A program made the translations under genes and the position numbers. Below, one piece after another: positions 1 through 64,000 of a stretch of DNA of 64,000 nucleotides; the first letter of the stretch is position 1; each line of letters starts with the position of its first letter. This stretch comes from a virus. The notes under the pieces were generated by a model. It had not been told where the DNA came from, did no database searches, and saw only the letters and a list, made by a program, of their open reading frames with translations. The stretch lies in IMG/VR virus record IMGVR_UViG_3300046332_000238, positions 32,001-96,000 of that record. One strand, 5' to 3'.

Positions 1-5
1 GTGTT

Positions 6-33
6 ATTTTACAGGAGACCAGGTTATTGGCAA
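6..33 (-). promoter_or_regulatory. early promoter (TTGCCA-16-TAAAAT), reading leftward out of the window
   Basis: Reverse complement matches the repeated early promoter consensus. Confidence 0.75.
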
Positions 34-37
34 CAGC

Positions 38-238
38 TTATTTGCCAGTCATAAAATCAACCTGGTCTTGCATTTCCTGCAACACCTTTGGATTTTGCGC
101 CATCAACCGCTGCAGCAGACCCATAGCGTAACCAAAACCGAAGGCGGCCTGTCCTTCATCGGACATATCATTCACGCGGTTACGGATGGCTGCTTCTAAC
201 TGAATTGATACTGCTCTTGCTTTTTCTACGTTTTTCAT
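38..238 (-). CDS. hypothetical early protein
   Basis: 66-aa ORF with AAGG RBS, downstream of the minus-strand promoter at 273-300. Confidence 0.7.
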   Translation of the reverse strand: MKNVEKARAVSIQLEAAIRNRVNDMSDEGQAAFGFGYAMGLLQRLMAQNPKVLQEMQDQVDFMTGK

Positions 239-272
239 TTTTTACCTTTCGCTTTATCTAATCAATACAGCC

Positions 273-402
273 ATTCTACAGGAGACCATCCTATTGGCAA
301 TGGTTTGTGGCAAACTTTTTTGTGTTGTTTTTTGGCAACATCCTGGGTTCCAGGAGATTTTCGCGCCCAGGAGCTTGCCAATATCCTGGACACCTGTAGA
401 AT
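273..402. promoter_or_regulatory. divergent early promoter pair flanking a TGTTG-N8-CAACA palindrome
   Basis: Minus TTGCCA(300-295)-16-TAGAAT; palindrome at 323-340; plus TTGCCA(375)-16-TAGAAT. Confidence 0.8.
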
Positions 403-434
403 CCTTATCATACAATCAAATAAGAAAGCAAATT

Positions 435-581
435 ATGAAAACAGCAATTATTGTCCTGGTCTCCCTTATCACTGGTGCCTATTTTAACCAATTGGTTTTG
501 AATGCCACCGCGTTTACCTGTAAAGCAGGCGTGGACTGTATCGTAGGGATGGCTAGAATGATTTTGCAAATATTTGCCTAA
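435..581 (+). CDS. small hydrophobic hypothetical protein
   Basis: MKTAIIVLVSL..., downstream of the promoter at 375. Confidence 0.55.
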   Translation: MKTAIIVLVSLITGAYFNQLVLNATAFTCKAGVDCIVGMARMILQIFA

Positions 582-1196
582 TCTGGTTGCCAATAGTGGC
601 ACCACCTGTAAAATGGTTGTATTGAATAAAGAAAAGGAAATAAAATGATAGAATTATTGGTCGTGATAGCATTATCGGTCGTTATTCTAATAGTAAAAGC
701 ATCCTTTCTGGATTATCTTGATAGTATAAGGAAGTAATATGGAAAAGGCATTGGTATTAATGGTGGGTATTCTGGCAGTGGTGGCATTAATGGTTGATAT
801 TATTATAATGGTCAAATTATGAAACTGGTTGTTTATAGTGGTCTAGTATGCCTGCTTAATCTGGCGCTGTTATTATACGTTGGAATGCAGCATTAATGAT
901 TCCTGGATGGAGAGCAAAGCGATCAAAACCGTCACGGAGTGCTTGCCAATTGCAGCGGTGCCTGTAAAATGGTTGTATTGATTCGAAAGGCAAGACCTGG
1001 GGTGGACGTAGGGAGCGACCATATGGGAGACTCCGACTATCGCCCGCAGTAAATTGATAGTCACAATGTGCTTGCCAAGTATTCCTGGACGGAGAGCAAA
1101 CCGTATAAACTCAGCGAAAAACAATGGTTACCGGCGCTTGCCAATATCCTGTAGACCTGTAAAATGGTTGTATTGAATCGATAAACAGGAGACACC

Positions 1197-1364
1197 ATGA
1201 GCATTGACAATATGAAAACCTTCTCAAAAGAGCAAGTGGCTCAGTCCATGATTGAATTTTTGACAACCACTGCCTATACTGTAACCACCACCCGCACTGT
1301 AAAACGTAGAAAACCTGCAAAAAATAGTGCGGTTGTTGCGTATAAACAACAGCAGACTGCTTGA
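1197..1364 (+). CDS. hypothetical early protein (55 aa)
   Basis: AGGAG RBS after the promoter at 1138; MSIDNMKTFSKEQ... Confidence 0.55.
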   Translation: MSIDNMKTFSKEQVAQSMIEFLTTTAYTVTTTRTVKRRKPAKNSAVVAYKQQQTA

Positions 1365-1425
1365 CAATAGTATCAGACACTGTATAATCTTATCATACAC
1401 TGAAAAAACGAAAGAGAAAAACATT

Positions 1426-1587
1426 ATGAAAAAAACAATAACACTAGAATTTACACAATCTCAATTAGATATTATCTATGATGCTTTGTCAGAATATGAT
1501 AATATGATTGATGATGGCGAAGAAAAAGACATTATTGATGAAATAAACGATATAATGTCGATTCAATTTTTAAAATCATTATATTAA
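1426..1587 (+). CDS. small acidic hypothetical protein
   Basis: After the promoter at 1361; D/E-rich. Confidence 0.65.
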   Translation: MKKTITLEFTQSQLDIIYDALSEYDNMIDDGEEKDIIDEINDIMSIQFLKSLY

Positions 1588-1712
1588 TAACAGTTTAAAC
1601 TGATAATACTCAGTGTATTATTAAAATCATTATAATGCTCACAGTTTATACTGGAATATAATGTTTTTAATAATAAATTAATAATCGCAACACATTATAA
1701 GGAAATAATACT

Positions 1713-1925
1713 ATGATTAAAGATAAAATCTCGATGGATGATGCTGAGAATATGTTCCGTGATTGTTTGGATTCGGATGCTGACTCACCAGTAATGGTTG
1801 CAGGTTGTTTATTCAATGCTTCTGAGATACTGGAAACATTGGATCCAATTGCATATAAAGAGTCCTTTATGTGTTATTTGAATTCTCTGGCTGATGATCT
1901 GGTCATTGAAGGTTATAACGATTAA
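1713..1925 (+). CDS. small acidic hypothetical protein
   Basis: AAGGA RBS; LDPIAY motif; D/E-rich. Confidence 0.75.
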   Translation: MIKDKISMDDAENMFRDCLDSDADSPVMVAGCLFNASEILETLDPIAYKESFMCYLNSLADDLVIEGYND

Positions 1926-1932
1926 TAATAGT

Positions 1933-2000
1933 CAGGTAAACTTTCAGGTAACATTTTAGGTAAACTTTCAGGTAACATTTTAGGTAAACTTTCAAGTAAA
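1933..2000 (+). repeat. tandem 12-bp repeats (alternating AGGTAAACTTTC and AGGTAACATTTT)
   Basis: About 5.5 units directly visible in an intergenic region. Confidence 0.9.
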
Positions 2001-2011
2001 GGTATTATATT

Positions 2012-2197
2012 ATGAGTAAAATGGCAGAGATAGCAATGCGGCTGGATGATCTTGAGGTACTATTATATGATAAAGGTCTAGGTGACGCTGAGGTGCAAGC
2101 AGAGGCCAGTTTATTGTGTGAGATTGGTTTCACTGATGAAGTCCGAGCGTTATTCTATGAGTTTGAGAATATGCTTTATGAGGGCTCAGAGTATTAA
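2012..2197 (+). CDS. small acidic hypothetical protein
   Basis: AAGG RBS; D/E-rich, 61 aa. Confidence 0.7.
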   Translation: MSKMAEIAMRLDDLEVLLYDKGLGDAEVQAEASLLCEIGFTDEVRALFYEFENMLYEGSEY

Positions 2198-2315
2198 TTT
2201 CGTGGCGTCCTGGTTAATCCTGTGCGGTTTCGGCAAGGTTACCGGATCGCACACAGAAACTAAGACCTCATGGGTAACGATATACCGCGACACCTCCGCG
2301 CAATATTTCGCGTGC

Positions 2316-2356
2316 TGTGGATAACTCTGTGGACAACTGTTATTCTCTGTGGATAA
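2316..2356. promoter_or_regulatory. cluster of three DnaA-box-like 9-mers
   Basis: TGTGGATAA at 2316 and 2348 (reverse complement TTATCCACA) and TGTGGACAA at 2328. Confidence 0.6.
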
Positions 2357-2566
2357 CTTAGTAGTCAGGTAAGCATTTAGGTAACTTTTTTTTATTAATC
2401 AATAGGTTAACTATAAGGGATATGATTATTACCCTTCTAATTACTCTATTATATTACTATGTTGTATCTACGCAACACTGGATTATTGCCATTTGCCTTG
2501 GTATCTGTATAATGGTGTCTAACGGTTAGTGATTTGAATGAATTACTCTTTTTAAAGGATATTATT

Positions 2567-2773
2567 ATGTTTAATCGTACACTGGTTATTAATGAATTGA
2601 TTGATAATGATTTTGATACTATTATGAATTCTGATTATGGTCCTGAACTATTGAGAGAATATCTGGCATCTGGTTTTATTGGTTATAATAATATGACAGA
2701 TGAGCAATTGGTTGCGGAGATGAATGAGCGGGATATTTCTTATCTCTATTCTGAATTGACGACGGAGGAATGA
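2567..2773 (+). CDS. small acidic hypothetical protein
   Basis: AAGGA RBS after the promoter at 2486. Confidence 0.7.
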   Translation: MFNRTLVINELIDNDFDTIMNSDYGPELLREYLASGFIGYNNMTDEQLVAEMNERDISYLYSELTTEE

Positions 2774-3114
2774 TTATGTCATTTAATACAGTAGGTGGAC
2801 GTGGTGATGTATGTGTAATGCGTATGTATCGTGGTGTTCCTACGGCATTTCAGGTACTGAACTATAAAGAGTATTCAGGTTGTTTTTCTCTATTATATTG
2901 AGGTAATGATTATGTAGGTTGTATCTGAACGGATTTATTATAAAGTATCCTATAACAGTCCTGCTGATGGTATGAAAGTGGTGTCCTTTGATAATACCCT
3001 TCATGCTTATGAGTATTATAGTGAAAAGAAACAATCGGACTATAAAATGGTTACATTACATCGGGTTATAGAATCGGTGCATATGGAAGAACTAATGAGT
3101 TAATGGAGTGGATA

Positions 3115-3318
3115 ATGAACGAACGAATTAAAGAACTTGCTAAACGGGCAGGTGGACAAGGACTTGTGGTCAAAGATTTTATTGATACTGAAAAGTTCGC
3201 CATGTTGATTATACAGGAATGTGCTGACATTGCCAAGCACCATGTGATGAATATATCAACTTATGGTGATGCTGAATTTGTTGATGAACAGATTAAAGAT
3301 CATTTTGGAGTCAAATAA
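3115..3318 (+). CDS. MNERIKEL-family hypothetical protein
   Basis: Shares EKFAMLIIQECAD and IKDHFGVK with paralogues. Confidence 0.75.
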   Translation: MNERIKELAKRAGGQGLVVKDFIDTEKFAMLIIQECADIAKHHVMNISTYGDAEFVDEQIKDHFGVK

Positions 3319-3334
3319 TTAGTGAGGTATCATT

Positions 3335-3508
3335 ATGAACGAACGAATTAAAGAACTACAAGAAGAAATAAACCAAATAGAAAAACAATTAGAAAAAGAA
3401 AAACTATTAGAAGAAATTTGGTTGGAATTGGGTCCTTATACTCCGCATCTAAGCAATGAATTGCGGCATAGGTTACAGGACTATTTTAATTTTGATGATT
3501 CGGAGTGA
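3335..3508 (+). CDS. hypothetical protein with MNERIKEL N-terminus (57 aa)
   Basis: GAGG RBS; same 5' nucleotides as the ORF at 3115. Confidence 0.65.
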   Translation: MNERIKELQEEINQIEKQLEKEKLLEEIWLELGPYTPHLSNELRHRLQDYFNFDDSE

Positions 3509-3510
3509 TT

Positions 3511-3741
3511 ATGAATGAATTGATTAAAGAATTTTTTCTCAAGTCGGGTGGACGTTTTTCATTTGATGAGAATGGTAGCCCATATCAATTTGAACAAGAT
3601 GAACTAGAAAAGTTTGCCATGTTGATTATACAGGAATGTGCCGACTTTATTGATTCTAAACTTGAAATGACCAAGTATAGTGGTGAAGTTGTTTCATGGG
3701 CTGATGGCGAGGATATTAAAGATCATTTTGGAGTGAAATAA
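3511..3741 (+). CDS. MNERIKEL-family hypothetical protein
   Basis: Paralogue of 3115..3318. Confidence 0.75.
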   Translation: MNELIKEFFLKSGGRFSFDENGSPYQFEQDELEKFAMLIIQECADFIDSKLEMTKYSGEVVSWADGEDIKDHFGVK

Positions 3742-4050
3742 TTATGTTTACAATTAATCTGGTGTGTTTTGGACTGGCATCGGCAGTATTAGTAGAACAA
3801 ATGATGGAAGGTGCAAACTTTAGGACTATATTATTCACCTTTACAGTGGTGGTATTAAACCTTGCCGCAGTGGTTACTAACCTATGAATTTTTATTATAA
3901 GATAGTAAAAGACTGGGACATTAATGCCTTTGAGAATAAGGTTATAAAGTTAATGGTTGACGGTTGGACGTGTCAAGGAGGCGTATCCATGACGATTAGT
4001 ACCAATGGTGAGCGCAACTATGCACAAGCAATGACATATAAGGGATTATA

Positions 4051-4329
4051 ATGCGGTACAAATACACAGCACCAAAACCAAAACGGCATCAATTACATGG
4101 ATTATCTCCTAGTGAATTCAAGAGCATATTAAAACGGCGTGGTTATACATTTAAACGTGATTTTATGAAATATGGTTGCGTGGCAAAGTATAAGAACAGA
4201 TTATATCGTTTCCGTTGGTATTCTGATGGAGAGTTTTTTGTTGATAAGTCCTGTATTATGTCCGAGTTTGACCGATGGGCAAATTCAGTGGATGAAGTGA
4301 AAACATTTTATAACTGGTTGGAATCGTAA
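4051..4329 (+). CDS. basic hypothetical protein
   Basis: 92-aa ORF with RBS. Confidence 0.65.
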   Translation: MRYKYTAPKPKRHQLHGLSPSEFKSILKRRGYTFKRDFMKYGCVAKYKNRLYRFRWYSDGEFFVDKSCIMSEFDRWANSVDEVKTFYNWLES

Positions 4330-4396
4330 AATTGATGCTTGCCAATAGGATTCTATACTGTACAATGGAGTCCTAAGTCGATGAAAGGACACCAAA

Positions 4397-4852
4397 ATGA
4401 AAAAAGGCGAAATGCTTGACAAAATGTTAATGATGGCAACTAATGCACACCATGGTCAATTTGATAAAGGCGGTGCACCATATATTCTCCATCCATTAAA
4501 AGTAATGCACTATTTAAAATCGGATGATGAAGAACTAATGTGTATTGCATTAGGCCATGATATAATCGAAGATACAGCAACCACATGGGCAGATTTGCGT
4601 GCTGCTGGTATGACCGAACGTGTTATTACTGGTATTGCTGCATTAACTAAAATGCCTGGTCAAACCTATGATGAATATAAAGAACGTGTATTTGCCAGTG
4701 CCGATGCAATGCGAGTTAAAATGGCAGATTTACGTCATAATACTGATATTCGCCGTTTAAAAGGTGTTACCAGTAAGGATGCAGCACGGATTGCCAAATA
4801 CCATGTGTTTTATATGGACATTAAAGCTAAACTGAAAGAATTGGAGGAATAA
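4397..4852 (+). CDS. HD-domain protein, SpoT/Mesh1-like small alarmone hydrolase family
   Basis: H.GQ.DK.G.PYI.HP, HDIIED and VKMADLRHN motifs. Confidence 0.85.
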   Translation: MKKGEMLDKMLMMATNAHHGQFDKGGAPYILHPLKVMHYLKSDDEELMCIALGHDIIEDTATTWADLRAAGMTERVITGIAALTKMPGQTYDEYKERVFASADAMRVKMADLRHNTDIRRLKGVTSKDAARIAKYHVFYMDIKAKLKELEE

Positions 4853-5256
4853 TGAAAGTTGTTATTAATAAGTCTTATGGTGGTTTTGGTTTATCTCATG
4901 ATGCGGTTATGTTATATGCCAAGAATAAAGGCATAACATTATATTGTGACGATTCGGAGAGTTGGTTAACTTATTATCTGTGTCCGGTTGAGGAGTATAA
5001 GAAAATTGAGCGTGAAGAACAATTAAAACCAGTTGGACCTAATCGGTATGAGAAAACAAATGCTATGAGTTTCTCTTATCGTGATATACCACGAAATGAT
5101 CCAGTATTGGTTGAAGTGGTTGAACAACTAGGAGTTAACGCCAATGGTAAGTATGCCAGTTTAAAGGTGGTTAATATTCCAGACAGTGTGGCATATGAAA
5201 TTAGCGAGTATGATGGCATGGAGCATATTGCTGAAGTCCACCGCACATGGGACTGA
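4852..5256 (+). CDS. conserved phage hypothetical protein
   Basis: KVVINKSYGGFGLS...EYDGMEHI; coupled to the upstream gene. Confidence 0.8.
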   Translation: MKVVINKSYGGFGLSHDAVMLYAKNKGITLYCDDSESWLTYYLCPVEEYKKIEREEQLKPVGPNRYEKTNAMSFSYRDIPRNDPVLVEVVEQLGVNANGKYASLKVVNIPDSVAYEISEYDGMEHIAEVHRTWD

Positions 5257-5365
5257 GTGTTGTAAAAATACAACAGCGAAGCGTGCAAATAGTTGCCACT
5301 AACCGTTGCCAATAGGAACCGACACTGTATAATGGTTGTATTGAATGAGAGAACAAGGAGACAAC

Positions 5366-5581
5366 ATGAGTGCAGTCGGTTTCGAGATTAAAGTACTGGA
5401 TATCGCGTCCAAGTATCTGGACGGTGGTGAACGCGCAGAATTCTATAATGGCACATTGGTTCTGGAGTGTATAGAATCCAATTCCCGTAAGATATTTTCC
5501 CAGTTAATGAGAGAATTTGATAATAAAGTTAATGTGTCTAAAGTAGAATTCGACACTTATTTGATTGATTTTATTGAATAA
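5366..5581 (+). CDS. hypothetical protein
   Basis: AAGGAG RBS after the promoter at 5306. Confidence 0.7.
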   Translation: MSAVGFEIKVLDIASKYLDGGERAEFYNGTLVLECIESNSRKIFSQLMREFDNKVNVSKVEFDTYLIDFIE

Positions 5582-5873
5582 GGCAGTATAATGAACAGTT
5601 TAAACCGAAAACGGCGAATTGCCACAGCATTATACAATGATATGATTATAATGCAATTGGAAATGATTGACCAAGCGGTAGAATGGTCTGATTTGCGAGA
5701 TGCAATTGAACTTATTAATTATATTAAAGGCCTAAAATGATATTGAATTCGGTGGTGCGTGAGGAAATGGTACAATCTATTCTGGCTAATGATATATTCG
5801 GTGCTCTTTGCATTGATTATATGGATATGATGTCTGACGGTGAAGTTGTTTCACTTTATACTGGAGAATAATA

Positions 5874-6182
5874 ATGGAAAATAAAATCAATGATTATTTG
5901 GATTATCTGAAGTCAGATTATAAAAAATGGGGTGATAATGTACATATTAGTTCGTCAATGTATATTGAATACTGTGATGGAGTATCGGTCAAATATGGCA
6001 GCAAATATGCCAAGGTGAGTAATAAGGGTTCGACCCATTCTTTTGTTGTATTAAAAGATAATGGCAAGTTTAAAAAAGGTGATATATTGAAGGCAGCAAG
6101 TTTCTCTGCTCCCGCAACCAATAAGTCGCGTGGTAATGTATTAACCGATGAATATGGTGTTATTTCGTGGGCAGGTGCATAA
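5874..6182 (+). CDS. conserved phage hypothetical protein
   Basis: GDILKAAS..APA...RGNV motif; GGAG RBS. Confidence 0.75.
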   Translation: MENKINDYLDYLKSDYKKWGDNVHISSSMYIEYCDGVSVKYGSKYAKVSNKGSTHSFVVLKDNGKFKKGDILKAASFSAPATNKSRGNVLTDEYGVISWAGA

Positions 6183-6183
6183 T

Positions 6184-6477
6184 ATGAAATTATATATTTG
6201 GACGCAAGACCAAGAGAATTATGGGGATGAAACCAACCCACACTGGAAAATGAAGGGTGGCACTGATTATTTTATTCCCAATTTTAAGGGTAATGATACA
6301 GAAGTCACTATAGCCATTATGGGTGTTCGTAATCAAATTGAGGAAGATAATCCATTTTTCAGAAGCAATATTATGGGATGGAAAATCGTCAAAGATGATT
6401 ATTTGACCGAACTTGAAAAGTACCAATTGGAATATGAGGGCGGTATTACATTTAAAACAAGAGAAATTATCTGGTAA
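6184..6477 (+). CDS. conserved phage hypothetical protein
   Basis: TQ..ENYG....PHWK.KGG motif. Confidence 0.7.
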   Translation: MKLYIWTQDQENYGDETNPHWKMKGGTDYFIPNFKGNDTEVTIAIMGVRNQIEEDNPFFRSNIMGWKIVKDDYLTELEKYQLEYEGGITFKTREIIW

Positions 6478-6563
6478 TTAATGTGTTGTTTTTTGGCAAC
6501 AACATGGTTGACAATAGGAACCTGTTCTGTATAATGGTCTGTATTGATTGATTAGGAGACAAT

Positions 6564-6776
6564 ATGAAAATTCGAGTGATTGTGAACGGTATTTCTTTTT
6601 ATACAACTAAAAAGGCATTGAAGTCTGGAATGGTCGGAGATGACACCAACGTGAATTGTGCGGTCGGTATCGCATACAATGATATGGTGGCGGGTGGATA
6701 CGCTGGAATAGCGACCACAACCCGCCATTATGATTCCAAGATGAAGCAGCACGTTTATCAGGTTCAGATATCATAA
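6564..6776 (+). CDS. hypothetical protein
   Basis: AGGAG RBS after the promoter at 6508. Confidence 0.7.
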   Translation: MKIRVIVNGISFYTTKKALKSGMVGDDTNVNCAVGIAYNDMVAGGYAGIATTTRHYDSKMKQHVYQVQIS

Positions 6777-6874
6777 TTGCAATGTGTTGTTTTTGTGCAA
6801 CATCGAAAAAGATTGTTGCCATTAGGAACCCAGACTGTATAATGGTTGTATTGAATCGATAAAGAAAGCAAATT

Positions 6875-7063
6875 ATGAAATTAACCAATGCCAAGCGTGA
6901 CGAATTGCAAGAATTGTATGCTACCCGTGTTATTGATGATATGTCAATTGAGGAGATATTAAAATTTGCATATGAGACCGTTTTAAGTAACATGGATAAT
7001 CTGCCGCAGGATGAGTTTATCGAAAAAGTAAAGTTGTTTCACCCTGACCTATTGGAGGAATAA
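6875..7063 (+). CDS. small acidic hypothetical protein
   Basis: After the promoter at 6816. Confidence 0.7.
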   Translation: MKLTNAKRDELQELYATRVIDDMSIEEILKFAYETVLSNMDNLPQDEFIEKVKLFHPDLLEE

Positions 7064-7424
7064 TGTATCGTTGCATATGTGATAATGGTGATAAGTCTAT
7101 TCTATTGGATTGCATTGATGATGCCATTGAATGGGGTTATGAATCAAATATGGATTTTATTATCGTGGATGCAAAAGGCGATGAAGTCTGTATTTCAAAT
7201 GATTATGCAGTATAACATAAAGGAATAAAAAATGCAAGTACAAATTACAATTAATGTAAAAGGCAATAAACTGGACGTGGAACAGATTGTTTATGAATTG
7301 TCTGAATATGTAATCGAAAAAGATTATGAAGCGTTTGAAGAAACTAATGCTGTGGATTATATTGATATTGAAGTGATCCGCACCAAACCTTACAACCAAT
7401 CTGTTTAATAATAAAGGACATAAT

Positions 7425-7610
7425 ATGCGTGGAGATTTTGCTTGGGCTTACATGATTGCTATTCTGCAAGGCAACAAATATGAACCTATTACCGCCCTCC
7501 GTATCGCGGATGAGTTGGTTTCGGGCATCGGTACGGTTACTGGTCGCCGTCAATACCTTAAACTGTCCGAACGCCTTAGCAAGACCAATGAGGCAGCAGA
7601 ATTCGCATAA
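7425..7610 (+). CDS. hypothetical protein
   Basis: AAGGA RBS. Confidence 0.6.
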   Translation: MRGDFAWAYMIAILQGNKYEPITALRIADELVSGIGTVTGRRQYLKLSERLSKTNEAAEFA

Positions 7611-7710
7611 TTAACCAGCGATAGTGCTTGCCAACTACACCAGGACCTGTACAATGGTCGGTGTAGTGTTTTGATGATGATTATATTATAAATTGATTAG
7701 GAGCTATATT

Positions 7711-8214
7711 ATGGAATTCAATACTGATAAACCTGAAGTAACCTCAATGTACCTGGTTAATCGTGGCAAACAAGGCAACTATTATCGCCACTATAATGCC
7801 GAAACTGACACATGGTCGCTGACTGGTGCATCCTTTCAAGAAGCCGTGGATAATATCGGTGTGCCCTCACCAATTGGTTTCTTCCCATGGGCAGGTCCTC
7901 TCACTGGTCCACTATTCAAAGAAAATGTGGAAATTGTTAATGAGACTGAAGTAAAAGAAAAATCTAAAAAGGTCAAAGTGGCCAAGGTTAAAACGGCTAA
8001 AGTAAAGGTGGCATTGTCCACTGGTACTAAAGTTAAAGCAACTAAAACCCCTAAAACTAAACTTGCTGATGGCACTATTTTCTTCCGTGAAGATCGCCAG
8101 AAGTTCGTGGTTATTGTTGATGGTAAGCAACCATGTGCCCGTCCTACTGCTGAGGGTTGCATTAAATGGCTTGCAAAGGCATTCCCTTCAATTGCACCTA
8201 TCGTTACGGAGTAA
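7711..8214 (+). CDS. hypothetical protein with Lys-rich linker, possibly DNA-binding
   Basis: AGGAG RBS; KVK/KTPK-rich centre. Confidence 0.7.
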   Translation: MEFNTDKPEVTSMYLVNRGKQGNYYRHYNAETDTWSLTGASFQEAVDNIGVPSPIGFFPWAGPLTGPLFKENVEIVNETEVKEKSKKVKVAKVKTAKVKVALSTGTKVKATKTPKTKLADGTIFFREDRQKFVVIVDGKQPCARPTAEGCIKWLAKAFPSIAPIVTE

Positions 8215-8220
8215 TTTATA

Positions 8221-8793
8221 ATGAATTATATTGACGATGCAGGCACATTTATTATGGGTATGATTGTTGCGCTTTTTTTTGTATTAATCTTTACAATCAT
8301 TTTTCCCCGTGAACAGATTAAACTGTATGATAATGCCATTGTTGAATGTGAAAAGACATTACCACGGAATCAGCATTGCGTAGTCATTGCTGTACCTGTT
8401 GATAAAAACTAATAAGGATTATATAATGCGTAAACAAATTAAATTATCTCTGTTACCTTATCTGTTACTGCTTACAGTAGTATTCGGTGCCATTATAGGA
8501 TGGGTATTGAATATCGTTGCCATTTTTCATGCTGATTTTAGTCATATTACTGGTGCATTAGCATTGCGTATTATTGGTGTATTCGTTGCACCGCTTGGTG
8601 CTGTTATGGGTTGGTTGTAATGCCAATATATGCTTTGATTATATGGACCGTGATTTCTGCTTCACCTAATGGTGCATTTTATGATTGGCGACCTATTGCA
8701 TCATTTAAAGGTGAATCTTTATGTAAAGAAGGTGCTAGTAAACTGGGTATTAATGTTAGTCGTTATCGCTGTATTAGATTGGAAACTCAATGA
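8221..8793 (+). other. three small membrane or secreted ORFs (8221-8412, 8426-8620, about 8620-8793)
   Basis: Hydrophobic N-termini; tightly packed. Confidence 0.6.
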
Positions 8794-9032
8794 AAACAAA
8801 TGATATTAAAAAAGGTATGCGTATTCAAATGGCAAACGGTTGGAAAGGCACCATGATGGATAATGGTCGTGGTAATACCCGTATGGCAGAGATTGAAGGG
8901 TTTGAAACGGAGATTGGTTCCGTATATGCTCATGACATTATGTGGGTTGTGGTAGATAATAAGGCAGTAAAGGTCGAGCATACTGATAAACAGTTGCAAT
9001 TAAAAGAACAAATTAATACCATGTTTGCATAA
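8790..9032 (+). CDS. hypothetical protein
   Basis: 80 aa; overlaps the upstream stop codon. Confidence 0.7.
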   Translation: MKTNDIKKGMRIQMANGWKGTMMDNGRGNTRMAEIEGFETEIGSVYAHDIMWVVVDNKAVKVEHTDKQLQLKEQINTMFA

Positions 9033-9155
9033 AATTAAGAATAAAAAGATAAGAAATAAGAATAATAATCTGTTGTTTTTTGGCAACACCACGGTTGACA
9101 ATAGGAATCCAGACTGTATAATGGTTGTATTGAATCGATAAACAAGGAGAAATAT

Positions 9156-9995
9156 ATGCCCCGTGGCGTCCCTAAAGCAGGTTTCCGTATGACCAAGAAC
9201 CAAAAGAATGGTCCTGTTACTGTTATTAAGAACAAAGAACCAGTGCCTATGGTTGAGTCCCGATTCTCTATTAATGAGCGTTTCGGGTTCGTATCTGATA
9301 TGGTTCAGATGCTCGCAAAAGGCGACCAAGCGTCTGTGGTCGTTACAGGACCTGGTGGTCTGGGTAAGTCCCATACTGTCACCAAGGCATTAATTGCTTC
9401 TGGTCTGACCGATGTTTCATTGGTCGAGGATATGGAAGTTGGTGATGCTGTTAATACCAAGAAAACCTTCCGTTCTATTAAGGGTTATTCTACTCCAAAA
9501 GGTCTGTACAGGACTTTATATGAGAACCGCAATTCAGTTATTGTGTTTGATGATTGCGATTCTGTATTAAAGGATGCGGTATCTCTTAATCTGTTAAAAG
9601 GTGCTCTTGATTCTTATTCACGCCGTATTATCTCATGGCGTGCAGATTTTAAAGATGATGAATTGCCACAGTCATTTGAATTTAAAGGTCGAGTTGTTTT
9701 TATCTCGAATATGTCCTCTAATCAATTAGATCAAGCAATTCTGACCCGTTCAATGGCTGTTGACCTGTCAATGACCACTAAACAGAAAATCGAGCGTATG
9801 TGGTTTCTGTTAGACCAGAAAGAATTTATGCCTGAATTTACTGAAGCACAGAAGGTAGATGCTATGGTCTTGATTGAGAACCTGCAAGATGAAGTTAAGG
9901 AATTGTCCTTGAGAACATTAATTCAGGTAACAAAGATTCGCAAGAGTGCAGGTAAAAACTGGAAGAATCTTGCTGAATACACGATTGTTGGTTAA
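9156..9995 (+). CDS. P-loop AAA-type ATPase
   Basis: Walker A GPGGLGKS, Walker B VIVFDD, sensor FISN. Confidence 0.85.
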   Translation: MPRGVPKAGFRMTKNQKNGPVTVIKNKEPVPMVESRFSINERFGFVSDMVQMLAKGDQASVVVTGPGGLGKSHTVTKALIASGLTDVSLVEDMEVGDAVNTKKTFRSIKGYSTPKGLYRTLYENRNSVIVFDDCDSVLKDAVSLNLLKGALDSYSRRIISWRADFKDDELPQSFEFKGRVVFISNMSSNQLDQAILTRSMAVDLSMTTKQKIERMWFLLDQKEFMPEFTEAQKVDAMVLIENLQDEVKELSLRTLIQVTKIRKSAGKNWKNLAEYTIVG

Positions 9996-10036
9996 TCAGG
10001 TAAACATTAATTTTAAACTTTAAGGTAAAATATATT

Positions 10037-10408
10037 ATGAGCTTCGCACTTGAGATTGCATCCTTAGCCTTGAAACAAGGCACACCAATTACTATTAATG
10101 CTGATGGTTCTATGACCATTGGTCAATCAGAGGTTAAAACAGTTAAAACGATTAAGACAACCAAGACCAAAAAAGAACCTGAATATTTGTCTGATAGTGT
10201 TAATGATTTATATCATGGTTCAGTTGCAGAACAGGTGCGTAGCAATTTTAAAACCTTAGGCACTGAAGCTGTTGTTGCTGCACATAATCCAAGTTCAATT
10301 CGTAAAGCATTTAATGTAATGGGATTTGGTTGCAAATTAAGCGAAACAGATAAACCTTTTTTATTCTTGTGTAAACGTACTCGCCGAAATAAACGCAAAG
10401 GTGTTTAA
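10037..10408 (+). CDS. hypothetical protein
   Basis: 123-aa ORF. Confidence 0.65.
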   Translation: MSFALEIASLALKQGTPITINADGSMTIGQSEVKTVKTIKTTKTKKEPEYLSDSVNDLYHGSVAEQVRSNFKTLGTEAVVAAHNPSSIRKAFNVMGFGCKLSETDKPFLFLCKRTRRNKRKGV

Positions 10409-10417
10409 AGGATTAAT

Positions 10418-10903
10418 ATGACAAGATGGATTGAAAATGTAAGCAGAGATGATGTGCGCCATGGCTGGCATACTGAGATGGGTATAAACTCCATGTTGAT
10501 CCAGATTGGTGACCCTGCAAGCATTTTCCCTAAACCAGAAAAACATTTTAAAGAGGTGCATCAATTCGAATTTCTGGATGCGGAAGATGGTGATAATTTT
10601 GATGATGGTGCCAAAATCTCCGATGAACAAGCACAGCAATTGGTTACACTGCTGCAGCACGCTCGGGATAATTCAATGAATGTTTTGGTACATTGCCATG
10701 CAGGTATTTGCCGGTCTGGTGCTGTGGTTGAAGTCGGTACAATCCTTGGGTTTACACCCACGGAAAGATTTCGCTTGCCTAATCTGCGAGTAAAGCATAA
10801 AATGATGAAGGCATTGGGATTAACCTATGATGCCAATGAAAAATCAGAACCAGTTAATATATCAACGACTGGTTCTGTTTTTATTTTACCTAATTGGAGT
10901 TGA
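10418..10903 (+). CDS. protein-tyrosine/dual-specificity phosphatase family protein
   Basis: HCHAGICRS (CX5R) motif. Confidence 0.85.
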   Translation: MTRWIENVSRDDVRHGWHTEMGINSMLIQIGDPASIFPKPEKHFKEVHQFEFLDAEDGDNFDDGAKISDEQAQQLVTLLQHARDNSMNVLVHCHAGICRSGAVVEVGTILGFTPTERFRLPNLRVKHKMMKALGLTYDANEKSEPVNISTTGSVFILPNWS

Positions 10904-11029
10904 TGTGTTATTTTATCTTATTGGTCTAATACAAGGACTCACGATTGGTTACCTGTGGTTTGCACCAGAAGATGAATTTAAACGTGGCTTCATTGATGGA
11001 CTGACCATGAAATTTATATGGGGTAAAAA

Positions 11030-11611
11030 ATGACTAAAAACGAAGCAATGCAAATGGCGTTTGAAACGCTTTGGAAGTCTTTTAACGTCGAGGCTACTAG
11101 GGGTGACTTGCTAAAAGCAATCAAAATACTTGAATCATCATTAGTGCAGCCTGAGCCAAAGCCGTTTGGTTATTTTTGTGAATGGTCAAATGGTACTCAA
11201 CATTTATATACTGACGGTATCGGTAGTGCAATTGAAGATGATTGGAATCAATATCCGGAAGTTCATGAGAATTTACCACTTTACAACGCACCACCAAAGA
11301 AAGAATGTGTAGGATTGACTGAACCTGAACCGTTTGGTATTTGGCATCAGGGTGACACAGATGAAGAAAGCGATTTCTTTCTTTACAAAGATGCTGGCGA
11401 CGTAGCATGTGAAACTTGCGTGAAACTTTACACCGCACCACCCAAGCGAGACTGGCAAGAACTGACCGATAAAGAAATATATAAACTGCGTGATGTGTGG
11501 ATAGGTCGTTCGGCAAAAGAAAAAGAAATGTTGCGCGATTATTACGAACTGAATTTTAAAAAAATGATTAAGTTTATTCAAATAATTTTAAAAGAAAGAA
11601 ACAATGGATGA
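11030..11611 (+). CDS. modular hypothetical protein
   Basis: Two internal PEP..G...LY.APPK modules and an ELTD.EI tail. Confidence 0.75.
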   Translation: MTKNEAMQMAFETLWKSFNVEATRGDLLKAIKILESSLVQPEPKPFGYFCEWSNGTQHLYTDGIGSAIEDDWNQYPEVHENLPLYNAPPKKECVGLTEPEPFGIWHQGDTDEESDFFLYKDAGDVACETCVKLYTAPPKRDWQELTDKEIYKLRDVWIGRSAKEKEMLRDYYELNFKKMIKFIQIILKERNNG

Positions 11612-11779
11612 CGTACTAGGTGGATTGTTTATATCAGTTGCAACCGGATTTGCAGTGGTTGGTATATTTTTTACTTTCGGAGATGTGCGAACATTTGATG
11701 ATATTATTAAAGATTGCAAAGAACAAGGTTACGTTCAAAATAACAAAGCACGAGTTCTGTGCAGTATAGAGGTGAAGAA

Positions 11780-12040
11780 ATGACTAAAAATGAAACAATC
11801 CAGTTGGCATTAGAAGCATTGGAAATGTTGAAAGCGGAATTTCGTGCATTGGATTTACCTTATGGTAGTAAAGCGTACACAAAAGCTTTTGATGTTAGTC
11901 ATGTATTACGCGAAGCATTAACACAGCCTGAACGATACCTAACACTTACTAAAGATGCTAATGGAGAATTGGTGATGGTGTCTTGGCAAGATGAAGATCA
12001 TCAATTGCTTGAGGTTTTATGGGAGAAAAAACATGGTTGA
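11780..12040 (+). CDS. hypothetical protein, N-terminus paralogous to 11030
   Basis: MTKNETIQLALEAL versus MTKNEAMQMAFETL. Confidence 0.7.
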   Translation: MTKNETIQLALEALEMLKAEFRALDLPYGSKAYTKAFDVSHVLREALTQPERYLTLTKDANGELVMVSWQDEDHQLLEVLWEKKHG

Positions 12041-12247
12041 AGGTTTAATTGAAGTATGTATCGGATTTTCTTTTCTCTGTGGGTTGATAGTTGGATTCAA
12101 CATGTACAGAAATAATGTAAGAAAAGTAGAACTCACGGATGAAGAAATTTGGGTTATTAAAATGAGTGGTAGAGATTTAGAATCCGTCTCGCGTATAGCT
12201 TTGTTACGGTTTGCGCGTAGGGTTGAAGCCAAGCTAAAGGAAAAGCG

Positions 12248-12430
12248 ATGACTAACAAATTTGCATTGAATAAAATGTTGATGGCATTGTTAGGTTCACA
12301 GGAGTTTGTTGATCGTTGGTGGCAGAGTCCAAACTATGCGTTTGAAATGAAAACACCTGATGATGTGTATCTATCTGGGTTGCAAGGACGCCGCGAAGTT
12401 ACCGGTTATGTTCTTTCACATTTGGAATAA
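12248..12430 (+). CDS. MbcA/ParS/Xre antitoxin C-terminal-domain-like protein
   Basis: LLGS.E....WW.SPN.AF...TP pattern. Confidence 0.6.
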   Translation: MTNKFALNKMLMALLGSQEFVDRWWQSPNYAFEMKTPDDVYLSGLQGRREVTGYVLSHLE

Positions 12431-12432
12431 GA

Positions 12433-12621
12433 ATGGCAACAGAGCCAAAAAAGAAAAGAGTTAAAAAAGTAGAAGAACCAGAAATGAAGTTCTTTACTTG
12501 CATTGGTTGTAATCAAAAGAAATTTGATTGGAATGAACAATGCACTGGCATACCAACAACAAAATGCCTATGGTGTTCCAAGTATCCAAAAGAAAAGAAA
12601 CGGGTGATTAAAGATGAGTGA
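12433..12621 (+). CDS. small putative zinc-finger protein
   Basis: CxxC...CxxC. Confidence 0.55.
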   Translation: MATEPKKKRVKKVEEPEMKFFTCIGCNQKKFDWNEQCTGIPTTKCLWCSKYPKEKKRVIKDE

Positions 12622-12946
12622 ATATAATCCACATAGATGGTTAGTTATAAAGTTGACCACTAGTGGTGTGACACACTATCGGGTGTTCGCTTCTTGGTAT
12701 GGTGGTTACACTGGTTCAGATTCATGGAAAATGAATTCCGGTATTGTTTCTGTTACAGAAGATGATGATTTTTATTTCTTTACAGGTAGTTCTGGTTCAG
12801 TGTATAACTGCAATAAACAATCACAAGGCATTAGTGGTTACGGTTCAGGCGTGTTGAATGATTTTATTAAACATGCTGTTGACCAAGGCACAGTGATTGA
12901 AATACTTCCTGAAGATGTGAATTTGATGGAGTTGGTGTATGAATGA
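12614..12946 (+). CDS. conserved phage hypothetical protein
   Basis: W.GGY.GSDSWK.NSGI and F.G.SGSVY.C motifs. Confidence 0.8.
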   Translation: MSEYNPHRWLVIKLTTSGVTHYRVFASWYGGYTGSDSWKMNSGIVSVTEDDDFYFFTGSSGSVYNCNKQSQGISGYGSGVLNDFIKHAVDQGTVIEILPEDVNLMELVYE

Positions 12947-13316
12947 ACAAATTAAATCAGGTGCAGATCACCATGCAGGTACTGGTTACTCTGAGAGCAC
13001 CAAAGAAAAGTATCGGGCTGCTGTAGAAGAACGTATTAAGACCATAGAGAATAATATTAAGATACAAACAAAATCCAGAATTGATAAACTTGCCATAGAA
13101 GCAGGTTTCGAGTATAATCCAAGTGATTGTAATTTTTATGTGAACGATTCAGTACAATACATCAACAAAGAAATCAATAGACTAATAGAATTGGTTGTGT
13201 TAGAATGTTGTTACCTTATCGAAAAAGAAGGCATGAATATGATGCCAGGTTATCTTATGCGTTTGACTGTACCCACTGAAATTGATTTAATTAAAAAACA
13301 TTTTGGAATAAAATGA
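12939..13316 (+). CDS. MNE.IK-family modular hypothetical protein
   Basis: GYSESTKEKY module and IKKHFGIK C-terminus. Confidence 0.7.
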   Translation: MNEQIKSGADHHAGTGYSESTKEKYRAAVEERIKTIENNIKIQTKSRIDKLAIEAGFEYNPSDCNFYVNDSVQYINKEINRLIELVVLECCYLIEKEGMNMMPGYLMRLTVPTEIDLIKKHFGIK

Positions 13317-13642
13317 GTATCTTAATGAATTTGTTGACTGAAGAACCTGTTGATTTTAAATCAAAGATTCGCCAACGTAGATCACAAATGCTTATCCATT
13401 CTTGCCTCTACTATGAAATGGATGAATCCATTGTTTCTGACCACGAATGGCAGGCATGGGCAGATGAACTAGAACAATTACAAACAAATAATCCAGAGCA
13501 ATGCAAGATTGACTTTTTTGATTTTGAATTCAGAGATTGGACTGGTGCAACCGGCAACCATTTACCTTTGCGTGACCCATGGGTTTCTGCAAAGGCAAAA
13601 CAAATATTAAGAATACACAATGAGAAAATGGCAAGAGTTTGA
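13313..13642 (+). CDS. stand-alone protein resembling N-terminal domain Ia of NAD+-dependent DNA ligase
   Basis: H..LYY.MDE.IVSD.EW......L..L....PE pattern. Confidence 0.6.
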   Translation: MSILMNLLTEEPVDFKSKIRQRRSQMLIHSCLYYEMDESIVSDHEWQAWADELEQLQTNNPEQCKIDFFDFEFRDWTGATGNHLPLRDPWVSAKAKQILRIHNEKMARV

Positions 13643-13847
13643 AAACAAAACACATTATTATTACAATGATGAAGATGGTCTGATAATAGGACAAATTCAT
13701 AAATTTGGTAATTCGATGATGGTGTACACTGCATCAGTAAAACCAGATAATGTCGATCAAATTCTAGGACAATTTATCAGTGGTGATTTTGCAAAAAAGT
13801 CTGTTGAAAAATATTGGGATATTCAAGATCGAACATTGTTGGAGTGA
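13620..13847 (+). CDS. hypothetical protein
   Basis: 75-aa ORF in operon. Confidence 0.65.
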   Translation: MRKWQEFENKTHYYYNDEDGLIIGQIHKFGNSMMVYTASVKPDNVDQILGQFISGDFAKKSVEKYWDIQDRTLLE

Positions 13848-13849
13848 AT

Positions 13850-14236
13850 ATGAACGAACAAATTAAAGAACTTGCTGAAGAAGCTGGATGGGATAATCAC
13901 CACTCACAATTTGATACTAGGATTGAAAAGTTTGCTGAGTTGATTATCAAAGAATGTTATGAACAATGTAAAGGTCAAATGCTTTCTAACGAAATAACAG
14001 AAACATGTGATTTAACTTACAATGATGGTGTAATGGACTGTGCTATTGGTTTACTGCAACATTTCGGTATTGGTAAATTATCGGGCAATAATCTAAACAA
14101 AGTTATCACTGATGGTGCAGAACAAATGTCAGATAAAGGCTACAGTGAAAGCACCAAAGAAAAGTATAATGAGGCAGTTAAACAACGGGAAGAATCACTG
14201 AGAAACCGTAGTACATATTTTGGTAATGATGTATGA
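13850..14236 (+). CDS. MNE.IKEL-family modular hypothetical protein
   Basis: EKFAELIIKEC and GYSESTKEKY modules. Confidence 0.75.
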   Translation: MNEQIKELAEEAGWDNHHSQFDTRIEKFAELIIKECYEQCKGQMLSNEITETCDLTYNDGVMDCAIGLLQHFGIGKLSGNNLNKVITDGAEQMSDKGYSESTKEKYNEAVKQREESLRNRSTYFGNDV

Positions 14237-14457
14237 AATATCGCATAAAAGAACACCGAAACGGTAGTGTTAGTAAATATTATACTGTAGAATTCTTAAA
14301 GAAAAACTTATTGTGGGGTGAGTCTTGGCGGGTTGAGAGCAAATATGTTGTACCAAAAATATATCTTCCGATTAGATTTGTTTCATTATCAGAAGCACAA
14401 GAATATATTAATGCACAAACAATTATTTGTTGTATTGTTGAAGAAGGTGATGTATAA
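14233..14457 (+). CDS. hypothetical protein
   Basis: ATGA overlap with upstream gene. Confidence 0.65.
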   Translation: MKYRIKEHRNGSVSKYYTVEFLKKNLLWGESWRVESKYVVPKIYLPIRFVSLSEAQEYINAQTIICCIVEEGDV

Positions 14458-14494
14458 TGAACGAACGAATTAAAAAATTTGGGGAGAATAAAGA

Positions 14495-14926
14495 ATGACT
14501 AAAAAGTTTGTTCGACCAACCAAAGAAGAATCAGCAGCAAGATTGGCTGCTGATATTGCTGCCAGCAAGAAAATATATGATGCCTTCATTGGTCATGATA
14601 TGTTGGACGATGATGGTTATCCTACTGATGAAGCCATGCACATCATTGAATCATGGCACTGGACTGATCCAAAAGGTTGGTTTGATTTCATCAACAGCAT
14701 CTGGCATCTGAAATCCTGGGGCTGGGGTGAAGGTGAAACTAATCATGAATACCGAAAAGATAAAAAGGTGTATCGCTATGACGTTTCAACTGCTGGTTGG
14801 AGTGGCAATGAGACCATCATCCAGTATATGAAAAGAAATGACATGATGTGGCACCTCAATTGGGTACAATCGCGCCGTGGCGGACATTACATTTTTGAAC
14901 TATATGAATTTAAGGATGATGAATAA
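14495..14926 (+). CDS. conserved phage hypothetical protein
   Basis: DGYPT, STAGWSGNE and RGGHYIF motifs. Confidence 0.8.
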   Translation: MTKKFVRPTKEESAARLAADIAASKKIYDAFIGHDMLDDDGYPTDEAMHIIESWHWTDPKGWFDFINSIWHLKSWGWGEGETNHEYRKDKKVYRYDVSTAGWSGNETIIQYMKRNDMMWHLNWVQSRRGGHYIFELYEFKDDE

Positions 14927-15057
14927 TGAGTGATATTCTAGTTATAGTGATGTTAGTATTCTTATTTTATGGTGAACCTGATGTATGGGATAAGTTGCAT
15001 GATCGTGCGATGGCTGCGGCCAGTGTCGAATGTAGTAAATAATTTAAAAGGAAAAAA

Positions 15058-15303
15058 ATGACTGAAATGACTGTTGATACACCTGAACTGAGTATGCAAA
15101 AATTGCTTGATGCTTTTTGTTATGTAACATATTGTAAAGCAAATGGTAAACCATATAAAGATTCGATTGCATATTGCCAAATTCTTGACCGTGGATGTGA
15201 ACTACATAATTTTGAAGAAGTGCAAGTTAAACACCGCAAAGCACAAATGCAAGTTGTTGTTTGTGAGACACTATATCCGGAGTTGAAAAACAAAAATATT
15301 TAA
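15058..15303 (+). CDS. hypothetical protein
   Basis: AAGGA RBS. Confidence 0.65.
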   Translation: MTEMTVDTPELSMQKLLDAFCYVTYCKANGKPYKDSIAYCQILDRGCELHNFEEVQVKHRKAQMQVVVCETLYPELKNKNI

Positions 15304-15314
15304 CAGGAGATTTT

Positions 15315-15584
15315 ATGAGCACAGAAGAAGATAAAGAACGGCATTCTAAACGGTTACTCCAAAAAGAAAACCATATTAATCGTCAAATGAAAATAAGAAA
15401 GGCTCATAAGTTTACACAAGACATTAACAATGAAATTCCACACAAGTATCATAAAGTAAGTGGTACAACCTGTGGGGTTTCGAATTGTGTAATGTGCGGT
15501 AATCCAAGAAAAACTTGGAATGAAAGTACAATTCAAGAAAAAAGTTTCGACCAAACCAAACAATGGGTGGAAGAAGAAATTTAA
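15315..15584 (+). CDS. conserved phage hypothetical protein
   Basis: CG..NCVMCGNPRK motif. Confidence 0.75.
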   Translation: MSTEEDKERHSKRLLQKENHINRQMKIRKAHKFTQDINNEIPHKYHKVSGTTCGVSNCVMCGNPRKTWNESTIQEKSFDQTKQWVEEEI

Positions 15585-15669
15585 CTGTTGTTTTCTGGCA
15601 ACACCATAGTTGCCAATTGCCACGACACCTGTATAATGGTCTCTATTGAATTGATAAGGAGACAACAGG

Positions 15670-15867
15670 ATGTCGTGGAATCTCGAAGGTAAAAAAGTTT
15701 CTGGTAAGTATCTGGGTGAATTCCCGTTCACTGGAACAGTCACCTCCACCCGCATTAAGTATGGCGGTAAAGTCACCAATACAATACAGCTGGACACTCC
15801 CCTGGTGGTTTATGGTGCAGACCGTGATGTTATCCTCATGGATTCTGATGAACTGGTTGTGTTGTAG
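15670..15867 (+). CDS. hypothetical protein
   Basis: AAGGAG RBS after the promoter at 15610. Confidence 0.7.
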   Translation: MSWNLEGKKVSGKYLGEFPFTGTVTSTRIKYGGKVTNTIQLDTPLVVYGADRDVILMDSDELVVL

Positions 15868-15941
15868 GAAAACAACACACTGTTGCCATTTGCCACAATG
15901 CCTGTATAATGGTTTGTATTGATTGATGAGGAGACTATATT

Positions 15942-18140
15942 ATGATTCTGAATAACACCCCGCAAAACGAAGCAGTCCTGTCCAATGTAGGTCAAATTGG
16001 CGAATTCAAAATCCGCAATTCTGCGAAGGCTTTTAACATTCTATCCAGTGGTCTTTATGCAAATAAGATTCGCGCTGTGATTCGAGAATTGTCCTGTAAT
16101 GCTGTTGACAGCCATGCTGCTGCAGGTAACATGGACACACCTTTTACGGTTCACCTGCCAACCACACTAGAACCATGGTTCTCAGTGCGGGACTTTGGTA
16201 CGGGTCTGAACCACGATCAGGTAACAAATATTTACACCACTTATTTTGAATCTACTAAAACCAATTCCAATGATTTCATTGGTGCATTGGGTCTTGGTTC
16301 AAAATCTCCATTCTCTTATACTGATAACTTTACTGTTACTGCCATTCAAGATGGCGTAGAGCGTATTTACTCCGCATTTATTAATGATGAGGGTGTTCCT
16401 TCTATTGTTAAGATGGGTGAAGAATCTACTGTAAACGAAAATGGTGTGGAGATTAAATTCTCTGTGAATGAACGATATGATTTTAGTAAATTCATTTCAG
16501 AAGCACAGGTTGTTTACCAGTATTTTGCATTGAAGCCTACTGTTATTGGTGTAACCCATTTTGAATTTTCTGAAGTGCAGTATGAATTCAAGGATATTAT
16601 TCCTGGTGTTCATTCTCGTGCTACCGATTTTAGCAGAACCTCATCTGTTGCTGTCATGGGTAACATTGCATATCCAATTAATATTCCTGCATCTAATACT
16701 GAATTGGGTAATCTTCGTTCATTGTTGGATTGCAACCTTGTAATGTACTTTGGTATTGGTGAGTTGGACTTTCAGGCATCACGCGAAGGTCTATCATATA
16801 TTCCACAAACAATTGAATCAATTAAACGCAAACTGGAAACAGTGAATGGTCAATTGACTGTTCGCTTGGCTGAAGAAGCAAATAAGATTGCCAATAAGTG
16901 GGAACGATCCATTTTTCTGTATAGTAAAGCACGTACCGATCTGTGGAAAAATTCGGTGCTTCAGTATGTAAAAGATACGGCATTTGAATTGGTTGAATTG
17001 TCCAATACAGGTTATTCAACCAGTCGATATCGTTTTGAATTGATTTGTTCTGACCTTGCAAGTAAATTTAATGTCAAGTTGCGTGGTTTTAATATTCACC
17101 GTGGATCAACTACCTGTTCCATGATTAAGACTGACCATAAGAATTTTGGTTTGCTTGATAATGATGGTTATAGTGTTCGTCAGGAATATATTGATCTGCC
17201 TGTTGATGTGTCTGTTAGTTTGGTTATTAATGATACCAAGCTTGGTGTAACAGAACGTGCCAAATACCATTGGAGAAATAAAACCAGTAATAACAAATAT
17301 TCTGAGAATGTTTTTGTTGTTGAGGTTGCAGACAAAACAAAACCAATTAAGGTTAAAGAATTCTTGGAATCGATTGGTAATCCACCAGAATCAAATATTA
17401 TTCTTGCTAGTACATTGGATACAAAGGATCGTGTATCATCAGGTAAAGCTTTAGGTAAAAATATTTCATTGCTTCGAATGGAAGAGCGAGGAGGACCTAG
17501 GCATCATTCTAGTTCCAATCAATTGGTGTGGCGTGAAGCACCCAATCTAGGTGAACTGGATGATACACAAACCTATTACTATATTCCGTTGTCCGGTTTT
17601 GTTCCTGAGTTTACAACACGAAGCAGTCTTTCAGCACAGGAAGTTGTCCGATTACTCAATGCATCTGATGTGCCTGAACTGAATATACATGTTTATGGTG
17701 TTCGTAAAACAAATATTGAAACGGTTAAGGGACTGCCAAACTGGAAGAACCTTGAGGAATATCTGTTGTCTCTGATGGATAAACTTCAGGATGTTGAACG
17801 GGTTGCTTCTTCTCTTAATTCTATTGATAAGAATGCCGTTTCCATGTTTGATTTTTCGGTAATCTCTAAACAGATTGATGCGAAAAGTCCTATGGCAATC
17901 CTGATGGAGAAATTCAATAACTTGCCAAGATGCGGTAATTGGCGTACAATACACCAATTGGTAGAAATGTTTGTGAAAGAACGTAAGGTATATACTACCG
18001 ACCTCGCAAAAGAGTTTAATGATGAGTTTACAAAAATGAATGAACGATACCCATTGATTGCTGTGATGGATACATATCGTGCATCAAGTGATGATGTTTC
18101 AAATTATATTAATTTAGTTGACCAAGTGAAAGGCATTTAA
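15942..18140 (+). CDS. rIIA: rIIA lysis inhibitor (GHKL-like N-terminus)
   Basis: LYANKIRAVIREL.CNA.D, VRDFGTG and GALGLGSKSPF motifs; adjacent to rIIB. Confidence 0.95.
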   Translation: MILNNTPQNEAVLSNVGQIGEFKIRNSAKAFNILSSGLYANKIRAVIRELSCNAVDSHAAAGNMDTPFTVHLPTTLEPWFSVRDFGTGLNHDQVTNIYTTYFESTKTNSNDFIGALGLGSKSPFSYTDNFTVTAIQDGVERIYSAFINDEGVPSIVKMGEESTVNENGVEIKFSVNERYDFSKFISEAQVVYQYFALKPTVIGVTHFEFSEVQYEFKDIIPGVHSRATDFSRTSSVAVMGNIAYPINIPASNTELGNLRSLLDCNLVMYFGIGELDFQASREGLSYIPQTIESIKRKLETVNGQLTVRLAEEANKIANKWERSIFLYSKARTDLWKNSVLQYVKDTAFELVELSNTGYSTSRYRFELICSDLASKFNVKLRGFNIHRGSTTCSMIKTDHKNFGLLDNDGYSVRQEYIDLPVDVSVSLVINDTKLGVTERAKYHWRNKTSNNKYSENVFVVEVADKTKPIKVKEFLESIGNPPESNIILASTLDTKDRVSSGKALGKNISLLRMEERGGPRHHSSSNQLVWREAPNLGELDDTQTYYYIPLSGFVPEFTTRSSLSAQEVVRLLNASDVPELNIHVYGVRKTNIETVKGLPNWKNLEEYLLSLMDKLQDVERVASSLNSIDKNAVSMFDFSVISKQIDAKSPMAILMEKFNNLPRCGNWRTIHQLVEMFVKERKVYTTDLAKEFNDEFTKMNERYPLIAVMDTYRASSDDVSNYINLVDQVKGI

Positions 18141-18141
18141 A

Positions 18142-18909
18142 ATGTTCCCATATCTTATACAAGGTAATAATATTGTAGTGGTTATCAATAACAAACCACA
18201 TACTATTAGCAAGACTCATATTACCTATGAGAAAGTAAAAGAAGCAATCAAAGCAAATGATTGGCAGACTGTTCAAGACATTATCGAACCAAAGAAAATG
18301 GTTCTGAATTATGGCAAAGGCAATGTGTCTATTCAAGGTGAAAAACTGTTCTGGAAAGGTGAGGAATTGCATAACGCAATTGCTACCCGTATGATCCAGA
18401 TGTTGCAAGATGATTTCCCCATTGAACCACTGGTTCTGTTTATGGAAAATCTGATGAACAACCCGTCTTATCGTGCAGTAAAAGAATTGTATGGTTTCTT
18501 GGAAAAGAATAACCTGCCAATTACTCCTGATGGTTGTTTCCTTGCGTACAAAAAAGTGCGTGATGATTACCTTGATTGTTACAGTGGTAAAATGGACAAT
18601 TCTGTTGGTAAGATTGTTTCAATGGAACGTAACCAAGTTAATGATGATAAGAACCAAACCTGTTCTTCTGGTTTGCACTTCTGCTCAGAAGGTTATCTGC
18701 GCCACTTTGGTGGTGACCGTATTATGATCCTGAAGATTAATCCTCGTGATGTGGTTAGTATTCCTACCGATTACGATGACTCAAAAGGTCGTGCGTGTAT
18801 GTATGAGGTTGTTGGTGAAGTTGGTGTTAGTTCCGAATCATTGGAAGAAACCTTTACTGCACCGGTTCAAGAATACATCATTGACTTTCGTGCTGCTGAC
18901 GAAATCTAA
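18142..18909 (+). CDS. rIIB: rIIB protein
   Basis: PITPDG.FLAYK, CSSGLHFC and PRDVVSIP.DY motifs. Confidence 0.95.
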   Translation: MFPYLIQGNNIVVVINNKPHTISKTHITYEKVKEAIKANDWQTVQDIIEPKKMVLNYGKGNVSIQGEKLFWKGEELHNAIATRMIQMLQDDFPIEPLVLFMENLMNNPSYRAVKELYGFLEKNNLPITPDGCFLAYKKVRDDYLDCYSGKMDNSVGKIVSMERNQVNDDKNQTCSSGLHFCSEGYLRHFGGDRIMILKINPRDVVSIPTDYDDSKGRACMYEVVGEVGVSSESLEETFTAPVQEYIIDFRAADEI

Positions 18910-18920
18910 TAGGAAATAGA

Positions 18921-20069
18921 ATGAGTTATAATAAAAACCAAAAGGCCTTTATCGAGGCTGCCGAATCTATTTTTGGTATTGGTTCTGTTCTCACTCGTGA
19001 TGGGATTCAGCACGTTGTTGAAACTAACGGCGTGCCGTTTCCTTACTGGTTTGTTACCAAGTCCGAATATCGTGATGGTCGTGGGCAATACAAGTTGCCT
19101 GACATTGGTACAATCCAAAAGGGTGTAATACAAGAAAAGGAACCTGAAATGGAAGTGGCATTGTCTGCTCAAGTGTTAACCTTCAAGCAACCAAAACTTG
19201 AGGATGAATCTGATATATCTATACCTGAAAAGTATCCTGATTATGTGCCATTTGGTTTTTATAAAGACCTAATAGATGTTATTAAATCAAATGCTTTTTA
19301 CCCTGTGTTCATTACTGGACTATCTGGTAATGGTAAGACACTTATGGTTGAGCAATCATGTGCAGCATTAGGTCGTGAATGTATCCGTGTTAATATCTCC
19401 ATTGAGACTGATGAAAGTGATCTGCTTGGTGGACCTACTCTAGTTAATGGTAATGTGGTCAACCGTGATGGTCCTGTTATTACTGCAATGAAACGTGGTG
19501 CAGTATTGCTGATTGATGAAGTTGACCGTGGTTCTAATAAGTTGATGTGTCTGCAAGGCATTCTTGAAGGCAAACCTTATTATAACAAAAAGAATGGTGA
19601 ACTAGTACATCCAAAAAATGGTTTCACTATCATTGCAACAGCAAACACTAAAGGTCGTGGTTCAGAAGAAGGTCGTTATCTGTCACAGATTCTTGATGAT
19701 GCCTTCCTTGAACGTTTTCCAATTACTGTTGAACAAGAATATCCTGATGTTAAGACAGAGAAGAAGATTCTTTCGCCTCTGATTGACGATAAAGAATTTG
19801 TGGATAACCTCGTACAATGGGCAGATGTGGTTCGTCAGTCATTTGACCAAGGTGCCACTGATGAAATTATTTCTACACGCCGTCTGGTGCATATTGCCAA
19901 GGCATTTAAAATCTTTGGTGATCGCATGAAGGCAATTGAATTGTGCGTAAACCGATTTGATACAGAAACCAAATTAGCATTCTTGGACCTGTACTCAAAA
20001 GTGGATGCCAAAGTAGAAGCACCACAAGCAAAAACAGTAGCACCAAATTACGAAGAAGTCCCATTTTAA
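18921..20069 (+). CDS. MoxR/CbbQ/CobS-like AAA+ ATPase of T4-like phages
   Basis: GLSGNGKT, LLIDEVD, ATANTKGRG and ISTRRL motifs. Confidence 0.9.
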   Translation: MSYNKNQKAFIEAAESIFGIGSVLTRDGIQHVVETNGVPFPYWFVTKSEYRDGRGQYKLPDIGTIQKGVIQEKEPEMEVALSAQVLTFKQPKLEDESDISIPEKYPDYVPFGFYKDLIDVIKSNAFYPVFITGLSGNGKTLMVEQSCAALGRECIRVNISIETDESDLLGGPTLVNGNVVNRDGPVITAMKRGAVLLIDEVDRGSNKLMCLQGILEGKPYYNKKNGELVHPKNGFTIIATANTKGRGSEEGRYLSQILDDAFLERFPITVEQEYPDVKTEKKILSPLIDDKEFVDNLVQWADVVRQSFDQGATDEIISTRRLVHIAKAFKIFGDRMKAIELCVNRFDTETKLAFLDLYSKVDAKVEAPQAKTVAPNYEEVPF

Positions 20070-20087
20070 TTGATAAGGAAATATATT

Positions 20088-20420
20088 ATGAGCAATGCAG
20101 TACGCAAAGGCAAACAAAACCGTCACGAGAAAATCACCGTAACCCTGTTGTCAGGCAAACCGGTTTCACCTGATGAAATCAAATCATGTTTTACTGGCAC
20201 AGACCAAGAATCGGTTCTGTATCGATTGTCCACTAATATCTATAACATTCGTCTTGATGGTGGTATCATCAAAGTAATTAAAGAAGGTCGTAAGGTTACT
20301 GGATATCAATTGGTGAACCATACAGAGTTTGATAAGAATGGTCGTTATGTTGGTCCAGTTGTTACACAAGCACCAGCACCTGTTGCAGATGTTACACCAG
20401 AGGTGGAATCAGTTGAATAA
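20088..20420 (+). CDS. hypothetical protein, possible winged-helix DNA-binding domain
   Basis: AAGGA RBS; RLST.IYNIR..G..I....GRKV..Y.L pattern. Confidence 0.65.
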   Translation: MSNAVRKGKQNRHEKITVTLLSGKPVSPDEIKSCFTGTDQESVLYRLSTNIYNIRLDGGIIKVIKEGRKVTGYQLVNHTEFDKNGRYVGPVVTQAPAPVADVTPEVESVE

Positions 20421-20891
20421 ACGAGAGAGAGATAATACAAGATTTCTAATAACATCCGATTTAACTGCTCTTGCTGCATGGATTGACCAAGCAACTAATG
20501 ACGATATTAAATATGCCCTCGAATTGGCAAACACAGTACGATCAGAAATAGAAATCTATGAAATGGATCTTCAAGATGAAGTTGAAGATTTTACTGAAGC
20601 AAAATCGATTATTGATAGGATTAAAAATGTTTAGAAAATTTGCTAGTTGGATGAATGAAAATAATTCACAAGTTTCCTGGTTCTTCATTGGTTACTTCAT
20701 CAGTGAAGTATTTTCCTCTCTGTTAAAAGGTGACTATGTATGGGCTGCATGGTCGTTTGCCATAGTGATTATGAATTACATTGGTCGTAAACCTTGGGTT
20801 AGTTTGAATTGATGTTGCAGTAAAACAACAATGGTTGCCATTAACGGTGGCCATGATATAATGGTCACATAAACTGTTAAAAGGAGATAGT

Positions 20892-21353
20892 ATGGCAACC
20901 CGTTCCGCAATTGGTATCGTTCGTGATGGTAAGATCGAAGGTGTATATTGTCACTGGGATGGTTATCCTGAACACCATGGTCACATCCTGTTGAATTATT
21001 ATGATGAGAATAAGACCAATGAACTAATGAATCACGGTTCACTTTCAGTGCTAGGACCAAATATTGGTGTCAAGCGTCACTTTAGTAATCCATATCCTTG
21101 GGGTACTCCTGCATATATTGCCGAAGAAGCATTGCATGAAGATACCTGTACATTTTATGGACGAGATCGTGGTGATGAAAATACGGCCTCGAAAACTTTT
21201 GATAGTGTTTCAGAATTTATGGATTATTACAGTGCCAGTGGTTCGGAATATTATTATCTTTTTAAAGAAGGCACTTGGTATTTGTTGCGTAATCCAGAAG
21301 AACTGGTTCCGTTGAATAAGATTGTTCCTAATGTTCGTGATGATTTAAAATAA
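20892..21353 (+). CDS. conserved phage hypothetical protein
   Basis: MATRSAIG...YCHWDGYP motif; own promoter at 20835. Confidence 0.85.
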   Translation: MATRSAIGIVRDGKIEGVYCHWDGYPEHHGHILLNYYDENKTNELMNHGSLSVLGPNIGVKRHFSNPYPWGTPAYIAEEALHEDTCTFYGRDRGDENTASKTFDSVSEFMDYYSASGSEYYYLFKEGTWYLLRNPEELVPLNKIVPNVRDDLK

Positions 21354-21362
21354 GGATATATT

Positions 21363-21701
21363 ATGTTAGAATTGTATCGTGGTTTGGTTGATATTATCGT
21401 TTCAAATTGCCGTGTACTAGAAGCAGATTTGATTCAACATATCCGCCGTGATGTAACAGCCAAAACTATTGCACCTAATACATTTGGTGTTTGTGGTTTT
21501 TGGAATTTGATGCTTGAAATAATTTTTGTAATGTTTGCAAAGATCACATTTGTTCTTGGTATTACTTTGACTAGTGTTTTGGCCATTCTATTCTTTCCAT
21601 TGAATGCTTTTATTCGTGCTTGTGCTACTGTATTCCGTACCAGTTCAGGTGAAATATATACATTGCCCGTTGAAAAAGAAACGAAACCTAAGGTGAAGTA
21701 A
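21363..21701 (+). CDS. putative membrane protein
   Basis: Long hydrophobic segment. Confidence 0.65.
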   Translation: MLELYRGLVDIIVSNCRVLEADLIQHIRRDVTAKTIAPNTFGVCGFWNLMLEIIFVMFAKITFVLGITLTSVLAILFFPLNAFIRACATVFRTSSGEIYTLPVEKETKPKVK

Positions 21702-22078
21702 TGGCCATAACTAATCCATGGAGTGTTAATGGTGTAATACAAGACGATTATTCCTCAGCTTCTAGAGGTAGAATTGCTGACTTACCATATCCTGTTGAAC
21801 ATATTATTAATGGTAAAATGTTGATTGCTTCATATTCAATCATGGAATATAAATTTAGTGATCGCATACACATTGCTGGCCAGAAACAGACTGAAGATGA
21901 GATTAAAGATGAATTGTTGATGTTGTTGGTGAATGAAATGAAGAAATCAAACTTTATTGAATACACACGACAAATAGATATATTATCAGGTGCTGTTAAT
22001 TTCAAAGCAAGAATATTTGTGACACCTAACGATCAGGTAAGACTTATAAGAGAAATAGAACAGAGGAAAACAAAATGA
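21701..22078 (+). CDS. hypothetical protein
   Basis: 125 aa; coupled start. Confidence 0.7.
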   Translation: MAITNPWSVNGVIQDDYSSASRGRIADLPYPVEHIINGKMLIASYSIMEYKFSDRIHIAGQKQTEDEIKDELLMLLVNEMKKSNFIEYTRQIDILSGAVNFKARIFVTPNDQVRLIREIEQRKTK

Positions 22079-22081
22079 AAA

Positions 22082-22741
22082 TTAATATAAAATACACCAA
22101 TTTTTATATGTCCTTCCTTTGTTAATAATTTCAGAAACACCACTTTTGTTTATATTGTAACATTTATAAAATACCCATCGAGTGCATTTTATTAATTCAC
22201 CAGTTTGTATATTGAAAAAACTATAAACTAAATTATCGAAACGTGAATTATTTTTAAAACTGTTATTTTTTAATTTGGCTTTTTCTGAACGAATTAATTT
22301 TAATTTATCCGACTTTTCTTTACCATATAATTCTTCGTATGATTTATTTTTGAATTTTTTTATTGCATTTTCTGATAATTTTTTCTTAACTTCGTTCGTG
22401 TGTGTTTTCCCGAACATACCATTTAATTCACCACACAATGTTGGACCCCTTTTTCCACCTGGAACTGTATTATAACCACCAACAATTGAATCATATTCAC
22501 TGATGAAATAAGATTCCATAACATTTAGTGTATGGTCTTTTTCTTTAGATTGATATAATACTTCCCATATAAAATTATTCCATCCATATTTTTTTATGGC
22601 ATTATAGAATTTTATATTGTTTTCTTTTTCTGATTCTCGTTTGTGGTCGGTTTTTCTTTTTGGCCAATGCGAATCAAAACCTATGTATCGTTGTTTTGTT
22701 ACAACATTGTAAGCGGAATAGATTGAATATATAGTTGACAC
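22082..22741 (-). CDS. free-standing GIY-YIG (Seg-like) endonuclease with NUMOD3-type C-terminus
   Basis: SIY...YIG, R...H, FYNAIKKYG, E...I and GYN...GG; NGMFGKTHT; GTG start. Confidence 0.9.
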   Translation of the reverse strand: MSTIYSIYSAYNVVTKQRYIGFDSHWPKRKTDHKRESEKENNIKFYNAIKKYGWNNFIWEVLYQSKEKDHTLNVMESYFISEYDSIVGGYNTVPGGKRGPTLCGELNGMFGKTHTNEVKKKLSENAIKKFKNKSYEELYGKEKSDKLKLIRSEKAKLKNNSFKNNSRFDNLVYSFFNIQTGELIKCTRWVFYKCYNINKSGVSEIINKGRTYKNWCILY

Positions 22742-22816
22742 AGCTGTGTCCTTGTGATATAATTTGACATAGAGTGAGTAGATGTTGACGCATCGTGACT
22801 CACATCCCTATTTATA
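22735..22816. promoter_or_regulatory. structured GIY-YIG leader element, copy 1
   Basis: Two hairpins; minus-strand TATAAATA at 22809-22816; plus-strand TTGACA-17-TATAAT at 22735-22763. Confidence 0.8.
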
Positions 22817-22832
22817 TATTATGGAGAGTATT

Positions 22833-23804
22833 ATGTCTCAGAAAGGTAAAAAGGTCGGAAGCTTGCGTATTGCAATTGCTTCCGACCTGTAGCTGCATTT
22901 GGAGTTTGGTGACCTTGATTTGCATAATACAGATAATGCTGATGTGCTGATTCTTGGTGGTGATATTTTTGTCGCTAACGACCTTGTGAGTCTTGAAGAT
23001 TCCATTGAAATTGCAAAACTGGTACCAACACGAGCTCGTTTTCGTGCAGAGAAATTTTTTGATTTTGTAAAACGTTGCAGTGATCGGTTCCCTAAAGTAA
23101 TTTTGATTGCTGGTAATCATGAACATTATCATGGTGAGTTTCAGGATACATACAAAACAATCAAGAAAACCTTTAAAGAATTTACCAATGTGTATGTCTT
23201 GGATAAAGAATCGGTAGAACTTGATGGCACCATTTTTGTTGGTGGTACATTGTGGACTGATATGAACAAAGAAGATCCAATGACCATTCATGCAATTTCT
23301 GGTATGATGAATGACTTTAATTGTGTAACAAATGGCATAACACACCGTAAAGTGCCACTGTATAAAAAAGATGCATCGGGTGAATACATCATTGATGATA
23401 AACGTATTGGTTACATCGTAGATGGTTTTAAAATGAAAGAAGAACCTGCTAGATTTACTCCTAACCATGCGGTGGAAGACCACAAACAATTTCTTCAATA
23501 TTTGAAACTAGTAATGGAAAATAACACAGATAAAAAACCTGTTGTTGTTTGTTCTCACCATGCACCAAGTCGTCGCAGCACACATCCAAGGTATGCAGGA
23601 CAAACCCTGATGAATGGTGGATATAGTTCTGAATTGGACGAGTTCATTATGGATAGGCCAGATATCAAACTCTGGACTCATGGACATACACATGAACCTT
23701 TTGATTATATGGTTGGTGATACTCGTATCGTTTGCAATCCTCGCGGGTATAAAAATCATGAAAAGAGTGCAGATTATTTTGAGTTAAAATTTGTTGAAAT
23801 TTAA
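22833..23804 (+). pseudogene. calcineurin-like metallophosphoesterase interrupted by an in-frame TAG at 22890
   Basis: GGAG RBS then MSQKGKKVGSLRIAIASDL*LHLEF; GGDI, AGNHE, SHHAP, HGHTH and NPRGY motifs intact downstream. Confidence 0.75.
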
Positions 23805-23813
23805 GGAGATAAA

Positions 23814-24266
23814 ATGAGTGTTACAATTAAGAATTTAGAAGCAGCATTTGCTGGTGAGAGTCAAGCACATACCAAGTACCGATATTTTGCTAAGATGGCA
23901 AGAGCACAAGGATTTGAAGATGTTGCAAAACATTTTGAACATACAGCAGAACAAGAACTACTTCATGCGTGGGGTCATTTGGAATTACTGATTGGTAAAC
24001 CAGATGTTAAACAGTGTCTTGAAATGGCCATTGAAGGTGAGACACACGAGTTCACTACAATGTATCCTACAATGCAATCAGAAGCAATTGCAGAAGGTGA
24101 TGAATTTGCTGCGAAAGAAGCAGCAGATCAAATTTTAGAAAGTAAAGAACACGCAGAACAATTTGCAACAGTTCTTGCTAAGGCAGAAAAACGTTTTAAT
24201 GCTTTGAAGAAAGTAGAACAACGTCACGCAGAAGCTTACACAAAAGTATTGGAGAATGTAAAATGA
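23814..24266 (+). CDS. rbr: rubrerythrin (ferritin-like diiron domain)
   Basis: NL.AAFAGES.A..KY, E..HA, GE..E...MYP and E.EHA motifs. Confidence 0.9.
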   Translation: MSVTIKNLEAAFAGESQAHTKYRYFAKMARAQGFEDVAKHFEHTAEQELLHAWGHLELLIGKPDVKQCLEMAIEGETHEFTTMYPTMQSEAIAEGDEFAAKEAADQILESKEHAEQFATVLAKAEKRFNALKKVEQRHAEAYTKVLENVK

Positions 24267-24397
24267 GCGAAACACATGTATGTGTAGTATGTGGTCATGA
24301 ACATGATGATCTAGTAGAGGGTGCATGGGGTACATTACCTGACGACTTTACTTGTCCTGAATGTGGTTGTGGTAAGGAAGAATACGAGTCAATTTAA
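24263..24397 (+). CDS. rubredoxin (44 aa, not in the ORF track)
   Basis: MSETHVCVVCGHEHDDLVEGAWGTLPDDFTCPECGCGKEEYESI. Confidence 0.9.
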   Translation: MSETHVCVVCGHEHDDLVEGAWGTLPDDFTCPECGCGKEEYESI

Positions 24398-24747
24398 TGT
24401 CCAAAAAATTATATCTTGTTGAAACTATTTCCACATTCCGTATTCGTTATGTGGTTGAAGCAAAAGAAGAAGGTCATGCTGAAGATGAAGTCACTATGTC
24501 TGATGCTGACTTTTATGAATTCTCACAGAAACATATTGATGAATCGATTACATCAACCCGTGAATTAAGTAGGATTGAATATCTTGATCTTTTTGATAAA
24601 GACAATGAGTATCTTTCTAAATGGGACGATGAATCTAAAATGAAGTTCATCAATAAGATTAATTATGATGAAGATGATGGTAACGTAAATCTTCCTCCTA
24701 CTGAATGTGAGTTTGATGAAATTGAAGAAGCAATGAAGAACGTATGA
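24397..24747 (+). CDS. acidic hypothetical protein
   Basis: 116 aa; coupled start. Confidence 0.75.
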   Translation: MSKKLYLVETISTFRIRYVVEAKEEGHAEDEVTMSDADFYEFSQKHIDESITSTRELSRIEYLDLFDKDNEYLSKWDDESKMKFINKINYDEDDGNVNLPPTECEFDEIEEAMKNV

Positions 24748-25592
24748 AGAAAATATTTATAACTGGTATCAATGGTTATATTGGTCAACACCTCTACCAT
24801 CTGTTAAAGGATGAGTATGAGGTGTTTGGCTTGGATATTACACCTGTTGATGATGTTAATCTTTTTCAGTCGGATATTCGACATTGGATACCAGATTATA
24901 TATTTTCTTTGGCTGATATGCCAAATGAATTCGATGCAGTCATTCATTTGGCTGCATTGATTCGTGTAAGTGAATCAGTAGTAAAACCTATTGAGTATTA
25001 TGAAACTAATATCATGGGCACCATCAATGCACTGAGTTGCATTAAGACAAAAAACTTTATTCTTGCATCTACTGGTGCAGCAGAAAACCCAATTAATCCA
25101 TATAGTATCTCGAAGTTGGCCGCAGAAAGTATTGTTAAACAGTATTGTGCCAGTAAAGATATTGACTATACTATTTTTAGATTCTATAATGTAATTGGAT
25201 CAAACGGATTCTTACCAACAAATGTTGATGGTCTGATGTATAACCTAATCAAGGCAAAAGAGACAGGTATATTTAATCTTTTTGGTCATCAATATGATAC
25301 AGAAGATGGTACAGCAATTCGGGACTATATTCATGTAATGGAAATCTGTCACGCAATTAAATTGGCAATTGAAACTCCTGCGAACACTGAGGTAGAAAAC
25401 CTGGGTACAGGCCTAGGACATTCCGTATTTGATATTGTTAATCGTTTTATGATTGTAAACAATTGTGATATTCAGGTAAACTTTAAACCTGCTCGGGCAG
25501 GTGACTTACCTGCAACAGTATTAAAAAATGTCTCGCCATACATGAAAAAATATTATACAATAGACGAAATGTTACGATTGGAGAATACATGA
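24744..25592 (+). CDS. NAD-dependent epimerase (GalE-like extended SDR)
   Basis: TGINGYIG, HLAA, YSISK, RFYNV and DGTAIRDYIHV motifs. Confidence 0.9.
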   Translation: MKKIFITGINGYIGQHLYHLLKDEYEVFGLDITPVDDVNLFQSDIRHWIPDYIFSLADMPNEFDAVIHLAALIRVSESVVKPIEYYETNIMGTINALSCIKTKNFILASTGAAENPINPYSISKLAAESIVKQYCASKDIDYTIFRFYNVIGSNGFLPTNVDGLMYNLIKAKETGIFNLFGHQYDTEDGTAIRDYIHVMEICHAIKLAIETPANTEVENLGTGLGHSVFDIVNRFMIVNNCDIQVNFKPARAGDLPATVLKNVSPYMKKYYTIDEMLRLENT

Positions 25593-25789
25593 AATATCTT
25601 ATTGGTTTTATTGGTGGTGTTTTGCTTTCAATTGGATTGGTAGCTAACGCTGGTTTCTTTGGTTCAGCAGTTGGTGGTGCTGTGGGTGGTGCAATTGGAA
25701 CATCTGGTGTTGAATCAAAAATTGATACAATTAATGCTCGTATTGAAGCATTGACAAGAGCATTGGATAGTGTTAAGGTGTGCAAATGA
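25589..25789 (+). CDS. small glycine-zipper membrane or secreted protein
   Basis: Signal-like N-terminus; GSAVGGAVGGAIG. Confidence 0.6.
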   Translation: MKYLIGFIGGVLLSIGLVANAGFFGSAVGGAVGGAIGTSGVESKIDTINARIEALTRALDSVKVCK

Positions 25790-26472
25790 AAGTAAATATC
25801 GGACCTTATACAACTTGGATAGGACCGTATCAGATTGCGGAAAAGATACTATTCTGGATGGACAAAGACAATGATGACCGAGTTCATAACTTTGGTCGTT
25901 GGTTGTCGGGTGGTAAAGAGAAAGATTCTCTGTTACAAAAATTATGTGTTTGGATTGAATCCAAGAAAAAACGTAAAATTAAAGTAGATATTCATGGTTA
26001 TGATGTGTGGAGTATGGATTCCACATTATCTCTTATCGTTCTTCCTATGTTACAAGAACTTCAAAAGGTGAAACATGGTTCACCAATGGTTGATGCAGAA
26101 GATGTTCCTGAGTTTCTTAGAATGACTGGTCATGAAGATTGGTCACACCAAATGGAATTCAAATTTGAAGATCATGAACAGTATGAAAAAGATTCATGGG
26201 AAATCAATATGCATCGTTGGGATTGGGTTCTTGAAGAATTGATTTGGACATTCAAACAATTACAACCTGATTATGATTGGGACGATATGTATCGTTCAGG
26301 TGAAATGGACATTCAATGGTTAGATGATCCAAGTAACTCCAACTACAAAATCATGTCTCACGGACCTAATCATACATATAAAGTTGATGATGAAGGTATG
26401 AAAAAACATCAAGACCGTATCAACAATGGTTTGAGATTGTTCGGTAAATATTATCAAAATCTTTGGGACTAA
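25786..26472 (+). CDS. conserved T4-like phage hypothetical protein
   Basis: D.WSMD.TL..I.LPML and G.RLFGKYYQNLWD motifs. Confidence 0.85.
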   Translation: MKVNIGPYTTWIGPYQIAEKILFWMDKDNDDRVHNFGRWLSGGKEKDSLLQKLCVWIESKKKRKIKVDIHGYDVWSMDSTLSLIVLPMLQELQKVKHGSPMVDAEDVPEFLRMTGHEDWSHQMEFKFEDHEQYEKDSWEINMHRWDWVLEELIWTFKQLQPDYDWDDMYRSGEMDIQWLDDPSNSNYKIMSHGPNHTYKVDDEGMKKHQDRINNGLRLFGKYYQNLWD

Positions 26473-26644
26473 TCATGGCAAAATTTAAACAAGTAAAACT
26501 TATATTCACCGCAGAAATTATGATGAATAGTAATGACACATTGGATGTTGAAGCATTGCAGACTGAATTGATTGATGCCCTAGATACAGTGAACAATAAT
26601 CAATTTCTTGTAGCAGAAGAACAACTTATTATTAAAGGTTAATT

Positions 26645-27118
26645 ATGACATTGAAACATCATGCAGAACGTGAATTGGATATTATTGGAATGACAGAAGA
26701 TTCTGTGGAAATGGATGCTGCGATGCGTAATCACATCCTTCATATGATTGATGAATTTTCTAAAGAAGGACATTCTGGATTCTCCGCATCATATGCTATT
26801 AGTATATTATCTAAACTTATGAGATATGAACCATTGACACCACTAACAGGTGAAGATTCCGAATGGATGGAAATTGCTAAAGAACAGACTGGTTCTAATC
26901 AAGGCACACTATACCAAAATAAACGAGCAAGTCATGTATTCAAAGATGATACTGGTGCATATGATATCAATGGCAAAGTATTTGTCGAATGGCGGCAAGA
27001 CAAAGAAACAGGTGAAGATTATTCCTCATCATATACAAGCAAAGATTCTCGTGTACCTGTAACTTTCCCATACACACCACATACAGATTATGTTAATAAA
27101 GGTTTTGTAGAAGAATGA
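26645..27118 (+). CDS. conserved phage hypothetical protein
   Basis: EGHSGFSA, PLTPLTGED.EW and QNKR.S.VFK motifs. Confidence 0.85.
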   Translation: MTLKHHAERELDIIGMTEDSVEMDAAMRNHILHMIDEFSKEGHSGFSASYAISILSKLMRYEPLTPLTGEDSEWMEIAKEQTGSNQGTLYQNKRASHVFKDDTGAYDINGKVFVEWRQDKETGEDYSSSYTSKDSRVPVTFPYTPHTDYVNKGFVEE

Positions 27119-28194
27119 TTTCTCTCATACACTTTATAAGTTCTTCCAAACTACTCAAAGAGTCCGAAAAGACGGTAGTGATGTTGGGTGGTGAAGATGA
27201 AGCACCGGAGATGGTGCGAGCACAGCGTGACTTCTATCGTTTAGAAGTTGATTATTATAGGGTAGAAGCAATCAAATTTGGTTTCTTTTGTGCCGGTGTT
27301 GTATTGAGTGCATACCCAATTTATTTGTTATGGAGATTATTTAATGGCATACTTGCTTAAAAATATTTTTGGATGGTCAAAAACTAATGGCCTAAGTATT
27401 ATGGCTAATGGTGCAATGTTTGCATTGGTTATATTGTTAATAGTACCTATGTTTGCAGTGAAAAAACCAGAAGTTGAAATGAAAGACTTCAAAGATGGCA
27501 TACAAAATCATTTGACATGGTCAATTAAGAATGAATGCTTTTTTGTTAAACCACACACAGATACCACAGTGTATCTGATCCGTGTACCTGATTGTGATAG
27601 AAAATAAGGAGAAGTTATGAGTTTATTTGTTGAAGTTACCTCGATTGAAAAACAATGTAAAGTTATTGTTAATATGGAACACATTGTAGAAATTGCACCA
27701 CTTGCTTCTGGTGGTTGTGCATTGTTTACTATTGATAGTGCAGGTGTTGGTGCAAAAGCATCGATGCGGGTATCTGATGATTACAGTCAATTTATCCAGT
27801 TTGCTGTACAACCAGTATCTGCTGAAGATATTGCAAAACGTTTTCCTAAAGTATCTACCGAAGCAGAACCTAAAGCAAAATCACCAAAGGTAGAAATTCC
27901 TAAACTATGAACGATCTCCTAACAGGGATATTTTCTTGGATTAAAGATGATTATCGGACCTACCCTTTACGTTTTCTTATTGAGCTTCTTGCTTGGGCTA
28001 TCAGCATTGGTTGTAGTCTCACTATGGCGCTCACGGTACCTAATCCTCCCCTTCTTAGTATGTACCCTGTTTGGATCATTGGTTGTTGCCTTTATGGCTG
28101 GGCTGCTTACTCTAGGAAGTCTTTTGGTATGCTTGCTAACTACCTTTTGTTGGTTACCATAGATTCCATAGGACTCCTACGAATGATTAGTTGA
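27115..28194 (+). other. four small ORFs (27115-27360, about 27344-27607, 27617-27910, 27907-28194), three membrane-associated
   Basis: Overlapping start and stop codons; hydrophobic segments. Confidence 0.7.
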
Positions 28195-28247
28195 CAATTA
28201 ACTGTGGCCATGTTATAATTGTATCTCTTATATTATGAAAGTTTCTC

Positions 28248-28847
28248 GTGAATATCTTTTATCTTGACAATGACCCAGTTAAATGTGCAGAAATGCATAA
28301 CGATAAACATTGTATCAAAATGATTCTGGAATATGCTCAACTCCTTTCCACTGCTCATCGCGTTCTTGATGGCGTTTCCACTATCGGCCTTACTAGCACC
28401 GGTCGGAAAAAAACTTCCTTCGTCCTCTCCGATGCTCGGGATGCCATTCTTTATTCTGCTACTCACATTAATCATCCGTCTGCAATTTGGGTAAGACAAT
28501 CAGATAAAAATTATGACTGGTTGTTTTCTCTGTTTCAGGCATTGATGGATGAGTACACATATCGTTATGGTAAAACCCATGCCTGTTCTAAACTTGAAAT
28601 GTCTCTTGCTAGAATACCACAAAATATTCCACAAAAACCTTTCACTGAACCAACACCTGCAATGCCGCCAGAAATAAAAGTACCAAAAGCAGGACCTCGT
28701 GGTCAATTGCATTATGATTCTATTGCTTCGTATAAGAATTACTATATACAAAGTAAAGTACACCTTGCCTCATGGAAAGGTAAAACAAATTCTCGTCCAG
28801 TTCCGCAATGGTTTCAAACTGGATTAGAAAAACTAGCAGTAATTTAA
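28248..28847 (+). CDS. DenV-related pyrimidine-dimer glycosylase family protein
   Basis: NIFYLD.DP..CA..H.DKH.IKM..E.AQLLS and H.NHP...W motifs; promoter TTGACA-17-TATAAT at 28191. Confidence 0.75.
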   Translation: MNIFYLDNDPVKCAEMHNDKHCIKMILEYAQLLSTAHRVLDGVSTIGLTSTGRKKTSFVLSDARDAILYSATHINHPSAIWVRQSDKNYDWLFSLFQALMDEYTYRYGKTHACSKLEMSLARIPQNIPQKPFTEPTPAMPPEIKVPKAGPRGQLHYDSIASYKNYYIQSKVHLASWKGKTNSRPVPQWFQTGLEKLAVI

Positions 28848-28873
28848 CTTGAACTTTATTAATAAGGAAACAC

Positions 28874-29452
28874 ATGAAATTTGTAAAAATCTTGGCAGTA
28901 GCAGCAGTAATGATGGCAAGTTCCGCGTTCGCACAGAACACTGGATATACTACGTTTGAATTCTCACAAGAAACTAAACGTGCTGATGATTCAGACAAAC
29001 TCAAGGGTGGTCTAGTCGTTGGTGTGAAAACACCACAAGGTCAAGACTACAGCGTTAAATTGGAATCGAGTCAAACTCGTGTTGGTGAAGGTTCGATTTC
29101 AACTGGTTTAGAAGTTCGTGCAAAACAAAACTTTGCAGATGTTGGTTATGGTATTAAACCATACCTTGGTGTTCGTCTAGGCGAGAAAATGACTAGTGAT
29201 GAACACTTTAGTCACTATGCAGTTGATGCTGGTGTAAAGTTTCCGATTGTCGGAAAACTTAGTGGAGATGTTGGTGTACGTTATCGTAATGCTTTCAATA
29301 CTGTAAATGCATTTGAAAGCACACGTTACCATGTTATCGCAGCATATGCATTGACTAAGACAGATTCAGTTGCAGTTCGTTACAGCCAAGCATATGGTGA
29401 TGTTGCAGAAGAAAAAGATGCATGGCGTTTGAGTTACACACATAGTTTCTAA
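28874..29452 (+). CDS. outer-membrane beta-barrel protein
   Basis: Signal peptide ending AFA; alternating beta strands; C-terminal YTHSF. Confidence 0.8.
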   Translation: MKFVKILAVAAVMMASSAFAQNTGYTTFEFSQETKRADDSDKLKGGLVVGVKTPQGQDYSVKLESSQTRVGEGSISTGLEVRAKQNFADVGYGIKPYLGVRLGEKMTSDEHFSHYAVDAGVKFPIVGKLSGDVGVRYRNAFNTVNAFESTRYHVIAAYALTKTDSVAVRYSQAYGDVAEEKDAWRLSYTHSF

Positions 29453-29470
29453 TATTAAAGTATAAAGAAG

Positions 29471-29494
29471 AACTCTCCTTCATGGAGAGTTTTT
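29471..29494 (+). terminator. intrinsic terminator
   Basis: AACTCTCC-TTCAT-GGAGAGTT followed by a T run. Confidence 0.75.
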
Positions 29495-29521
29495 CACTTC
29501 TTGATTACATAAAGAAATATA

Positions 29522-29800
29522 ATGCCAACATATCAATTCAAAAATTCAAAAACGGATGAAATTGAAGAACATCGTATGAGTTATACTGTACTCGATGAAT
29601 TCAAGACAGAAAATCCACACCTAACTATACATATTAGTGCTGAAAATATACCTATTCTTGGTGATGCCACGAGAATGAGTATTCCGGGTCACGGACAGCC
29701 ACATGCAGCATTCGAGACTGGAGTAATCCAACGAATGAAGGAAACCATTCCTGGCAACACCATGTCTGGTCATAAAACGAAAGCACCGAGAGAGTGGTAA
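29522..29800 (+). CDS. conserved T4-like protein (FmdB-like N-terminus, lacking Cys)
   Basis: MPTYQF start; typical position before phoH. Confidence 0.7.
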   Translation: MPTYQFKNSKTDEIEEHRMSYTVLDEFKTENPHLTIHISAENIPILGDATRMSIPGHGQPHAAFETGVIQRMKETIPGNTMSGHKTKAPREW

Positions 29801-29839
29801 AAACAAAAAAACTTCCTGCTTTACTAACTAGGAGTATCA

Positions 29840-30541
29840 ATGGCAACCGCAAAAAAGAAAACAGCTGCAGCTCAGGCACAAAGTCAGCACTTTTCAGTAA
29901 AAAGAATCAAACCCCTAACAGAGAACCAAGGGAAAACGTTTGATGCATATGAGGAAGGTAATCACCTAGTATTATCTGGCTCAGCAGGTTCAGGAAAATC
30001 ATTCTTAGCAATGTATCTTGGACTAAAAGATGTATTGACCGAAAATTCACATTATAACAAGATCATCATTATTCGGTCTGCGGTACCGTCAAGAGATTTA
30101 GGTTTTGTTCCAGGTTCATTGGAAGAAAAGGCCAAGATTTACCAAGAACCATACATGAACATTGTGAATGAAATCATTGGTCGTGGAGATGCATGGCATT
30201 TCTTAATGCACAAAGAGATTGTGCAGTTTCAAACAACCAGTTTTCTTCGTGGTTTAACATTCAGTGATTGTATCATTGTGTTTGATGAATTCCAATCTGC
30301 AACCTTCCATGAAATTGATACAGTATTAACCCGTGTGGGTGATAATTGTAGGTTCATGTTGTGTGGCGACTTCAACCAAAACGATCTGAATATCAAGAAA
30401 GAGAAATCTGGTTTCACTGATATCATTCGTATTCTGGATAAATTAGAAAATATCTCACACATTAAATTTGGTATTGAAGATGTGGTGCGTAGTGGTTTCG
30501 TTAAAGATTACCTACAAGCAAAGGAAAGTTTGAGTCTATAA
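29840..30541 (+). CDS. phoH: PhoH-like ATPase
   Basis: GSAGSGKS, R.LGFVPG..EEK, FLRG.TF, DEFQ, TRVG, GD..Q.D and DVVRSG motifs. Confidence 0.95.
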   Translation: MATAKKKTAAAQAQSQHFSVKRIKPLTENQGKTFDAYEEGNHLVLSGSAGSGKSFLAMYLGLKDVLTENSHYNKIIIIRSAVPSRDLGFVPGSLEEKAKIYQEPYMNIVNEIIGRGDAWHFLMHKEIVQFQTTSFLRGLTFSDCIIVFDEFQSATFHEIDTVLTRVGDNCRFMLCGDFNQNDLNIKKEKSGFTDIIRILDKLENISHIKFGIEDVVRSGFVKDYLQAKESLSL

Positions 30542-30573
30542 ATAGTAGTATCTCCAACACAAACAAATTAAAA

Positions 30574-32643
30574 ATGACAATAACATCATCAAATGTTTCA
30601 TTAGATTCTATTCAAACTGAATTTGGAGGAACCAATCCAATTGACATAACCGAATATTATGCCGGTGGATTATATGTACTGCCCGGAACTACAGGAACAA
30701 ATGGTCCAATACCAAGTTCTGGGCAAATTGGTTTGTCACAGTTTATAGGAACAGCTCAACCTGGTGTGACATGGACATACCAAGATGATTTGTCGAAAAT
30801 AGGAACCATATGGGGACAAACTGAACAAGTACTTGATATTGATTACGGTACTGTATTTTGTGCTGTTGGTGATTCAGGTAAAGTTGCTACTAGTACTGAT
30901 GGTGTTACATGGACATATCAAGATGGATTAAGATCAACATCATGGGGTTCATCGGATGCCGTTAATGCCATTGCGTGGAACGGTACTGTATTTTGTGCTG
31001 TTGGTGATTCAGGTAAAGTTGCTACTAGTACTGATGGTGTTACATGGACATATCAAGATGGATTAAGATCAACATCATGGGGCAGTACCGTCACAGTAAA
31101 TGATATTGTATGGAATGGAAACATATTCTGTGTTGTTGGATCATCCACACATGTTGCTACCAGTCCTGATGGTGTTACATGGACGTATCAATCAGGTTTA
31201 ACTTCCGTAGCCAGTGGATGGACAACACAACCAGTGCATGCCATTGCATGGAACGGTACTGTATTTTGTGTTGGTGCAGAACTTGGACATATTGCTACTA
31301 GTACTGATGGTGTTACATGGACAAATCAAAATGGACTATTGTCCACAGGATGGGGTTCAGGTACTGCGGTTTTTGCTATCACATGGAATGGAACCATATT
31401 TTGTGTTGGTGGTGCTTCCGGTAAAATAGCAACCAGCACTGATGGAGTTACATGGACAAATAGAACCAGTTTGTCTGGAACAGGATGGGGATCAGTAGAT
31501 TCTGTAAGATCAATTACCTGGAATGGAACCATATTTTGTGTTGGTGGTGATAATGGCAAAATAGCAACAGGAAATTCAACAGGATCGACTTGGACATATC
31601 GTTCTGGTCTAAAATCAACCTTCTGGTATGATAATGTTGTAAATTCTGTTTTATGGAATGGCACCAAATTCTGTGCTGTTGGTGGTGTGGCTAGAGTTGC
31701 TACCAGTACAGACGGTATTACATGGACATATCAAGACGGATTAGCTAAATTCACAACAGTATTTGCTAATACCATAAAAGATTGTGTATGGAACGGATCC
31801 AAATTTTGTATTGTTGGAGAAACCAATCATGTTGCAACAAGTGATGATGGTGTTACATGGACCTTCCAATCTGGACTCATCACAACAATGGGTGGAATAG
31901 CAAATATCTTTAATGCCATTGCGTGGAACGGTACTGTATTTTGTGCTGTTGGTGATTCAGGTAAAGTTGCTACTAGTCCTGATGGTGTTACATGGACAAA
32001 TAGAACCAGTTTGTCCGGAACAGGATATGGCACAGATAATTGTAATGATATTGTTTGGAACGGTACAAAATTTGTCGTTGTTGGTGGTGGAGGTAAAGTA
32101 GGCAATAGTACCGATGGCATCTCATGGACTTATCAGGGTCAATTAAGAACAACCACATGGAATAATTCTATATGTAATGCCATTACATGGAACGGTACAA
32201 AATTTGTTGTTGTGGGTGATGGAGGAAATGTTGCAACGGGTACAGATGGTGCTACATGGACATACCAAGGGGGTTTAAAAACGACCACATGGACTACTGG
32301 CGCAGTTTATTCAATCACATACAATTCATCAATATTTGTAATAGGTGGTGGTGCTGGAAATCTTGCTACCAGTCCTGATGGTGTTACATGGACGGATCAG
32401 AGCGGTTTAAATGCAACAGGATGGGGTGTTAGCACTGTTTGGTCAATCACATGGACGGGTAGATTATTTGTTGCTGTTGGTGACTCAGGTAAAGTTGCTA
32501 CCAGTACGGATGGTGTTACATGGACGTATCGAACAACATTAAGATCAACTGCATGGAGTACATCAACTGTTAACACGATTGTGTTGACGAATAATAAATT
32601 ACTCATCGGTGGTTTGTTAGGCAAAGTTGCTACTTCTCCTTAA
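30574..32643 (+). CDS. putative receptor-binding/adhesin protein with 14 Asp-box-like repeats of about 45 aa
   Basis: Late promoter TATAAATA at 30538; N-terminal IQTEFGG.NPI...EYY.GG...P.SG.I domain; repeated ATS.DGVTWT. Confidence 0.8.
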   Translation: MTITSSNVSLDSIQTEFGGTNPIDITEYYAGGLYVLPGTTGTNGPIPSSGQIGLSQFIGTAQPGVTWTYQDDLSKIGTIWGQTEQVLDIDYGTVFCAVGDSGKVATSTDGVTWTYQDGLRSTSWGSSDAVNAIAWNGTVFCAVGDSGKVATSTDGVTWTYQDGLRSTSWGSTVTVNDIVWNGNIFCVVGSSTHVATSPDGVTWTYQSGLTSVASGWTTQPVHAIAWNGTVFCVGAELGHIATSTDGVTWTNQNGLLSTGWGSGTAVFAITWNGTIFCVGGASGKIATSTDGVTWTNRTSLSGTGWGSVDSVRSITWNGTIFCVGGDNGKIATGNSTGSTWTYRSGLKSTFWYDNVVNSVLWNGTKFCAVGGVARVATSTDGITWTYQDGLAKFTTVFANTIKDCVWNGSKFCIVGETNHVATSDDGVTWTFQSGLITTMGGIANIFNAIAWNGTVFCAVGDSGKVATSPDGVTWTNRTSLSGTGYGTDNCNDIVWNGTKFVVVGGGGKVGNSTDGISWTYQGQLRTTTWNNSICNAITWNGTKFVVVGDGGNVATGTDGATWTYQGGLKTTTWTTGAVYSITYNSSIFVIGGGAGNLATSPDGVTWTDQSGLNATGWGVSTVWSITWTGRLFVAVGDSGKVATSTDGVTWTYRTTLRSTAWSTSTVNTIVLTNNKLLIGGLLGKVATSP

Positions 32644-32664
32644 AATAAAAGAAATGAATATACT

Positions 32665-33324
32665 ATGTTTAATTATTGCCCACCTAAAGACTTGCAAGAC
32701 CTGAAGTCACAAACCTTCCCTGATGGTAAAAGATATTATACATTGGAAGATGGCACTAAGTTGCCATCTGTTACCACTGTGCTTGGTGCCAAAAAGAAAG
32801 AGGGTATTCTTGCATGGCGTAAACGTGTGGGTGAAGAAGAAGCCAATCGTATCTCCAGACAGGCCACATCACGCGGTACGAACGTTCATACAATTTGTGA
32901 ACACTATCTCAATAACAAACCAGGTTTCTCTAAGGGCATCATGCCTGACGCTGTGGAGATGTTTAAGAGTATTCGACCAACACTAGATAAGATTAACAAC
33001 ATTCATTACCAAGAAGTTGCATTGTGGTCTAAGCAATTAGGTCTTGCTGGTCGTGTAGACTGTATTGGTGAATATGATGGTGTGTTATCTTCTATCGACT
33101 TCAAGACCTCCAAGAAAATTAAGAAACGTGAAGATATTCTGGATTACTTTTGGCAGACTACAGCATATGCGTTGATGTATGAGGAACTGGTTGGTGTTCC
33201 CATTCATCAGTTGGTTGTTATCATGGCAGTGGAGAACGAACAACCATTGGTATTCATTGAGAAAACTTCAGATCACATCCAAGGTTTGGTTGATGCAATT
33301 GCATATTACCGGAAGAATGCTTGA
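32665..33324 (+). CDS. PD-(D/E)XK exonuclease (Cas4-like phage exonuclease)
   Basis: PSVTTVL, RGT.VH, AGRVD, IDFKTS and Q..AY motifs. Confidence 0.9.
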   Translation: MFNYCPPKDLQDLKSQTFPDGKRYYTLEDGTKLPSVTTVLGAKKKEGILAWRKRVGEEEANRISRQATSRGTNVHTICEHYLNNKPGFSKGIMPDAVEMFKSIRPTLDKINNIHYQEVALWSKQLGLAGRVDCIGEYDGVLSSIDFKTSKKIKKREDILDYFWQTTAYALMYEELVGVPIHQLVVIMAVENEQPLVFIEKTSDHIQGLVDAIAYYRKNA

Positions 33325-33349
33325 CAAAGTAAAATAAATAGAGTATAAT
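33321..33349 (+). promoter_or_regulatory. consensus sigma70 promoter for the tmRNA
   Basis: TTGACA-17-TATAAT. Confidence 0.85.
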
Positions 33350-33355
33350 GTAAGT

Positions 33356-33697
33356 TAGTAAAATGGTAGTACAACTTAGTAATTGAAAGGGTGGCGACAC
33401 GCCGGGGCGGTACCGGCCCGGTCCACCATAAGGAATTTATGAACTTGAAATGGTATCAAATATTATTATGCTTAGCTGTTCCAATAAACTATTTTTATTG
33501 GTTGGTGTTACATAGATTTTTTATGATGGGCCGGAAATAGTTTCGACCGACATTTAAGTATATTATTAAGCTACTCGACACAGAGAGTCGTAAAAAGTAA
33601 AAACTAGTAAATGCAAACGATAACTCGTTCCGCCAAGTAGCCTAAAAACTACTAGCTGAGGTTTCGCAAGGTGTCCTTATAATCAAATCACCTTGCA
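33356..33697 (+). ncRNA. ssrA: circularly permuted two-piece tmRNA (acceptor piece about 33356-33428; coding piece 33528 to about 33697)
   Basis: T-arm GCCGG-GGCGGTA-CCGGC then CCGGTCC-A-CCA; 5' strand GGGCCGG at 33528 gives G3:U70; tag ANDNSFRQVA* at 33613-33645. Confidence 0.93.
33439..33540 (+). CDS. 33-aa hydrophobic peptide in the tmRNA intervening segment
   Basis: AAGGA RBS; MNLKWYQILLCLAVPINYFYWLVLHRFFMMGRK. Confidence 0.5.
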   Translation: MNLKWYQILLCLAVPINYFYWLVLHRFFMMGRK

Positions 33698-33787
33698 AGA
33701 ATCATGATTTTCTGCATTGACTTTTAAAGTTATTTTGATATATAATATGAGTTATGTCATTTCGACATAACAACACAGGAGAATTAT

Positions 33788-33862
33788 ATGAATTGGACTA
33801 CACCAGCAGCAATTGATCTACGTTTTGGTTTCGAAATTACACTTTATATCGCAAATCGTTGA
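33788..33862 (+). CDS. pqqA: PQQ precursor peptide PqqA (24 aa, not in the ORF track)
   Basis: MNWTTPAAIDLRFGFEITLYIANR with ExxxY core; AGGAG RBS; TTGACT-18-TATAAT upstream. Confidence 0.95.
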   Translation: MNWTTPAAIDLRFGFEITLYIANR

Positions 33863-33934
33863 TACATAAATAATATTATGAGTTAGAGTTCTCACTAAAA
33901 ACTCAATCACACACATACACAGTTAGGATTTAAA

Positions 33935-34219
33935 ATGTCACAACCCATGTCTCCGTTCCAGATAAGGATGGAATTGTTGAAGATGGCCAAAGAATTATTG
34001 GTCGATGACTTCAACACAAAAAAAGATGTAATTCAAGAAGTCTGGCAAACTCAAGTGGAATCTGCAAAAATTGCAGGTGCAACATCACCTCCACATCCTA
34101 CATTGCCACCATATCCCACAGAAGAAGAAATTGTAAAGAAAGCAGAAGCTCTCAATCAATTTGTTTCTCAAACCACTCCATCACCAGAAATAAAGATCAC
34201 GAAGAAATCTAATTCGTAA
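33935..34219 (+). CDS. conserved T4-like hypothetical protein
   Basis: PF.IR.ELLKMAK...YPT.EEI...A..L..FVS; late-promoter-like CATAAATA upstream. Confidence 0.8.
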   Translation: MSQPMSPFQIRMELLKMAKELLVDDFNTKKDVIQEVWQTQVESAKIAGATSPPHPTLPPYPTEEEIVKKAEALNQFVSQTTPSPEIKITKKSNS

Positions 34220-34274
34220 TTGGAGAAAAAGAGTCTAACGTATTTTCGTTAGTCTCCAATCAACAAGGAGAAGT

Positions 34275-34769
34275 ATGATGAGAATAATCTTATCCAAAGC
34301 TTTGGCCATTGCATTATTGGTCACATTAATACCACTACATTCACAAGAGCAACCACTACCTACAACCAAACAAGTTTCAATGGCCATTCAGCAAGAGATC
34401 AATTGTTTATCTGAAACAATATATTATGAAGCTGGTAATGAATCTTATGAAGGTAAGTTAGCTGTTGCTGCTGTGGTAATAAACAGGACAAAATCTAAAC
34501 TGTTTCCATCAAGTATATGTTCTGTTGTTTATCAAAAAACAGGAAATATATATCAATTTTCTTGGGTGGGAACAAAAAAATATGTCAAAAATATATATTC
34601 TTGGGAAGAATCTCAGATGGTGGCAAAAAAAGCCTTTACAGAATCCAATATACACCATACGATACAGAAATCAAATGCATTATTTTATCACAATACATCC
34701 GTTGATCCAAAGTGGAAATTAAAATTCATTGTAAAAATAGGAAATCATTTATTTTATTCCAAAACTTGA
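34275..34769 (+). CDS. SleB/CwlJ-like cell wall hydrolase
   Basis: CL...IYYEA..E...G..AVA.V..NR, QFSW and IGNH.FY motifs. Confidence 0.9.
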   Translation: MMRIILSKALAIALLVTLIPLHSQEQPLPTTKQVSMAIQQEINCLSETIYYEAGNESYEGKLAVAAVVINRTKSKLFPSSICSVVYQKTGNIYQFSWVGTKKYVKNIYSWEESQMVAKKAFTESNIHHTIQKSNALFYHNTSVDPKWKLKFIVKIGNHLFYSKT

Positions 34770-34918
34770 CAATACCAACCTTTATAAATTTTTGAACTAA
34801 CTGATCCGTGATATCCAGAAACAACTTTTTTTACAGTAGAAGAACCTATATAAAACATAGGTAATTTATTACCTGAATATATAGTTAAATATGTACAGAA
34901 AATATTTGTACTTGACAT
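34754..34918 (-). pseudogene. truncated GIY-YIG-like nuclease (54 aa, N-terminal fragment)
   Basis: MSSTNIFCTYLTIYSGNKLPMFYIGSS...GYHGSV then stop; behind leader copy 2. Confidence 0.7.
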
Positions 34919-34991
34919 AGCTGTGTCCTTGTGTTATGATTTGACATAGAGTAGGTGGGTATTACAGTACCGTGACCTACACCTATTTATA
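34912..34991. promoter_or_regulatory. structured GIY-YIG leader element, copy 2
   Basis: Same architecture as copy 1; minus TATAAATA at 34984-34991; plus TTGACA-17-TATGAT. Confidence 0.8.
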
Positions 34992-35023
34992 TAACAAATT
35001 TAAACTATAATGTGAAAATCATA

Positions 35024-35245
35024 ATGCCTACAAAGAATGAGATTAGTGAATTTAGTGATACGATTGAAGAAATAACCAGTCAATTAAAGTGTACTCGATT
35101 GGATGCAATACTTCATCATTGTGAACAGACAGGTATGGAACTTGATGTGGCATCAACGTTGATTTCTTCTTCATTGAAATGTAAGATCGAAGAAGAATCA
35201 CAAGAACTGAACCTGTTGAAGAAGAAATCTAGACTGATGTTTTAA
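35024..35245 (+). CDS. 33: late transcription co-activator gp33
   Basis: FS..IE......LDAILH.C....E......I...LK.KI..E...LNLL; synteny with genes 59 and 32. Confidence 0.85.
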   Translation: MPTKNEISEFSDTIEEITSQLKCTRLDAILHHCEQTGMELDVASTLISSSLKCKIEEESQELNLLKKKSRLMF

Positions 35246-35837
35246 AATCTGAATTTTGTTTTAGTTGTTTGCTTATCCAAGATGCACTTTTATTGTAATA
35301 AGAAGCAGCTTCACCACATGAATTGAATGTACCATCAGGAGTTATTATTTTTTTATGCAAATAATTAGAATCTCGACTTCTGGCAGATTTTGACATGACT
35401 TTACGGCTTTCATCTGTGTGTTTTCGGCCATACATTGGATGGTTGGTTTTATCACAATAACGTTTTTTTGCTTGAGATGAAATATTATTGTTGTGTTCTG
35501 TGGAGTAACAATTTGTTTTACCTTTATTCCATGGTGCGAATCCAATGCGTCCTTCACCACCAGTGGTTGAATTGTATCCAGATTTAAAAGAATTATATTC
35601 AGTTATAAAATGAGATTCCATAACATTTAATGTATAATCGAGGTCTTTTGATTGATATAAAAGGTACCATTCGAAATTTTCCCAACCATGTTTACAAATT
35701 GCACGATAAAATTTAAAATTATATTTTTTATATTTGGCTTTGTGTGAATTTTTTCTTGCTGGCCATTTAGAATCAAAACCAATATATACTTTGTTATTGA
35801 TTTTATTGACACATTTGTAAATTGAATAAATAGACAT
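35229..35837 (-). CDS. free-standing GIY-YIG (Seg-like) endonuclease with NUMOD3
   Basis: SIYK...KVYIG, FYRAI.K.G, GYN.T.GGEG and HPMYGRKHTDE motifs. Confidence 0.9.
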   Translation of the reverse strand: MSIYSIYKCVNKINNKVYIGFDSKWPARKNSHKAKYKKYNFKFYRAICKHGWENFEWYLLYQSKDLDYTLNVMESHFITEYNSFKSGYNSTTGGEGRIGFAPWNKGKTNCYSTEHNNNISSQAKKRYCDKTNHPMYGRKHTDESRKVMSKSARSRDSNYLHKKIITPDGTFNSCGEAASYYNKSASWISKQLKQNSDFKTSV

Positions 35838-35903
35838 GCTGGCATTCTCCTAAAATGTTAGAGTATGTGCGGATTGCAGTCCGGCGACATACAATTATTT
35901 AGG
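35838..35903. promoter_or_regulatory. structured GIY-YIG leader element, copy 3
   Basis: Same two hairpins with compensatory changes; minus-strand CCTAAATA late-like promoter. Confidence 0.75.
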
Positions 35904-35910
35904 CACATAT

Positions 35911-36516
35911 ATGACAGAAACCACTGGGTTTGAAGCTTTTTGTTTATTCCACAGTTTAAAATTGCACTTTACTGGTGATTATGATTATGTGAAATACCAT
36001 GGTAAGACTAATGTTTCTAAAGACACCTTTGCAAACAGGAAAGACAAGTACACTTTCTACAAATTGTCACGCAAATATAATCTAGAGAATTTAAAAGACT
36101 TCTATATTGCAAACTTTTTGGAGAAAGATGTAAGTTGGATCGGTGATATCTCCAGTGTTGAAGGTGAAGAAAACCTCAAGAAGTGGCAGAAGCGTAGTCA
36201 GAGTCTATCATATAGATTCGAACAGGACGTTCTTGGTGTATTAAACAATATCAATTCACCTAATGAGATGTTGGTTGTGAATGATGGACAACATCCACTT
36301 CTATTGAATGAGGTAATGCAAGGAACTATTGCCATAGAAACACTGGTGATAATGAATGATATTATGAACTTCTTTCCTATGTGGAATAAGAAAATCAATG
36401 ATACGATTATCTGGCCTGCATTTAAGAAGAAGTGTGAAAAGTACCTGCCGTTCTTACACTATGATAAGAACAAATTTAAAGGTATATTAAAAGAATGTCT
36501 GGCAGAGTACGCCTAA
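35911..36516 (+). CDS. 59: helicase loader gp59
   Basis: LKLHFT.DYDY.KY.GK, F..RKD.Y.F.KLS and I.IETL motifs; synteny. Confidence 0.9.
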   Translation: MTETTGFEAFCLFHSLKLHFTGDYDYVKYHGKTNVSKDTFANRKDKYTFYKLSRKYNLENLKDFYIANFLEKDVSWIGDISSVEGEENLKKWQKRSQSLSYRFEQDVLGVLNNINSPNEMLVVNDGQHPLLLNEVMQGTIAIETLVIMNDIMNFFPMWNKKINDTIIWPAFKKKCEKYLPFLHYDKNKFKGILKECLAEYA

Positions 36517-36617
36517 ATATGTTGACACAGGTGAATGCTTGTGTTATACTAGTAGTTGATTATGCAATATGTGAAATAATCCGTTTTATATTCCGTTAAT
36601 ACGAAAGGCAACAAATT

Positions 36618-37526
36618 ATGGCAATTGATTTTTCAAAACTCAAAACATCTTCAGGTAATCTAGACAAACTCACCAAAGCAATCGAAGCACTAAACAGTTC
36701 TTCCGATGGCAACGACAGCAAAGAAAAATTCTGGCGTCCCGAAGTAGATAAGTCTGGCAATGGCATGGCAACAATCCGATTCCTCCCTGCACCTGGTGCT
36801 GATGGTGACGATGGTCTGCCTTGGGTTAAAATCTTCTCACATGGTTTCCAAGGTCCAGGTGGATGGTTGATTGATAACTGTCTGACTACCAAGAACCAAC
36901 AATGTCCAGTATGTGAACACAATTCAACATTGTGGAATTCTGGCATCGAAGCAAATAAAGAAATCGTCCGTAAGCAAAAACGTAAACTTAATTACATTGC
37001 TAACGTGTACATCGTTTCTGATCCTAAGCATCCAGAGAATGAAGGCAAAGTATTCTTGTTCAAATTTGGTAAAAAGATTTTTGACAAGATTAACGAAGCA
37101 ATGAATCCACAGTTCGCTGATGAAGAAGCAATCAATCCATTTGATATGTGGAAAGGTGCTAACTTCAAACTGAAGATTCGTAAAGTTGAGGGTTATCAGA
37201 ACTATGATAAGTCTGAATTTGAATCTGCATCACCATTGAATAGTGATGATGACGAACTGGAAGCAATCTGGAAGATGGAACATTCTCTGTCAGACTTGGT
37301 TGGCGACAAAGAATTTAAATCATATGATGACCTAAAAGGTCGTTTGGATAAAGTTCTTGGTTTGAATGGTGCAGTTATTGCACCAAAGACCACTGTTGAA
37401 CAGATCAAGGAAGATAACCGTGTAATCAGAGACAATCCAGCAGCTAAACCTGTTGTGTCTCGCGCACCGGAAGTCACTGAAGATGATGACGATATGGCAT
37501 ATTTCTCAAAACTTGCCGAAGATTAA
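36618..37526 (+). CDS. 32: single-stranded DNA-binding protein gp32
   Basis: DKSGNG.A.IRFLP, HGFQ..GGW, CPVC, GANFKLK, NYDKSEF and acidic tail; promoter TTGACA-17-TATACT at 36522. Confidence 0.97.
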   Translation: MAIDFSKLKTSSGNLDKLTKAIEALNSSSDGNDSKEKFWRPEVDKSGNGMATIRFLPAPGADGDDGLPWVKIFSHGFQGPGGWLIDNCLTTKNQQCPVCEHNSTLWNSGIEANKEIVRKQKRKLNYIANVYIVSDPKHPENEGKVFLFKFGKKIFDKINEAMNPQFADEEAINPFDMWKGANFKLKIRKVEGYQNYDKSEFESASPLNSDDDELEAIWKMEHSLSDLVGDKEFKSYDDLKGRLDKVLGLNGAVIAPKTTVEQIKEDNRVIRDNPAAKPVVSRAPEVTEDDDDMAYFSKLAED

Positions 37527-37554
37527 ACTATACTCCTTATCAAAGTAAGTTTAG

Positions 37555-37583
37555 AACCCCGCCTAGTGCGGGGTTTTTTGTTT
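37555..37583. terminator. intrinsic terminator between convergent gene blocks
   Basis: AACCCCGC-CTAGT-GCGGGGTT followed by a T run. Confidence 0.85.
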
Positions 37584-39042
37584 ATACGACTCTAGTTGAA
37601 CCAACAATCATACGTTGGAATGTATCATCCTGATTTCTCACAGAAGGCATTGGTGTTTCTCTGGTTGGATTCTTTCGTTTATTTGCAACAACATTGTTAA
37701 CTAAACTTTGTTGTGACGTAGCAACATTTGCATCCAAATTCAATGACACATTTTCATTGATGACACTATTAAGTTTCTGACTCGTTGGCACGGGAGTAGG
37801 TGTTGTTAATGGAAAAGATTGAGTTGCAGTACCACCAGCACTTATAGGAGTAACAGGAGAAGTTCTTTCTACTTGTATTCCAGATTTTGATTGTGGTGCT
37901 GTGTTTGCGGGTGTTGCAGTATTAGTTGGTTGTGGAACAGGTGCTGCGGCCGCAGGTGTTGCTGTTTGCTTTTTTGCGGCCGCAATTGCATCCGATTGGT
38001 CAATCAGTACATTAGCTTCTTTACTAACAGCCTCCATCAACTGTTCTGGAGGCTCATTACCATTTTTATCCTCAAAAACATATTGTCCTTCCAGTTTATC
38101 ACCAAACCAACCAGTTTTATTAAATCTTTTGTAACCCCTTTTTTCCATTATTCGTGCAACAATATCTTGTTTTTCTTTTACAGCATCATCATAGTCTTTT
38201 TGTGCATTTGATTTTTCGAAAAGTTCATCCTCTTGGTCTTTCATTAGTATTTTTTTTGCTGCTAACGCTTTATTACCACCTAACAATTCTGTTTGTTTTC
38301 TTTCACCGGCACCAATCGAACTAGCTATAACATATGCTAAAGCGCCAGCTAATACTCCACCGGCAAGCAAAATACCAGCAGGTGATAACAAAAATGATAA
38401 AAACCAATTACCCGCAGTTGATAATAAACTCAATAATGGTTTTAAAATATTCTTCATATTCATCAGGTCAGAAAGTGAATCAAAAATACTTTCAAAGAAA
38501 CCTTTAGTCTGTTCTTTTTCTTGCACTAATGAAGCAGTACCACCAACCATACCCAAAGCTTTCAATAACTCTTTGTGACGTTTATCGTCCTCAAGTTTTC
38601 TTTCTTCCGCAAAGTTATTTTCTTTTTGTCTACGTTTCTTATCTTCTTCAGAAGTTTTTTTCAATAATCCGACAATACTAATCAGCACACTTTTCATACC
38701 AGAACTTTCTTGTTCTGATGGTGGTAAAGCAGATATCTTTTTATTCTTAGGATTTACATATTTTACACGACCCGCAAAGTTTTCAATATCTTGGCGACTA
38801 CGACCAGTAATTTTACCCAACAGTGCAGGACCAAGACGAGAACCACCAGTAAGAACTTTAGCAATGTTTAGTGGATCAAATTTTTCTTTGATGCCTTTCA
38901 TTTTTGCCTGAGTTTTTAATGAAATTGCTTTTTTAATACCAGAAAAAACTCCTGAACCTTGAATAATTTCATCAGACAACAAGGATGATAGTGACTGTTT
39001 TCTTATTGATCGTGCTTTTTGGTAGGATAAATTGTTGTCCAT
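37582..39042 (-). CDS. tape-measure/baseplate-hub (gp29-like) protein
   Basis: Helical, with a hydrophobic segment; downstream of gp26/gp51. Confidence 0.6.
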   Translation of the reverse strand: MDNNLSYQKARSIRKQSLSSLLSDEIIQGSGVFSGIKKAISLKTQAKMKGIKEKFDPLNIAKVLTGGSRLGPALLGKITGRSRQDIENFAGRVKYVNPKNKKISALPPSEQESSGMKSVLISIVGLLKKTSEEDKKRRQKENNFAEERKLEDDKRHKELLKALGMVGGTASLVQEKEQTKGFFESIFDSLSDLMNMKNILKPLLSLLSTAGNWFLSFLLSPAGILLAGGVLAGALAYVIASSIGAGERKQTELLGGNKALAAKKILMKDQEDELFEKSNAQKDYDDAVKEKQDIVARIMEKRGYKRFNKTGWFGDKLEGQYVFEDKNGNEPPEQLMEAVSKEANVLIDQSDAIAAAKKQTATPAAAAPVPQPTNTATPANTAPQSKSGIQVERTSPVTPISAGGTATQSFPLTTPTPVPTSQKLNSVINENVSLNLDANVATSQQSLVNNVVANKRKNPTRETPMPSVRNQDDTFQRMIVGSTRVV

Positions 39043-40661
39043 TACTTTGCCCTTTGTGCTCTTATCATAGCATTAGTGTCATCTTCTTTTTTGACATTCT
39101 TTTTTGTTGTATCTGATGAATTATCAATTGCTATATTGTTTGCTGTGTTTTTTTGTTGTTGTGCATTTAATGCTTTTTTGGCATCAGCAGATAATTTTGA
39201 ACCCGAATCTATTGTTTGGCCAGAATTGTTGCCGCTTGGTATGCCCTGTGGTGTATTCGAACCAGATTTTAAATTTCTTTCTCGGTCAATATCAAGAGCT
39301 TTGCCAATTTCTTCTGGAGAATTATGTGCCTTGTTGCCACCAATTCCAGAATAAAGTGATTCGCCCCTTTTCAAATTTGTTTTTGGTAATTTTTTACCAA
39401 TAGATCCTTGTTTTATATCATATGGCACTCCAATAGATGAGAACTCTTTGGCTAGTTCTAATATAGCAGCATCTCGCGTTACATTATTTCGGCCATGCAA
39501 ATAATCATCCACAAGTTTTCTTTTTCTTTTTATTATACCCTCTGAGAACAAATAGTCTTGAGTCTCTGGTGTCAAGTAAGTGGTTTTTGGATCTATTTTT
39601 AATTTTTTTACCAATTCCAACATAGTTGGTGGAATTATTTGATAACGGCCAATAGTGAACACTGTGGTTGGTCCACCAGGTTTTAGATTTGGATTACCTT
39701 CTGGAAATTGTTTAGTTTTAGCAGCGTGATTCAAATAATCTGATATTGTCCATTTCGAAAAATTAATAGGTTCATTAGCAGGAATCATTTTATTATTGAT
39801 GGTTCCCCTATTATACGCATTATATTCATTACCATCAAAAGATTTACCAGCAGAAGATTTACTTTCAAATAAAGCAATTCTTTCTGCGGTGCTACGACTG
39901 GATGCCAATGCTGCGTTGCCAGCAGTAACCAATGCAGCACCCACAGCAACTTTGGCTGCGGTTGCTGCTGCTGATCCAGCACCTGGTGCCACTGGTGGAA
40001 TTACCGGTGCACCAGGAACTGCCGGCGGTGCTGGCGGCGCTGGTGGTTTTGGTGCTGGCGGCGCCGGTGGTTTTGCTGGAGTACCAGCTGGCGGTTTTGC
40101 TGGCGGTTTCGCTGGAGTACCACCAGGTGGTTTCGCTGGAGTGCCACCAGGTGGTTTCGCTGGAGTGCCACCAGGTGGTTTCGCTGGAGTGCCACCAGGT
40201 GGTTTCGCTGGAGTGCCACCAGGTGGTTTCGCTGGAGTGCCACCAGTACCGCCAGGTTTTGCTGGAGTACCACCAGTACCACCAGGTTTTGCTGGAGTAC
40301 CACCAGGTTTTGCTTGTGCTGGTGCTTGTTGTGCAGGTGTTTTTTGACCTGGTTTTGAACCTTTTGTTTTCTTACCAGTCAATGCTTGTATTATTTCTTG
40401 ATTGCGATTATCTTTTTCTTTCTGTTCTTCTTTGAAGTAATTCTGTTTTTCTTGTATTTCAAGTTTTTTTGCAACTTCAGACTTGACCATCATTTTGTAT
40501 ATCGTACCCAAAATTTCTGGATTACTTGAGTCACTCAAGTCAGTCATTGATGAATCGCCACCAAATAGTTTAGATACAAGTGAACGTGTTTTTTCAACAC
40601 CACGAGATAATAGACTACTCGTGGTGCCTTTAGTTTGTTCAGATAATTCTGGTTTTGCCAT
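39042..40661 (-). CDS. gp29-like hub/tape-measure protein with Pro-rich repeats and a lysozyme-like domain
   Basis: FES...YNAYN.G, GRYQI.P.T, PETQD and LAKEFSS motifs; PAKPPGGT repeats. Confidence 0.7.
   Translation of the reverse strand: MAKPELSEQTKGTTSSLLSRGVEKTRSLVSKLFGGDSSMTDLSDSSNPEILGTIYKMMVKSEVAKKLEIQEKQNYFKEEQKEKDNRNQEIIQALTGKKTKGSKPGQKTPAQQAPAQAKPGGTPAKPGGTGGTPAKPGGTGGTPAKPPGGTPAKPPGGTPAKPPGGTPAKPPGGTPAKPPGGTPAKPPAKPPAGTPAKPPAPPAPKPPAPPAPPAVPGAPVIPPVAPGAGSAAATAAKVAVGAALVTAGNAALASSRSTAERIALFESKSSAGKSFDGNEYNAYNRGTINNKMIPANEPINFSKWTISDYLNHAAKTKQFPEGNPNLKPGGPTTVFTIGRYQIIPPTMLELVKKLKIDPKTTYLTPETQDYLFSEGIIKRKRKLVDDYLHGRNNVTRDAAILELAKEFSSIGVPYDIKQGSIGKKLPKTNLKRGESLYSGIGGNKAHNSPEEIGKALDIDRERNLKSGSNTPQGIPSGNNSGQTIDSGSKLSADAKKALNAQQQKNTANNIAIDNSSDTTKKNVKKEDDTNAMIRAQRAK
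40070..40313 (-). repeat. coding tandem repeat (24-bp unit, TPAKPPGG)
   Basis: About five near-identical GGTTTCGCTGGAGTGCCACCAGGT units plus degenerate copies. Confidence 0.95.
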
Positions 40662-40849
40662 TAGGTTCTCATTCGTTCTTTGATTTTCTGATTTTCTTCC
40701 TCAATATACTGAACTAACATAGCAACATATACATCCCTTTCCCACGGCATCATATTGTCCAATTCAGTCAGACTATACTTGTGGTGTTGCATCATCGAGA
40801 AATTCGTCTTATAATGATTTCTCAGATTGTCGTGGCGAAAGGTTATACG
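40661..40849 (-). CDS. 51: gp51-like hub assembly protein (first ATG at 40795; frame open back to the end of gp26)
   Basis: NF.MMQHHKYSL.EL.NMMPWER..Y motif. Confidence 0.85.
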   Translation of the reverse strand, partial: RITFRHDNLRNHYKTNFSMMQHHKYSLTELDNMMPWERDVYVAMLVQYIEEENQKIKERMRT

Positions 40850-41568
40850 AAAAAACTTTCCAATCCCTCCACGTTAATCGTGTGATGGAATCCACATTTC
40901 TTGCAATCCATTTCGACTGTTTCTTTTAACTTTGGTAAGTTATTAAAGAATGCTTCAACTTTACTGAATTGTTCTTGGTTCATAGTCTCAACAAAATCGA
41001 CCATTTCTTCTACTGGTGTTTCTTTACCGTAGTAGAATTGTTCGCCATCGTAAATGTATTCGATACTCTGTGCAATCATATTAAATGTAATATCTGTAAT
41101 ATCATCATACTTGATGGAATCTTTTACGATACCAAATTCTGGGTACTTCATTTTGACCATTAATTTATCAGTCAATTGAATCTCTGGTGAGATTGATTCA
41201 TCCATCTTTACTTTAATCTCTAACAGATTAATTTGTTTTTCCATGATATTACCACACTCAACATCATCAACCTCATTATTACAACGATAACGCGAATCGA
41301 TTGTTTCTCCTACCGACTTTGCACGAAGGTTGATGAAGTAATATTCAATATCAATAATAGGTAATGTATCAATGTCCACATTTTCTGTTAGTGTACAGTT
41401 GTATAGAATATCATGAATAGACTGGTGAATGGAACCGGAATCACTTGACTCCATTGCCATTAACAGATTTCTCTGTTCTTTCACCAAGAATGGTCTAAAT
41501 TTAATTTTCTTTTTCGATACTGGTAGTTCTAGTTCATATGTTGGCACATCAATTTTTGGTAAAGCCAT
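40843..41568 (-). CDS. 26: baseplate hub assembly protein gp26
   Basis: MALPK...P.Y.L.LP, RPFLVKE, LRAKSVGE and C..CG......EGL..FF motifs. Confidence 0.92.
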   Translation of the reverse strand: MALPKIDVPTYELELPVSKKKIKFRPFLVKEQRNLLMAMESSDSGSIHQSIHDILYNCTLTENVDIDTLPIIDIEYYFINLRAKSVGETIDSRYRCNNEVDDVECGNIMEKQINLLEIKVKMDESISPEIQLTDKLMVKMKYPEFGIVKDSIKYDDITDITFNMIAQSIEYIYDGEQFYYGKETPVEEMVDFVETMNQEQFSKVEAFFNNLPKLKETVEMDCKKCGFHHTINVEGLESFFV

Positions 41569-41594
41569 AATAACTCCTGAATTACATTAATTAA

Positions 41595-42113
41595 TCAAAA
41601 TAACGGGAACGAAAAGTCTCTTTCCCAACGAGTATAAGCAAATGTTACAGATAATTTATGATAACTGTCGGTACTCCAATCCAAATCCAATTGGTTCATT
41701 GACACTGGATATGCATCAATTAGTTTAACAGAGTATGCTGGACGGTTTGTTACATCATATTGTGTGATTATTATGTCAGCCACATAATCACTCTTATAAC
41801 CAAAGTTGTTAGTATTTGTTGGATTGATACGTTCGAACCATCTATCAAAAAATACCTTTTGAGCCATATCGTCTGTAACCATAAACGTCAGATCAACATC
41901 ACTGTATGTCATCAAGTAAGGAAACTTTTCAATTGGACCATATGTTCTTTGTTCTGTGGTCGCCAATGTTTTACCTGGCAATTGAGCAGATTCGCAACGA
42001 TACAACAAACTATATGATCCACCAAATTTTGGATAAATCTGTACATCAAATCGACTCGGTCTTGATAAGTCGGTTTGGAAACTAGATTTAAAACTTTGTA
42101 TGCTTCCTGGCAT
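41595..42113 (-). CDS. 54: gp19/gp54-family tail tube initiator
   Basis: RP.RF.V, C....LPG, AYP......LDW and V.FAY..W motifs. Confidence 0.75.
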   Translation of the reverse strand: MPGSIQSFKSSFQTDLSRPSRFDVQIYPKFGGSYSLLYRCESAQLPGKTLATTEQRTYGPIEKFPYLMTYSDVDLTFMVTDDMAQKVFFDRWFERINPTNTNNFGYKSDYVADIIITQYDVTNRPAYSVKLIDAYPVSMNQLDLDWSTDSYHKLSVTFAYTRWERDFSFPLF

Positions 42114-42737
42114 TTAGGAATTCCTTATTTCTTCTACTGATTCTTGCCATACCTGATTAGGAGTGGCACCTTTGAATTGTTGAACTGGTATATGAATGGC
42201 AATATCCCATTCTTCAGGTAAAACGGCAAGAATTCTGGATTTCACATGGGGATACAAATAACGTTTGATGCAAGGTCTGAACTCTTTAAATCGTTTTGAC
42301 GCCTCTAGGATGTCATAGGTGATGCGGATACGCTTAATTTCATCATCATCATCATTTAAGATTGCAAGTGCCATCAACTTTCGCATGAATGCCACTCTAT
42401 ATTTAAGTGGCAGATAATGTAGGTTGAGTCCTAGGAAACCATCATCATATCTCTGTAATGGCATAACCAGAGGAAACCTGTCATAATATGGCAAGTCATG
42501 TTTACCTTTTGGATCATATACAAAGAAGTACAATGCACCAATTAAGAACTTTTGTCGATTAAAAGGACTAGTATATCGACTTTTTTCTTTGGTTAATGGT
42601 ATTGCAAGTCTACTTGGATTTCTCAATTCTGCAATCTTTTTGGTTAACCAAAGAATCGATTCTCGACCCATGGTTTTCAAGTTGGCAGCAGATTTCTCGC
42701 CAGATAGTGATGTTAAGATTGATGGTTTTATAGTCAT
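42114..42737 (-). CDS. 2: DNA end protector gp2
   Basis: YDPK.K..LPYYD.FPL, GLNLHYL and PC.KRYL motifs. Confidence 0.93.
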   Translation of the reverse strand: MTIKPSILTSLSGEKSAANLKTMGRESILWLTKKIAELRNPSRLAIPLTKEKSRYTSPFNRQKFLIGALYFFVYDPKGKHDLPYYDRFPLVMPLQRYDDGFLGLNLHYLPLKYRVAFMRKLMALAILNDDDDEIKRIRITYDILEASKRFKEFRPCIKRYLYPHVKSRILAVLPEEWDIAIHIPVQQFKGATPNQVWQESVEEIRNS

Positions 42738-42760
42738 GGTGTATTTAGTTATAGACCTAA

Positions 42761-43225
42761 GTGATAAATATGGGACACAAACAACAATTTCTACAAGATA
42801 TTATGTATTCATTCACCATAACAACAAAAGAATTTGAAAGGATGAACAATTGTTTGTCTCTATTTTTAGACATAGACTGTCATAATATTGAATATAAAAA
42901 CACTACTTTTTATACAAAATCGTCAGGTGCGACAAAGGGCACAACAGGATACAAATACACCGAACAACAAAGAAAAAATATAAGCGATAGCCTAAAAGGA
43001 AAATCGAGTTCATGGTTAGGGAAAAAACATTCAGAAGAAACAAAAAATAAAATATCTGAACAAAAAAAAGGCAAAAAACTTTCTGAAGAAACTAAACAAA
43101 AAATGAAACTGGATGGTAGACAAGGACGTAAACACTCAGAAGAAACAAAAGAAAAAATGAAACAATTGGCATTAATACGAGAAGAATCTAAAAGGAATCT
43201 AAAAAATCAAACTTTAGGTAATTGA
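42761..43225 (+). CDS. NUMOD3-repeat protein with no recognisable nuclease domain (start uncertain)
   Basis: Repeated GKKHSEETK.K units. Confidence 0.7.
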   Translation: MINMGHKQQFLQDIMYSFTITTKEFERMNNCLSLFLDIDCHNIEYKNTTFYTKSSGATKGTTGYKYTEQQRKNISDSLKGKSSSWLGKKHSEETKNKISEQKKGKKLSEETKQKMKLDGRQGRKHSEETKEKMKQLALIREESKRNLKNQTLGN

Positions 43226-43656
43226 TCTTCAGTAAAAATAACAAATTCCCATCCTCGATCCAAGCAATATTCTCTTGCGTGCTTCCATTTTGATTGATTT
43301 ACTCCCCATGTCGTTACTTCTGTGATATATTGTTTTGTGATTCGTTTCTTCACTTCTGGTTGAACCGTCTGTTTTTTTGGTTTAACTTCTATCATCCAAG
43401 TTTTTAATAAACCATTTTTGTCTTTTACTTTTATGACAAAATCGGGAAAATAACGATGTCTATGTCCATCAACAGGAGATATATATGGTACAATAATTTC
43501 TTCACTGGACCACTCAACAACCCAACTTTCTGTATCAAATTTATGCATAAATCTAGCTTCCCAACTGGAACGGTAGATGATATTTGTATGGTCACCCATG
43601 TATTTTTGGGGGTTGGATGGTGTAAATACACCTTTATATGCTTTTGAATATGCCAT
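43207..43656 (-). CDS. 4: head completion nuclease gp4
   Basis: YRSSWE, WSSEE, RYFPDF, IEVKP and NQSKW motifs. Confidence 0.95.
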   Translation of the reverse strand: MAYSKAYKGVFTPSNPQKYMGDHTNIIYRSSWEARFMHKFDTESWVVEWSSEEIIVPYISPVDGHRHRYFPDFVIKVKDKNGLLKTWMIEVKPKKQTVQPEVKKRITKQYITEVTTWGVNQSKWKHAREYCLDRGWEFVIFTEDQLPKV

Positions 43657-43694
43657 AAATACTATGTATAACTTTTAAAAAAATGAAGGAAAAA

Positions 43695-44714
43695 ATGGCA
43701 GAAATTACGATTGGTCAAACTTCTGGAGTATCTGGGCCAACTGCGCCACTATTTATTAGTCCATATGATACGAAATACCTACAGTATCCAAGAGATTTGG
43801 CTACAACACCAAAACTACACTCTGTTAATTTTAGAGCATACGCCATTGAAGCAAAAGCACTATCCGACGCGGTTCAATCATTACGCGAACCATTAACACA
43901 ACTATCCAACATAACTACTGGTGATGCTGTTAATGCCGCTGCTGGTGTTGCTCAAGCAACTGTAAACGGAACAATTGCTGTAGTTAATGGTGGTTCTTCA
44001 TTGCCGGATATAACAGTCAATTCAGTAATAAATGGATTACAGAGTGGTGTTGATAGTGCCGCAGAATCAGGAATTAAAATTAATAGTGCTATTAATAGTT
44101 TAAACAAAATTAGTCGCTCAACAATTGCCAAAGACAGTATAACATTATATATGCCAGAGAATGTACAATTCTCATATGCGGCACAATATGGCAATTTAAG
44201 TATTGCTGAAGCATTAGAGTCTGTTCCATTGGTTAAAGGCGTCGCAAAAGCAATCACATCAACAATCGGCAAAGAAGGAAATGCAGCAGCCAGATTGCTA
44301 TTAAATGCAGCAGGTTATGTTTTTAACCCACAACAACAAGTATTATTTGAGGGTATTGACTTCAGAGAATATAGCATGACCTTCACTTTTACTCCATTTA
44401 ACAAACAAGAATCTGATGAAGTTGCACAGATCATCAAATCATTCAGAAAAAATGCTGCACCAACAATAGTAAAAGCTACTGGCGGTTTCTTTTTTAATCC
44501 ACCAGCGGTTTTTGATATAACATATCTGTTCAATAGTGCTCTTAATAATAATATAAGTCAAGTAAAACGTAGTGTGTTGAAGAATGTTGATGTTAATTAT
44601 GCACCAAATGGTTGGGCAACACACGAAGATGGTTCACCAGTACAAATAGTTATGTCATTAAACTTCCAAGAAATAGAATTGGTTGATAGTGCAGACATTG
44701 AGAACGGTTACTAA
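43695..44714 (+). CDS. 48: baseplate tail-tube cap gp48
   Basis: YP.DL, NP....LF.G..FR...F.F.P and F.E.E motifs; synteny. Confidence 0.85.
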   Translation: MAEITIGQTSGVSGPTAPLFISPYDTKYLQYPRDLATTPKLHSVNFRAYAIEAKALSDAVQSLREPLTQLSNITTGDAVNAAAGVAQATVNGTIAVVNGGSSLPDITVNSVINGLQSGVDSAAESGIKINSAINSLNKISRSTIAKDSITLYMPENVQFSYAAQYGNLSIAEALESVPLVKGVAKAITSTIGKEGNAAARLLLNAAGYVFNPQQQVLFEGIDFREYSMTFTFTPFNKQESDEVAQIIKSFRKNAAPTIVKATGGFFFNPPAVFDITYLFNSALNNNISQVKRSVLKNVDVNYAPNGWATHEDGSPVQIVMSLNFQEIELVDSADIENGY

Positions 44715-44715
44715 T

Positions 44716-45309
44716 ATGAATTACTTTAAATCTTTACCTAAAATTTTAATTATAGATGGCAATACATCAATAGTTGCCACAAATTTAATGGCTCGTGCCA
44801 GTATTATTGCTGATCTGTTAAAGAATCCGTTGTTGCTTTATTCATATGATATACAAGATACGGATACACCAGAAATTATTGCACACAAATATTATGGTGA
44901 TGTTGAACGATATTGGTTGGTCATGTTTGCAAACCAATTATTAGATCCACAATGGGATTGGCCAATGAATGGTCGAGTATTTTCTGACTTTTTGGATAAA
45001 AAATATACACCAGAAACTTTGGTTGATGCACATCACTATGAAAAGATTATTACACAAACAGATTCTGGTACCAATACAGTAACTACCGAAACAATTATAA
45101 TAGATTCTAACACATATTCAAGTTTAACACCTTCCATCACATCATATACTTTACCAACGGGTATTGTAACCGTTGATGTATCCAAACGCATTGTTGACAA
45201 CTATACATATGAAGTCGAAACAAACGAATCAAAACGTAATATTAAATTATTAAACAAGGTATATGCATCACAGATGGAAGATCAGTTAAACACATTGATG
45301 AGAAAATAA
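44716..45309 (+). CDS. 53: baseplate wedge gp53
   Basis: YF..LP, PE.IA.KYYGD...YW and NE.KR.IKLL motifs. Confidence 0.9.
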   Translation: MNYFKSLPKILIIDGNTSIVATNLMARASIIADLLKNPLLLYSYDIQDTDTPEIIAHKYYGDVERYWLVMFANQLLDPQWDWPMNGRVFSDFLDKKYTPETLVDAHHYEKIITQTDSGTNTVTTETIIIDSNTYSSLTPSITSYTLPTGIVTVDVSKRIVDNYTYEVETNESKRNIKLLNKVYASQMEDQLNTLMRK

Positions 45310-45310
45310 T

Positions 45311-46684
45311 ATGAGTGACAATGCAAACTCACCAAGTGAAAAATATTTTAATGCACAAGACGCAAGTGTAGATAAATTAAAAATAACCACAGCAAGTGGA
45401 CAAGTAATTGATGTAAAATATCTTTTAATTGAATTGTCATATTATGAAGATATTTACAATTTTGTGACTTCAGGATATATGTTATTGAGAGATGCTGTTG
45501 GTCTAATCGAAAAATACCAATTAACCGGCAGAGAAACTGTTGAATTGAGTTTTGGTAAAGTTTCTGATATCAATAGAAAATCACAAACATTCCGACTTTA
45601 TTCAATACCAACGAAGAATCCAGTTGGTAATCTGACTAGTGAATTTATAAAATTGCATTTTTGTTCTGAAGAATTACTGTTGTCTGAACAAACCAAAGTC
45701 ACTCAAGCATTTCGTGGCACCAAAATATCAGACATTATTCGAAGTGTATTGGTAAATAATTTAAAAGTGGACGCAAAAATTAAACCACTCATTATTCAAG
45801 ACACAACAGGTGTGTATGATTTTAATATACCAACAATAAATCCACTAGAAACAATCAGTTGGTTGTCCACATATGCAAGACCAGCGGCAAATGGACTCAT
45901 TGGTGCAGATATGTTGTTTTTTGAAACAAAGAATGGTTTCAATTTCAAGTCATTAGGTACGTTGTATTCTGAACCCATCTATAAGACATATAAATATCAG
46001 TTGCAAAATATTGTTGATATTGATGACCCAGCATCTCAGAGTGTTGTATCAATATTAGACTATGAATTTATAAGAACATTTGATAATTTGAATGATATAT
46101 CATCAGGTACTTTTTCAAATAGACTAATTTCTATTGATCCACTGACAAGAACAAGAACAGTTACAGATTTTGATTACTCGAAATACAAAGGTGCATCATT
46201 AAATGAGGGTAGTGTTTTAAATACCAATCAAAATAGATTGGGCAAGACACAGAGCCAATCATATGAAGGCACACTAAAATTAGCAGTTGGTAATTCAAAT
46301 CAAACCACAAATAAAAACATAGAATCCGGTACAATAAAACCTGGTTCAGTAGGCAAAGACATTTTTATCGAAACATTTGTACCAAACAGAACATCACAAA
46401 TATCTCTAGCAAACCACACACTAGTCAAGATTAAGATACCAGGTGATGCCGGTATTACTGCTGGGCGAACAGTCGATTTTAATTTACAATCAATTGCCAA
46501 TAGTGGAACAGGACAATTAGATCAACTATATTCAGGTAAATATTTGGTAACTGCTGTGCGACACATATTGCAATCACAAGGTGTTTTTCAAACCGTGTTA
46601 GAATTAGCAAAAGATAGTACACCAGTACAAGTAGGTTCATTCAAATATAATGATGGAGTACCACAACAAGGAACATTTGCATGA
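45311..46684 (+). CDS. baseplate hub protein (gp27-like)
   Basis: YEDI, FFET..G..F.S, IPGD and SGKYLVT.VRH motifs; lies before gp5. Confidence 0.75.
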   Translation: MSDNANSPSEKYFNAQDASVDKLKITTASGQVIDVKYLLIELSYYEDIYNFVTSGYMLLRDAVGLIEKYQLTGRETVELSFGKVSDINRKSQTFRLYSIPTKNPVGNLTSEFIKLHFCSEELLLSEQTKVTQAFRGTKISDIIRSVLVNNLKVDAKIKPLIIQDTTGVYDFNIPTINPLETISWLSTYARPAANGLIGADMLFFETKNGFNFKSLGTLYSEPIYKTYKYQLQNIVDIDDPASQSVVSILDYEFIRTFDNLNDISSGTFSNRLISIDPLTRTRTVTDFDYSKYKGASLNEGSVLNTNQNRLGKTQSQSYEGTLKLAVGNSNQTTNKNIESGTIKPGSVGKDIFIETFVPNRTSQISLANHTLVKIKIPGDAGITAGRTVDFNLQSIANSGTGQLDQLYSGKYLVTAVRHILQSQGVFQTVLELAKDSTPVQVGSFKYNDGVPQQGTFA

Positions 46685-47001
46685 TGAATAATTTTTTAGG
46701 TAAAGATAACTTTATCTGGTGGGTAGGTTCAATTGAAGATAGAATGGATCCATTAGGTCTTGGTCGATGTAAAGTTCGTATATTTGGATGGTATGATGAT
46801 GGTAATCCAGATTCAATATCAAAAATAAAAACAGTTGATCTGCCATGGGCGTTGCCTTTACTTCCATTGAACAATTCGAGATCATTTTCTGCACCAGAAA
46901 TTGGTGATTGGGTTATGGGTTTCTTTTTTGACGGTGAAGCAGGTCAATTTCCAGTGATGATGGGTGTTTTACCTGGTTTTACTGCACCAAAGACACAATA
47001 A
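46681..47001 (+). CDS. 5: gp5 N-terminal OB-fold domain as a separate ORF
   Basis: W.G.IEDR.DPL.LGR.KVRI.G, LPWA and G.WV.GFF.DG...Q.P motifs. Confidence 0.9.
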   Translation: MMNNFLGKDNFIWWVGSIEDRMDPLGLGRCKVRIFGWYDDGNPDSISKIKTVDLPWALPLLPLNNSRSFSAPEIGDWVMGFFFDGEAGQFPVMMGVLPGFTAPKTQ

Positions 47002-47010
47002 GGATTCAAA

Positions 47011-47916
47011 ATGACAAATGAAACATCGGTCAATTTAGGTAGTTTTGGTTCATTAAATTTCACAGTTAAAGAGAATTTACCACCAAATTCACCGTTTGGT
47101 ACTTTGTTGAACAAAGTTGGTGTTCAAACAACACCTCCATTAGCACGAGGTTATGTAACAAACTCTGCTATCGATTTACTCAATGGCAATCTGGCACATG
47201 TATGTGACTTTAAATTTATTGTAAATTTTGACATAATGGGTTCATTAGGATTAATTAACCCTATCGATGCATTACAAAAAGCCATTCGTAATGCAAAATT
47301 AGCCGCTGCATCTAGATTGCGTTTGTTATTACAAGATGTAATTGCAGCATTTCGTGCAGCTGCTGATGCCATTACACAAGCAATGTCTTTGGACCCAAGT
47401 GGAACTCTTTCCTTCTATTGGTCACAAGGCAAAGATATCATATCAAAAATTAATGACGTTATAGAATTTATTGCAGAGAAGGTCGAATTGGTATTAACAG
47501 AAGTATTTTTTGCAAAAATGATCTTGGAACTGATTGAGTGGATTAAAAGTCTACCTGAAAAAGTTAAGAATTTGTTACTATCTTGTTTAAATAATTTTAC
47601 CAGTTCAATAAAACAATTAGCCTCCTCATTAAAATCTATACCAGATCAAATTGTTAACCTAACAACATCACAGATTCAGGCGATTGCAAATGAATTTACT
47701 GCAATATCTCAAACTACTGTTGACGATTTAACGAGTAGTCAAGGCACAAATACACCACAAGTGATTAGTGAAATATTTAATTCACCTGGCAGTACGGCAA
47801 CAAACACACCAAGTATTGTTACTGCTGTGCAAGATTTTATAACTACAAATGTGCCTTCAACTGAAAAGATTGAAGGTCAAAAATTTCCGACAGTCAGTGG
47901 AAGCAATTCACCTTAA
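47011..47916 (+). CDS. helical hypothetical protein between the two gp5 parts
   Basis: 301 aa with RBS. Confidence 0.75.
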   Translation: MTNETSVNLGSFGSLNFTVKENLPPNSPFGTLLNKVGVQTTPPLARGYVTNSAIDLLNGNLAHVCDFKFIVNFDIMGSLGLINPIDALQKAIRNAKLAAASRLRLLLQDVIAAFRAAADAITQAMSLDPSGTLSFYWSQGKDIISKINDVIEFIAEKVELVLTEVFFAKMILELIEWIKSLPEKVKNLLLSCLNNFTSSIKQLASSLKSIPDQIVNLTTSQIQAIANEFTAISQTTVDDLTSSQGTNTPQVISEIFNSPGSTATNTPSIVTAVQDFITTNVPSTEKIEGQKFPTVSGSNSP

Positions 47917-47928
47917 TAGGATTACATA

Positions 47929-48777
47929 ATGTCATTACCAAAACCAGACTTTGTGACAGCATGGACAGAACCAGTATCTGCTGCAAATACAGATTATCAA
48001 CCTGTATATCCATATAATAATGTCACACAAACTAAAGGTGGTCACTCATTTGAAATGGATGACACACCAACACGAGAACGCATTCGACTGCAACATGGTA
48101 AAGGAACGTTTCTTGAGATGCATCCTACAGGTGATGAAGTACACAAGATCATCGGCGACGGTTATCACATCACATTGGGTGACCACAATATTGCAATTGG
48201 TGTTGATGATGGCAATTTGGCAAAAAAATTAAACATTACTGTTTATGGTGACGCATATTTTTGGGTGCAAGGTAATAAAATTGAACAAGTTGATGGTAAT
48301 GTAGAACAACACGTTAAAGGCAATTACACACAAACTGTTGAAGGCATGATTACAACCACATCATTTGGCAATATGAAAATTAATGCCGGCGGTGCATTAT
48401 TGGGAAAATTAACAATTAATACAGCAAATGAAGTCAGACTCAATTCTGACCTAAATGTGAGTGGTGCATTACATGCAAAAGGAATTGTATCAGACAATCG
48501 AGTTGATGCTGGTTTAGGTATGAGTGCAGGTATAGCAGGATTTGTAACACAAACTGGTGGAGTTTCAGTTGGTATTCCTGTTGCAGTACCTGGTCAAATT
48601 GTTGCTGCAGGTTCAATCACTTCATTTACTAGTGTTAATGCTCCTTTAGGTAACTTTGGTATATCATCATCTATATTGGCATTTGACATTGTAAATCAAT
48701 TGTTGCGTAGAGTGCATATTCATGTGGCACCAGAAGGACCTACATCTCCACCAGTAACTAATGAAGTATCAGCTTAA
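47929..48777 (+). CDS. 5: gp5 C-terminal beta-helix/spike as a separate ORF
   Basis: YPYN.V..T..GH..E.DDTP..ERI...H..G; V.GN repeats; terminal HxH. Confidence 0.88.
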   Translation: MSLPKPDFVTAWTEPVSAANTDYQPVYPYNNVTQTKGGHSFEMDDTPTRERIRLQHGKGTFLEMHPTGDEVHKIIGDGYHITLGDHNIAIGVDDGNLAKKLNITVYGDAYFWVQGNKIEQVDGNVEQHVKGNYTQTVEGMITTTSFGNMKINAGGALLGKLTINTANEVRLNSDLNVSGALHAKGIVSDNRVDAGLGMSAGIAGFVTQTGGVSVGIPVAVPGQIVAAGSITSFTSVNAPLGNFGISSSILAFDIVNQLLRRVHIHVAPEGPTSPPVTNEVSA

Positions 48778-48785
48778 GGAATATT

Positions 48786-49616
48786 ATGAGTTCGAGTATA
48801 TACGCGAGATTAAATTACAGTTTTCCAGATCCATCAGCAAATACAGTAATACAAGCTTTGTCTCCTGAAGTATTGGTGCAGATGAATGCTACACCACAGT
48901 TCATGAACGCATGGCAACAAGAAGATGTTGCTACAGGCAATACATCTGGTTATTATGTTAATCCTATGACCACTGTGATTGCAAATATAAAATTGGCAGC
49001 AAATAATTTGTTGAGTAGTGGTCAAGCCACAGGCACGACAAATGCAATTACAACACTAATATCATCAGCATACACCGATGCACAAGACATTTTTGAAAAT
49101 ACTGCTGATGGATTTTTATATCATACAAATAGACTATCAAATGTAATTCCTGCGGATCAAAATATTACAGAGCCACATTTTGAAACAGCAATGGGTATTG
49201 GTAAAATGATGATGTATTTTACAAATCAATCCGATAATATACAAAATAACTCACCAATATTAGGCAGTTTTACCAGTCTGTTCATCGAAGATACTTTATC
49301 TGCCTATGCAAATACATCAAACACCCAATCAAATTTGTATGCCAATACTGTGACATTCATACCGATGGCTGGAACATATACATCCAACATCAGTCTGGCC
49401 AATGCACAGTCTTTGGCAAATGCGTATTACAACCTGAATATCACGATGAAAAACTTCAGAAATCAAGATAATGTGTTTTTTCAAAATTCATCTTTGGTTT
49501 TGAATGATTTCAACAAAGTTAACCAGTTCTCTACAATGGGTCAAACTGAATCAGATTTGATTCAAAATTACATTGGATCACCTAAATTGTTATCCAGATT
49601 AAATGCAAACACATAA
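48786..49616 (+). CDS. hypothetical virion-associated protein
   Basis: 276 aa in the baseplate operon. Confidence 0.75.
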   Translation: MSSSIYARLNYSFPDPSANTVIQALSPEVLVQMNATPQFMNAWQQEDVATGNTSGYYVNPMTTVIANIKLAANNLLSSGQATGTTNAITTLISSAYTDAQDIFENTADGFLYHTNRLSNVIPADQNITEPHFETAMGIGKMMMYFTNQSDNIQNNSPILGSFTSLFIEDTLSAYANTSNTQSNLYANTVTFIPMAGTYTSNISLANAQSLANAYYNLNITMKNFRNQDNVFFQNSSLVLNDFNKVNQFSTMGQTESDLIQNYIGSPKLLSRLNANT

Positions 49617-49704
49617 AATTCGAAAATTTACGCTCCGGCCCAAGAATTTTCTCCACGACTTTCAAAAGTCCAAAAAAGCGTTTTACTCCTACGATAAATA
49701 AACA

Positions 49705-50097
49705 ATGGCAAATGTAACCAAAATATACTCAGACATAGACTTCACCTTCATAAAAAAACCTGTGACGGCGGATGTTGCACTCAGTTATGATGCACAAGCT
49801 GTTATTCGGTCAATACGAAATCTAATATTGTCAAAACACTATGAGAGACTCTGGAATCCAGATTTAGGTTCAAATGTTGATGCTTTATTATTCGAGTTAA
49901 TAACACCTATGACAGCAAAGAACTTAGAAAGTGAAATTAAAGCAATCATCAATAACTATGAACCTAGAGCAACATTAAAAGAAATAACAGTGTCTCCGAT
50001 GCCAGACAAGAATGCATACAACATATTTTTAAGTTTCTTTTTAGAAAATGCAACATTACCAACAACAGTAACACTTCTTTTAGAGAGAAATAGATAA
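49705..50097 (+). CDS. 25: baseplate wedge gp25
   Basis: YSDID..F, A...SI.NL.....ER...P..GS and YEPR motifs; GATAAATA upstream. Confidence 0.93.
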   Translation: MANVTKIYSDIDFTFIKKPVTADVALSYDAQAVIRSIRNLILSKHYERLWNPDLGSNVDALLFELITPMTAKNLESEIKAIINNYEPRATLKEITVSPMPDKNAYNIFLSFFLENATLPTTVTLLLERNR

Positions 50098-50098
50098 A

Positions 50099-52180
50099 AT
50101 GGCTGGTGCTAATTCACAATTACAAATAACTGATCTTGATTTTAATACAATCAAGAAAAATCTAACTGACTTTTTAAAATCTCAAGACACTTTAAAGGAT
50201 TATAACTACGAAGGTTCTGCTTTGTCTGTATTGTTGGATGTTATGGCATACAATACACAATACAACGCCTTCTATTTGAACATGGTTGCTAATGAAATGT
50301 TCTTGGATAGTGCAATTCAAAGAAATTCGGTAGTATCTCAAGCAAAACTACTGAATTATACACCTAAATCCGCACTTGCACCAGAAGCCAAACTCAATTT
50401 AATAGTCAATCAAGTTGTTGATTCTTCATTAACGTTACCCAAATTCACCACATTCATGTCGGAAGCAATTGATGGTGTGAACTATAATTTTGTAACAACA
50501 GATGAGACAACGGTAAATGTTATCAATAATGTTGCAACGTTTAGTGATATCACAATTAAACAAGGAACACCAACATCTATAGCATACACTGTGGATTCTA
50601 TTTCGAATCCAAAATTTACATTTAAAATACCAAACACTAATGTCGATACAACTTCTTTGCAAGTTATTGTACAGACATCCACTCCCACTACACACGAAGA
50701 TGTATATGCACCTGCAACAGATTACCTGACTTTAGATAAAAATTCGTTAGTATATTTCTTACAAGAAGGATTAAACGGATTCTTTGAAATCTTTTTTGGT
50801 GATGACACTTTAGGTAAAAAATTAACTGATGGTGATGTAGTAAAGATTTCTTATATCTTAACCGAAGGTGTAGCTGCAGCTGGCGCAAACAATTTTGTAT
50901 TGATGAACTCTTTAAGTGGTTATTCGAATACTGCAATTTCACCTTTATCGGCTGCAACAGATGGATCAGCAAGAGAATCAATTTCTTCTATCAAATTCCA
51001 AGCACCTAAATCATATTCAGCACAGAACCGTGCGGTATCTAAAGAAGATTATATTACTGCGATTCAACAAAATAAATTAGGGTATGCATTTGATGCAGTC
51101 AGTGTATGGGGTGGCCAAGAGAATGATCCTCCTGTATATGGTCAAGTATTTGTTTCATTAAAACCTGCCGGTGCATTTGCGTTAACTGCAACGCAAAAAA
51201 CTAGACTATTGCAAGAAGTTATTCGTCCTATTTCGGTGCTGACTGTTGAACCAACTATTGTTGATCCTGATTACACATATGTACAAATTAATGCAAATGT
51301 GTTATATGATCCTAAAAAAACATCATTAACATCAGGACAAATACGAGAACAAGTTAAGGCAGCAATCAATAGTTACGCTTCTACATCATTAAATACATTC
51401 AATTCGACATTTCAATCAACAAGTTTTAGTGAAGCAATCAGTGCAGTAAGTCCTGCAATCATCACAAATGAACTATCGATTCAATTGCAGAAAAAGTTCT
51501 TCCCTAATCTATCAACACCAACAACATACAAGTTCTACTATGGTGCAGAGTTAAAAAAGGGTATGTTTCAAAGTGGCATCAACAGTTCACCTTCTGTTTC
51601 ATTCAGAGATCCTACAAACTTAACCAATACAATTGCAGGCATTTTTATTGAAGAAGTTCCATCATCGAGTGGTGGTGTTGAATCTATTTCAATATTAAAT
51701 CCGGGTTTTGGTTACCAGTCATCACCAACCGTAACCATCTTGGGTGACGGTACAGGTGCGACAGCACAAGCAACTATAAATGCTAACGGAACAATAAAAG
51801 AAATCACCATATTGACTCCTGGTACAGGATACACCAGTGCAATTGCAACAATCACACCTGCAACGAATGATACAACTGGACAATTAGGTGCAGTTATTGT
51901 CAACCTAGAAGGTCGTTATGGTACATTAAGAACTTTCTATAACAATACACAGAATGTCAAAACCATATTTAATCCAAACATTGGAACAGTTGATTATAAA
52001 ACAGGTTTGGTGACACTGAATTCGTTTGGACCACTTGATGTTGACAATCCATTAGGACAATTAACCTTGTCTGTTAATCCAATAACAACTATTGTTTCAT
52101 CATCTTTCAGTAGAATTATTACTGTTGATCCTTTTGACGCAAATGCTGTTGTTGTTAATGTTAGAGCAAAAACCGCATGA
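50099..52180 (+). CDS. 6: baseplate wedge gp6
   Basis: LDF..IK, DY.YEGS, NE.FLDSA..R, Q.RAV...DY and WGG..N.PP.YG motifs. Confidence 0.95.
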   Translation: MAGANSQLQITDLDFNTIKKNLTDFLKSQDTLKDYNYEGSALSVLLDVMAYNTQYNAFYLNMVANEMFLDSAIQRNSVVSQAKLLNYTPKSALAPEAKLNLIVNQVVDSSLTLPKFTTFMSEAIDGVNYNFVTTDETTVNVINNVATFSDITIKQGTPTSIAYTVDSISNPKFTFKIPNTNVDTTSLQVIVQTSTPTTHEDVYAPATDYLTLDKNSLVYFLQEGLNGFFEIFFGDDTLGKKLTDGDVVKISYILTEGVAAAGANNFVLMNSLSGYSNTAISPLSAATDGSARESISSIKFQAPKSYSAQNRAVSKEDYITAIQQNKLGYAFDAVSVWGGQENDPPVYGQVFVSLKPAGAFALTATQKTRLLQEVIRPISVLTVEPTIVDPDYTYVQINANVLYDPKKTSLTSGQIREQVKAAINSYASTSLNTFNSTFQSTSFSEAISAVSPAIITNELSIQLQKKFFPNLSTPTTYKFYYGAELKKGMFQSGINSSPSVSFRDPTNLTNTIAGIFIEEVPSSSGGVESISILNPGFGYQSSPTVTILGDGTGATAQATINANGTIKEITILTPGTGYTSAIATITPATNDTTGQLGAVIVNLEGRYGTLRTFYNNTQNVKTIFNPNIGTVDYKTGLVTLNSFGPLDVDNPLGQLTLSVNPITTIVSSSFSRIITVDPFDANAVVVNVRAKTA

Positions 52181-54963
52181 TAGTCAACGACCAATTAACT
52201 TCGTTATTAGTTCCTACTCAACTACCTGAGTTTATCAGGGACAATCCAGACTATGGTAATTTTGTCTTATTTCTAAAGGCATATTACGAATGGATGGAGA
52301 AGAATGGTCAGGTAACTGATAGATCAAAAAATCTTGTAAACTATAAAGACATTGATAGAACGACTGATGAATTCATTAGTTATTTTACCAATGACTTTTT
52401 ACCGAACTTTCCAAAAGACATTTTAATTGACGAAAGAGAAGCTGTCAAGTTTGCTAGACAATTATATAAGTCAAAAGGTACACCATCATCTTATAAGTTC
52501 CTATTCAGAATCTTATTTAATTCAGACTTTGATGTATTTTACACTAAAGATGCGGTCTTAAAGGCGTCTGCTGGTACATGGTATATTCCAAGAAGTTTGA
52601 AGTTGGCATCTAGTGATGATAATTTTTTAAACATCACAAATCTTCGTTTGTTTGGTGAAGAAACCAAATCAATTGCAACCGTTGAAACCTCAGTAAAATC
52701 AGGTACTAAAACTGAAGTATTCATTTCAGACATTGAACGTCTGTTTCAATCTGGAGAATTTGTTCGTGTCGTTGATAATAATAATCAAACAGTGTTGTTT
52801 GGTGGTCAACCACTACGAGCAAAGATTGTAGGTCAGATCAGTCAGATTAAAATTGATACAAACAATAGAGGATTATTATATGAAGTAGGTGATCCTGTTA
52901 TTGTTTACAATGGTTTAAACTCAAACACAAGTCCAAGTGCAATTGCAGAAGTTGGTTCGACAACAACAGGTTCAATTCAACGTATTAATGTGGTTGATGG
53001 TGCATTTGGTTACACACTGAGTTCAACAATCAACATCACTAATGCACCAGGCGCATCAGCTTCTGTTGGAACGTTAAATCCTAATCCAAATTCGACAGCA
53101 AATATTGCAATACCTACCGACACCATCACACTAAAAAGATTCATTGAAATTGGTAATGGTAACTACAATTTCTCCAATACCGTTGTTGCAAATGCAAATA
53201 CTACGCTTGCAGAAGCATTAACATTTGAAATATTCGATACTCATCCAATATCGTCAGTGATCGTCAATAATGGTGGCGGTGGTATTAGACAGATTCCACA
53301 AGTAATAGCACAATCAAACTTCACTAATGATGCACTTGGTACATCACTGATATCTTCATTGGGTATATTGTCACCTATACAAATTGCCAGTGGTGGCCAT
53401 GGTTATCAGGCAAATGACACCATCATTTTTACTGGCGGTAATGGTGTTGGTGCAAAAGCAAATGTCATAACAGTTGATGGTAATGGTGCAATCACTAATG
53501 TTGCATATGTATATGGACCAACAGTTCAGTATCCATTAGGTGGTTTGGGATACAAATCAATTAATTTACCAACACTAACCATAAATTCATCAAATGTACA
53601 GGCTGCAAATGCACAATTATATGTACCTGGCATATTAGGTGAAGGTGCAAGTTTCTCTGTTATTGTGGACCGTGCAGGTTCAATCACGACAATTAAGGTG
53701 ACAAGTGGTGGTGAGGATTATATTTCTGCACCAAATGTTTCATTGAAAATTCAAGACATTGTTGTTTCGAATGTATCAATATCAAATCTACCACGAAAAG
53801 GTGATCCGATATATCAAGGTGCAAACATTAATGTACAGACGTATATTGCAACAGTAAATTCAGTTTCGTTGTTGCAAGCAAACGAAGATCCTGCATTATC
53901 ATTGTATAACTTGCGTGTATTTAATTACACTTCTGTTCCAAACACCACATTGCAATTAAACATCGACAGACCACTTGATAATATTCACCTAACAATGGCG
54001 AATGTTGCGTTCTCGAATGTATATAATTCAAATGGTATAAGAACATATGGTGATGGTACCGCAAAGGCAAAGGCAAGTTTCTTAAATGGTTTGGTGATTG
54101 GCCAAGGACAATACTTAACATCACAAGGTCACCCAAGTTCATTTGATGTTCTACAAAATGATGTGTTTAATAATTTTACATACCAAATTACAGTAGAAAA
54201 AGAAATTGCAAAGTATAGAGAAACATTGTTGAACCTATTGCATCCTACGGGCATGAAAGTGTTGGGTAGATTTGCAATGAAAGCAAATAATAATTTTGTA
54301 TTTAATGGTGTCGAAGGTCTATCTCAAGGTCATCCACTATCATTCTATACAGGTTATCCTGGTTCTTCAATTTCTATGTACTCTGATTTTGTAAATAAGA
54401 GTAACAACATATTACACTTTGAAGAACTTGCTGGTGCTAATATTGCAGAATTTATTTTTGCAAATAGTACAATTGAAGTTGCACCAGTTAATGGTCCTAA
54501 GATTCGTTCAACAATTATCTCATTAGACTATGTAGCAAACACAGTTGTATTGACAGATAATAGTTGGTTAACTTTTGCAAATGTTGCATATGTACAAGCG
54601 AACTCTGGTTCGAACGTCATAAATATAGTATCAATGACAGATAGTTATGATATCGTCAATAACAAACAATACAGTAACACATCATATCCTTTAATGGACA
54701 TTGCGTTTGTTGGTGACAAAGTATTGATTGCAAACAATACAAGCAAAACTATTAAGAGTATAGATTACATTAATGGTGTTATCACATTAACATCCAATCT
54801 ATCCGCAAATGCCAACTCGTTAATGGCAGTCAATAGAACAGTATCAGCACAAACATCAGTTACAATTTATGGACCAGTTGGTTTACAATATGTTCCAGAA
54901 CTAATTACAGAAAACGGTTTCACGTTAATAACAGAAGATGGTCAAATCATCCTATTGGGGTAA
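52177..54963 (+). CDS. baseplate wedge gp7-like protein
   Basis: QLPEF, FL.AYYEW, Y..KGT..S and LLHP.G motifs; GG.GY repeats. Confidence 0.75.
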   Translation: MIVNDQLTSLLVPTQLPEFIRDNPDYGNFVLFLKAYYEWMEKNGQVTDRSKNLVNYKDIDRTTDEFISYFTNDFLPNFPKDILIDEREAVKFARQLYKSKGTPSSYKFLFRILFNSDFDVFYTKDAVLKASAGTWYIPRSLKLASSDDNFLNITNLRLFGEETKSIATVETSVKSGTKTEVFISDIERLFQSGEFVRVVDNNNQTVLFGGQPLRAKIVGQISQIKIDTNNRGLLYEVGDPVIVYNGLNSNTSPSAIAEVGSTTTGSIQRINVVDGAFGYTLSSTINITNAPGASASVGTLNPNPNSTANIAIPTDTITLKRFIEIGNGNYNFSNTVVANANTTLAEALTFEIFDTHPISSVIVNNGGGGIRQIPQVIAQSNFTNDALGTSLISSLGILSPIQIASGGHGYQANDTIIFTGGNGVGAKANVITVDGNGAITNVAYVYGPTVQYPLGGLGYKSINLPTLTINSSNVQAANAQLYVPGILGEGASFSVIVDRAGSITTIKVTSGGEDYISAPNVSLKIQDIVVSNVSISNLPRKGDPIYQGANINVQTYIATVNSVSLLQANEDPALSLYNLRVFNYTSVPNTTLQLNIDRPLDNIHLTMANVAFSNVYNSNGIRTYGDGTAKAKASFLNGLVIGQGQYLTSQGHPSSFDVLQNDVFNNFTYQITVEKEIAKYRETLLNLLHPTGMKVLGRFAMKANNNFVFNGVEGLSQGHPLSFYTGYPGSSISMYSDFVNKSNNILHFEELAGANIAEFIFANSTIEVAPVNGPKIRSTIISLDYVANTVVLTDNSWLTFANVAYVQANSGSNVINIVSMTDSYDIVNNKQYSNTSYPLMDIAFVGDKVLIANNTSKTIKSIDYINGVITLTSNLSANANSLMAVNRTVSAQTSVTIYGPVGLQYVPELITENGFTLITEDGQIILLG

Positions 54964-54966
54964 AGA

Positions 54967-57279
54967 ATGAGTACAGTAAAAATTTCCGAGTTAGCATCAT
55001 TAAACAACATAGGGTCTAATACATCAAATACATTAATTGTTGGTGTTGATTTGGCCACAGGTGTTACAGGTAAATTTACTGTAACCAAGTTATCAGAAAC
55101 GATTTATGCAAACAACACATTAAATGTGGGAAATAATGCAATTCTTTTCCCTGGTGTTATTGGACAATTTGCAAGTAATAATGAAAGTTATTTACAATTA
55201 AACATCCAAAATAAAAATGCCAATGGGTCAAGTGATATTGTTGCAACCGCAGATATTGGCACAGACGTTACACACTATATCGATTTTGGTATAAACGGGT
55301 CAGACTATAATTTTGGTGACACACAACCTTACAGACCGATGGATGGTTATCTAATCGTACAAGGTGGTGCAACAGGAACTGATCCTGGTGGTAATTTGAT
55401 GATTGGTACACTGACAGAGACTAAAGACATTGATTTTGTTCAGGGTGGTTTGGAGGACGGTAATGTAGTCGCATCATTCATCTACGGTTCAGGCCTTAAA
55501 CTAAGACAGAAACCATTAATCTTTGCTGATGGATCAACACAGAACACATCAACTGAAGCTGCAAGCATATATGCAAATTCAGCATTCGATCAAGCAAACT
55601 TAGCGTTATTGATTGCATCAACACCACAAGCAAATGCAAACTCAGCTGCATTGTATGCTAATGGTGCTTTCATTCAGGCAAACTCAGCATTCACTAAAGC
55701 AAACAACGCATTAGCAAACACAACAGGTACATTTGGTGGCGATTTAACCATTACAGGAAATGTTGTTGCAAAAGGACTATCAACATCAAATGGTTTAGTT
55801 TCTATCTATAATGCAATATTTCCCGCAGGGAATGCAGCATTAGAAATTGTTGGGTCAAATGGTGGCGCACAACAAACACCAGCAAACGATGGTTACATGT
55901 TGCACATCACAGGTAAAGATGCTGTACCAACAAGAGTCATCACTGATTCATTTGGCACAAACAACTATTCAGTATATTCTGGTCGTATGGCTAGAGGTAC
56001 TGCTGCATCACCATTAGCGACAGCAAACAATGATGTTATTGCGCGATATTCTTCTAGTTCATATGATGGTGTATCATTTTCAACTCTTGGTGTTGGTAGA
56101 GTAGACTTTGTTGCTACTGAAAATCATGCACCAACAACTAAAGGTACAGAGATGCAGATTTGGACCATCAATAATGGTTCAAACACATTGGTGAAAACTG
56201 CAACATTTAATGGTACAGTTGCAACATTTCCAAATGATATTCGCGCAAACAATGTTGTGTTAACTGGATCGTTAACTGCAAATTCATTGGCAGGACAAGT
56301 TTTCTTTGCCAATATTTCAATTGGTTCTTCTACTGCAAACACAGTTCAGTTTTATCCACTTGTTAATGCACCGACACAAATGTCTGGACAAATTTGGTAT
56401 TCTGCAAATGCAATATCATTAATTACAGATACTGATATTGCTGGTGATAGACCTCAAGTTGGTAAAGTGTTGTATGAAAGAGTGTTTAATTCTACAGGAT
56501 CAACGATTGTTGCAAACAGATGGGTGAGATTGAACGGTAACACAACACCAAATTCTGTTCCATATATTGCACTTGCTGATGCAACATCAGCTGCAAACTC
56601 GGTGGTGGGAGGTTTTGTTAAAAATGCAATTGCAAATGGTGCATATGGGTTTATATACACAAAAGGGATTGCAGATTTATTGGATATGTCTGCGTTTAAC
56701 AATGCCGATTTGTTATTCTTATCCGCAACACCAGGTCTTGCATCGAACGTTGCGCCAGTGGGTACATCACTTGCAACAATTCAAATTGCCAAAGTGTTAT
56801 CCAACAGTTCGACAGTTGGAAAATTGCAAATTGAAATTATACCAAGACCAGAATATGGCAAAGCAAACGGCGCAGTCACCTTTGCAAACAATAATATTTC
56901 TGTTACAAGTAATACAGTAATCATTAATGAAAATGCAGGAACATTATCTGTTACAAATGGTGTCATTAAAACACAACGCAGTTATGTTGGTGCTCAGACA
57001 GCAGTTACGATTAATTTTACAACAGATACTTTAGTAAGAGCAAATACTTCTGCTGGATTAACAGTAACTCCTGCAAACTTTTTAAGTGGTAAAGAAGTTT
57101 TATTAATCATCACAAATACTGCTGGTACAAACCAAACGATTGTGCATGGTGTATCTGCATTAAACTCATCAGTTGGTGCAACATCATTTGCATTACAAGC
57201 AACCAAATCTGCATTGTTGAGATATGTTTCTTTTGATGGTGACGTAGGAAATACTTACGTTTTTGCAACCTACGCATAA
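54967..57279 (+). CDS. putative tail fibre or structural protein
   Basis: KISEL N-terminus; AN.AF..AN coiled segment; G/N/T-rich. Confidence 0.7.
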   Translation: MSTVKISELASLNNIGSNTSNTLIVGVDLATGVTGKFTVTKLSETIYANNTLNVGNNAILFPGVIGQFASNNESYLQLNIQNKNANGSSDIVATADIGTDVTHYIDFGINGSDYNFGDTQPYRPMDGYLIVQGGATGTDPGGNLMIGTLTETKDIDFVQGGLEDGNVVASFIYGSGLKLRQKPLIFADGSTQNTSTEAASIYANSAFDQANLALLIASTPQANANSAALYANGAFIQANSAFTKANNALANTTGTFGGDLTITGNVVAKGLSTSNGLVSIYNAIFPAGNAALEIVGSNGGAQQTPANDGYMLHITGKDAVPTRVITDSFGTNNYSVYSGRMARGTAASPLATANNDVIARYSSSSYDGVSFSTLGVGRVDFVATENHAPTTKGTEMQIWTINNGSNTLVKTATFNGTVATFPNDIRANNVVLTGSLTANSLAGQVFFANISIGSSTANTVQFYPLVNAPTQMSGQIWYSANAISLITDTDIAGDRPQVGKVLYERVFNSTGSTIVANRWVRLNGNTTPNSVPYIALADATSAANSVVGGFVKNAIANGAYGFIYTKGIADLLDMSAFNNADLLFLSATPGLASNVAPVGTSLATIQIAKVLSNSSTVGKLQIEIIPRPEYGKANGAVTFANNNISVTSNTVIINENAGTLSVTNGVIKTQRSYVGAQTAVTINFTTDTLVRANTSAGLTVTPANFLSGKEVLLIITNTAGTNQTIVHGVSALNSSVGATSFALQATKSALLRYVSFDGDVGNTYVFATYA

Positions 57280-57289
57280 TAAATAAAAC

Positions 57290-58657
57290 ATGGCAAATCA
57301 AAATATACTTACGAACGGCGCAAAGGTTGCTCAGATAGAGCAGGTGTTCTTCTCACCTGTTGCTGTTGTTCCACCTTTTATTGATACACCAATATCCACA
57401 ACATATTGTTTCTTAGCAAAAGTTGATCCTTGGAGTGATGAGAATGATCCTCCTGAACCGACTCAAGATGTTGCATCAATCAAGAAAATATTTAAGAATA
57501 TGTTTGTTGCAAAACAAATACATTCAAATGATATTTCACCGGTCATTGCAAGAGTCGATTGGAATAACGGAACAATTTATGATTTTTATCGTGATGATAT
57601 TGATTTACTACTACAAGATGTGAATGGAAACAACGTCTATAATTATTATGTAAAAAATAAATTTGACCAAGTATTCAAATGTTTATGGAATAATAATGGT
57701 GGTGCATCACTCAACGAACCATTCTTTGAACCAGGTTCTTATGACACTAACAACATTTTTACTGGTCTTGATGGTTATAAGTGGAAATATATTTACACCA
57801 TTGACACTGGTTCAAAAGTTAAATTCATGGACTCCACTTGGATGCCAGTTCCAGTAGGTTCAAACACTCCAAATCCATTGATAACTTCTGCTGGTGCAGG
57901 AAGTCTCGATGTAATTAATGTATTGGATGGTGGTTTTAATTATGATACATCAAATGCAATCGTCACTGTAACGGTTACTGGTGATGGTACCGGTGCAACT
58001 GCTGTAGCAAATGTATCTGGTGGCCAAATTGCAGATATCATTGTTACATCACCGGGGTCAAATTATACATTTGCAAATGTTGCAATTACTTCCGAATTGG
58101 GCACAGGTGCAGTTGCTATTGCACCAACTTCACCTGTTGGTGGTCATGGTTTTGATCCTATTGGTGAATTGGGTTGTTCACATATTATGTTTACTGCTGA
58201 ATTTAATGGAACAGAAGGTGGTTTAATACCAACAGATATCGACTTTCACCAATTAGGTTTGATAATTAATCCAACCACACGTTCACTGACACCAAATCCA
58301 GCAAACGGTGCAATATACAGCACAACAACCGACTTTTTGGTAGCACCAGGTTTTGGTGCATATACAAATGATGAAGTGGTATTTCAAGGTGCGACAGTAG
58401 AAACCGCAACATTTACCGGTAAAGTTTTAAGTTTCAATGCAACAACCAATGTAATTAGAGTTCTAAATATAGTCGGAACACCAATACTCAATGCACCGGT
58501 TTTTGGTGACACATCAAGCACTACAAGAACATTGATGACTTTTACTCCACCAAACTTTACTATATTCTCAGGATATTTGTCCTTTGTAGAAAATAGATCA
58601 GGTGTGCAGAGAAGTCCAGATGGCATCGAACAATTTAAGTTTGTATTAGGTTACTAG
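57290..58657 (+). CDS. 8: baseplate wedge gp8
   Basis: R.DW..G, VFKCL.N, DGYKWKY.Y, P.GGHG and ENR....R..D..E.FK motifs. Confidence 0.93.
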   Translation: MANQNILTNGAKVAQIEQVFFSPVAVVPPFIDTPISTTYCFLAKVDPWSDENDPPEPTQDVASIKKIFKNMFVAKQIHSNDISPVIARVDWNNGTIYDFYRDDIDLLLQDVNGNNVYNYYVKNKFDQVFKCLWNNNGGASLNEPFFEPGSYDTNNIFTGLDGYKWKYIYTIDTGSKVKFMDSTWMPVPVGSNTPNPLITSAGAGSLDVINVLDGGFNYDTSNAIVTVTVTGDGTGATAVANVSGGQIADIIVTSPGSNYTFANVAITSELGTGAVAIAPTSPVGGHGFDPIGELGCSHIMFTAEFNGTEGGLIPTDIDFHQLGLIINPTTRSLTPNPANGAIYSTTTDFLVAPGFGAYTNDEVVFQGATVETATFTGKVLSFNATTNVIRVLNIVGTPILNAPVFGDTSSTTRTLMTFTPPNFTIFSGYLSFVENRSGVQRSPDGIEQFKFVLGY

Positions 58658-58668
58658 TTCATAAGTAT

Positions 58669-58694
58669 TATAAATACTCCTATAATAATAGGAG
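58669..58694 (+). promoter_or_regulatory. T4-type late promoter plus RBS-sequestering hairpin
   Basis: TATAAATA then CTCCTAT-AATA-ATAGGAG. Confidence 0.85.
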
Positions 58695-58697
58695 ATT

Positions 58698-59447
58698 ATG
58701 ATGGCATGTATTTACAAAGTTACAAATAAATTAAATAAAAAAACTTATATTGGTTATAGTAAAAATTTTGCAAAAAGAAAAAGTGTACATAAAGAAAATG
58801 CATTAAAGAGAAATGTTGGTTTTGTTTTCTACCAAGCAATTCGTAAATACGGATGGGACAATTTTGAATGGGAAATAATATATGAAAGTTGGGATGATAA
58901 ACATTGTTTAACTGTTATGGAACCATACTTTATCACAGAATATAATTCTTTTGGTGAAAATGGTTACAATATGACAAGAGGTGGTGAACGTGGACCAGAC
59001 ACAATAAAAAGAAAACCACTCACTGAAGAACAAAAAAATAATATTAGTGTACAAACAAAAAAAAATGCTTTGCGTGGTGAAAACCATCCCATGTATGGAA
59101 CCAAAGCGAATTCAAAATTTCTACAATCAGCAAAAACCTCCATGTTAGGTAAACAACATTCAGAAGAAACTAAAAAACAACAAAGTAATTCCCGAAAAGA
59201 ATATCTGAAATTGAATAATGCAGGAATGTTAGGTAAGAAACATTCAACTGAAACCAAACAAAAAATGAAGTCTAAAAGGTTAGAAAAATGGGAATTATAT
59301 AATGGTGAAACCAAACAAACCATATTAATAGATGATTTGATGGAATATAGTACAATAAATAATATAAATTACAAAACTGTTTACGCTTGGACATATCAAA
59401 TAATTGATGGTAAACAAAGACTAAAAAAGGTAGAAAATGGCTCTTAA
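58698..59447 (+). CDS. free-standing GIY-YIG endonuclease with NUMOD3 repeats
   Basis: CIYK.TN..N.K.YIG, AIRKYG, GYN.T.GGE and GKKHS.ETK motifs. Confidence 0.92.
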   Translation: MMACIYKVTNKLNKKTYIGYSKNFAKRKSVHKENALKRNVGFVFYQAIRKYGWDNFEWEIIYESWDDKHCLTVMEPYFITEYNSFGENGYNMTRGGERGPDTIKRKPLTEEQKNNISVQTKKNALRGENHPMYGTKANSKFLQSAKTSMLGKQHSEETKKQQSNSRKEYLKLNNAGMLGKKHSTETKQKMKSKRLEKWELYNGETKQTILIDDLMEYSTINNINYKTVYAWTYQIIDGKQRLKKVENGS

Positions 59448-62400
59448 TTTTAATGTTGATCCTTATTTTGATGACTTTGATCCGTCAAAGAACTTTCATA
59501 GGATTTTATTCAAGCCGGGCGTGGCAGTTCAAGCGAGAGAATTAACACAATCGCAAACATTATTGCAGAGTCAAATCTCTAAATTTGCTGATAATATTTT
59601 CTCTCAAAATACACCAGTCAATGGCGGCAAGGTTACTACCAACTTAAATTGTCAATATTTAAAATTAAATCCACAATTTAATGGTGTAAACATTGTTGCT
59701 GAAGATTTTAAAAATAGAATCATTCAAGATGCAACAGGAACAATTCTTGCAAAAGTTATTGCGACTGCTGAAGCCACAGGTACTGATGTTACTGCGGGTG
59801 ATCCACCAACACTAATCGTTACATACTTCACTGGTGGAGAGTTCACAGATGCAATGAACATTTTTCCAACAGACGGTTCAAATTTTGCGGCAACGACTAT
59901 TGGTATTCCAGACGGAACAACATGTACCGGCAAAGCTTCTGTTGCATCCATTTCTGACGGTGTATTCTATGTGAGAAACGGGTTCTTTACCTCATCAACA
60001 CAAAATGATGATGGTACATTCTCCAAGTATTCTATTGGTAACTTTGTATCTGTCCAACCACAAACAACAATTCTAAACAAATACAGTAATGTACCATCAT
60101 TTAGATTGGGTCTGTCTATAACTGAAACCGTTGCAGACTATGTGGATGATCCTTCACTATTAGATCCAGCAGTTGGTGCATCCAACTATCAAGCACCAGG
60201 TGCTGATAGATATCAAATTACATTGTCATTAATCACGTTGCCATTAGAATTGGGTAACGATGACCAGTTTATCGAATTGGTTCGTATCGAAAATGGTATT
60301 ATTGTTAAGCAAGTTGATAGTACCGTATATGCAACTATCGACGATTACTTTGCAAAACGCACATTTGATACTAATGGTGACTTTGTTGTTAATGATTTTA
60401 ACTTAACTCCTGTTGCGAATACATCCAACAGTGCAAAGTATGACCTAAAAATTGGTAAAGGTGTTGCATATGTTCGTGGTTATAAGATTGAAAATCAATC
60501 AGATACAACATTAATCAATGATCGTGCGCGTACACAACAAACACTAGACAATAATTCTGTGTTTGTGGACTACGGTTCATACTTTTATGTTGATACTGTT
60601 AATGGACTATTCGATGTAACCACAGCATTCCCTGTTGATTTACATTGTATTCCTGCAGCAAACATTGCAACTGCAAACGCGACAACCTATGCATCAACAT
60701 TAGTTGGTACAGGTTATATTCGCAATATGACATATGACCGTAACACAACTGCAGCAAATACTAAGTCATATGTGTTCAAATCATTCATGTACAATATTAG
60801 TACAAACCAATTAAATGGTAATGTTGCAAGTGCAAACGCAACGACGATTACATTAAGTCCAACATCATCAGGACAATTATCACCATATGCAAATGCATAT
60901 TATGGTGTCGTTATTAATATTCCAACAGGTACAGGTTCAGGTTATACAGGACGTATTACTGCATATGATCCAGTAAATAAAACTGCCACTGTAAACCCAA
61001 CTTTTACGATTCCACCAGACAGTTCATCAACCTTTTCATTTAAGTTTGATACATTTGATGTGGATTCACTTGCAAATACTGCAACTGGCACTACAACAAT
61101 CAACTCAAGTGCAAACATTAATGCATCAAGTAAGTCGAATGGTGTTGGTACAGGTGATACAATTCTGAACAATCCAAATGTACCAGAACTATTGTACAAT
61201 ATTGGTTATCCATATGTTGCAACACTAAGTGATAGTTCATACTCATCCACTAAAGTGTGGAGAACTAAAGCATTCAGTGGTACAGGCACAGTTTCATTAG
61301 CACTGACATTACCAGTTGCACTTCAAGGACAAATGACTTTTGCTGGTGGTGTTGGTGCATTATCACCAGATGCTATTTTACAAAACTACACAGTAATTGT
61401 AACAAGTACCACAGATACTGCAAACAATGGTGTTGTTGGTTCAGTTATGGATTTTACATCATCAGGCAATACAGTTACTATTGCAGCTGGTGCAAATACT
61501 GTTACGTTCACATCAACAAAATACAAAACACCATTAACTGTAAGTGTAATCTCAAAGGTTAATATTGGTAATGCTGATGCAACTGACCACTTCTTAAAAA
61601 CAAAAACATTGGTTACTGGTAACACAACCAATGTGAGTATTTCTGGACCAGATGGTATCATTGCATCAAATACATATGTTGACTTAACTGCGGGCCATGT
61701 CTATATTAAAAATGCAGCGTTATTATCAACTGGTCAACCACAATCATTGTATGTCACCGACTTAAAACGTTTAATTAAAGTTATTGACACCAAATCACCT
61801 GGTGCAGCTGCAACCGATGCAATGTTGTCAGATAGTTCATATGATGTAACCAGAAATTTCTCACTGAATAATGGTCAGAAAGATGGTTTATATGACCATG
61901 CGTTCTTAGTATTGAATGCTGGTGCACCAAAACCACGAGGCAACATTCTTGTAATATTTGATTTCTATACTCACTCATTTGCTGATGGTTATTTTAGTGT
62001 AGAATCGTATGTGAACGAATCATATGCACAGATACCGTCATACACCGCACAGAATGGTAAAACGTATCTGTTGCGTGATGCATTGGACTTTAGACCATCT
62101 CGCAAGAATGGTACAAGCACATTTGACTATGAATACAGTGCAAATCCAAGCACAAATGATACAGGTTTCTATATTCCACAAGACTTGACAAATTGGTTGA
62201 GTACATATTCATTCTACTATGGCAGAAAAGATAAACTTGTACTAACCAAAGATAAAAACTTCCAGATCATTCAGGGCAATCCATCAACAAATCCAATTCT
62301 ACCAGTACAACCTGATGGTTCATTGTTGATTGCAAATTTAACACATGATCCATATACAGCATACCTACCAAGTGAAACACCAAAAGGTGTATTGCCAAAC

Positions 62401-64000
62401 CTATCATTAGAAAAAGTTAAACATAGACGTTGGACAATGGATGACATTTCTGACCTACAGACTCGTGTTAATAATATTGAATACTATACCACACTAAATC
62501 TGTTAGAACAAAATGCACAATCATTACAAGTTCCAGATGCAAATGGTTTAAACAGATTCAAAAATGGTATTCTTGTTGATGACTTCTCGACCTATGCTGT
62601 TGGTGATACCAGCAACCCAGACTTTTCTGCATCGATTGATCGTATCGGTAAGAAAATGACTGCTGCTCAGTTGGTACAGAACTACCCATTAAGTTCAATC
62701 AACACATTGAATGCGATTGGTAAACCTTCAACATCTGCAAACACATTAGGATATCAGTTACATAATATTGGTAAAGGCACAAACATCTTTACTTTACCAT
62801 ACACAACAACACCAATCATCAAACAACCACTGGCAAGTCAGACCGTCAACTTAAATCCGTTTACGACTCCAGTATATCAAGGTGTGTGTTATCTGAACCC
62901 ACCGATGGACAACTGGGTTGATAATACACAAGAACCAGACCTATTGATTGTTGATCCTAATTTACAGATTTACCAAGAATCAAATACACTGAATACATTA
63001 AGTGTAACCAACTGGCAAACAATACCAGGCACACAAGTTACCAGTGTTGGCCCAAGAACGGTGAAAAATCGTGTTGCAACACAAACCACTACAATAACAT
63101 CAACACAATCACAAACCACTACACAAGGTTATTGGAGCAACTTAGGTTCATCATACAGTTCAAATAATGGTTATATTACAGACATAAGTATTCAACCATA
63201 TATTCGTTCACAATCTTTATTGTTCAAAGCAAAAGGTCTAAAATTAAATACTCCAGTACAAACATTCTTTGATGGTGTTTCTGTTGATGAATTCATTTCA
63301 AATCCTGACGTATTGGAACTGACTGGTGTAACAGGTGAATTTGCAGAAGATGATGTTATTGGTTATAAGGATACAGGATTAAATAAATTTTTACCAATCG
63401 CAACTGTTGTATCAATCTACAAATATCCAAATTCAACAAATGTTCGTTTGTATATTGCAAGTAACTTCCACACAACATTTGGTAACGTTTCTGGTGCAAC
63501 CACTATACAAAATGCATTCTTCGATGAGAATGGAGTTTATGTTAGTAAAACCGCAGAGGGTACATTACCTGTTTCAAGTGTAGTATCTTTTAACAATAAT
63601 GGTTTTGTTTCTTCTGTTGGTGGTGCATTTACCGATGCAACATTAACAAGTAAAACTTTATATCGTGCATCACACCCACGTTACAATGCGTTCTCACAAG
63701 CACACGGTGTTTGGAGTACACAAAAGAAAACAGGAAACGTTGACATATCATTTACAGTTAACTTCCCTAAGACTGCTACATATTACTTCCAAGCAGTGGC
63801 CGACGAAGATGGTAAAGTTTATCTAGATGGTGCAGAAAAAATCGACATGTTAGTTGAAGGTACTGCTTATCTGTACAGTCAATCAGTTACTGCCGGCGAC
63901 CATGTTGTTAGAATAACAGCAAATGCAGGTTCACCTTCAGATAACTTCATTGCGGTTGCTATTGCGGATACAGCATGGACAGCAGGTAAACCAACCACAA
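59437..64000 (+). CDS. large virion structural protein, VrlC/DUF4815-like (partial, over 1500 aa, runs off the window)
   Basis: MALNFNVDPYFDDFD...RILFKPG.AVQARELTQ, APGADR, LDFRP and RFKNG..VD.F motifs; absent from the ORF track because it has no stop in the window. Confidence 0.9.
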   Translation, partial: MALNFNVDPYFDDFDPSKNFHRILFKPGVAVQARELTQSQTLLQSQISKFADNIFSQNTPVNGGKVTTNLNCQYLKLNPQFNGVNIVAEDFKNRIIQDATGTILAKVIATAEATGTDVTAGDPPTLIVTYFTGGEFTDAMNIFPTDGSNFAATTIGIPDGTTCTGKASVASISDGVFYVRNGFFTSSTQNDDGTFSKYSIGNFVSVQPQTTILNKYSNVPSFRLGLSITETVADYVDDPSLLDPAVGASNYQAPGADRYQITLSLITLPLELGNDDQFIELVRIENGIIVKQVDSTVYATIDDYFAKRTFDTNGDFVVNDFNLTPVANTSNSAKYDLKIGKGVAYVRGYKIENQSDTTLINDRARTQQTLDNNSVFVDYGSYFYVDTVNGLFDVTTAFPVDLHCIPAANIATANATTYASTLVGTGYIRNMTYDRNTTAANTKSYVFKSFMYNISTNQLNGNVASANATTITLSPTSSGQLSPYANAYYGVVINIPTGTGSGYTGRITAYDPVNKTATVNPTFTIPPDSSSTFSFKFDTFDVDSLANTATGTTTINSSANINASSKSNGVGTGDTILNNPNVPELLYNIGYPYVATLSDSSYSSTKVWRTKAFSGTGTVSLALTLPVALQGQMTFAGGVGALSPDAILQNYTVIVTSTTDTANNGVVGSVMDFTSSGNTVTIAAGANTVTFTSTKYKTPLTVSVISKVNIGNADATDHFLKTKTLVTGNTTNVSISGPDGIIASNTYVDLTAGHVYIKNAALLSTGQPQSLYVTDLKRLIKVIDTKSPGAAATDAMLSDSSYDVTRNFSLNNGQKDGLYDHAFLVLNAGAPKPRGNILVIFDFYTHSFADGYFSVESYVNESYAQIPSYTAQNGKTYLLRDALDFRPSRKNGTSTFDYEYSANPSTNDTGFYIPQDLTNWLSTYSFYYGRKDKLVLTKDKNFQIIQGNPSTNPILPVQPDGSLLIANLTHDPYTAYLPSETPKGVLPNLSLEKVKHRRWTMDDISDLQTRVNNIEYYTTLNLLEQNAQSLQVPDANGLNRFKNGILVDDFSTYAVGDTSNPDFSASIDRIGKKMTAAQLVQNYPLSSINTLNAIGKPSTSANTLGYQLHNIGKGTNIFTLPYTTTPIIKQPLASQTVNLNPFTTPVYQGVCYLNPPMDNWVDNTQEPDLLIVDPNLQIYQESNTLNTLSVTNWQTIPGTQVTSVGPRTVKNRVATQTTTITSTQSQTTTQGYWSNLGSSYSSNNGYITDISIQPYIRSQSLLFKAKGLKLNTPVQTFFDGVSVDEFISNPDVLELTGVTGEFAEDDVIGYKDTGLNKFLPIATVVSIYKYPNSTNVRLYIASNFHTTFGNVSGATTIQNAFFDENGVYVSKTAEGTLPVSSVVSFNNNGFVSSVGGAFTDATLTSKTLYRASHPRYNAFSQAHGVWSTQKKTGNVDISFTVNFPKTATYYFQAVADEDGKVYLDGAEKIDMLVEGTAYLYSQSVTAGDHVVRITANAGSPSDNFIAVAIADTAWTAGKPTT

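Follow-up and report, generated by a model that had tools for sequence, protein, structure and literature searches.

Related systems

IS10/Tn10 RNA-OUT/RNA-IN, P22 sar and R1 CopA/CopT are cis-antisense controls. The element described here is a cassette of about 90 bp with two hairpins, present in three copies in an uncultured T4-like freshwater phage (contig of 104.7 kb, of which the 64,000 nucleotides analyzed are termed the window). As in the IS10 type, the 5' end and ribosome-binding site of a selfish gene's mRNA are overlapped by a short structured RNA, which is predicted in our case, a facing promoter, putative in the cassette, is placed right where the gene begins, and the stem-loops are bulged and have complementary loops. 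However, no sequence or fold relationship exists between the two. The cassette has two hairpins rather than one, its promoters are of the phage late type, both RNAs would be late, and the target would be a homing endonuclease rather than a transposase.

Homing endonuclease genes of T4-type phages provide a second comparison. I-TevI, I-TevII, I-TevIII, segB and mobE are controlled by a hairpin in the sense mRNA, and in T-even phages and Aeh1 the late promoter is located within the hairpin, so that late transcripts escape (PMC2988022). The cassette shares with these systems an own late promoter, RNA structure at the ribosome-binding site and a need to limit the nuclease. However, its fold is on the antisense strand, its late promoter is outside the hairpins, and a second box faces the first. 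The cassette departs from the I-TevI/mobE type of mask in its sense-strand mismatches, its weaker sense fold and the position of its box.

In metagenomes from oceans and lakes, Dassa et al. 2009 (PMC2677866) found that free-standing endonucleases associated with 'fractured genes' are preceded by conserved 5' UTR hairpins and TATAAATA, and they read the hairpins as sense-strand translational ones. Their loci resemble ours in being phage-like and metagenomic (including gp41, polymerase and nrd genes), in the late box, in the conserved pairing motifs that precede endonuclease ORFs, GIY-YIG ones included, and in one case where the hairpin was kept after endonuclease loss, comparable to our copy 2. 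In contrast to our results, they described neither a strand asymmetry nor a further promoter or hairpin. That study may have seen part of the cassette.

CfrI, an antisense RNA of ~225 nt linking psbA to F-CphI in cyanophage S-PM2, was reportedly described by Millard et al. 2010 (cited in PMC2984593). It is a precedent, from a Kyanoviridae phage, for antisense RNA running opposite to a homing endonuclease gene, as the predicted RNA of the cassette would. A search of the S-PM2 genome with our cassette model R2 at E up to 1 gave no match. PeSLs (promoter-early stem-loops), which occur in RB49/phi1-type phages, are G/C-run stem-loops that stand as terminators upstream of a sigma-70 promoter and flank ORFans (PMC2839356, PMC4122927). 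Copies 1 and 2 resemble them as a repeated sigma-70 promoter and stem-loop in T4-type genomes, tied to gene shuffling. However, the cassette hairpin covaries and heads nuclease genes, and most members carry no sigma-70 promoter. Identity with PeSLs was rejected, since the hairpin follows the promoter, lacks a G/C-run stem, is not directly followed by a U tract, and flanks a nuclease gene.

Three copies in one phage

The three + strand copies and the minus-strand late boxes listed in the first-pass annotation are present (Table 1), with stem A of copy 1 starting at 22744, one base to the right of the 22743 given there. Of the three nucleases it had assigned, those of copies 1 and 3 stand and are indeed similar (41% identical). 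Copy 2, however, retains only a remnant, and this ORF is unrelated to the copy 1 nuclease, as had also been noted. The copy 1 nuclease matches PHROG homing endonuclease families (E 7e-22), and its GIY-YIG Pfam match is weak. The copy 2 remnant matches positions 24-68 of 214 in PHROG 10820 and shares 63% identity with the N-terminal part of a complete nuclease of 202 aa at another locus (L094). The left halves of copies 1 and 2 are near-identical. Loop A contains the complement of the nuclease ribosome-binding site in copy 1, together with the -10 element, and in copy 3 (CTCCT).

Table 1. Positions of cassette features in the window; transcription starts are predictions.
Copy	Feature	Position	Strand	Description	Basis
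1	Nuclease gene	22082..22741	-	GIY-YIG type, 219 aa, GTG start 22741-22739	ORF list
1	Sigma-70 promoter	22735..22763	+	TTGACA 22735-22740, 17-bp spacer, TG-extended TATAAT 22758-22763; 12/12 consensus match; -35 overlaps nuclease start codon; predicted start near 22770	
1	Hairpin A	22744-22750 / 22766-22772	+	CTGTGTC / GACATAG, 15-nt loop	Sequence and fold
1	Hairpin B	22774..22803	+	Outer GTGAGT/ACTCAC, inner GATG/CATC	
1	Late-promoter box TATAAATA	22809..22816	-	Read 22816-22809 toward nuclease, 5 nt before hairpin B	
2	Nuclease remnant	34754..34918	-	54 codons, GIY-YIG-like N-terminus, then in-frame stops	Translation
2	Sigma-70 promoter	34912..34940	+	TTGACA, 17 bp, TG-extended TATGAT; predicted start near 34947	
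2	Hairpin A	34921-34927 / 34943-34949	+	CTGTGTC / GACATAG	
2	Hairpin B	34951..34980	+	Outer GTAGGT/ACCTAC, inner GGTA/TACC	
2	Late-promoter box TATAAATA	34984..34991	-	Read 34991-34984, 3 nt before hairpin B	
2	gp33 (after copy 2)	Start 35012/35024			Pfam Trans_coact
3	Nuclease gene	35229..35837	-	GIY-YIG + NUMOD3, 202 aa, N-terminus M-S-I-Y	
3	Late-type box AATAAATA	35825..35832	+	Within nuclease codons 2-4, reading outward; predicted start at G 35838, 1 base before hairpin A	
3	Hairpin A	35839-35846 / 35854-35861	+	CTGGCATT / AATGTTAG, 7-nt loop	
3	Hairpin B	35863..35892	+	Outer GTATGT/ACATAC, inner CGGA/TCCG	
3	Late-type box CCTAAATA	35896..35903	-	Read 35903-35896 toward nuclease, 3 nt before hairpin B	

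Family, fold and covariation

All ten pairs of stem B form in each of the three copies, and the proposal that its differences are compensatory holds: six pairs are changed on both sides, the covariation score is reached by 0 of 500 shuffles, and slid controls are 20-47% paired. A covariance model built from the three copies, as the first-pass annotation had advised, yields exactly these three matches in the window and in the whole contig. Screening positions 20000-38000 against Rfam 15 (cmscan, E up to 1) gave no match to a known family at any of the copies.

With a pattern of the bases invariant across copies 1-3, we found the cassette at at least 119 loci in viral contigs, at least 91 of them distinct and all fully paired. 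Because the pattern fixed 17 bases, five stem B pairs and a U-G closing pair are invariant by ascertainment. Among 63 non-redundant cassettes the 20 pairs are 99.3% formed, compared with 81% in shuffles and 30-49% in slid controls. Covariation is strong in this larger alignment, with 249 double-change cells versus 63 in shuffles, and both hairpins covary. RNAalifold recovers the same two-hairpin fold from the family alignment.

The cassette consists of hairpin A, with 8 bp, and hairpin B, with 12 bp and two bulged G residues. The interior of stem B, first described as a 1x3 internal loop, is better represented as an R-Y pair between the two bulged G residues (G-C 31, A-U 15, G-U 17, A-C 0). 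Loop B had been taken for a hexaloop; it is closed by the U-G pair.

Across the distinct loci the cassette heads GIY-YIG, HNH, HNH_3 and NUMOD3 proteins. These data support the suggestion of a portable module at the 5' end of free-standing mobile nuclease genes, although its association is broader than the GIY-YIG class initially named. An orientation antisense to the neighboring gene is likewise not general, the neighbor being co-oriented in about a third of the cassettes. The cassette is distributed in a clade of uncultured freshwater T4-type phages and was not found in four cultured relatives.

The fold is kept on the antisense strand

The antisense strand, not the nuclease mRNA, bears the conserved stable fold. 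The columns that are 99.3% paired on the + strand of the 63 cassettes are 84.2% paired on the nuclease strand. As had been observed for stem A, G-U pairs on the + strand correspond to A-C mismatches on the mRNA strand; among variable pairs scored on the + strand, G-U occurs 68 times and A-C three times. The mean folding energy is -21.6 kcal/mol for the + strand versus -14.4 kcal/mol for the nuclease strand, and the + strand is the more stable in 63 of 63. The bias was replicated in 21 distinct copies outside the search pattern (G-U 51, A-C 8), in an alignment that was fitted to a model from + strand-biased sequences. On the sense strand, stem A contains at least one constant A-C mismatch and often two more, and the ribosome-binding site falls largely within the loop. 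The name 'leader', first given to the element, does not suit the strand that folds.

The bias is equal whether the right-hand neighbor is on the + strand (39/39) or the - strand (24/24). Since it is independent of neighbor orientation, the fold serves the cassette rather than a particular neighbor.

Two facing late-type boxes

Two facing late-type boxes flank the cassette at fixed spacing to the hairpins. The nuclease-strand box is separated from hairpin B by 3-5 nt and is distant from hairpin A. Late-type boxes are enriched upstream of ORF starts in the contig, where 10 of 20 + strand boxes of the NATAAATA type are no more than 80 nt upstream versus ~7% expected. The + strand box overlaps the nuclease codons and occupies codons 2-4 in the main family and in copy 3. 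The copy 3 sequence AATAAATA fits NATAAATA, the late-promoter consensus of Kyanoviridae (PMC2984593). Copy 2 has no + strand late-type box, and about a fifth of cassettes have a weaker form of it, ATATATA.

The + strand box is conserved at the nucleotide level in excess of coding need. Codon 2 ends in T in 50 of 50 cases even though it encodes seven different amino acids across the family, the Ile codon within the box is ATT in 76% (background 41%), and the Tyr codon is TAT in 92% (background 71%). At loci L147-L151 the start codon is shifted ~9 nt into stem A, and the spacing from box to stem A is unchanged. The overlap of the two predicted transcripts is exactly the nuclease 5' UTR, ribosome-binding site included. 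Past hairpin B no clear 3' end is marked, and the stretch is only moderately U-rich.

A proposed cis-antisense model

We propose that the cassette is a cis-antisense RNA control over the nuclease 5' UTR, similar to IS10 RNA-OUT/RNA-IN, and judge the chances of this reading, which is drawn from sequence, to be about even. On the nuclease strand, the late promoter (TATAAATA or CTAAATA) would start the mRNA at hairpin B or 0-2 nt inside it, and the transcript would then continue across the ribosome-binding site as far as the start codon. The other strand has the NATAAATA box 5 nt before the G that directly precedes hairpin A, and the nucleases would begin M-x-I-Y because codons 2-4 form this box. 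If the + strand promoter fires and its RNA accumulates, the transcript would complement the whole nuclease 5' UTR and fold into hairpins A and B, with the anti-ribosome-binding-site sequence in the hairpin A loop. The antisense RNA would pair with the nuclease leader, first by loop-loop contacts, and repress the nuclease by reducing its translation, its mRNA stability, or both. Interference between the two facing promoters is a further possibility. Because both RNAs would be late, the antisense RNA could only attenuate expression, not time it.

Among the four roles originally offered for the motif, that of an antisense silencer fits best. The strand asymmetry speaks against a translational operator in the nuclease mRNA, and the presence of the cassette on unrelated nuclease families makes a nuclease-bound RNA unlikely.

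Alternative explanations

The cassette could instead provide an outward promoter, late-type or, in copies 1 and 2, sigma-70, and a 5' leader that together restore expression of a gene cut off by insertion of the nuclease, with the hairpins as stabilizer or insulator and without control of the nuclease. Hairpin A begins one base past the predicted start, as in the 5' stabilizer hairpins near transcript starts that Emory, Bouvet and Belasco reportedly described in 1992. The next + strand gene begins 18-44 nt past hairpin B in copies 1-3, a + strand ribosome-binding site and ATG are downstream in all members with a sigma-70 promoter except L094, and the copy 2 cassette was kept before gp33 despite the lost nuclease. 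Precedent is found in T4, where promoters for downstream genes are present inside seg and mob genes (PMC2988022). However, the + strand fold is equally kept in the 24 cassettes with an opposite-strand right-hand neighbor, and the bulges and loop ends are conserved beyond the need of a generic stabilizer. We therefore consider this explanation unlikely. It is compatible with antisense control, and one RNA may serve both purposes, as is likely for copies 1 and 2.

It is more doubtful still that the hairpins serve in the nuclease mRNA, masking translation or stabilizing the transcript as in I-TevI, segB and Aeh1 mobE. The late promoter, hairpins, ribosome-binding site and start codon are correctly ordered on the nuclease strand for such a role, hairpin control of phage homing endonucleases has been published (PMC2988022; PMC2677866), and a + strand GIY-YIG gene at 58698 in the same phage bears such a masking hairpin. 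However, nearly all pairing exceptions are G-U on the other strand and thus A-C mismatches on the mRNA, and the sense fold is weaker in every one of the 63 cassettes. Furthermore, the late start is 0-2 nt within hairpin B', the minimum-energy fold of the copy 3 leader from its predicted 5' end is without the two hairpins, and the late promoter is outside the hairpins rather than inside one.

The least probable explanation is that the ~90 bp are a homology patch or single-stranded DNA structure for swapping nuclease genes, as proposed for PeSLs (PMC2839356): one cassette does precede unrelated nuclease families, copies 1 and 2 combine near-identical left halves with unrelated nucleases, and metagenome contigs break precisely at the motif edges, but the covariation reflects selection on pairing and not on sequence identity, stems that differ among copies shrink the usable homology, the strand-specific G-U bias is unexpected for duplex homology, and exchange is probably the cassette's consequence rather than its function.

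Members with a sigma-70 promoter

About 12 distinct members, copies 1 and 2 among them, form a subfamily in which the extended -10 element TG-n-TAnnnT is kept 17-18 bp past TTGACA; copy 3 and most of the family have no such promoter. The first-pass annotation had passed over the + strand promoters, both these and the late-type box of copy 3 and the main family. The sigma-70 promoters of copies 1 and 2 span stem A and an enlarged loop A. Because their predicted start is within the 3' arm of stem A, this stem cannot form in the sigma-70 transcript, and its conservation in the subfamily therefore needs another transcript. This host-type sigma-70 promoter reads outward and would give the next gene (a phosphoesterase gene in copy 1 and gp33 in copy 2) an early transcript beginning with hairpin B. 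Copy 2 has lost its nuclease, and its cassette would be kept as a promoter ahead of gp33.

Three copies in a T4-type phage

Three copies of the cassette, a portable unit of about 90 bp whose plus strand folds into hairpins A and B, lie where the first-pass annotation had placed them (see the table). As it described, each adjoins the start of a minus-strand nuclease ORF and is followed, past the cassette, by TATTTATA or TATTTAGG; read on the minus strand, these are the late-promoter boxes TATAAATA and CCTAAATA. Every copy forms stem B, six of whose ten pairs are altered on both sides, so the compensatory change proposed for it is real; shuffled and slid controls come nowhere near the stem B score. 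The nucleases of copies 1 and 3 are similar, as claimed (41% identity). That of copy 2 is indeed unrelated to nuclease 1, but it is not a full nuclease: the ORF is a 54-codon remnant with 63% identity to the N-terminal start of a full-length nuclease elsewhere. The motif had not been recognized, and the three copies match no Rfam family.

Coordinates of the features discussed (window positions unless stated)
Feature	Position	Strand	Remark
Copy 1 hairpin A	22744-22772	+	
Copy 1 hairpin B	22774-22803	+	
Copy 1 nuclease	22082-22741	-	GIY-YIG
Copy 2 hairpin A	34921-34949	+	
Copy 2 hairpin B	34951-34980	+	
Copy 2 nuclease remnant	34754-34918	-	
Copy 3 hairpin A	35839-35861	+	
Copy 3 hairpin B	35863-35892	+	
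Copy 3 nuclease	35229-35837	-	GIY-YIG plus NUMOD3
Metallophosphoesterase gene	22833-23804	+	in-frame TAG at 22890-22892
gp33	35012-35245		late co-activator
gp59	35911-36516		helicase loader
rIIA, gp6 and gp48-like baseplate proteins			encoded by the phage
tmRNA-like gene	33307-33704	+	
Sigma-70 promoter of tmRNA-like gene	33321-33349	+	12/12 match
Sigma-70 promoter, near-consensus	28191-28219	+	
Sigma-70 promoter, near-consensus	36522-36550	+	
Nuclease-like fragment	42872-43240	+	internal TGA
GIY-YIG gene	58669-59387	+	Pfam 35.7 bits
GIY-YIG N-terminal piece	22717-23028 (contig bases)		138 aa; outside the window

A covariance model built from the three copies found no fourth in the contig, and the motif is absent from the contig's plus-strand nuclease genes. 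A generic hairpin scan was unspecific, with 749 matches. In one of these, the GIY-YIG gene at 58698, TATAAATA stands immediately before a hairpin, CTCCTAT/ATAGGAG, in which the ribosome-binding site is paired. Such a leader is of the classical I-TevI/mobE masking type, and the same phage would thus have both kinds of nuclease control. Two further pieces lack a cassette, namely the nuclease-like fragment, whose match is to the DNA-binding portion of one homing endonuclease family, and the GIY-YIG N-terminal piece outside the window.

The source, a 104.7-kb IMG/VR virus contig with an estimated completeness of 63%, is from a T4-type phage. Among cultured phages, Pelagibacter phage HTVC008M and Methylophilales phage Melnitz are closest to it (about 38% identity in gp6); both are classified in the Kyanoviridae. 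All 24 sequencing runs containing region 34600-36200 are freshwater DNA metagenomes. Among DNA contigs of four runs over 21500-37000, none spanned a nuclease cassette and no cassette-free variant was seen. Contigs from other freshwater runs stop or diverge exactly at the borders of hairpin B and of the cassette (22770, 22804, 22816 and 34991), as is expected of a repeat common to co-occurring phages. The contig also carries a tmRNA-like gene that scores 99 bits against permuted tmRNA (gathering score 47) and 73 bits against beta-proteobacterial tmRNA, with a sigma-70 promoter directly 5' of it.

A covarying family on several kinds of nuclease gene

A search pattern fixed on the 17 bases that do not vary among the three copies matches at least 119 loci in viral contigs, and at least 91 distinct cassettes remain once duplicates are removed. 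Stem B is fully paired in 120 of 120 among the matches listed, and the stem sequences are highly diverse. The same pattern gave 13 matches in 596 Gb of bacterial and archaeal genomes. Eight of these are unpaired chance matches and five are complete cassettes on metagenome-assembled contigs, most likely mis-binned phage DNA. Complete cassettes L157, L164, L165 and L166 come from contigs assigned to Luteolibacter, Nitrosomonadales, Bacteroides and Chitinophagales MAGs.

Across the family, stem A comprises eight pairs: CTG/TAG does not vary, and the other five covary. RNAalifold recovered both hairpins from 63 main-form cassettes and added an R-Y pair within stem B (G-C in 31, A-U in 15, G-U in 17, A-C in none) and a U-G pair closing a tetraloop. 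The covariation first seen in the window extends to this larger alignment, where 99.3% of cells are paired against 81% in shuffled and 30-49% in slid controls, and double-change cells number 249 against 63 in shuffles.

Four large or complete genomes (175-259 kb) carry five to eight copies each, on both strands. Neither the window region nor copy 3 has a DNA match in the phage isolate collection, and nuclease homologues in phage isolates reach at most 35% identity. The family covariance model, R2, found no match in Synechococcus phages B23 and S-PM2, HTVC008M or Melnitz.

The proposed tie to nuclease genes was borne out, but its restriction to GIY-YIG enzymes was not, as HNH and HNH_3 ORFs are also headed by the cassette. 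By Pfam, the ORFs behind it include 14 GIY-YIG, 9 HNH and 9 HNH_3, with NUMOD3 in 31, and PHROG assigns most to homing endonuclease families. One cassette is common to several nuclease families. On its opposite side lie the T4 core genes gp44, gp41, gp43, gp23, gp47, gp59 and gp17, and the arrangement is therefore that of free-standing homing endonuclease genes beside conserved targets.

The fold is carried by the strand antisense to the nuclease mRNA

The central result is a strand asymmetry. Compared over identical alignment columns, pairing reaches 99.3% on the plus strand and 84.2% on the nuclease-mRNA strand, and the non-Watson-Crick cells at variable pairs are, on the plus strand, 68 G-U and 3 A-C. 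Mean folding energy is -21.6 kcal/mol for the plus strand versus -14.4 kcal/mol for the nuclease strand, and the plus strand has the more stable fold in 63 of 63 cassettes. The comparison was repeated on 28 model-found copies from the four large genomes, 23 of which do not match the search pattern; the plus strand was again more stable except in two decayed, ORF-less copies. For the 21 distinct copies outside the pattern, the count is 51 G-U against 8 A-C, in an alignment that was fitted to the model and so leans toward the plus strand. For the copy 3 leader taken from its predicted 5' end, the two hairpins are absent from the minimum-energy fold, whereas the plus-strand RNA forms both.

This asymmetry bears on two other readings of the cassette. 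A recombination module resembling PeSL would account for the sharing of one cassette among nucleases and for the contig breaks at the motif edges, and is a partial explanation, as it leaves the strand-specific covariation unexplained. The cassette RNA might instead be the leader of the neighboring gene. As its sole role this fails, because the bias is equally strong where that neighbor faces the other way: the plus strand is favored in 39 of 39 cassettes with a plus-strand right-hand neighbor and in 24 of 24 with a minus-strand one. The RNA may nevertheless serve as such a leader in addition.

A predicted promoter box within nuclease codons

Nearly all cassette-headed proteins begin M-x-I-Y, including HNH proteins, to which a GIY motif is of no use. 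Read on the plus strand, these codons give ATAAATA-NN-CAT, and a G and stem A come next. Codon 2 ends in T in 50 of 50 cases, although its residue varies (S, I, N, T, D, Y or C). The Ile codon is ATT in 76% versus 41% elsewhere in the same ORFs, and the Tyr codon TAT in 92% versus 71%. Judged from this codon usage, the box is conserved at the nucleotide level, and a promoter box in the first codons would explain the M-x-I-Y starts. A variant in one complete 210-kb genome (L147-L151) has its nuclease start codon displaced inward by about 9 nt, into the 5' arm of stem A, and its proteins open MSSTSIY or MTSTNIY, with I-Y at residues 6-7. The box-to-stem A spacing is unchanged, so the box tracks the RNA structure rather than the AUG. 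These loci also have a long loop A and a junction of TAGGGC or TAGAGC in place of TAGAGT.

The late-promoter consensus of the Kyanoviridae is NATAAATA (PMC2984593), and T4 late promoters consist of a -10-like element only (PMC7892883). Plus-strand late-type boxes lie at most 80 nt upstream of an ORF start in 10 of 20 cases in the contig, against about 7% expected. T4 late transcription starts about 6 nt past the box. The 5' end of the plus-strand RNA would then be the G next to hairpin A (in copy 3, 35838), and that of the nuclease mRNA would fall at hairpin B or just within it, so that the predicted overlap is exactly the nuclease 5' UTR. Two other promoter types were rejected for copy 3: a MotA-type middle promoter, whose spacing is unsuitable by eye, and a sigma-70 promoter, for which there was no match of at least 9/12.

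A sense-strand hairpin in the nuclease mRNA, in the manner of I-TevI or mobE, is how Dassa et al. read similar hairpins; it is contradicted by both the strand asymmetry and the late promoter position. An autoregulatory operator of the nuclease, of the I-TevI type, was rejected on account of the sharing of the cassette among unrelated nuclease families and the conservation of pairing rather than sequence, and a terminator scan was negative for hairpin B at all three copies.

A possible antisense control of homing endonucleases

The simplest account is a cis-antisense pair resembling IS10 RNA-OUT/RNA-IN, with the cassette RNA as partner of the nuclease leader. The compact, stable two-hairpin plus-strand RNA would use loop A to display the complement of the ribosome-binding site to a weakly folded nuclease leader, and pairing would block that site or make the duplex a target for RNase III. 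The promoters face each other across about 75 bp and may also interfere mutually. We infer each step in the chain from box to transcript to repression. Action in trans is possible because all three to eight cassettes of a genome share loop and junction sequences, and IS10 multicopy inhibition offers a model for copy-number control of this kind. The full proposal is a widespread, previously undescribed family of structured late antisense RNAs with promoters in nuclease codons, serving aquatic T4-type phages as a plug-in governor for homing endonucleases of any catalytic family, perhaps controlling copy number in trans and doubling as a neighbor-gene leader. We offer it tentatively and consider it rather unlikely to hold in its entirety.

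To our knowledge, control that renders free-standing homing endonucleases sufficiently harmless to persist in phage genomes is described only for a few T-even cases, all involving sense-strand hairpins. What we rate as new is the application of cis-antisense control, itself known, to homing endonucleases by way of a portable covarying cassette. Such a cassette on hundreds of unrelated nuclease genes would be a general, testable solution to restraining nucleases. It would also exemplify overlapping coding and regulatory constraint, with a fold selected on the opposite strand and a promoter in the first codons, and would serve annotators as a marker of such genes and their remnants. A sizeable RNA family would be brought to the very short list of phage antisense RNAs; in a 2025 review of phage small RNAs, CfrI is the sole entry linked to a homing endonuclease. 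At ocean and lake metagenome loci, Dassa et al. (2009) reported that conserved hairpins accompanied by TATAAATA precede endonuclease ORFs, one of these hairpins being retained after endonuclease loss (PMC2677866). Compared by description, these hairpins may be part of the cassette.

A sigma-70 promoter variant

Overlooked in the first-pass annotation, copies 1 and 2 carry on the plus strand a sigma-70 consensus of TTGACA, 17 bp and a TG-extended TATAAT or TATGAT. The opening codons of the nuclease (ATG/GTG TCA A) make up the -35 element, the spacer includes the 5' arm of stem A, and the -10 element lies in loop A. The subfamily of these two copies has about 12 distinct members; its loop A is 12-18 nt long (15 nt in copies 1 and 2) versus 7 nt in the main form, and always contains TG-n-TAnnnT, 17-18 bp after TTGACA. 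All members but locus L094 have a plus-strand ribosome-binding site and ATG downstream.

The predicted start lies inside the 3' arm of stem A; the transcript would open with hairpin B and, 30-44 nt on, enter the next gene, which is the phosphoesterase gene in copy 1 and gp33 in copy 2. By its promoter sequence, the cassette would thus supply a predicted early host-type promoter to a downstream phage gene. Expression of gp33 is needed ahead of late transcription, and copy 2, where the nuclease is lost and the cassette retained before gp33, looks like capture by the phage. Together, the sigma-70 variant and this orphan copy would mark a route by which a phage takes over a selfish cassette. T4 seg and mob genes bear promoters for neighboring genes (PMC2988022), as this form of the cassette likewise would. 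Stem A covariation persists in the subfamily although the predicted sigma-70 transcript cannot include stem A, and its conservation there is not fully explained. A weaker ATATATA box occurs upstream in copy 1 and most of the subfamily and is absent from copy 2.

An in-frame TAG interrupts the first metal-binding motif (…IAIASDL*LHLEFGD…) of the metallophosphoesterase gene that follows copy 1, which could reflect a broken gene, a sequencing error or read-through. Two more sigma-70 promoters in the window are near consensus. The one at 36522 has about 21 of 29 bases in common with its counterpart in copies 1 and 2 (TTGACACAG.TG…CTTGTGTTATA.T) but no hairpin B downstream, and represents either a general type of early promoter in this phage or the relic of a cassette.

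What the first reader, a model, noticed from the sequence alone, without database searches (positions are those of the whole stretch)
33356..33697. Phage-encoded circularly permuted two-piece tmRNA
Seen: the CCA-bearing acceptor half comes before the 5' half. The acceptor stem GGGCCGG/CCGGTCC has G3:U70 and discriminator A, and the T-loop is GGCGGTA. An inter-piece helix is possible (CTTAGTAAT with ATTATTAAG; GGTAG with CTACT). The resume context TAAAT-GCA opens tag ANDNSFRQVA*, followed by a 3' stem GCAAGGTG/CACCTTGC, and there is a perfect sigma70 promoter. Established: permuted tmRNAs occur in alphaproteobacteria (with a similar non-canonical T-loop), some cyanobacteria and some betaproteobacteria. 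No smpB is in the window. Inference: the phage supplies its own ribosome-rescue RNA.
Basis: partly seen in the sequence, partly recalled or inferred. Interest (0 to 1): 0.8.

Follow-up and report, generated by a model that had tools for sequence, protein, structure and literature searches.

The report
Phage two-piece tmRNA, swapped elbow
An uncultured T4-like phage carries a real two-piece gene for the ribosome-rescue RNA (tmRNA), a known kind of phage gene sitting where marine relatives also carry one; what stands out is that its tRNA-like half has been replaced as a cassette compared with its closest relative.

Summary
Window 33365-33698 (+) is a circularly permuted two-piece tmRNA gene: Rfam tmRNA_permuted scores 99.1 bits against a cut-off of 47. 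It has a 7-bp acceptor stem with G3:U70, discriminator A, encoded CCA, T-loop GGCGGTA, tag ANDNSFRQVA* and a perfect TTGACA-17-TATAAT promoter.

The kind is known. Phage Melnitz and pelagiphage HTVC008M carry permuted tmRNAs, Melnitz's at the syntenic spot (PD-(D/E)XK nuclease, tmRNA, gp33, gp59). This scan has also noted phage permuted tmRNAs many times on other DNA.

About 58 of 80 related viral contigs have the gene. Helices covary, and T-loop position 2 covaries with the D-loop (TTC with GG, xGC with AG). Most relatives score as Rfam beta_tmRNA and the marine isolates as alpha_tmRNA. This copy has a beta-like body with an alpha-like elbow.

Against its closest relative (L022), the flanks and the mRNA-like domain are 95-98% identical, but the tRNA-like domain, helix 2 and spacer are only 49.5% identical, so that block was exchanged. 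In other pairs only the two patches that pair with each other differ.

No SmpB is encoded, so the phage must use the host's. The QVA tag ending is rare (two contigs). The host and expression remain untested.

The parts
33321..33349 (+). Sigma-70 consensus promoter (TTGACA-17-TATAAT) driving the tmRNA precursor; start expected near 33356
   Evidence: 12/12 match, the best site in the region. It is 94.8% identical in L022. A promoter scoring at least 11/12 lies at the same distance in 17 of 53 related copies, this window among them.
33365..33428 (+). Acceptor piece: 5' strands of helix 2, T-arm, 3' strand of the acceptor stem, discriminator A and encoded CCA
   Evidence: Rfam alignment positions 1-65; motif coordinates.
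33401..33417 (+). T-arm: stem GCCGG/CCGGC with the non-canonical T-loop GGCGGTA
   Evidence: The stem is 100% paired across 42 sequences, and 4 of 5 pairs show compensatory change. The loop type covaries with the D-loop.
33429..33527 (+). Intervening spacer, expected to be removed during maturation; closed by a stem; holds a 33-codon ORF of uncertain meaning (33439-33540)
   Evidence: 99 nt lie between CCA and G1. The fold is closed by a 13-bp stem, z -1.56. The ORF was translated and no relatives were found.
33528..33546 (+). Start of the coding piece: 5' strand of the acceptor stem (GGGCCGG, G3 at 33530) and the D-loop analogue AAATAGTTTCGA
   Evidence: The acceptor stem is 100% paired and G3:U70 is present in 42/42 sequences. 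AG in the D-loop goes with G at T-loop position 2.
33547..33575 (+). 3' strands of helix 2, which hold the two pieces together
   Evidence: 20 positions are complementary to 33365-33397. The proximal helix is 97% paired, with 6/6 pairs compensatory.
33576..33590 (+). Small hairpin CGAC/GTCG after helix 2; first element of the mRNA-like domain shared with L022
   Evidence: Modelled in RF04321 and RF01850. 77% paired, with 3 of 4 pairs compensatory.
33613..33645 (+). Tag reading frame: resume codon GCA, peptide ANDNSFRQVA, stop TAA
   Evidence: ARAGORN at -ps90. The resume context TAAAYGCAAAYGA is conserved in all 42 homologues.
33636..33653 (+). Hairpin AGTAG/CTACT with the stop codon in its loop
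   Evidence: 5 bp in the window. Only partly supported across the alignment, at 50-71% paired.
33666..33696 (+). Conserved 3' hairpin of the coding piece (GCAAGGTG/CACCTTGC, 15-nt loop); no T-run follows, so it is not a classic terminator
   Evidence: 89% paired, with 7 of 8 pairs compensatory. It aligns to the penultimate hairpin of RF01850. No terminator-like site was reported here.

Best explanation
This is a working gene for a two-piece tmRNA carried by an uncultured T4-like myovirus.

Proposed mechanism:
1. Host RNA polymerase transcribes it early, from a perfect sigma-70 promoter, as one precursor.
2. Host tRNA-processing enzymes cut 5' of G33528 (RNase P) and trim to the encoded CCA at 33428. 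The 99-nt spacer is discarded.
3. The two pieces stay together through the 7-bp acceptor stem and about 20 bp of helix 2.
4. Host AlaRS charges the RNA with alanine, using G3:U70 and discriminator A.
5. Host SmpB (the phage encodes none) and EF-Tu deliver it to ribosomes stalled on broken mRNAs, which should be plentiful once the phage degrades host transcripts.
6. Translation resumes at GCA 33613 and adds ANDNSFRQVA. The ribosome is then released at TAA.

What is shown: the gene's anatomy, its conservation, base-pair and loop-loop covariation, synteny with the Melnitz ssrA, and the absence of smpB. What is inferred: transcription, processing, charging, rescue and the fate of tagged proteins.

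The locus evolves by module exchange. Relative to its closest relative, the whole tRNA-like domain, helix 2 and spacer were replaced by a version with an alpha-like elbow (G54 G55 in the T-loop paired with A in the D-loop), while the mRNA-like domain was kept.
For: - Model scores: RF04321 99.1 bits against GA 47; alpha_tmRNA 58.8 against 50.
- All identity elements are present.
- Covariation on 42 distinct homologues: T-arm and acceptor stem 100% paired, G3:U70 in 42/42, proximal helix 2 at 97% with 6/6 pairs compensatory, 3' hairpin with 7/8 pairs compensatory. 0 of 500 shuffles reach the observed covariation score.
- Tertiary covariation: T-loop TTC goes with D-loop GG in 24 sequences, and xGC with AG in 16.
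- The gene is kept at this locus in about 58 of 80 related contigs.
- Melnitz carries its ssrA in the same gene order, and HTVC008M also has a permuted tmRNA. The upstream nuclease is 46% identical to that of Melnitz and a gp33 homologue lies downstream.
- Perfect promoter.
- No SmpB in this record or in 5 relatives at 92-100% completeness.
- Cassette exchange: identity to L022 is 94.7% in the exonuclease gene, 94.8% in the promoter, 49.5% in the TLD, helix 2 and spacer, 97.6% in the MLD, and 97.3% in orf94.
- The D-/T-loop interaction is needed for SmpB binding and function, and SmpB binds the elbow (PMC3968760).
Against: - There is no expression, processing or aminoacylation evidence; no RNA run was listed.
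- ARAGORN misses the gene at default settings, and beta_tmRNA scores below its cut-off.
- The tag ends in QVA instead of the LAA or MAA seen in the other tags read from related loci. This allele occurs in only one other contig, so it could be a recent and mildly defective variant.
- No intrinsic terminator follows the gene.
- The distal helix 2 pairs could not be tested because the alignment is out of register there.
- The host, and hence the compatibility of its SmpB and AlaRS, is unknown.
Confidence: 0.75

Rival explanations
1. Rescue without efficient proteolysis. The RNA frees ribosomes as a normal tmRNA does, but its tag (…RQVA) lacks the Leu-Ala-Ala end that ClpXP reads in studied systems. 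Tagged products would then be degraded poorly, sparing the protease or phage proteins.
For: The tag ends in QVA, while the other tags read from related loci end in LAA or MAA. The rest of the gene is intact and covaries. A stop-codon hairpin (AGTAG/CTACT) still forms around the changed codons. From my own knowledge: ClpX recognition of the ssrA tag depends on the C-terminal LAA.
Against: The allele is found in only two contigs among the viral and metagenome collections. That looks like a recent variant rather than a maintained adaptation. Protease specificity in the unknown host is untested.
Confidence: 0.12
2. Decoy. The RNA, or only its tRNA-like piece, titrates host SmpB and blocks host trans-translation instead of performing it. 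This has been proposed for the TLD-only gene of mycobacteriophage DS6A.
For: The phage encodes no SmpB. A TLD-only molecule strongly inhibits tmRNA, perhaps by titrating SmpB (PMC4131195). The elbow, where SmpB binds (PMC3968760), is the part that is exchanged.
Against: A full mRNA-like domain with a conserved resume context, an open tag frame and a stop codon is kept in all 42 homologues. The tag and 3' hairpin covary. None of that is needed for a decoy.
Confidence: 0.07
3. Decaying or non-functional copy: a tmRNA gene on its way to loss.
For: ARAGORN is negative at default. beta_tmRNA is below threshold, at 73.3 against 84. The tag end is deviant. About a quarter of related loci with enough flank have no tmRNA at all.
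Against: Every helix of the tRNA-like domain is intact, with one A-C mismatch in 49 pairs. G3:U70, A73 and CCA are present. The T-loop and D-loop match each other in the covarying combination. The promoter is perfect. The low beta score is explained by the swapped elbow: L022 has the same MLD and scores 110.
Confidence: 0.05

Closest known systems
ssrA of Methylophilales (OM43) phage Melnitz and of pelagimyophage HTVC008M (Buchholz et al. 2022, PMC9004378)
   Same: These are permuted two-piece tmRNAs in T4-like aquatic myophages. In Melnitz the gene order is the same: PD-(D/E)XK nuclease (46% identical), tmRNA, gp33, gp59. HTVC008M's neighbours were not examined. Both have an xGC-type T-loop with AG in the D-loop (Melnitz GGCAGTA, HTVC008M TGCAATA). 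Melnitz's gene lies downstream of an early promoter.
   Different: Melnitz and HTVC008M score as alpha_tmRNA (106.7 and 83.8 bits). Their tags are ANDNYVPVDYALAA (14 aa, Melnitz) and ANFNEYALAA (10 aa, HTVC008M). Melnitz has a glutamine riboswitch at its 3' end. This copy has a beta-like mRNA domain (beta 73.3 against alpha 58.8 bits), a 10-aa tag ending in QVA, no riboswitch, and pqqA downstream. BLASTN finds no similarity to any isolate phage. Structural proteins are only about 38% identical.
Betaproteobacterial two-piece tmRNA (Rfam RF01850; Sharkady and Williams 2004)
   Same: 17 of 20 sampled homologues in related phages pass RF01850's cut-off. Shared features are the 10-residue ANDE.FALAA-type tags, the hairpin after helix 2, the post-tag region and the penultimate 3' hairpin.
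   Different: This copy is below the cut-off, at 73.3 against 84. Its T-loop is GGCGGTA instead of UUCGAUU, and its D-loop has AUAG instead of CUGG. The final terminator hairpin of the model is missing. It is carried by a virus.
Alphaproteobacterial two-piece tmRNA (Rfam RF01849; Caulobacter ssrA, Keiler et al. 2000)
   Same: The T-loop is identical (GGCGGUA) and the D-loop has the same AAAUAG. It has the same permuted order and the same processing logic. It passes RF01849's cut-off (58.8 against 50).
   Different: The D-loop continues UUUCGAC as in beta forms, not GAUCGAC. The tag is 10 aa rather than the 12-14 aa of the four alpha-scoring copies read here. The score is far below a true alpha member (305.7 bits for a Rhodobacteraceae gene).
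One-piece tmRNAs of mycobacteriophages (Bxz1 group) and the TLD-only gene of DS6A (PMC4131195)
   Same: These are phage-borne tmRNA genes that must rely on host SmpB.
   Different: They are in the standard, unpermuted gene order (or have no tag frame at all, in DS6A), and they belong to an unrelated phage lineage.

Membership tests
tmRNA, circularly permuted two-piece form (Rfam RF04321) | Covariance-model score above the curated cut-off | tested here: met
   99.1 bits against 47, full-length match 1-213.
tmRNA, circularly permuted two-piece form (Rfam RF04321) | tRNA-Ala identity: 7-bp acceptor stem with G3:U70, discriminator A, 3' CCA | tested here: met
   33418-24 pairs with 33528-34; G33530:T33422; ACCA at 33425-28. 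G3:U70 is present in 42/42 homologues.
tmRNA, circularly permuted two-piece form (Rfam RF04321) | CCA-bearing half encoded upstream of the 5' half, with a helix 2 joining the two pieces | tested here: met
   The order is acceptor piece 33365-33428, spacer, then coding piece from 33528. 20 positions are complementary. The proximal helix has 6/6 compensatory pairs. The distal part could not be tested by covariation.
tmRNA, circularly permuted two-piece form (Rfam RF04321) | T-arm plus reduced D-loop that interact to form the elbow | tested here: met
   5-bp stem and 7-nt loop. T-loop position 2 and the D-loop purine covary: 24 TTC/GG and 16 xGC/AG, with 2 alignment-shifted or odd cases.
tmRNA, circularly permuted two-piece form (Rfam RF04321) | Internal tag frame opening with an Ala resume codon and ending in a stop, with a hydrophobic Ala-Ala C-terminus | tested here: inconclusive
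   The frame GCA…TAA is present in a conserved context, but the peptide ends in Q-V-A, not (L/M)-A-A.
tmRNA, circularly permuted two-piece form (Rfam RF04321) | Processing into two RNAs, alanylation, SmpB-dependent trans-translation | not testable with these tools
   No RNA run was listed. No smpB is present in the phage.
beta_tmRNA (Rfam RF01850) | Score above the cut-off of 84 bits | tested here: not met
   73.3 bits. 17 of 20 related phage copies do pass, at 85-158 bits.
alpha_tmRNA (Rfam RF01849) | Score above the cut-off of 50 bits | tested here: met
   58.8 bits. This is marginal and lower than its beta score. A true alpha gene scores 305.7.

The most novel reading that the evidence does not exclude
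In this family of aquatic T4-like phages, the tRNA-like elbow of the tmRNA is an exchangeable cassette kept polymorphic by selection. Canonical elbows (U54 U55 with G in the D-loop) and alpha-like elbows (G54 G55 with A) replace each other between close relatives. The exchange would occur by short-patch recombination at the invariant motifs (GGAC, CCACCA, TGATGGG, GTTTCGA). Sometimes only the two discontiguous patches that pair with each other change. The selective reason would be that the elbow type must match the host's SmpB or T-loop modification enzymes, or must escape a host factor that attacks the RNA. If so, the 'alpha' or 'beta' look of a phage ssrA says little about past hosts.
Probability: 0.2. 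Interest if true: 0.6.

Novelty: new member of a known kind. Interest (0 to 1): 0.35.

Why it matters

Two things may be useful.

1. The syntenic locus holds alpha-type genes in the marine isolates, beta-type genes in most relatives fetched here, and a mixed form in this window. Modules are visibly reshuffled. The alpha-like T-loop changes state 7 times on the tree of the neighbouring gene. This weakens the use of ssrA type as a marker of past host jumps, as was argued for Melnitz.

2. The clean T-loop/D-loop covariation across interchangeable natural cassettes gives a ready-made set of variants for testing what SmpB and the ribosome require of the tmRNA elbow.

Tried and rejected
- ARAGORN at default found nothing in the window. 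It needed -ps90.
- BLASTN of the gene against 50,697 phage records gave no match.
- Exact T-arm and acceptor patterns in viral contigs found no second copy of this TLD.
- The glutamine riboswitch reported for Melnitz is absent here, even at E up to 5, though it was recovered in Melnitz.
- Host search failed in several ways. The D-loop pattern in genome-contig hit 78 genomes of many phyla, so it is not diagnostic. A 151-genome sample of one class gave only one permuted tmRNA, in a single-genome order. The host stays unresolved.
- The tag strings were not found in any paper, nor in the held supplements of the tmRNA database paper.
- No RNA holder was listed among sequencing runs.
- A pseudoknot between GAGG 33658-61 and the 3' hairpin loop is no better than shuffles or slid controls.
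- The spacer ORF (33 aa) has no relatives by a degenerate pattern search and was too short for the search for related loci.
- orf94 is not a gp33 homologue; gp33 is at 35012-35245.
- The cofold MFE of the two pieces did not reproduce the comparative structure.
- Keiler 2000 and Sharkady 2004 are not held in the library.

Full report
**What is in the sequence**

The window is bases 32001-96000 of a 104.7-kb IMG/VR virus record judged 63% complete. Its genes are those of a T4-like myovirus: rIIA, baseplate wedge gp6, tail proteins, gp59 and gp32, and gp33. The nearest isolates are distant. gp6 is about 38% identical to those of OM43 phage Melnitz and pelagiphage HTVC008M, and gp32 is about 56% identical to cyanomyophage proteins.

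Between a PD-(D/E)XK exonuclease gene (32665-33324) and a small pqqA gene lies the stretch in question.
- a perfect TTGACA-17-TATAAT promoter (33321-33349);
- an acceptor piece (33365-33428) with T-stem GCCGG/CCGGC, T-loop GGCGGTA, acceptor strand CCGGTCC and ACCA;
- a 99-nt spacer;
- a coding piece starting GGGCCGG (33528), which pairs fully with the upstream strand, including G3:U70;
- helix 2 pairings of 5, 9 and 6 positions;
- the resume context TAAAT-GCA and the tag frame ANDNSFRQVA* (33613-33645);
- a 3' hairpin (33666-33696).

**Is it more than chance?**

Rfam's merged model for permuted tmRNA (RF04321) scores 99.1 bits against a cut-off of 47, over its full length (E 4.5e-18 for the window). 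alpha_tmRNA also passes, at 58.8 against 50. With laxer filters beta_tmRNA scores higher, at 73.3, but stays under its cut-off of 84. ARAGORN reports nothing at default and finds the gene, with the same tag, only at a lowered threshold.

**Relatives**

The upstream exonuclease has relatives in 327 viral contigs, and 80 were fetched. ARAGORN finds a permuted tmRNA next to it in 45 of them. A structural pattern search finds 51, and Rfam finds four more among the loci that both had missed. About 58 of 80 therefore carry the gene. Roughly sixteen loci with enough flank lack it, and the rest are cut by contig ends.

Of 20 copies given to Rfam, 17 pass beta_tmRNA (85-158 bits). The rest reach only tmRNA_permuted, two of them also the alpha model's low cut-off. 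Tags are mostly 10 residues of the betaproteobacterial style (ANDEKFALAA, ANDERFALAA, ANDESYALAA, ANDSQFALAA, ANESVYRLAA, ANDNSYRLAA).

An alignment of 42 distinct copies supports the structure:
- the T-arm and acceptor stem are paired in 100% of cells;
- G3:U70 is present in 42/42;
- the proximal part of helix 2 is 97% paired, with compensatory change at all six pairs;
- the 3' hairpin has compensatory change at seven of eight pairs;
- no shuffle out of 500 reaches the observed covariation score, and slid controls fall to 37-46% paired.

The distal helix 2 pairs could not be judged because MAFFT puts them out of register.

**A tertiary covariation**

The T-loop comes in three forms in this phage group: TTCGAnT, TGCRAAT and GGCRGYA. 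The D-loop has GG before UUUCGA whenever the T-loop starts TTC (24 sequences), and AG whenever its second base is G (16 sequences). The two apparent exceptions are an alignment shift and one odd copy. This is the position of the G18-psi55 contact of tRNAs.

The D-/T-loop interaction is needed for SmpB binding and function, and SmpB binds this elbow (review PMC3968760). The window's combination, GGCGGTA with AAAUAG, is the one found in alphaproteobacteria (Rfam consensus; a Rhodobacteraceae gene). The window's gene is therefore a coherent variant and not a damaged one.

**Known relatives at the same locus**

Buchholz et al. (PMC9004378) described a two-piece ssrA in Melnitz. They counted 53 two-piece tmRNAs among isolate phages, mostly aquatic, and found the gene in 17 of 47 related contigs.

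Melnitz and HTVC008M both have RF04321 matches. In Melnitz the annotated order is PDDEXK nuclease, two small ORFs, SsrA, gp33, gp59. The window has the same nuclease (46% identity, E 4e-57), then the tmRNA, then pqqA, orf94 and a cell-wall hydrolase, then gp33 (40% identity), then a minus-strand ORF with a NUMOD3 motif, then gp59 and gp32. The gene is therefore the positional counterpart of the Melnitz ssrA.

The marine copies score as alpha_tmRNA (106.7 and 83.8 bits). They have xGC T-loops with AG D-loops, and Melnitz has its reported glutamine riboswitch. The window has no riboswitch. The same locus thus holds alpha-type genes in the marine isolates, beta-type genes in most relatives fetched here, and in this window a beta-like body with an alpha-like elbow.

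**Module exchange**

The closest relative is L022. Nucleotide identity to the window, segment by segment, is:

| Segment | Identity to L022 |
|---|---|
| Exonuclease gene | 94.7% |
| Promoter | 94.8% |
| TLD, helix 2 and spacer (33358-33575) | 49.5% |
| mRNA-like domain (33576-33698) | 97.6% |
| orf94 | 97.3% |

The pqqA cassette (33699-33926) is absent from L022. L022 has T-loop TTCGATT with a GG D-loop and its own complementary helix 2 strands. The replaced block is exactly the structural domain, running from the transcript start to the end of helix 2.

Other pairs show finer mosaics:
- L036 against L041 differ only in the T-arm with the acceptor 3' strand (54% identity) and in the acceptor 5' strand with the D-loop (70%). 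The spacer between them is 97% identical, helix 2, tag and 3' hairpin 100%, and the pre-tag hairpin region 95%.
- L088 against L036 share the whole TLD but differ in tag and 3' hairpin.
- L070 against L037 share only the spacer.

On a tree of the exonuclease gene (53 rows), the GGC-type T-loop changes state 7 times. Label shuffles give a mean of 10.1 and a minimum of 7. The variant T-arms resemble each other (xxCGG-GGCRGYA-CCGxx). This points to spread of a module within the phage pool rather than repeated invention.

I infer that recombination occurs at the short invariant motifs flanking each module, and that selection keeps only matching T-loop/D-loop and acceptor-strand combinations. Breakpoints were not tested statistically.

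**How it most likely works**

Shown: the anatomy, conservation, covariation and synteny, and that no SmpB gene exists in this record or in five relatives that are 92-100% complete, two of them with terminal repeats.

Inferred: early transcription by host polymerase; RNase P cleavage before G33528 and trimming to the encoded CCA; alanylation through G3:U70; delivery by host SmpB and EF-Tu to ribosomes stalled on truncated messages during infection; tagging with ANDNSFRQVA; and release at TAA.

No terminator follows. The same transcript may therefore run on into pqqA, which also has its own TTGACT-18-TATAAT promoter.

**The odd tag**

The other tags read from related loci end in LAA or MAA. This one ends in QVA. 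A degenerate search for the tag frame found only L022's contig in the viral and metagenome collections. It is a rare allele, so I give only modest weight to the idea that it is an adaptation that avoids proteolysis.

**Verdict**

The observation and the reading are right. The kind is already published, and this scan has noted it many times on other DNA, so I file it as a new member of a known kind. The exchangeable elbow and the alpha/beta mixture at one syntenic locus are the parts I did not find described in the papers I could search. They deserve a proper recombination analysis and a biochemical test. The host is unknown. The beta-type tags and the recurrent pqqA hint at a PQQ-using betaproteobacterium such as Methylophilaceae, but that is a guess.

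Noticed in passing
window 33717-33862 (ORF 33788-33862); also L025, L032, L033, L035, L037, L044, L046, L049, L086, L094, L095: There is a 24-residue PqqA peptide gene (Pfam PF08042, 35.1 bits against 21.1) with its own TTGACT-18-TATAAT promoter. It sits right after the tmRNA, with no other pqq gene nearby. The same small gene lies downstream of the tmRNA in 11 other related loci, with a conserved peptide, but the closest relative L022 lacks the cassette.
   Followed up: partly
window 33439-33540: The tmRNA spacer holds a 33-codon ORF (MNLKWYQILLCLAVPINYFYWLVLHRFFMMGRK) preceded by AAGGA. It ends inside the D-loop. Its start is buried in the stem that closes the spacer, and no relative was found, so coding cannot be decided. 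Spacers in 51 related loci are only 55-108 nt and hold no nuclease gene.
   Followed up: partly
L024, L036, L041, L088, L089, L092, L093 (spacers); L037, L033, L070: The same spacer sequence (83-97% identical in the two pairs measured) is shared by tmRNA genes that differ in T-loop type, helix 2 and tag. The 'discarded' spacer therefore behaves as a mobile module of its own.
   Followed up: partly
window 35229-35837 (-): A 202-aa ORF with a NUMOD3 motif (homing-endonuclease type) lies between gp33 and gp59. BLASTN aligns no part of L022 to window 35246-35915, while the flanks align at 94-96%. Nearby homing nucleases could drive the gene conversion seen at the tmRNA locus.
   Followed up: no
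L052 8143-8179: There is an Rfam abiF RNA match (44.3 bits against a cut-off of 37) in a related phage contig that lacks the tmRNA.
   Followed up: no
L182 (genome handle G114): This was the only permuted tmRNA found in a 151-genome sample of one bacterial class. It lies in a genome that is alone in its order, scores as alpha_tmRNA (95.7 bits), and has T-loop GGCAGGT and tag ANFDYPSKQAA.
   Followed up: no
L024-type loci (e.g. L024, L027-L029, L041-L043): About two thirds of the related tmRNA genes have no good sigma-70 promoter within 130 nt upstream (best 8/12). The window's subgroup has a perfect one at a fixed distance. Expression timing may differ between alleles.
   Followed up: no
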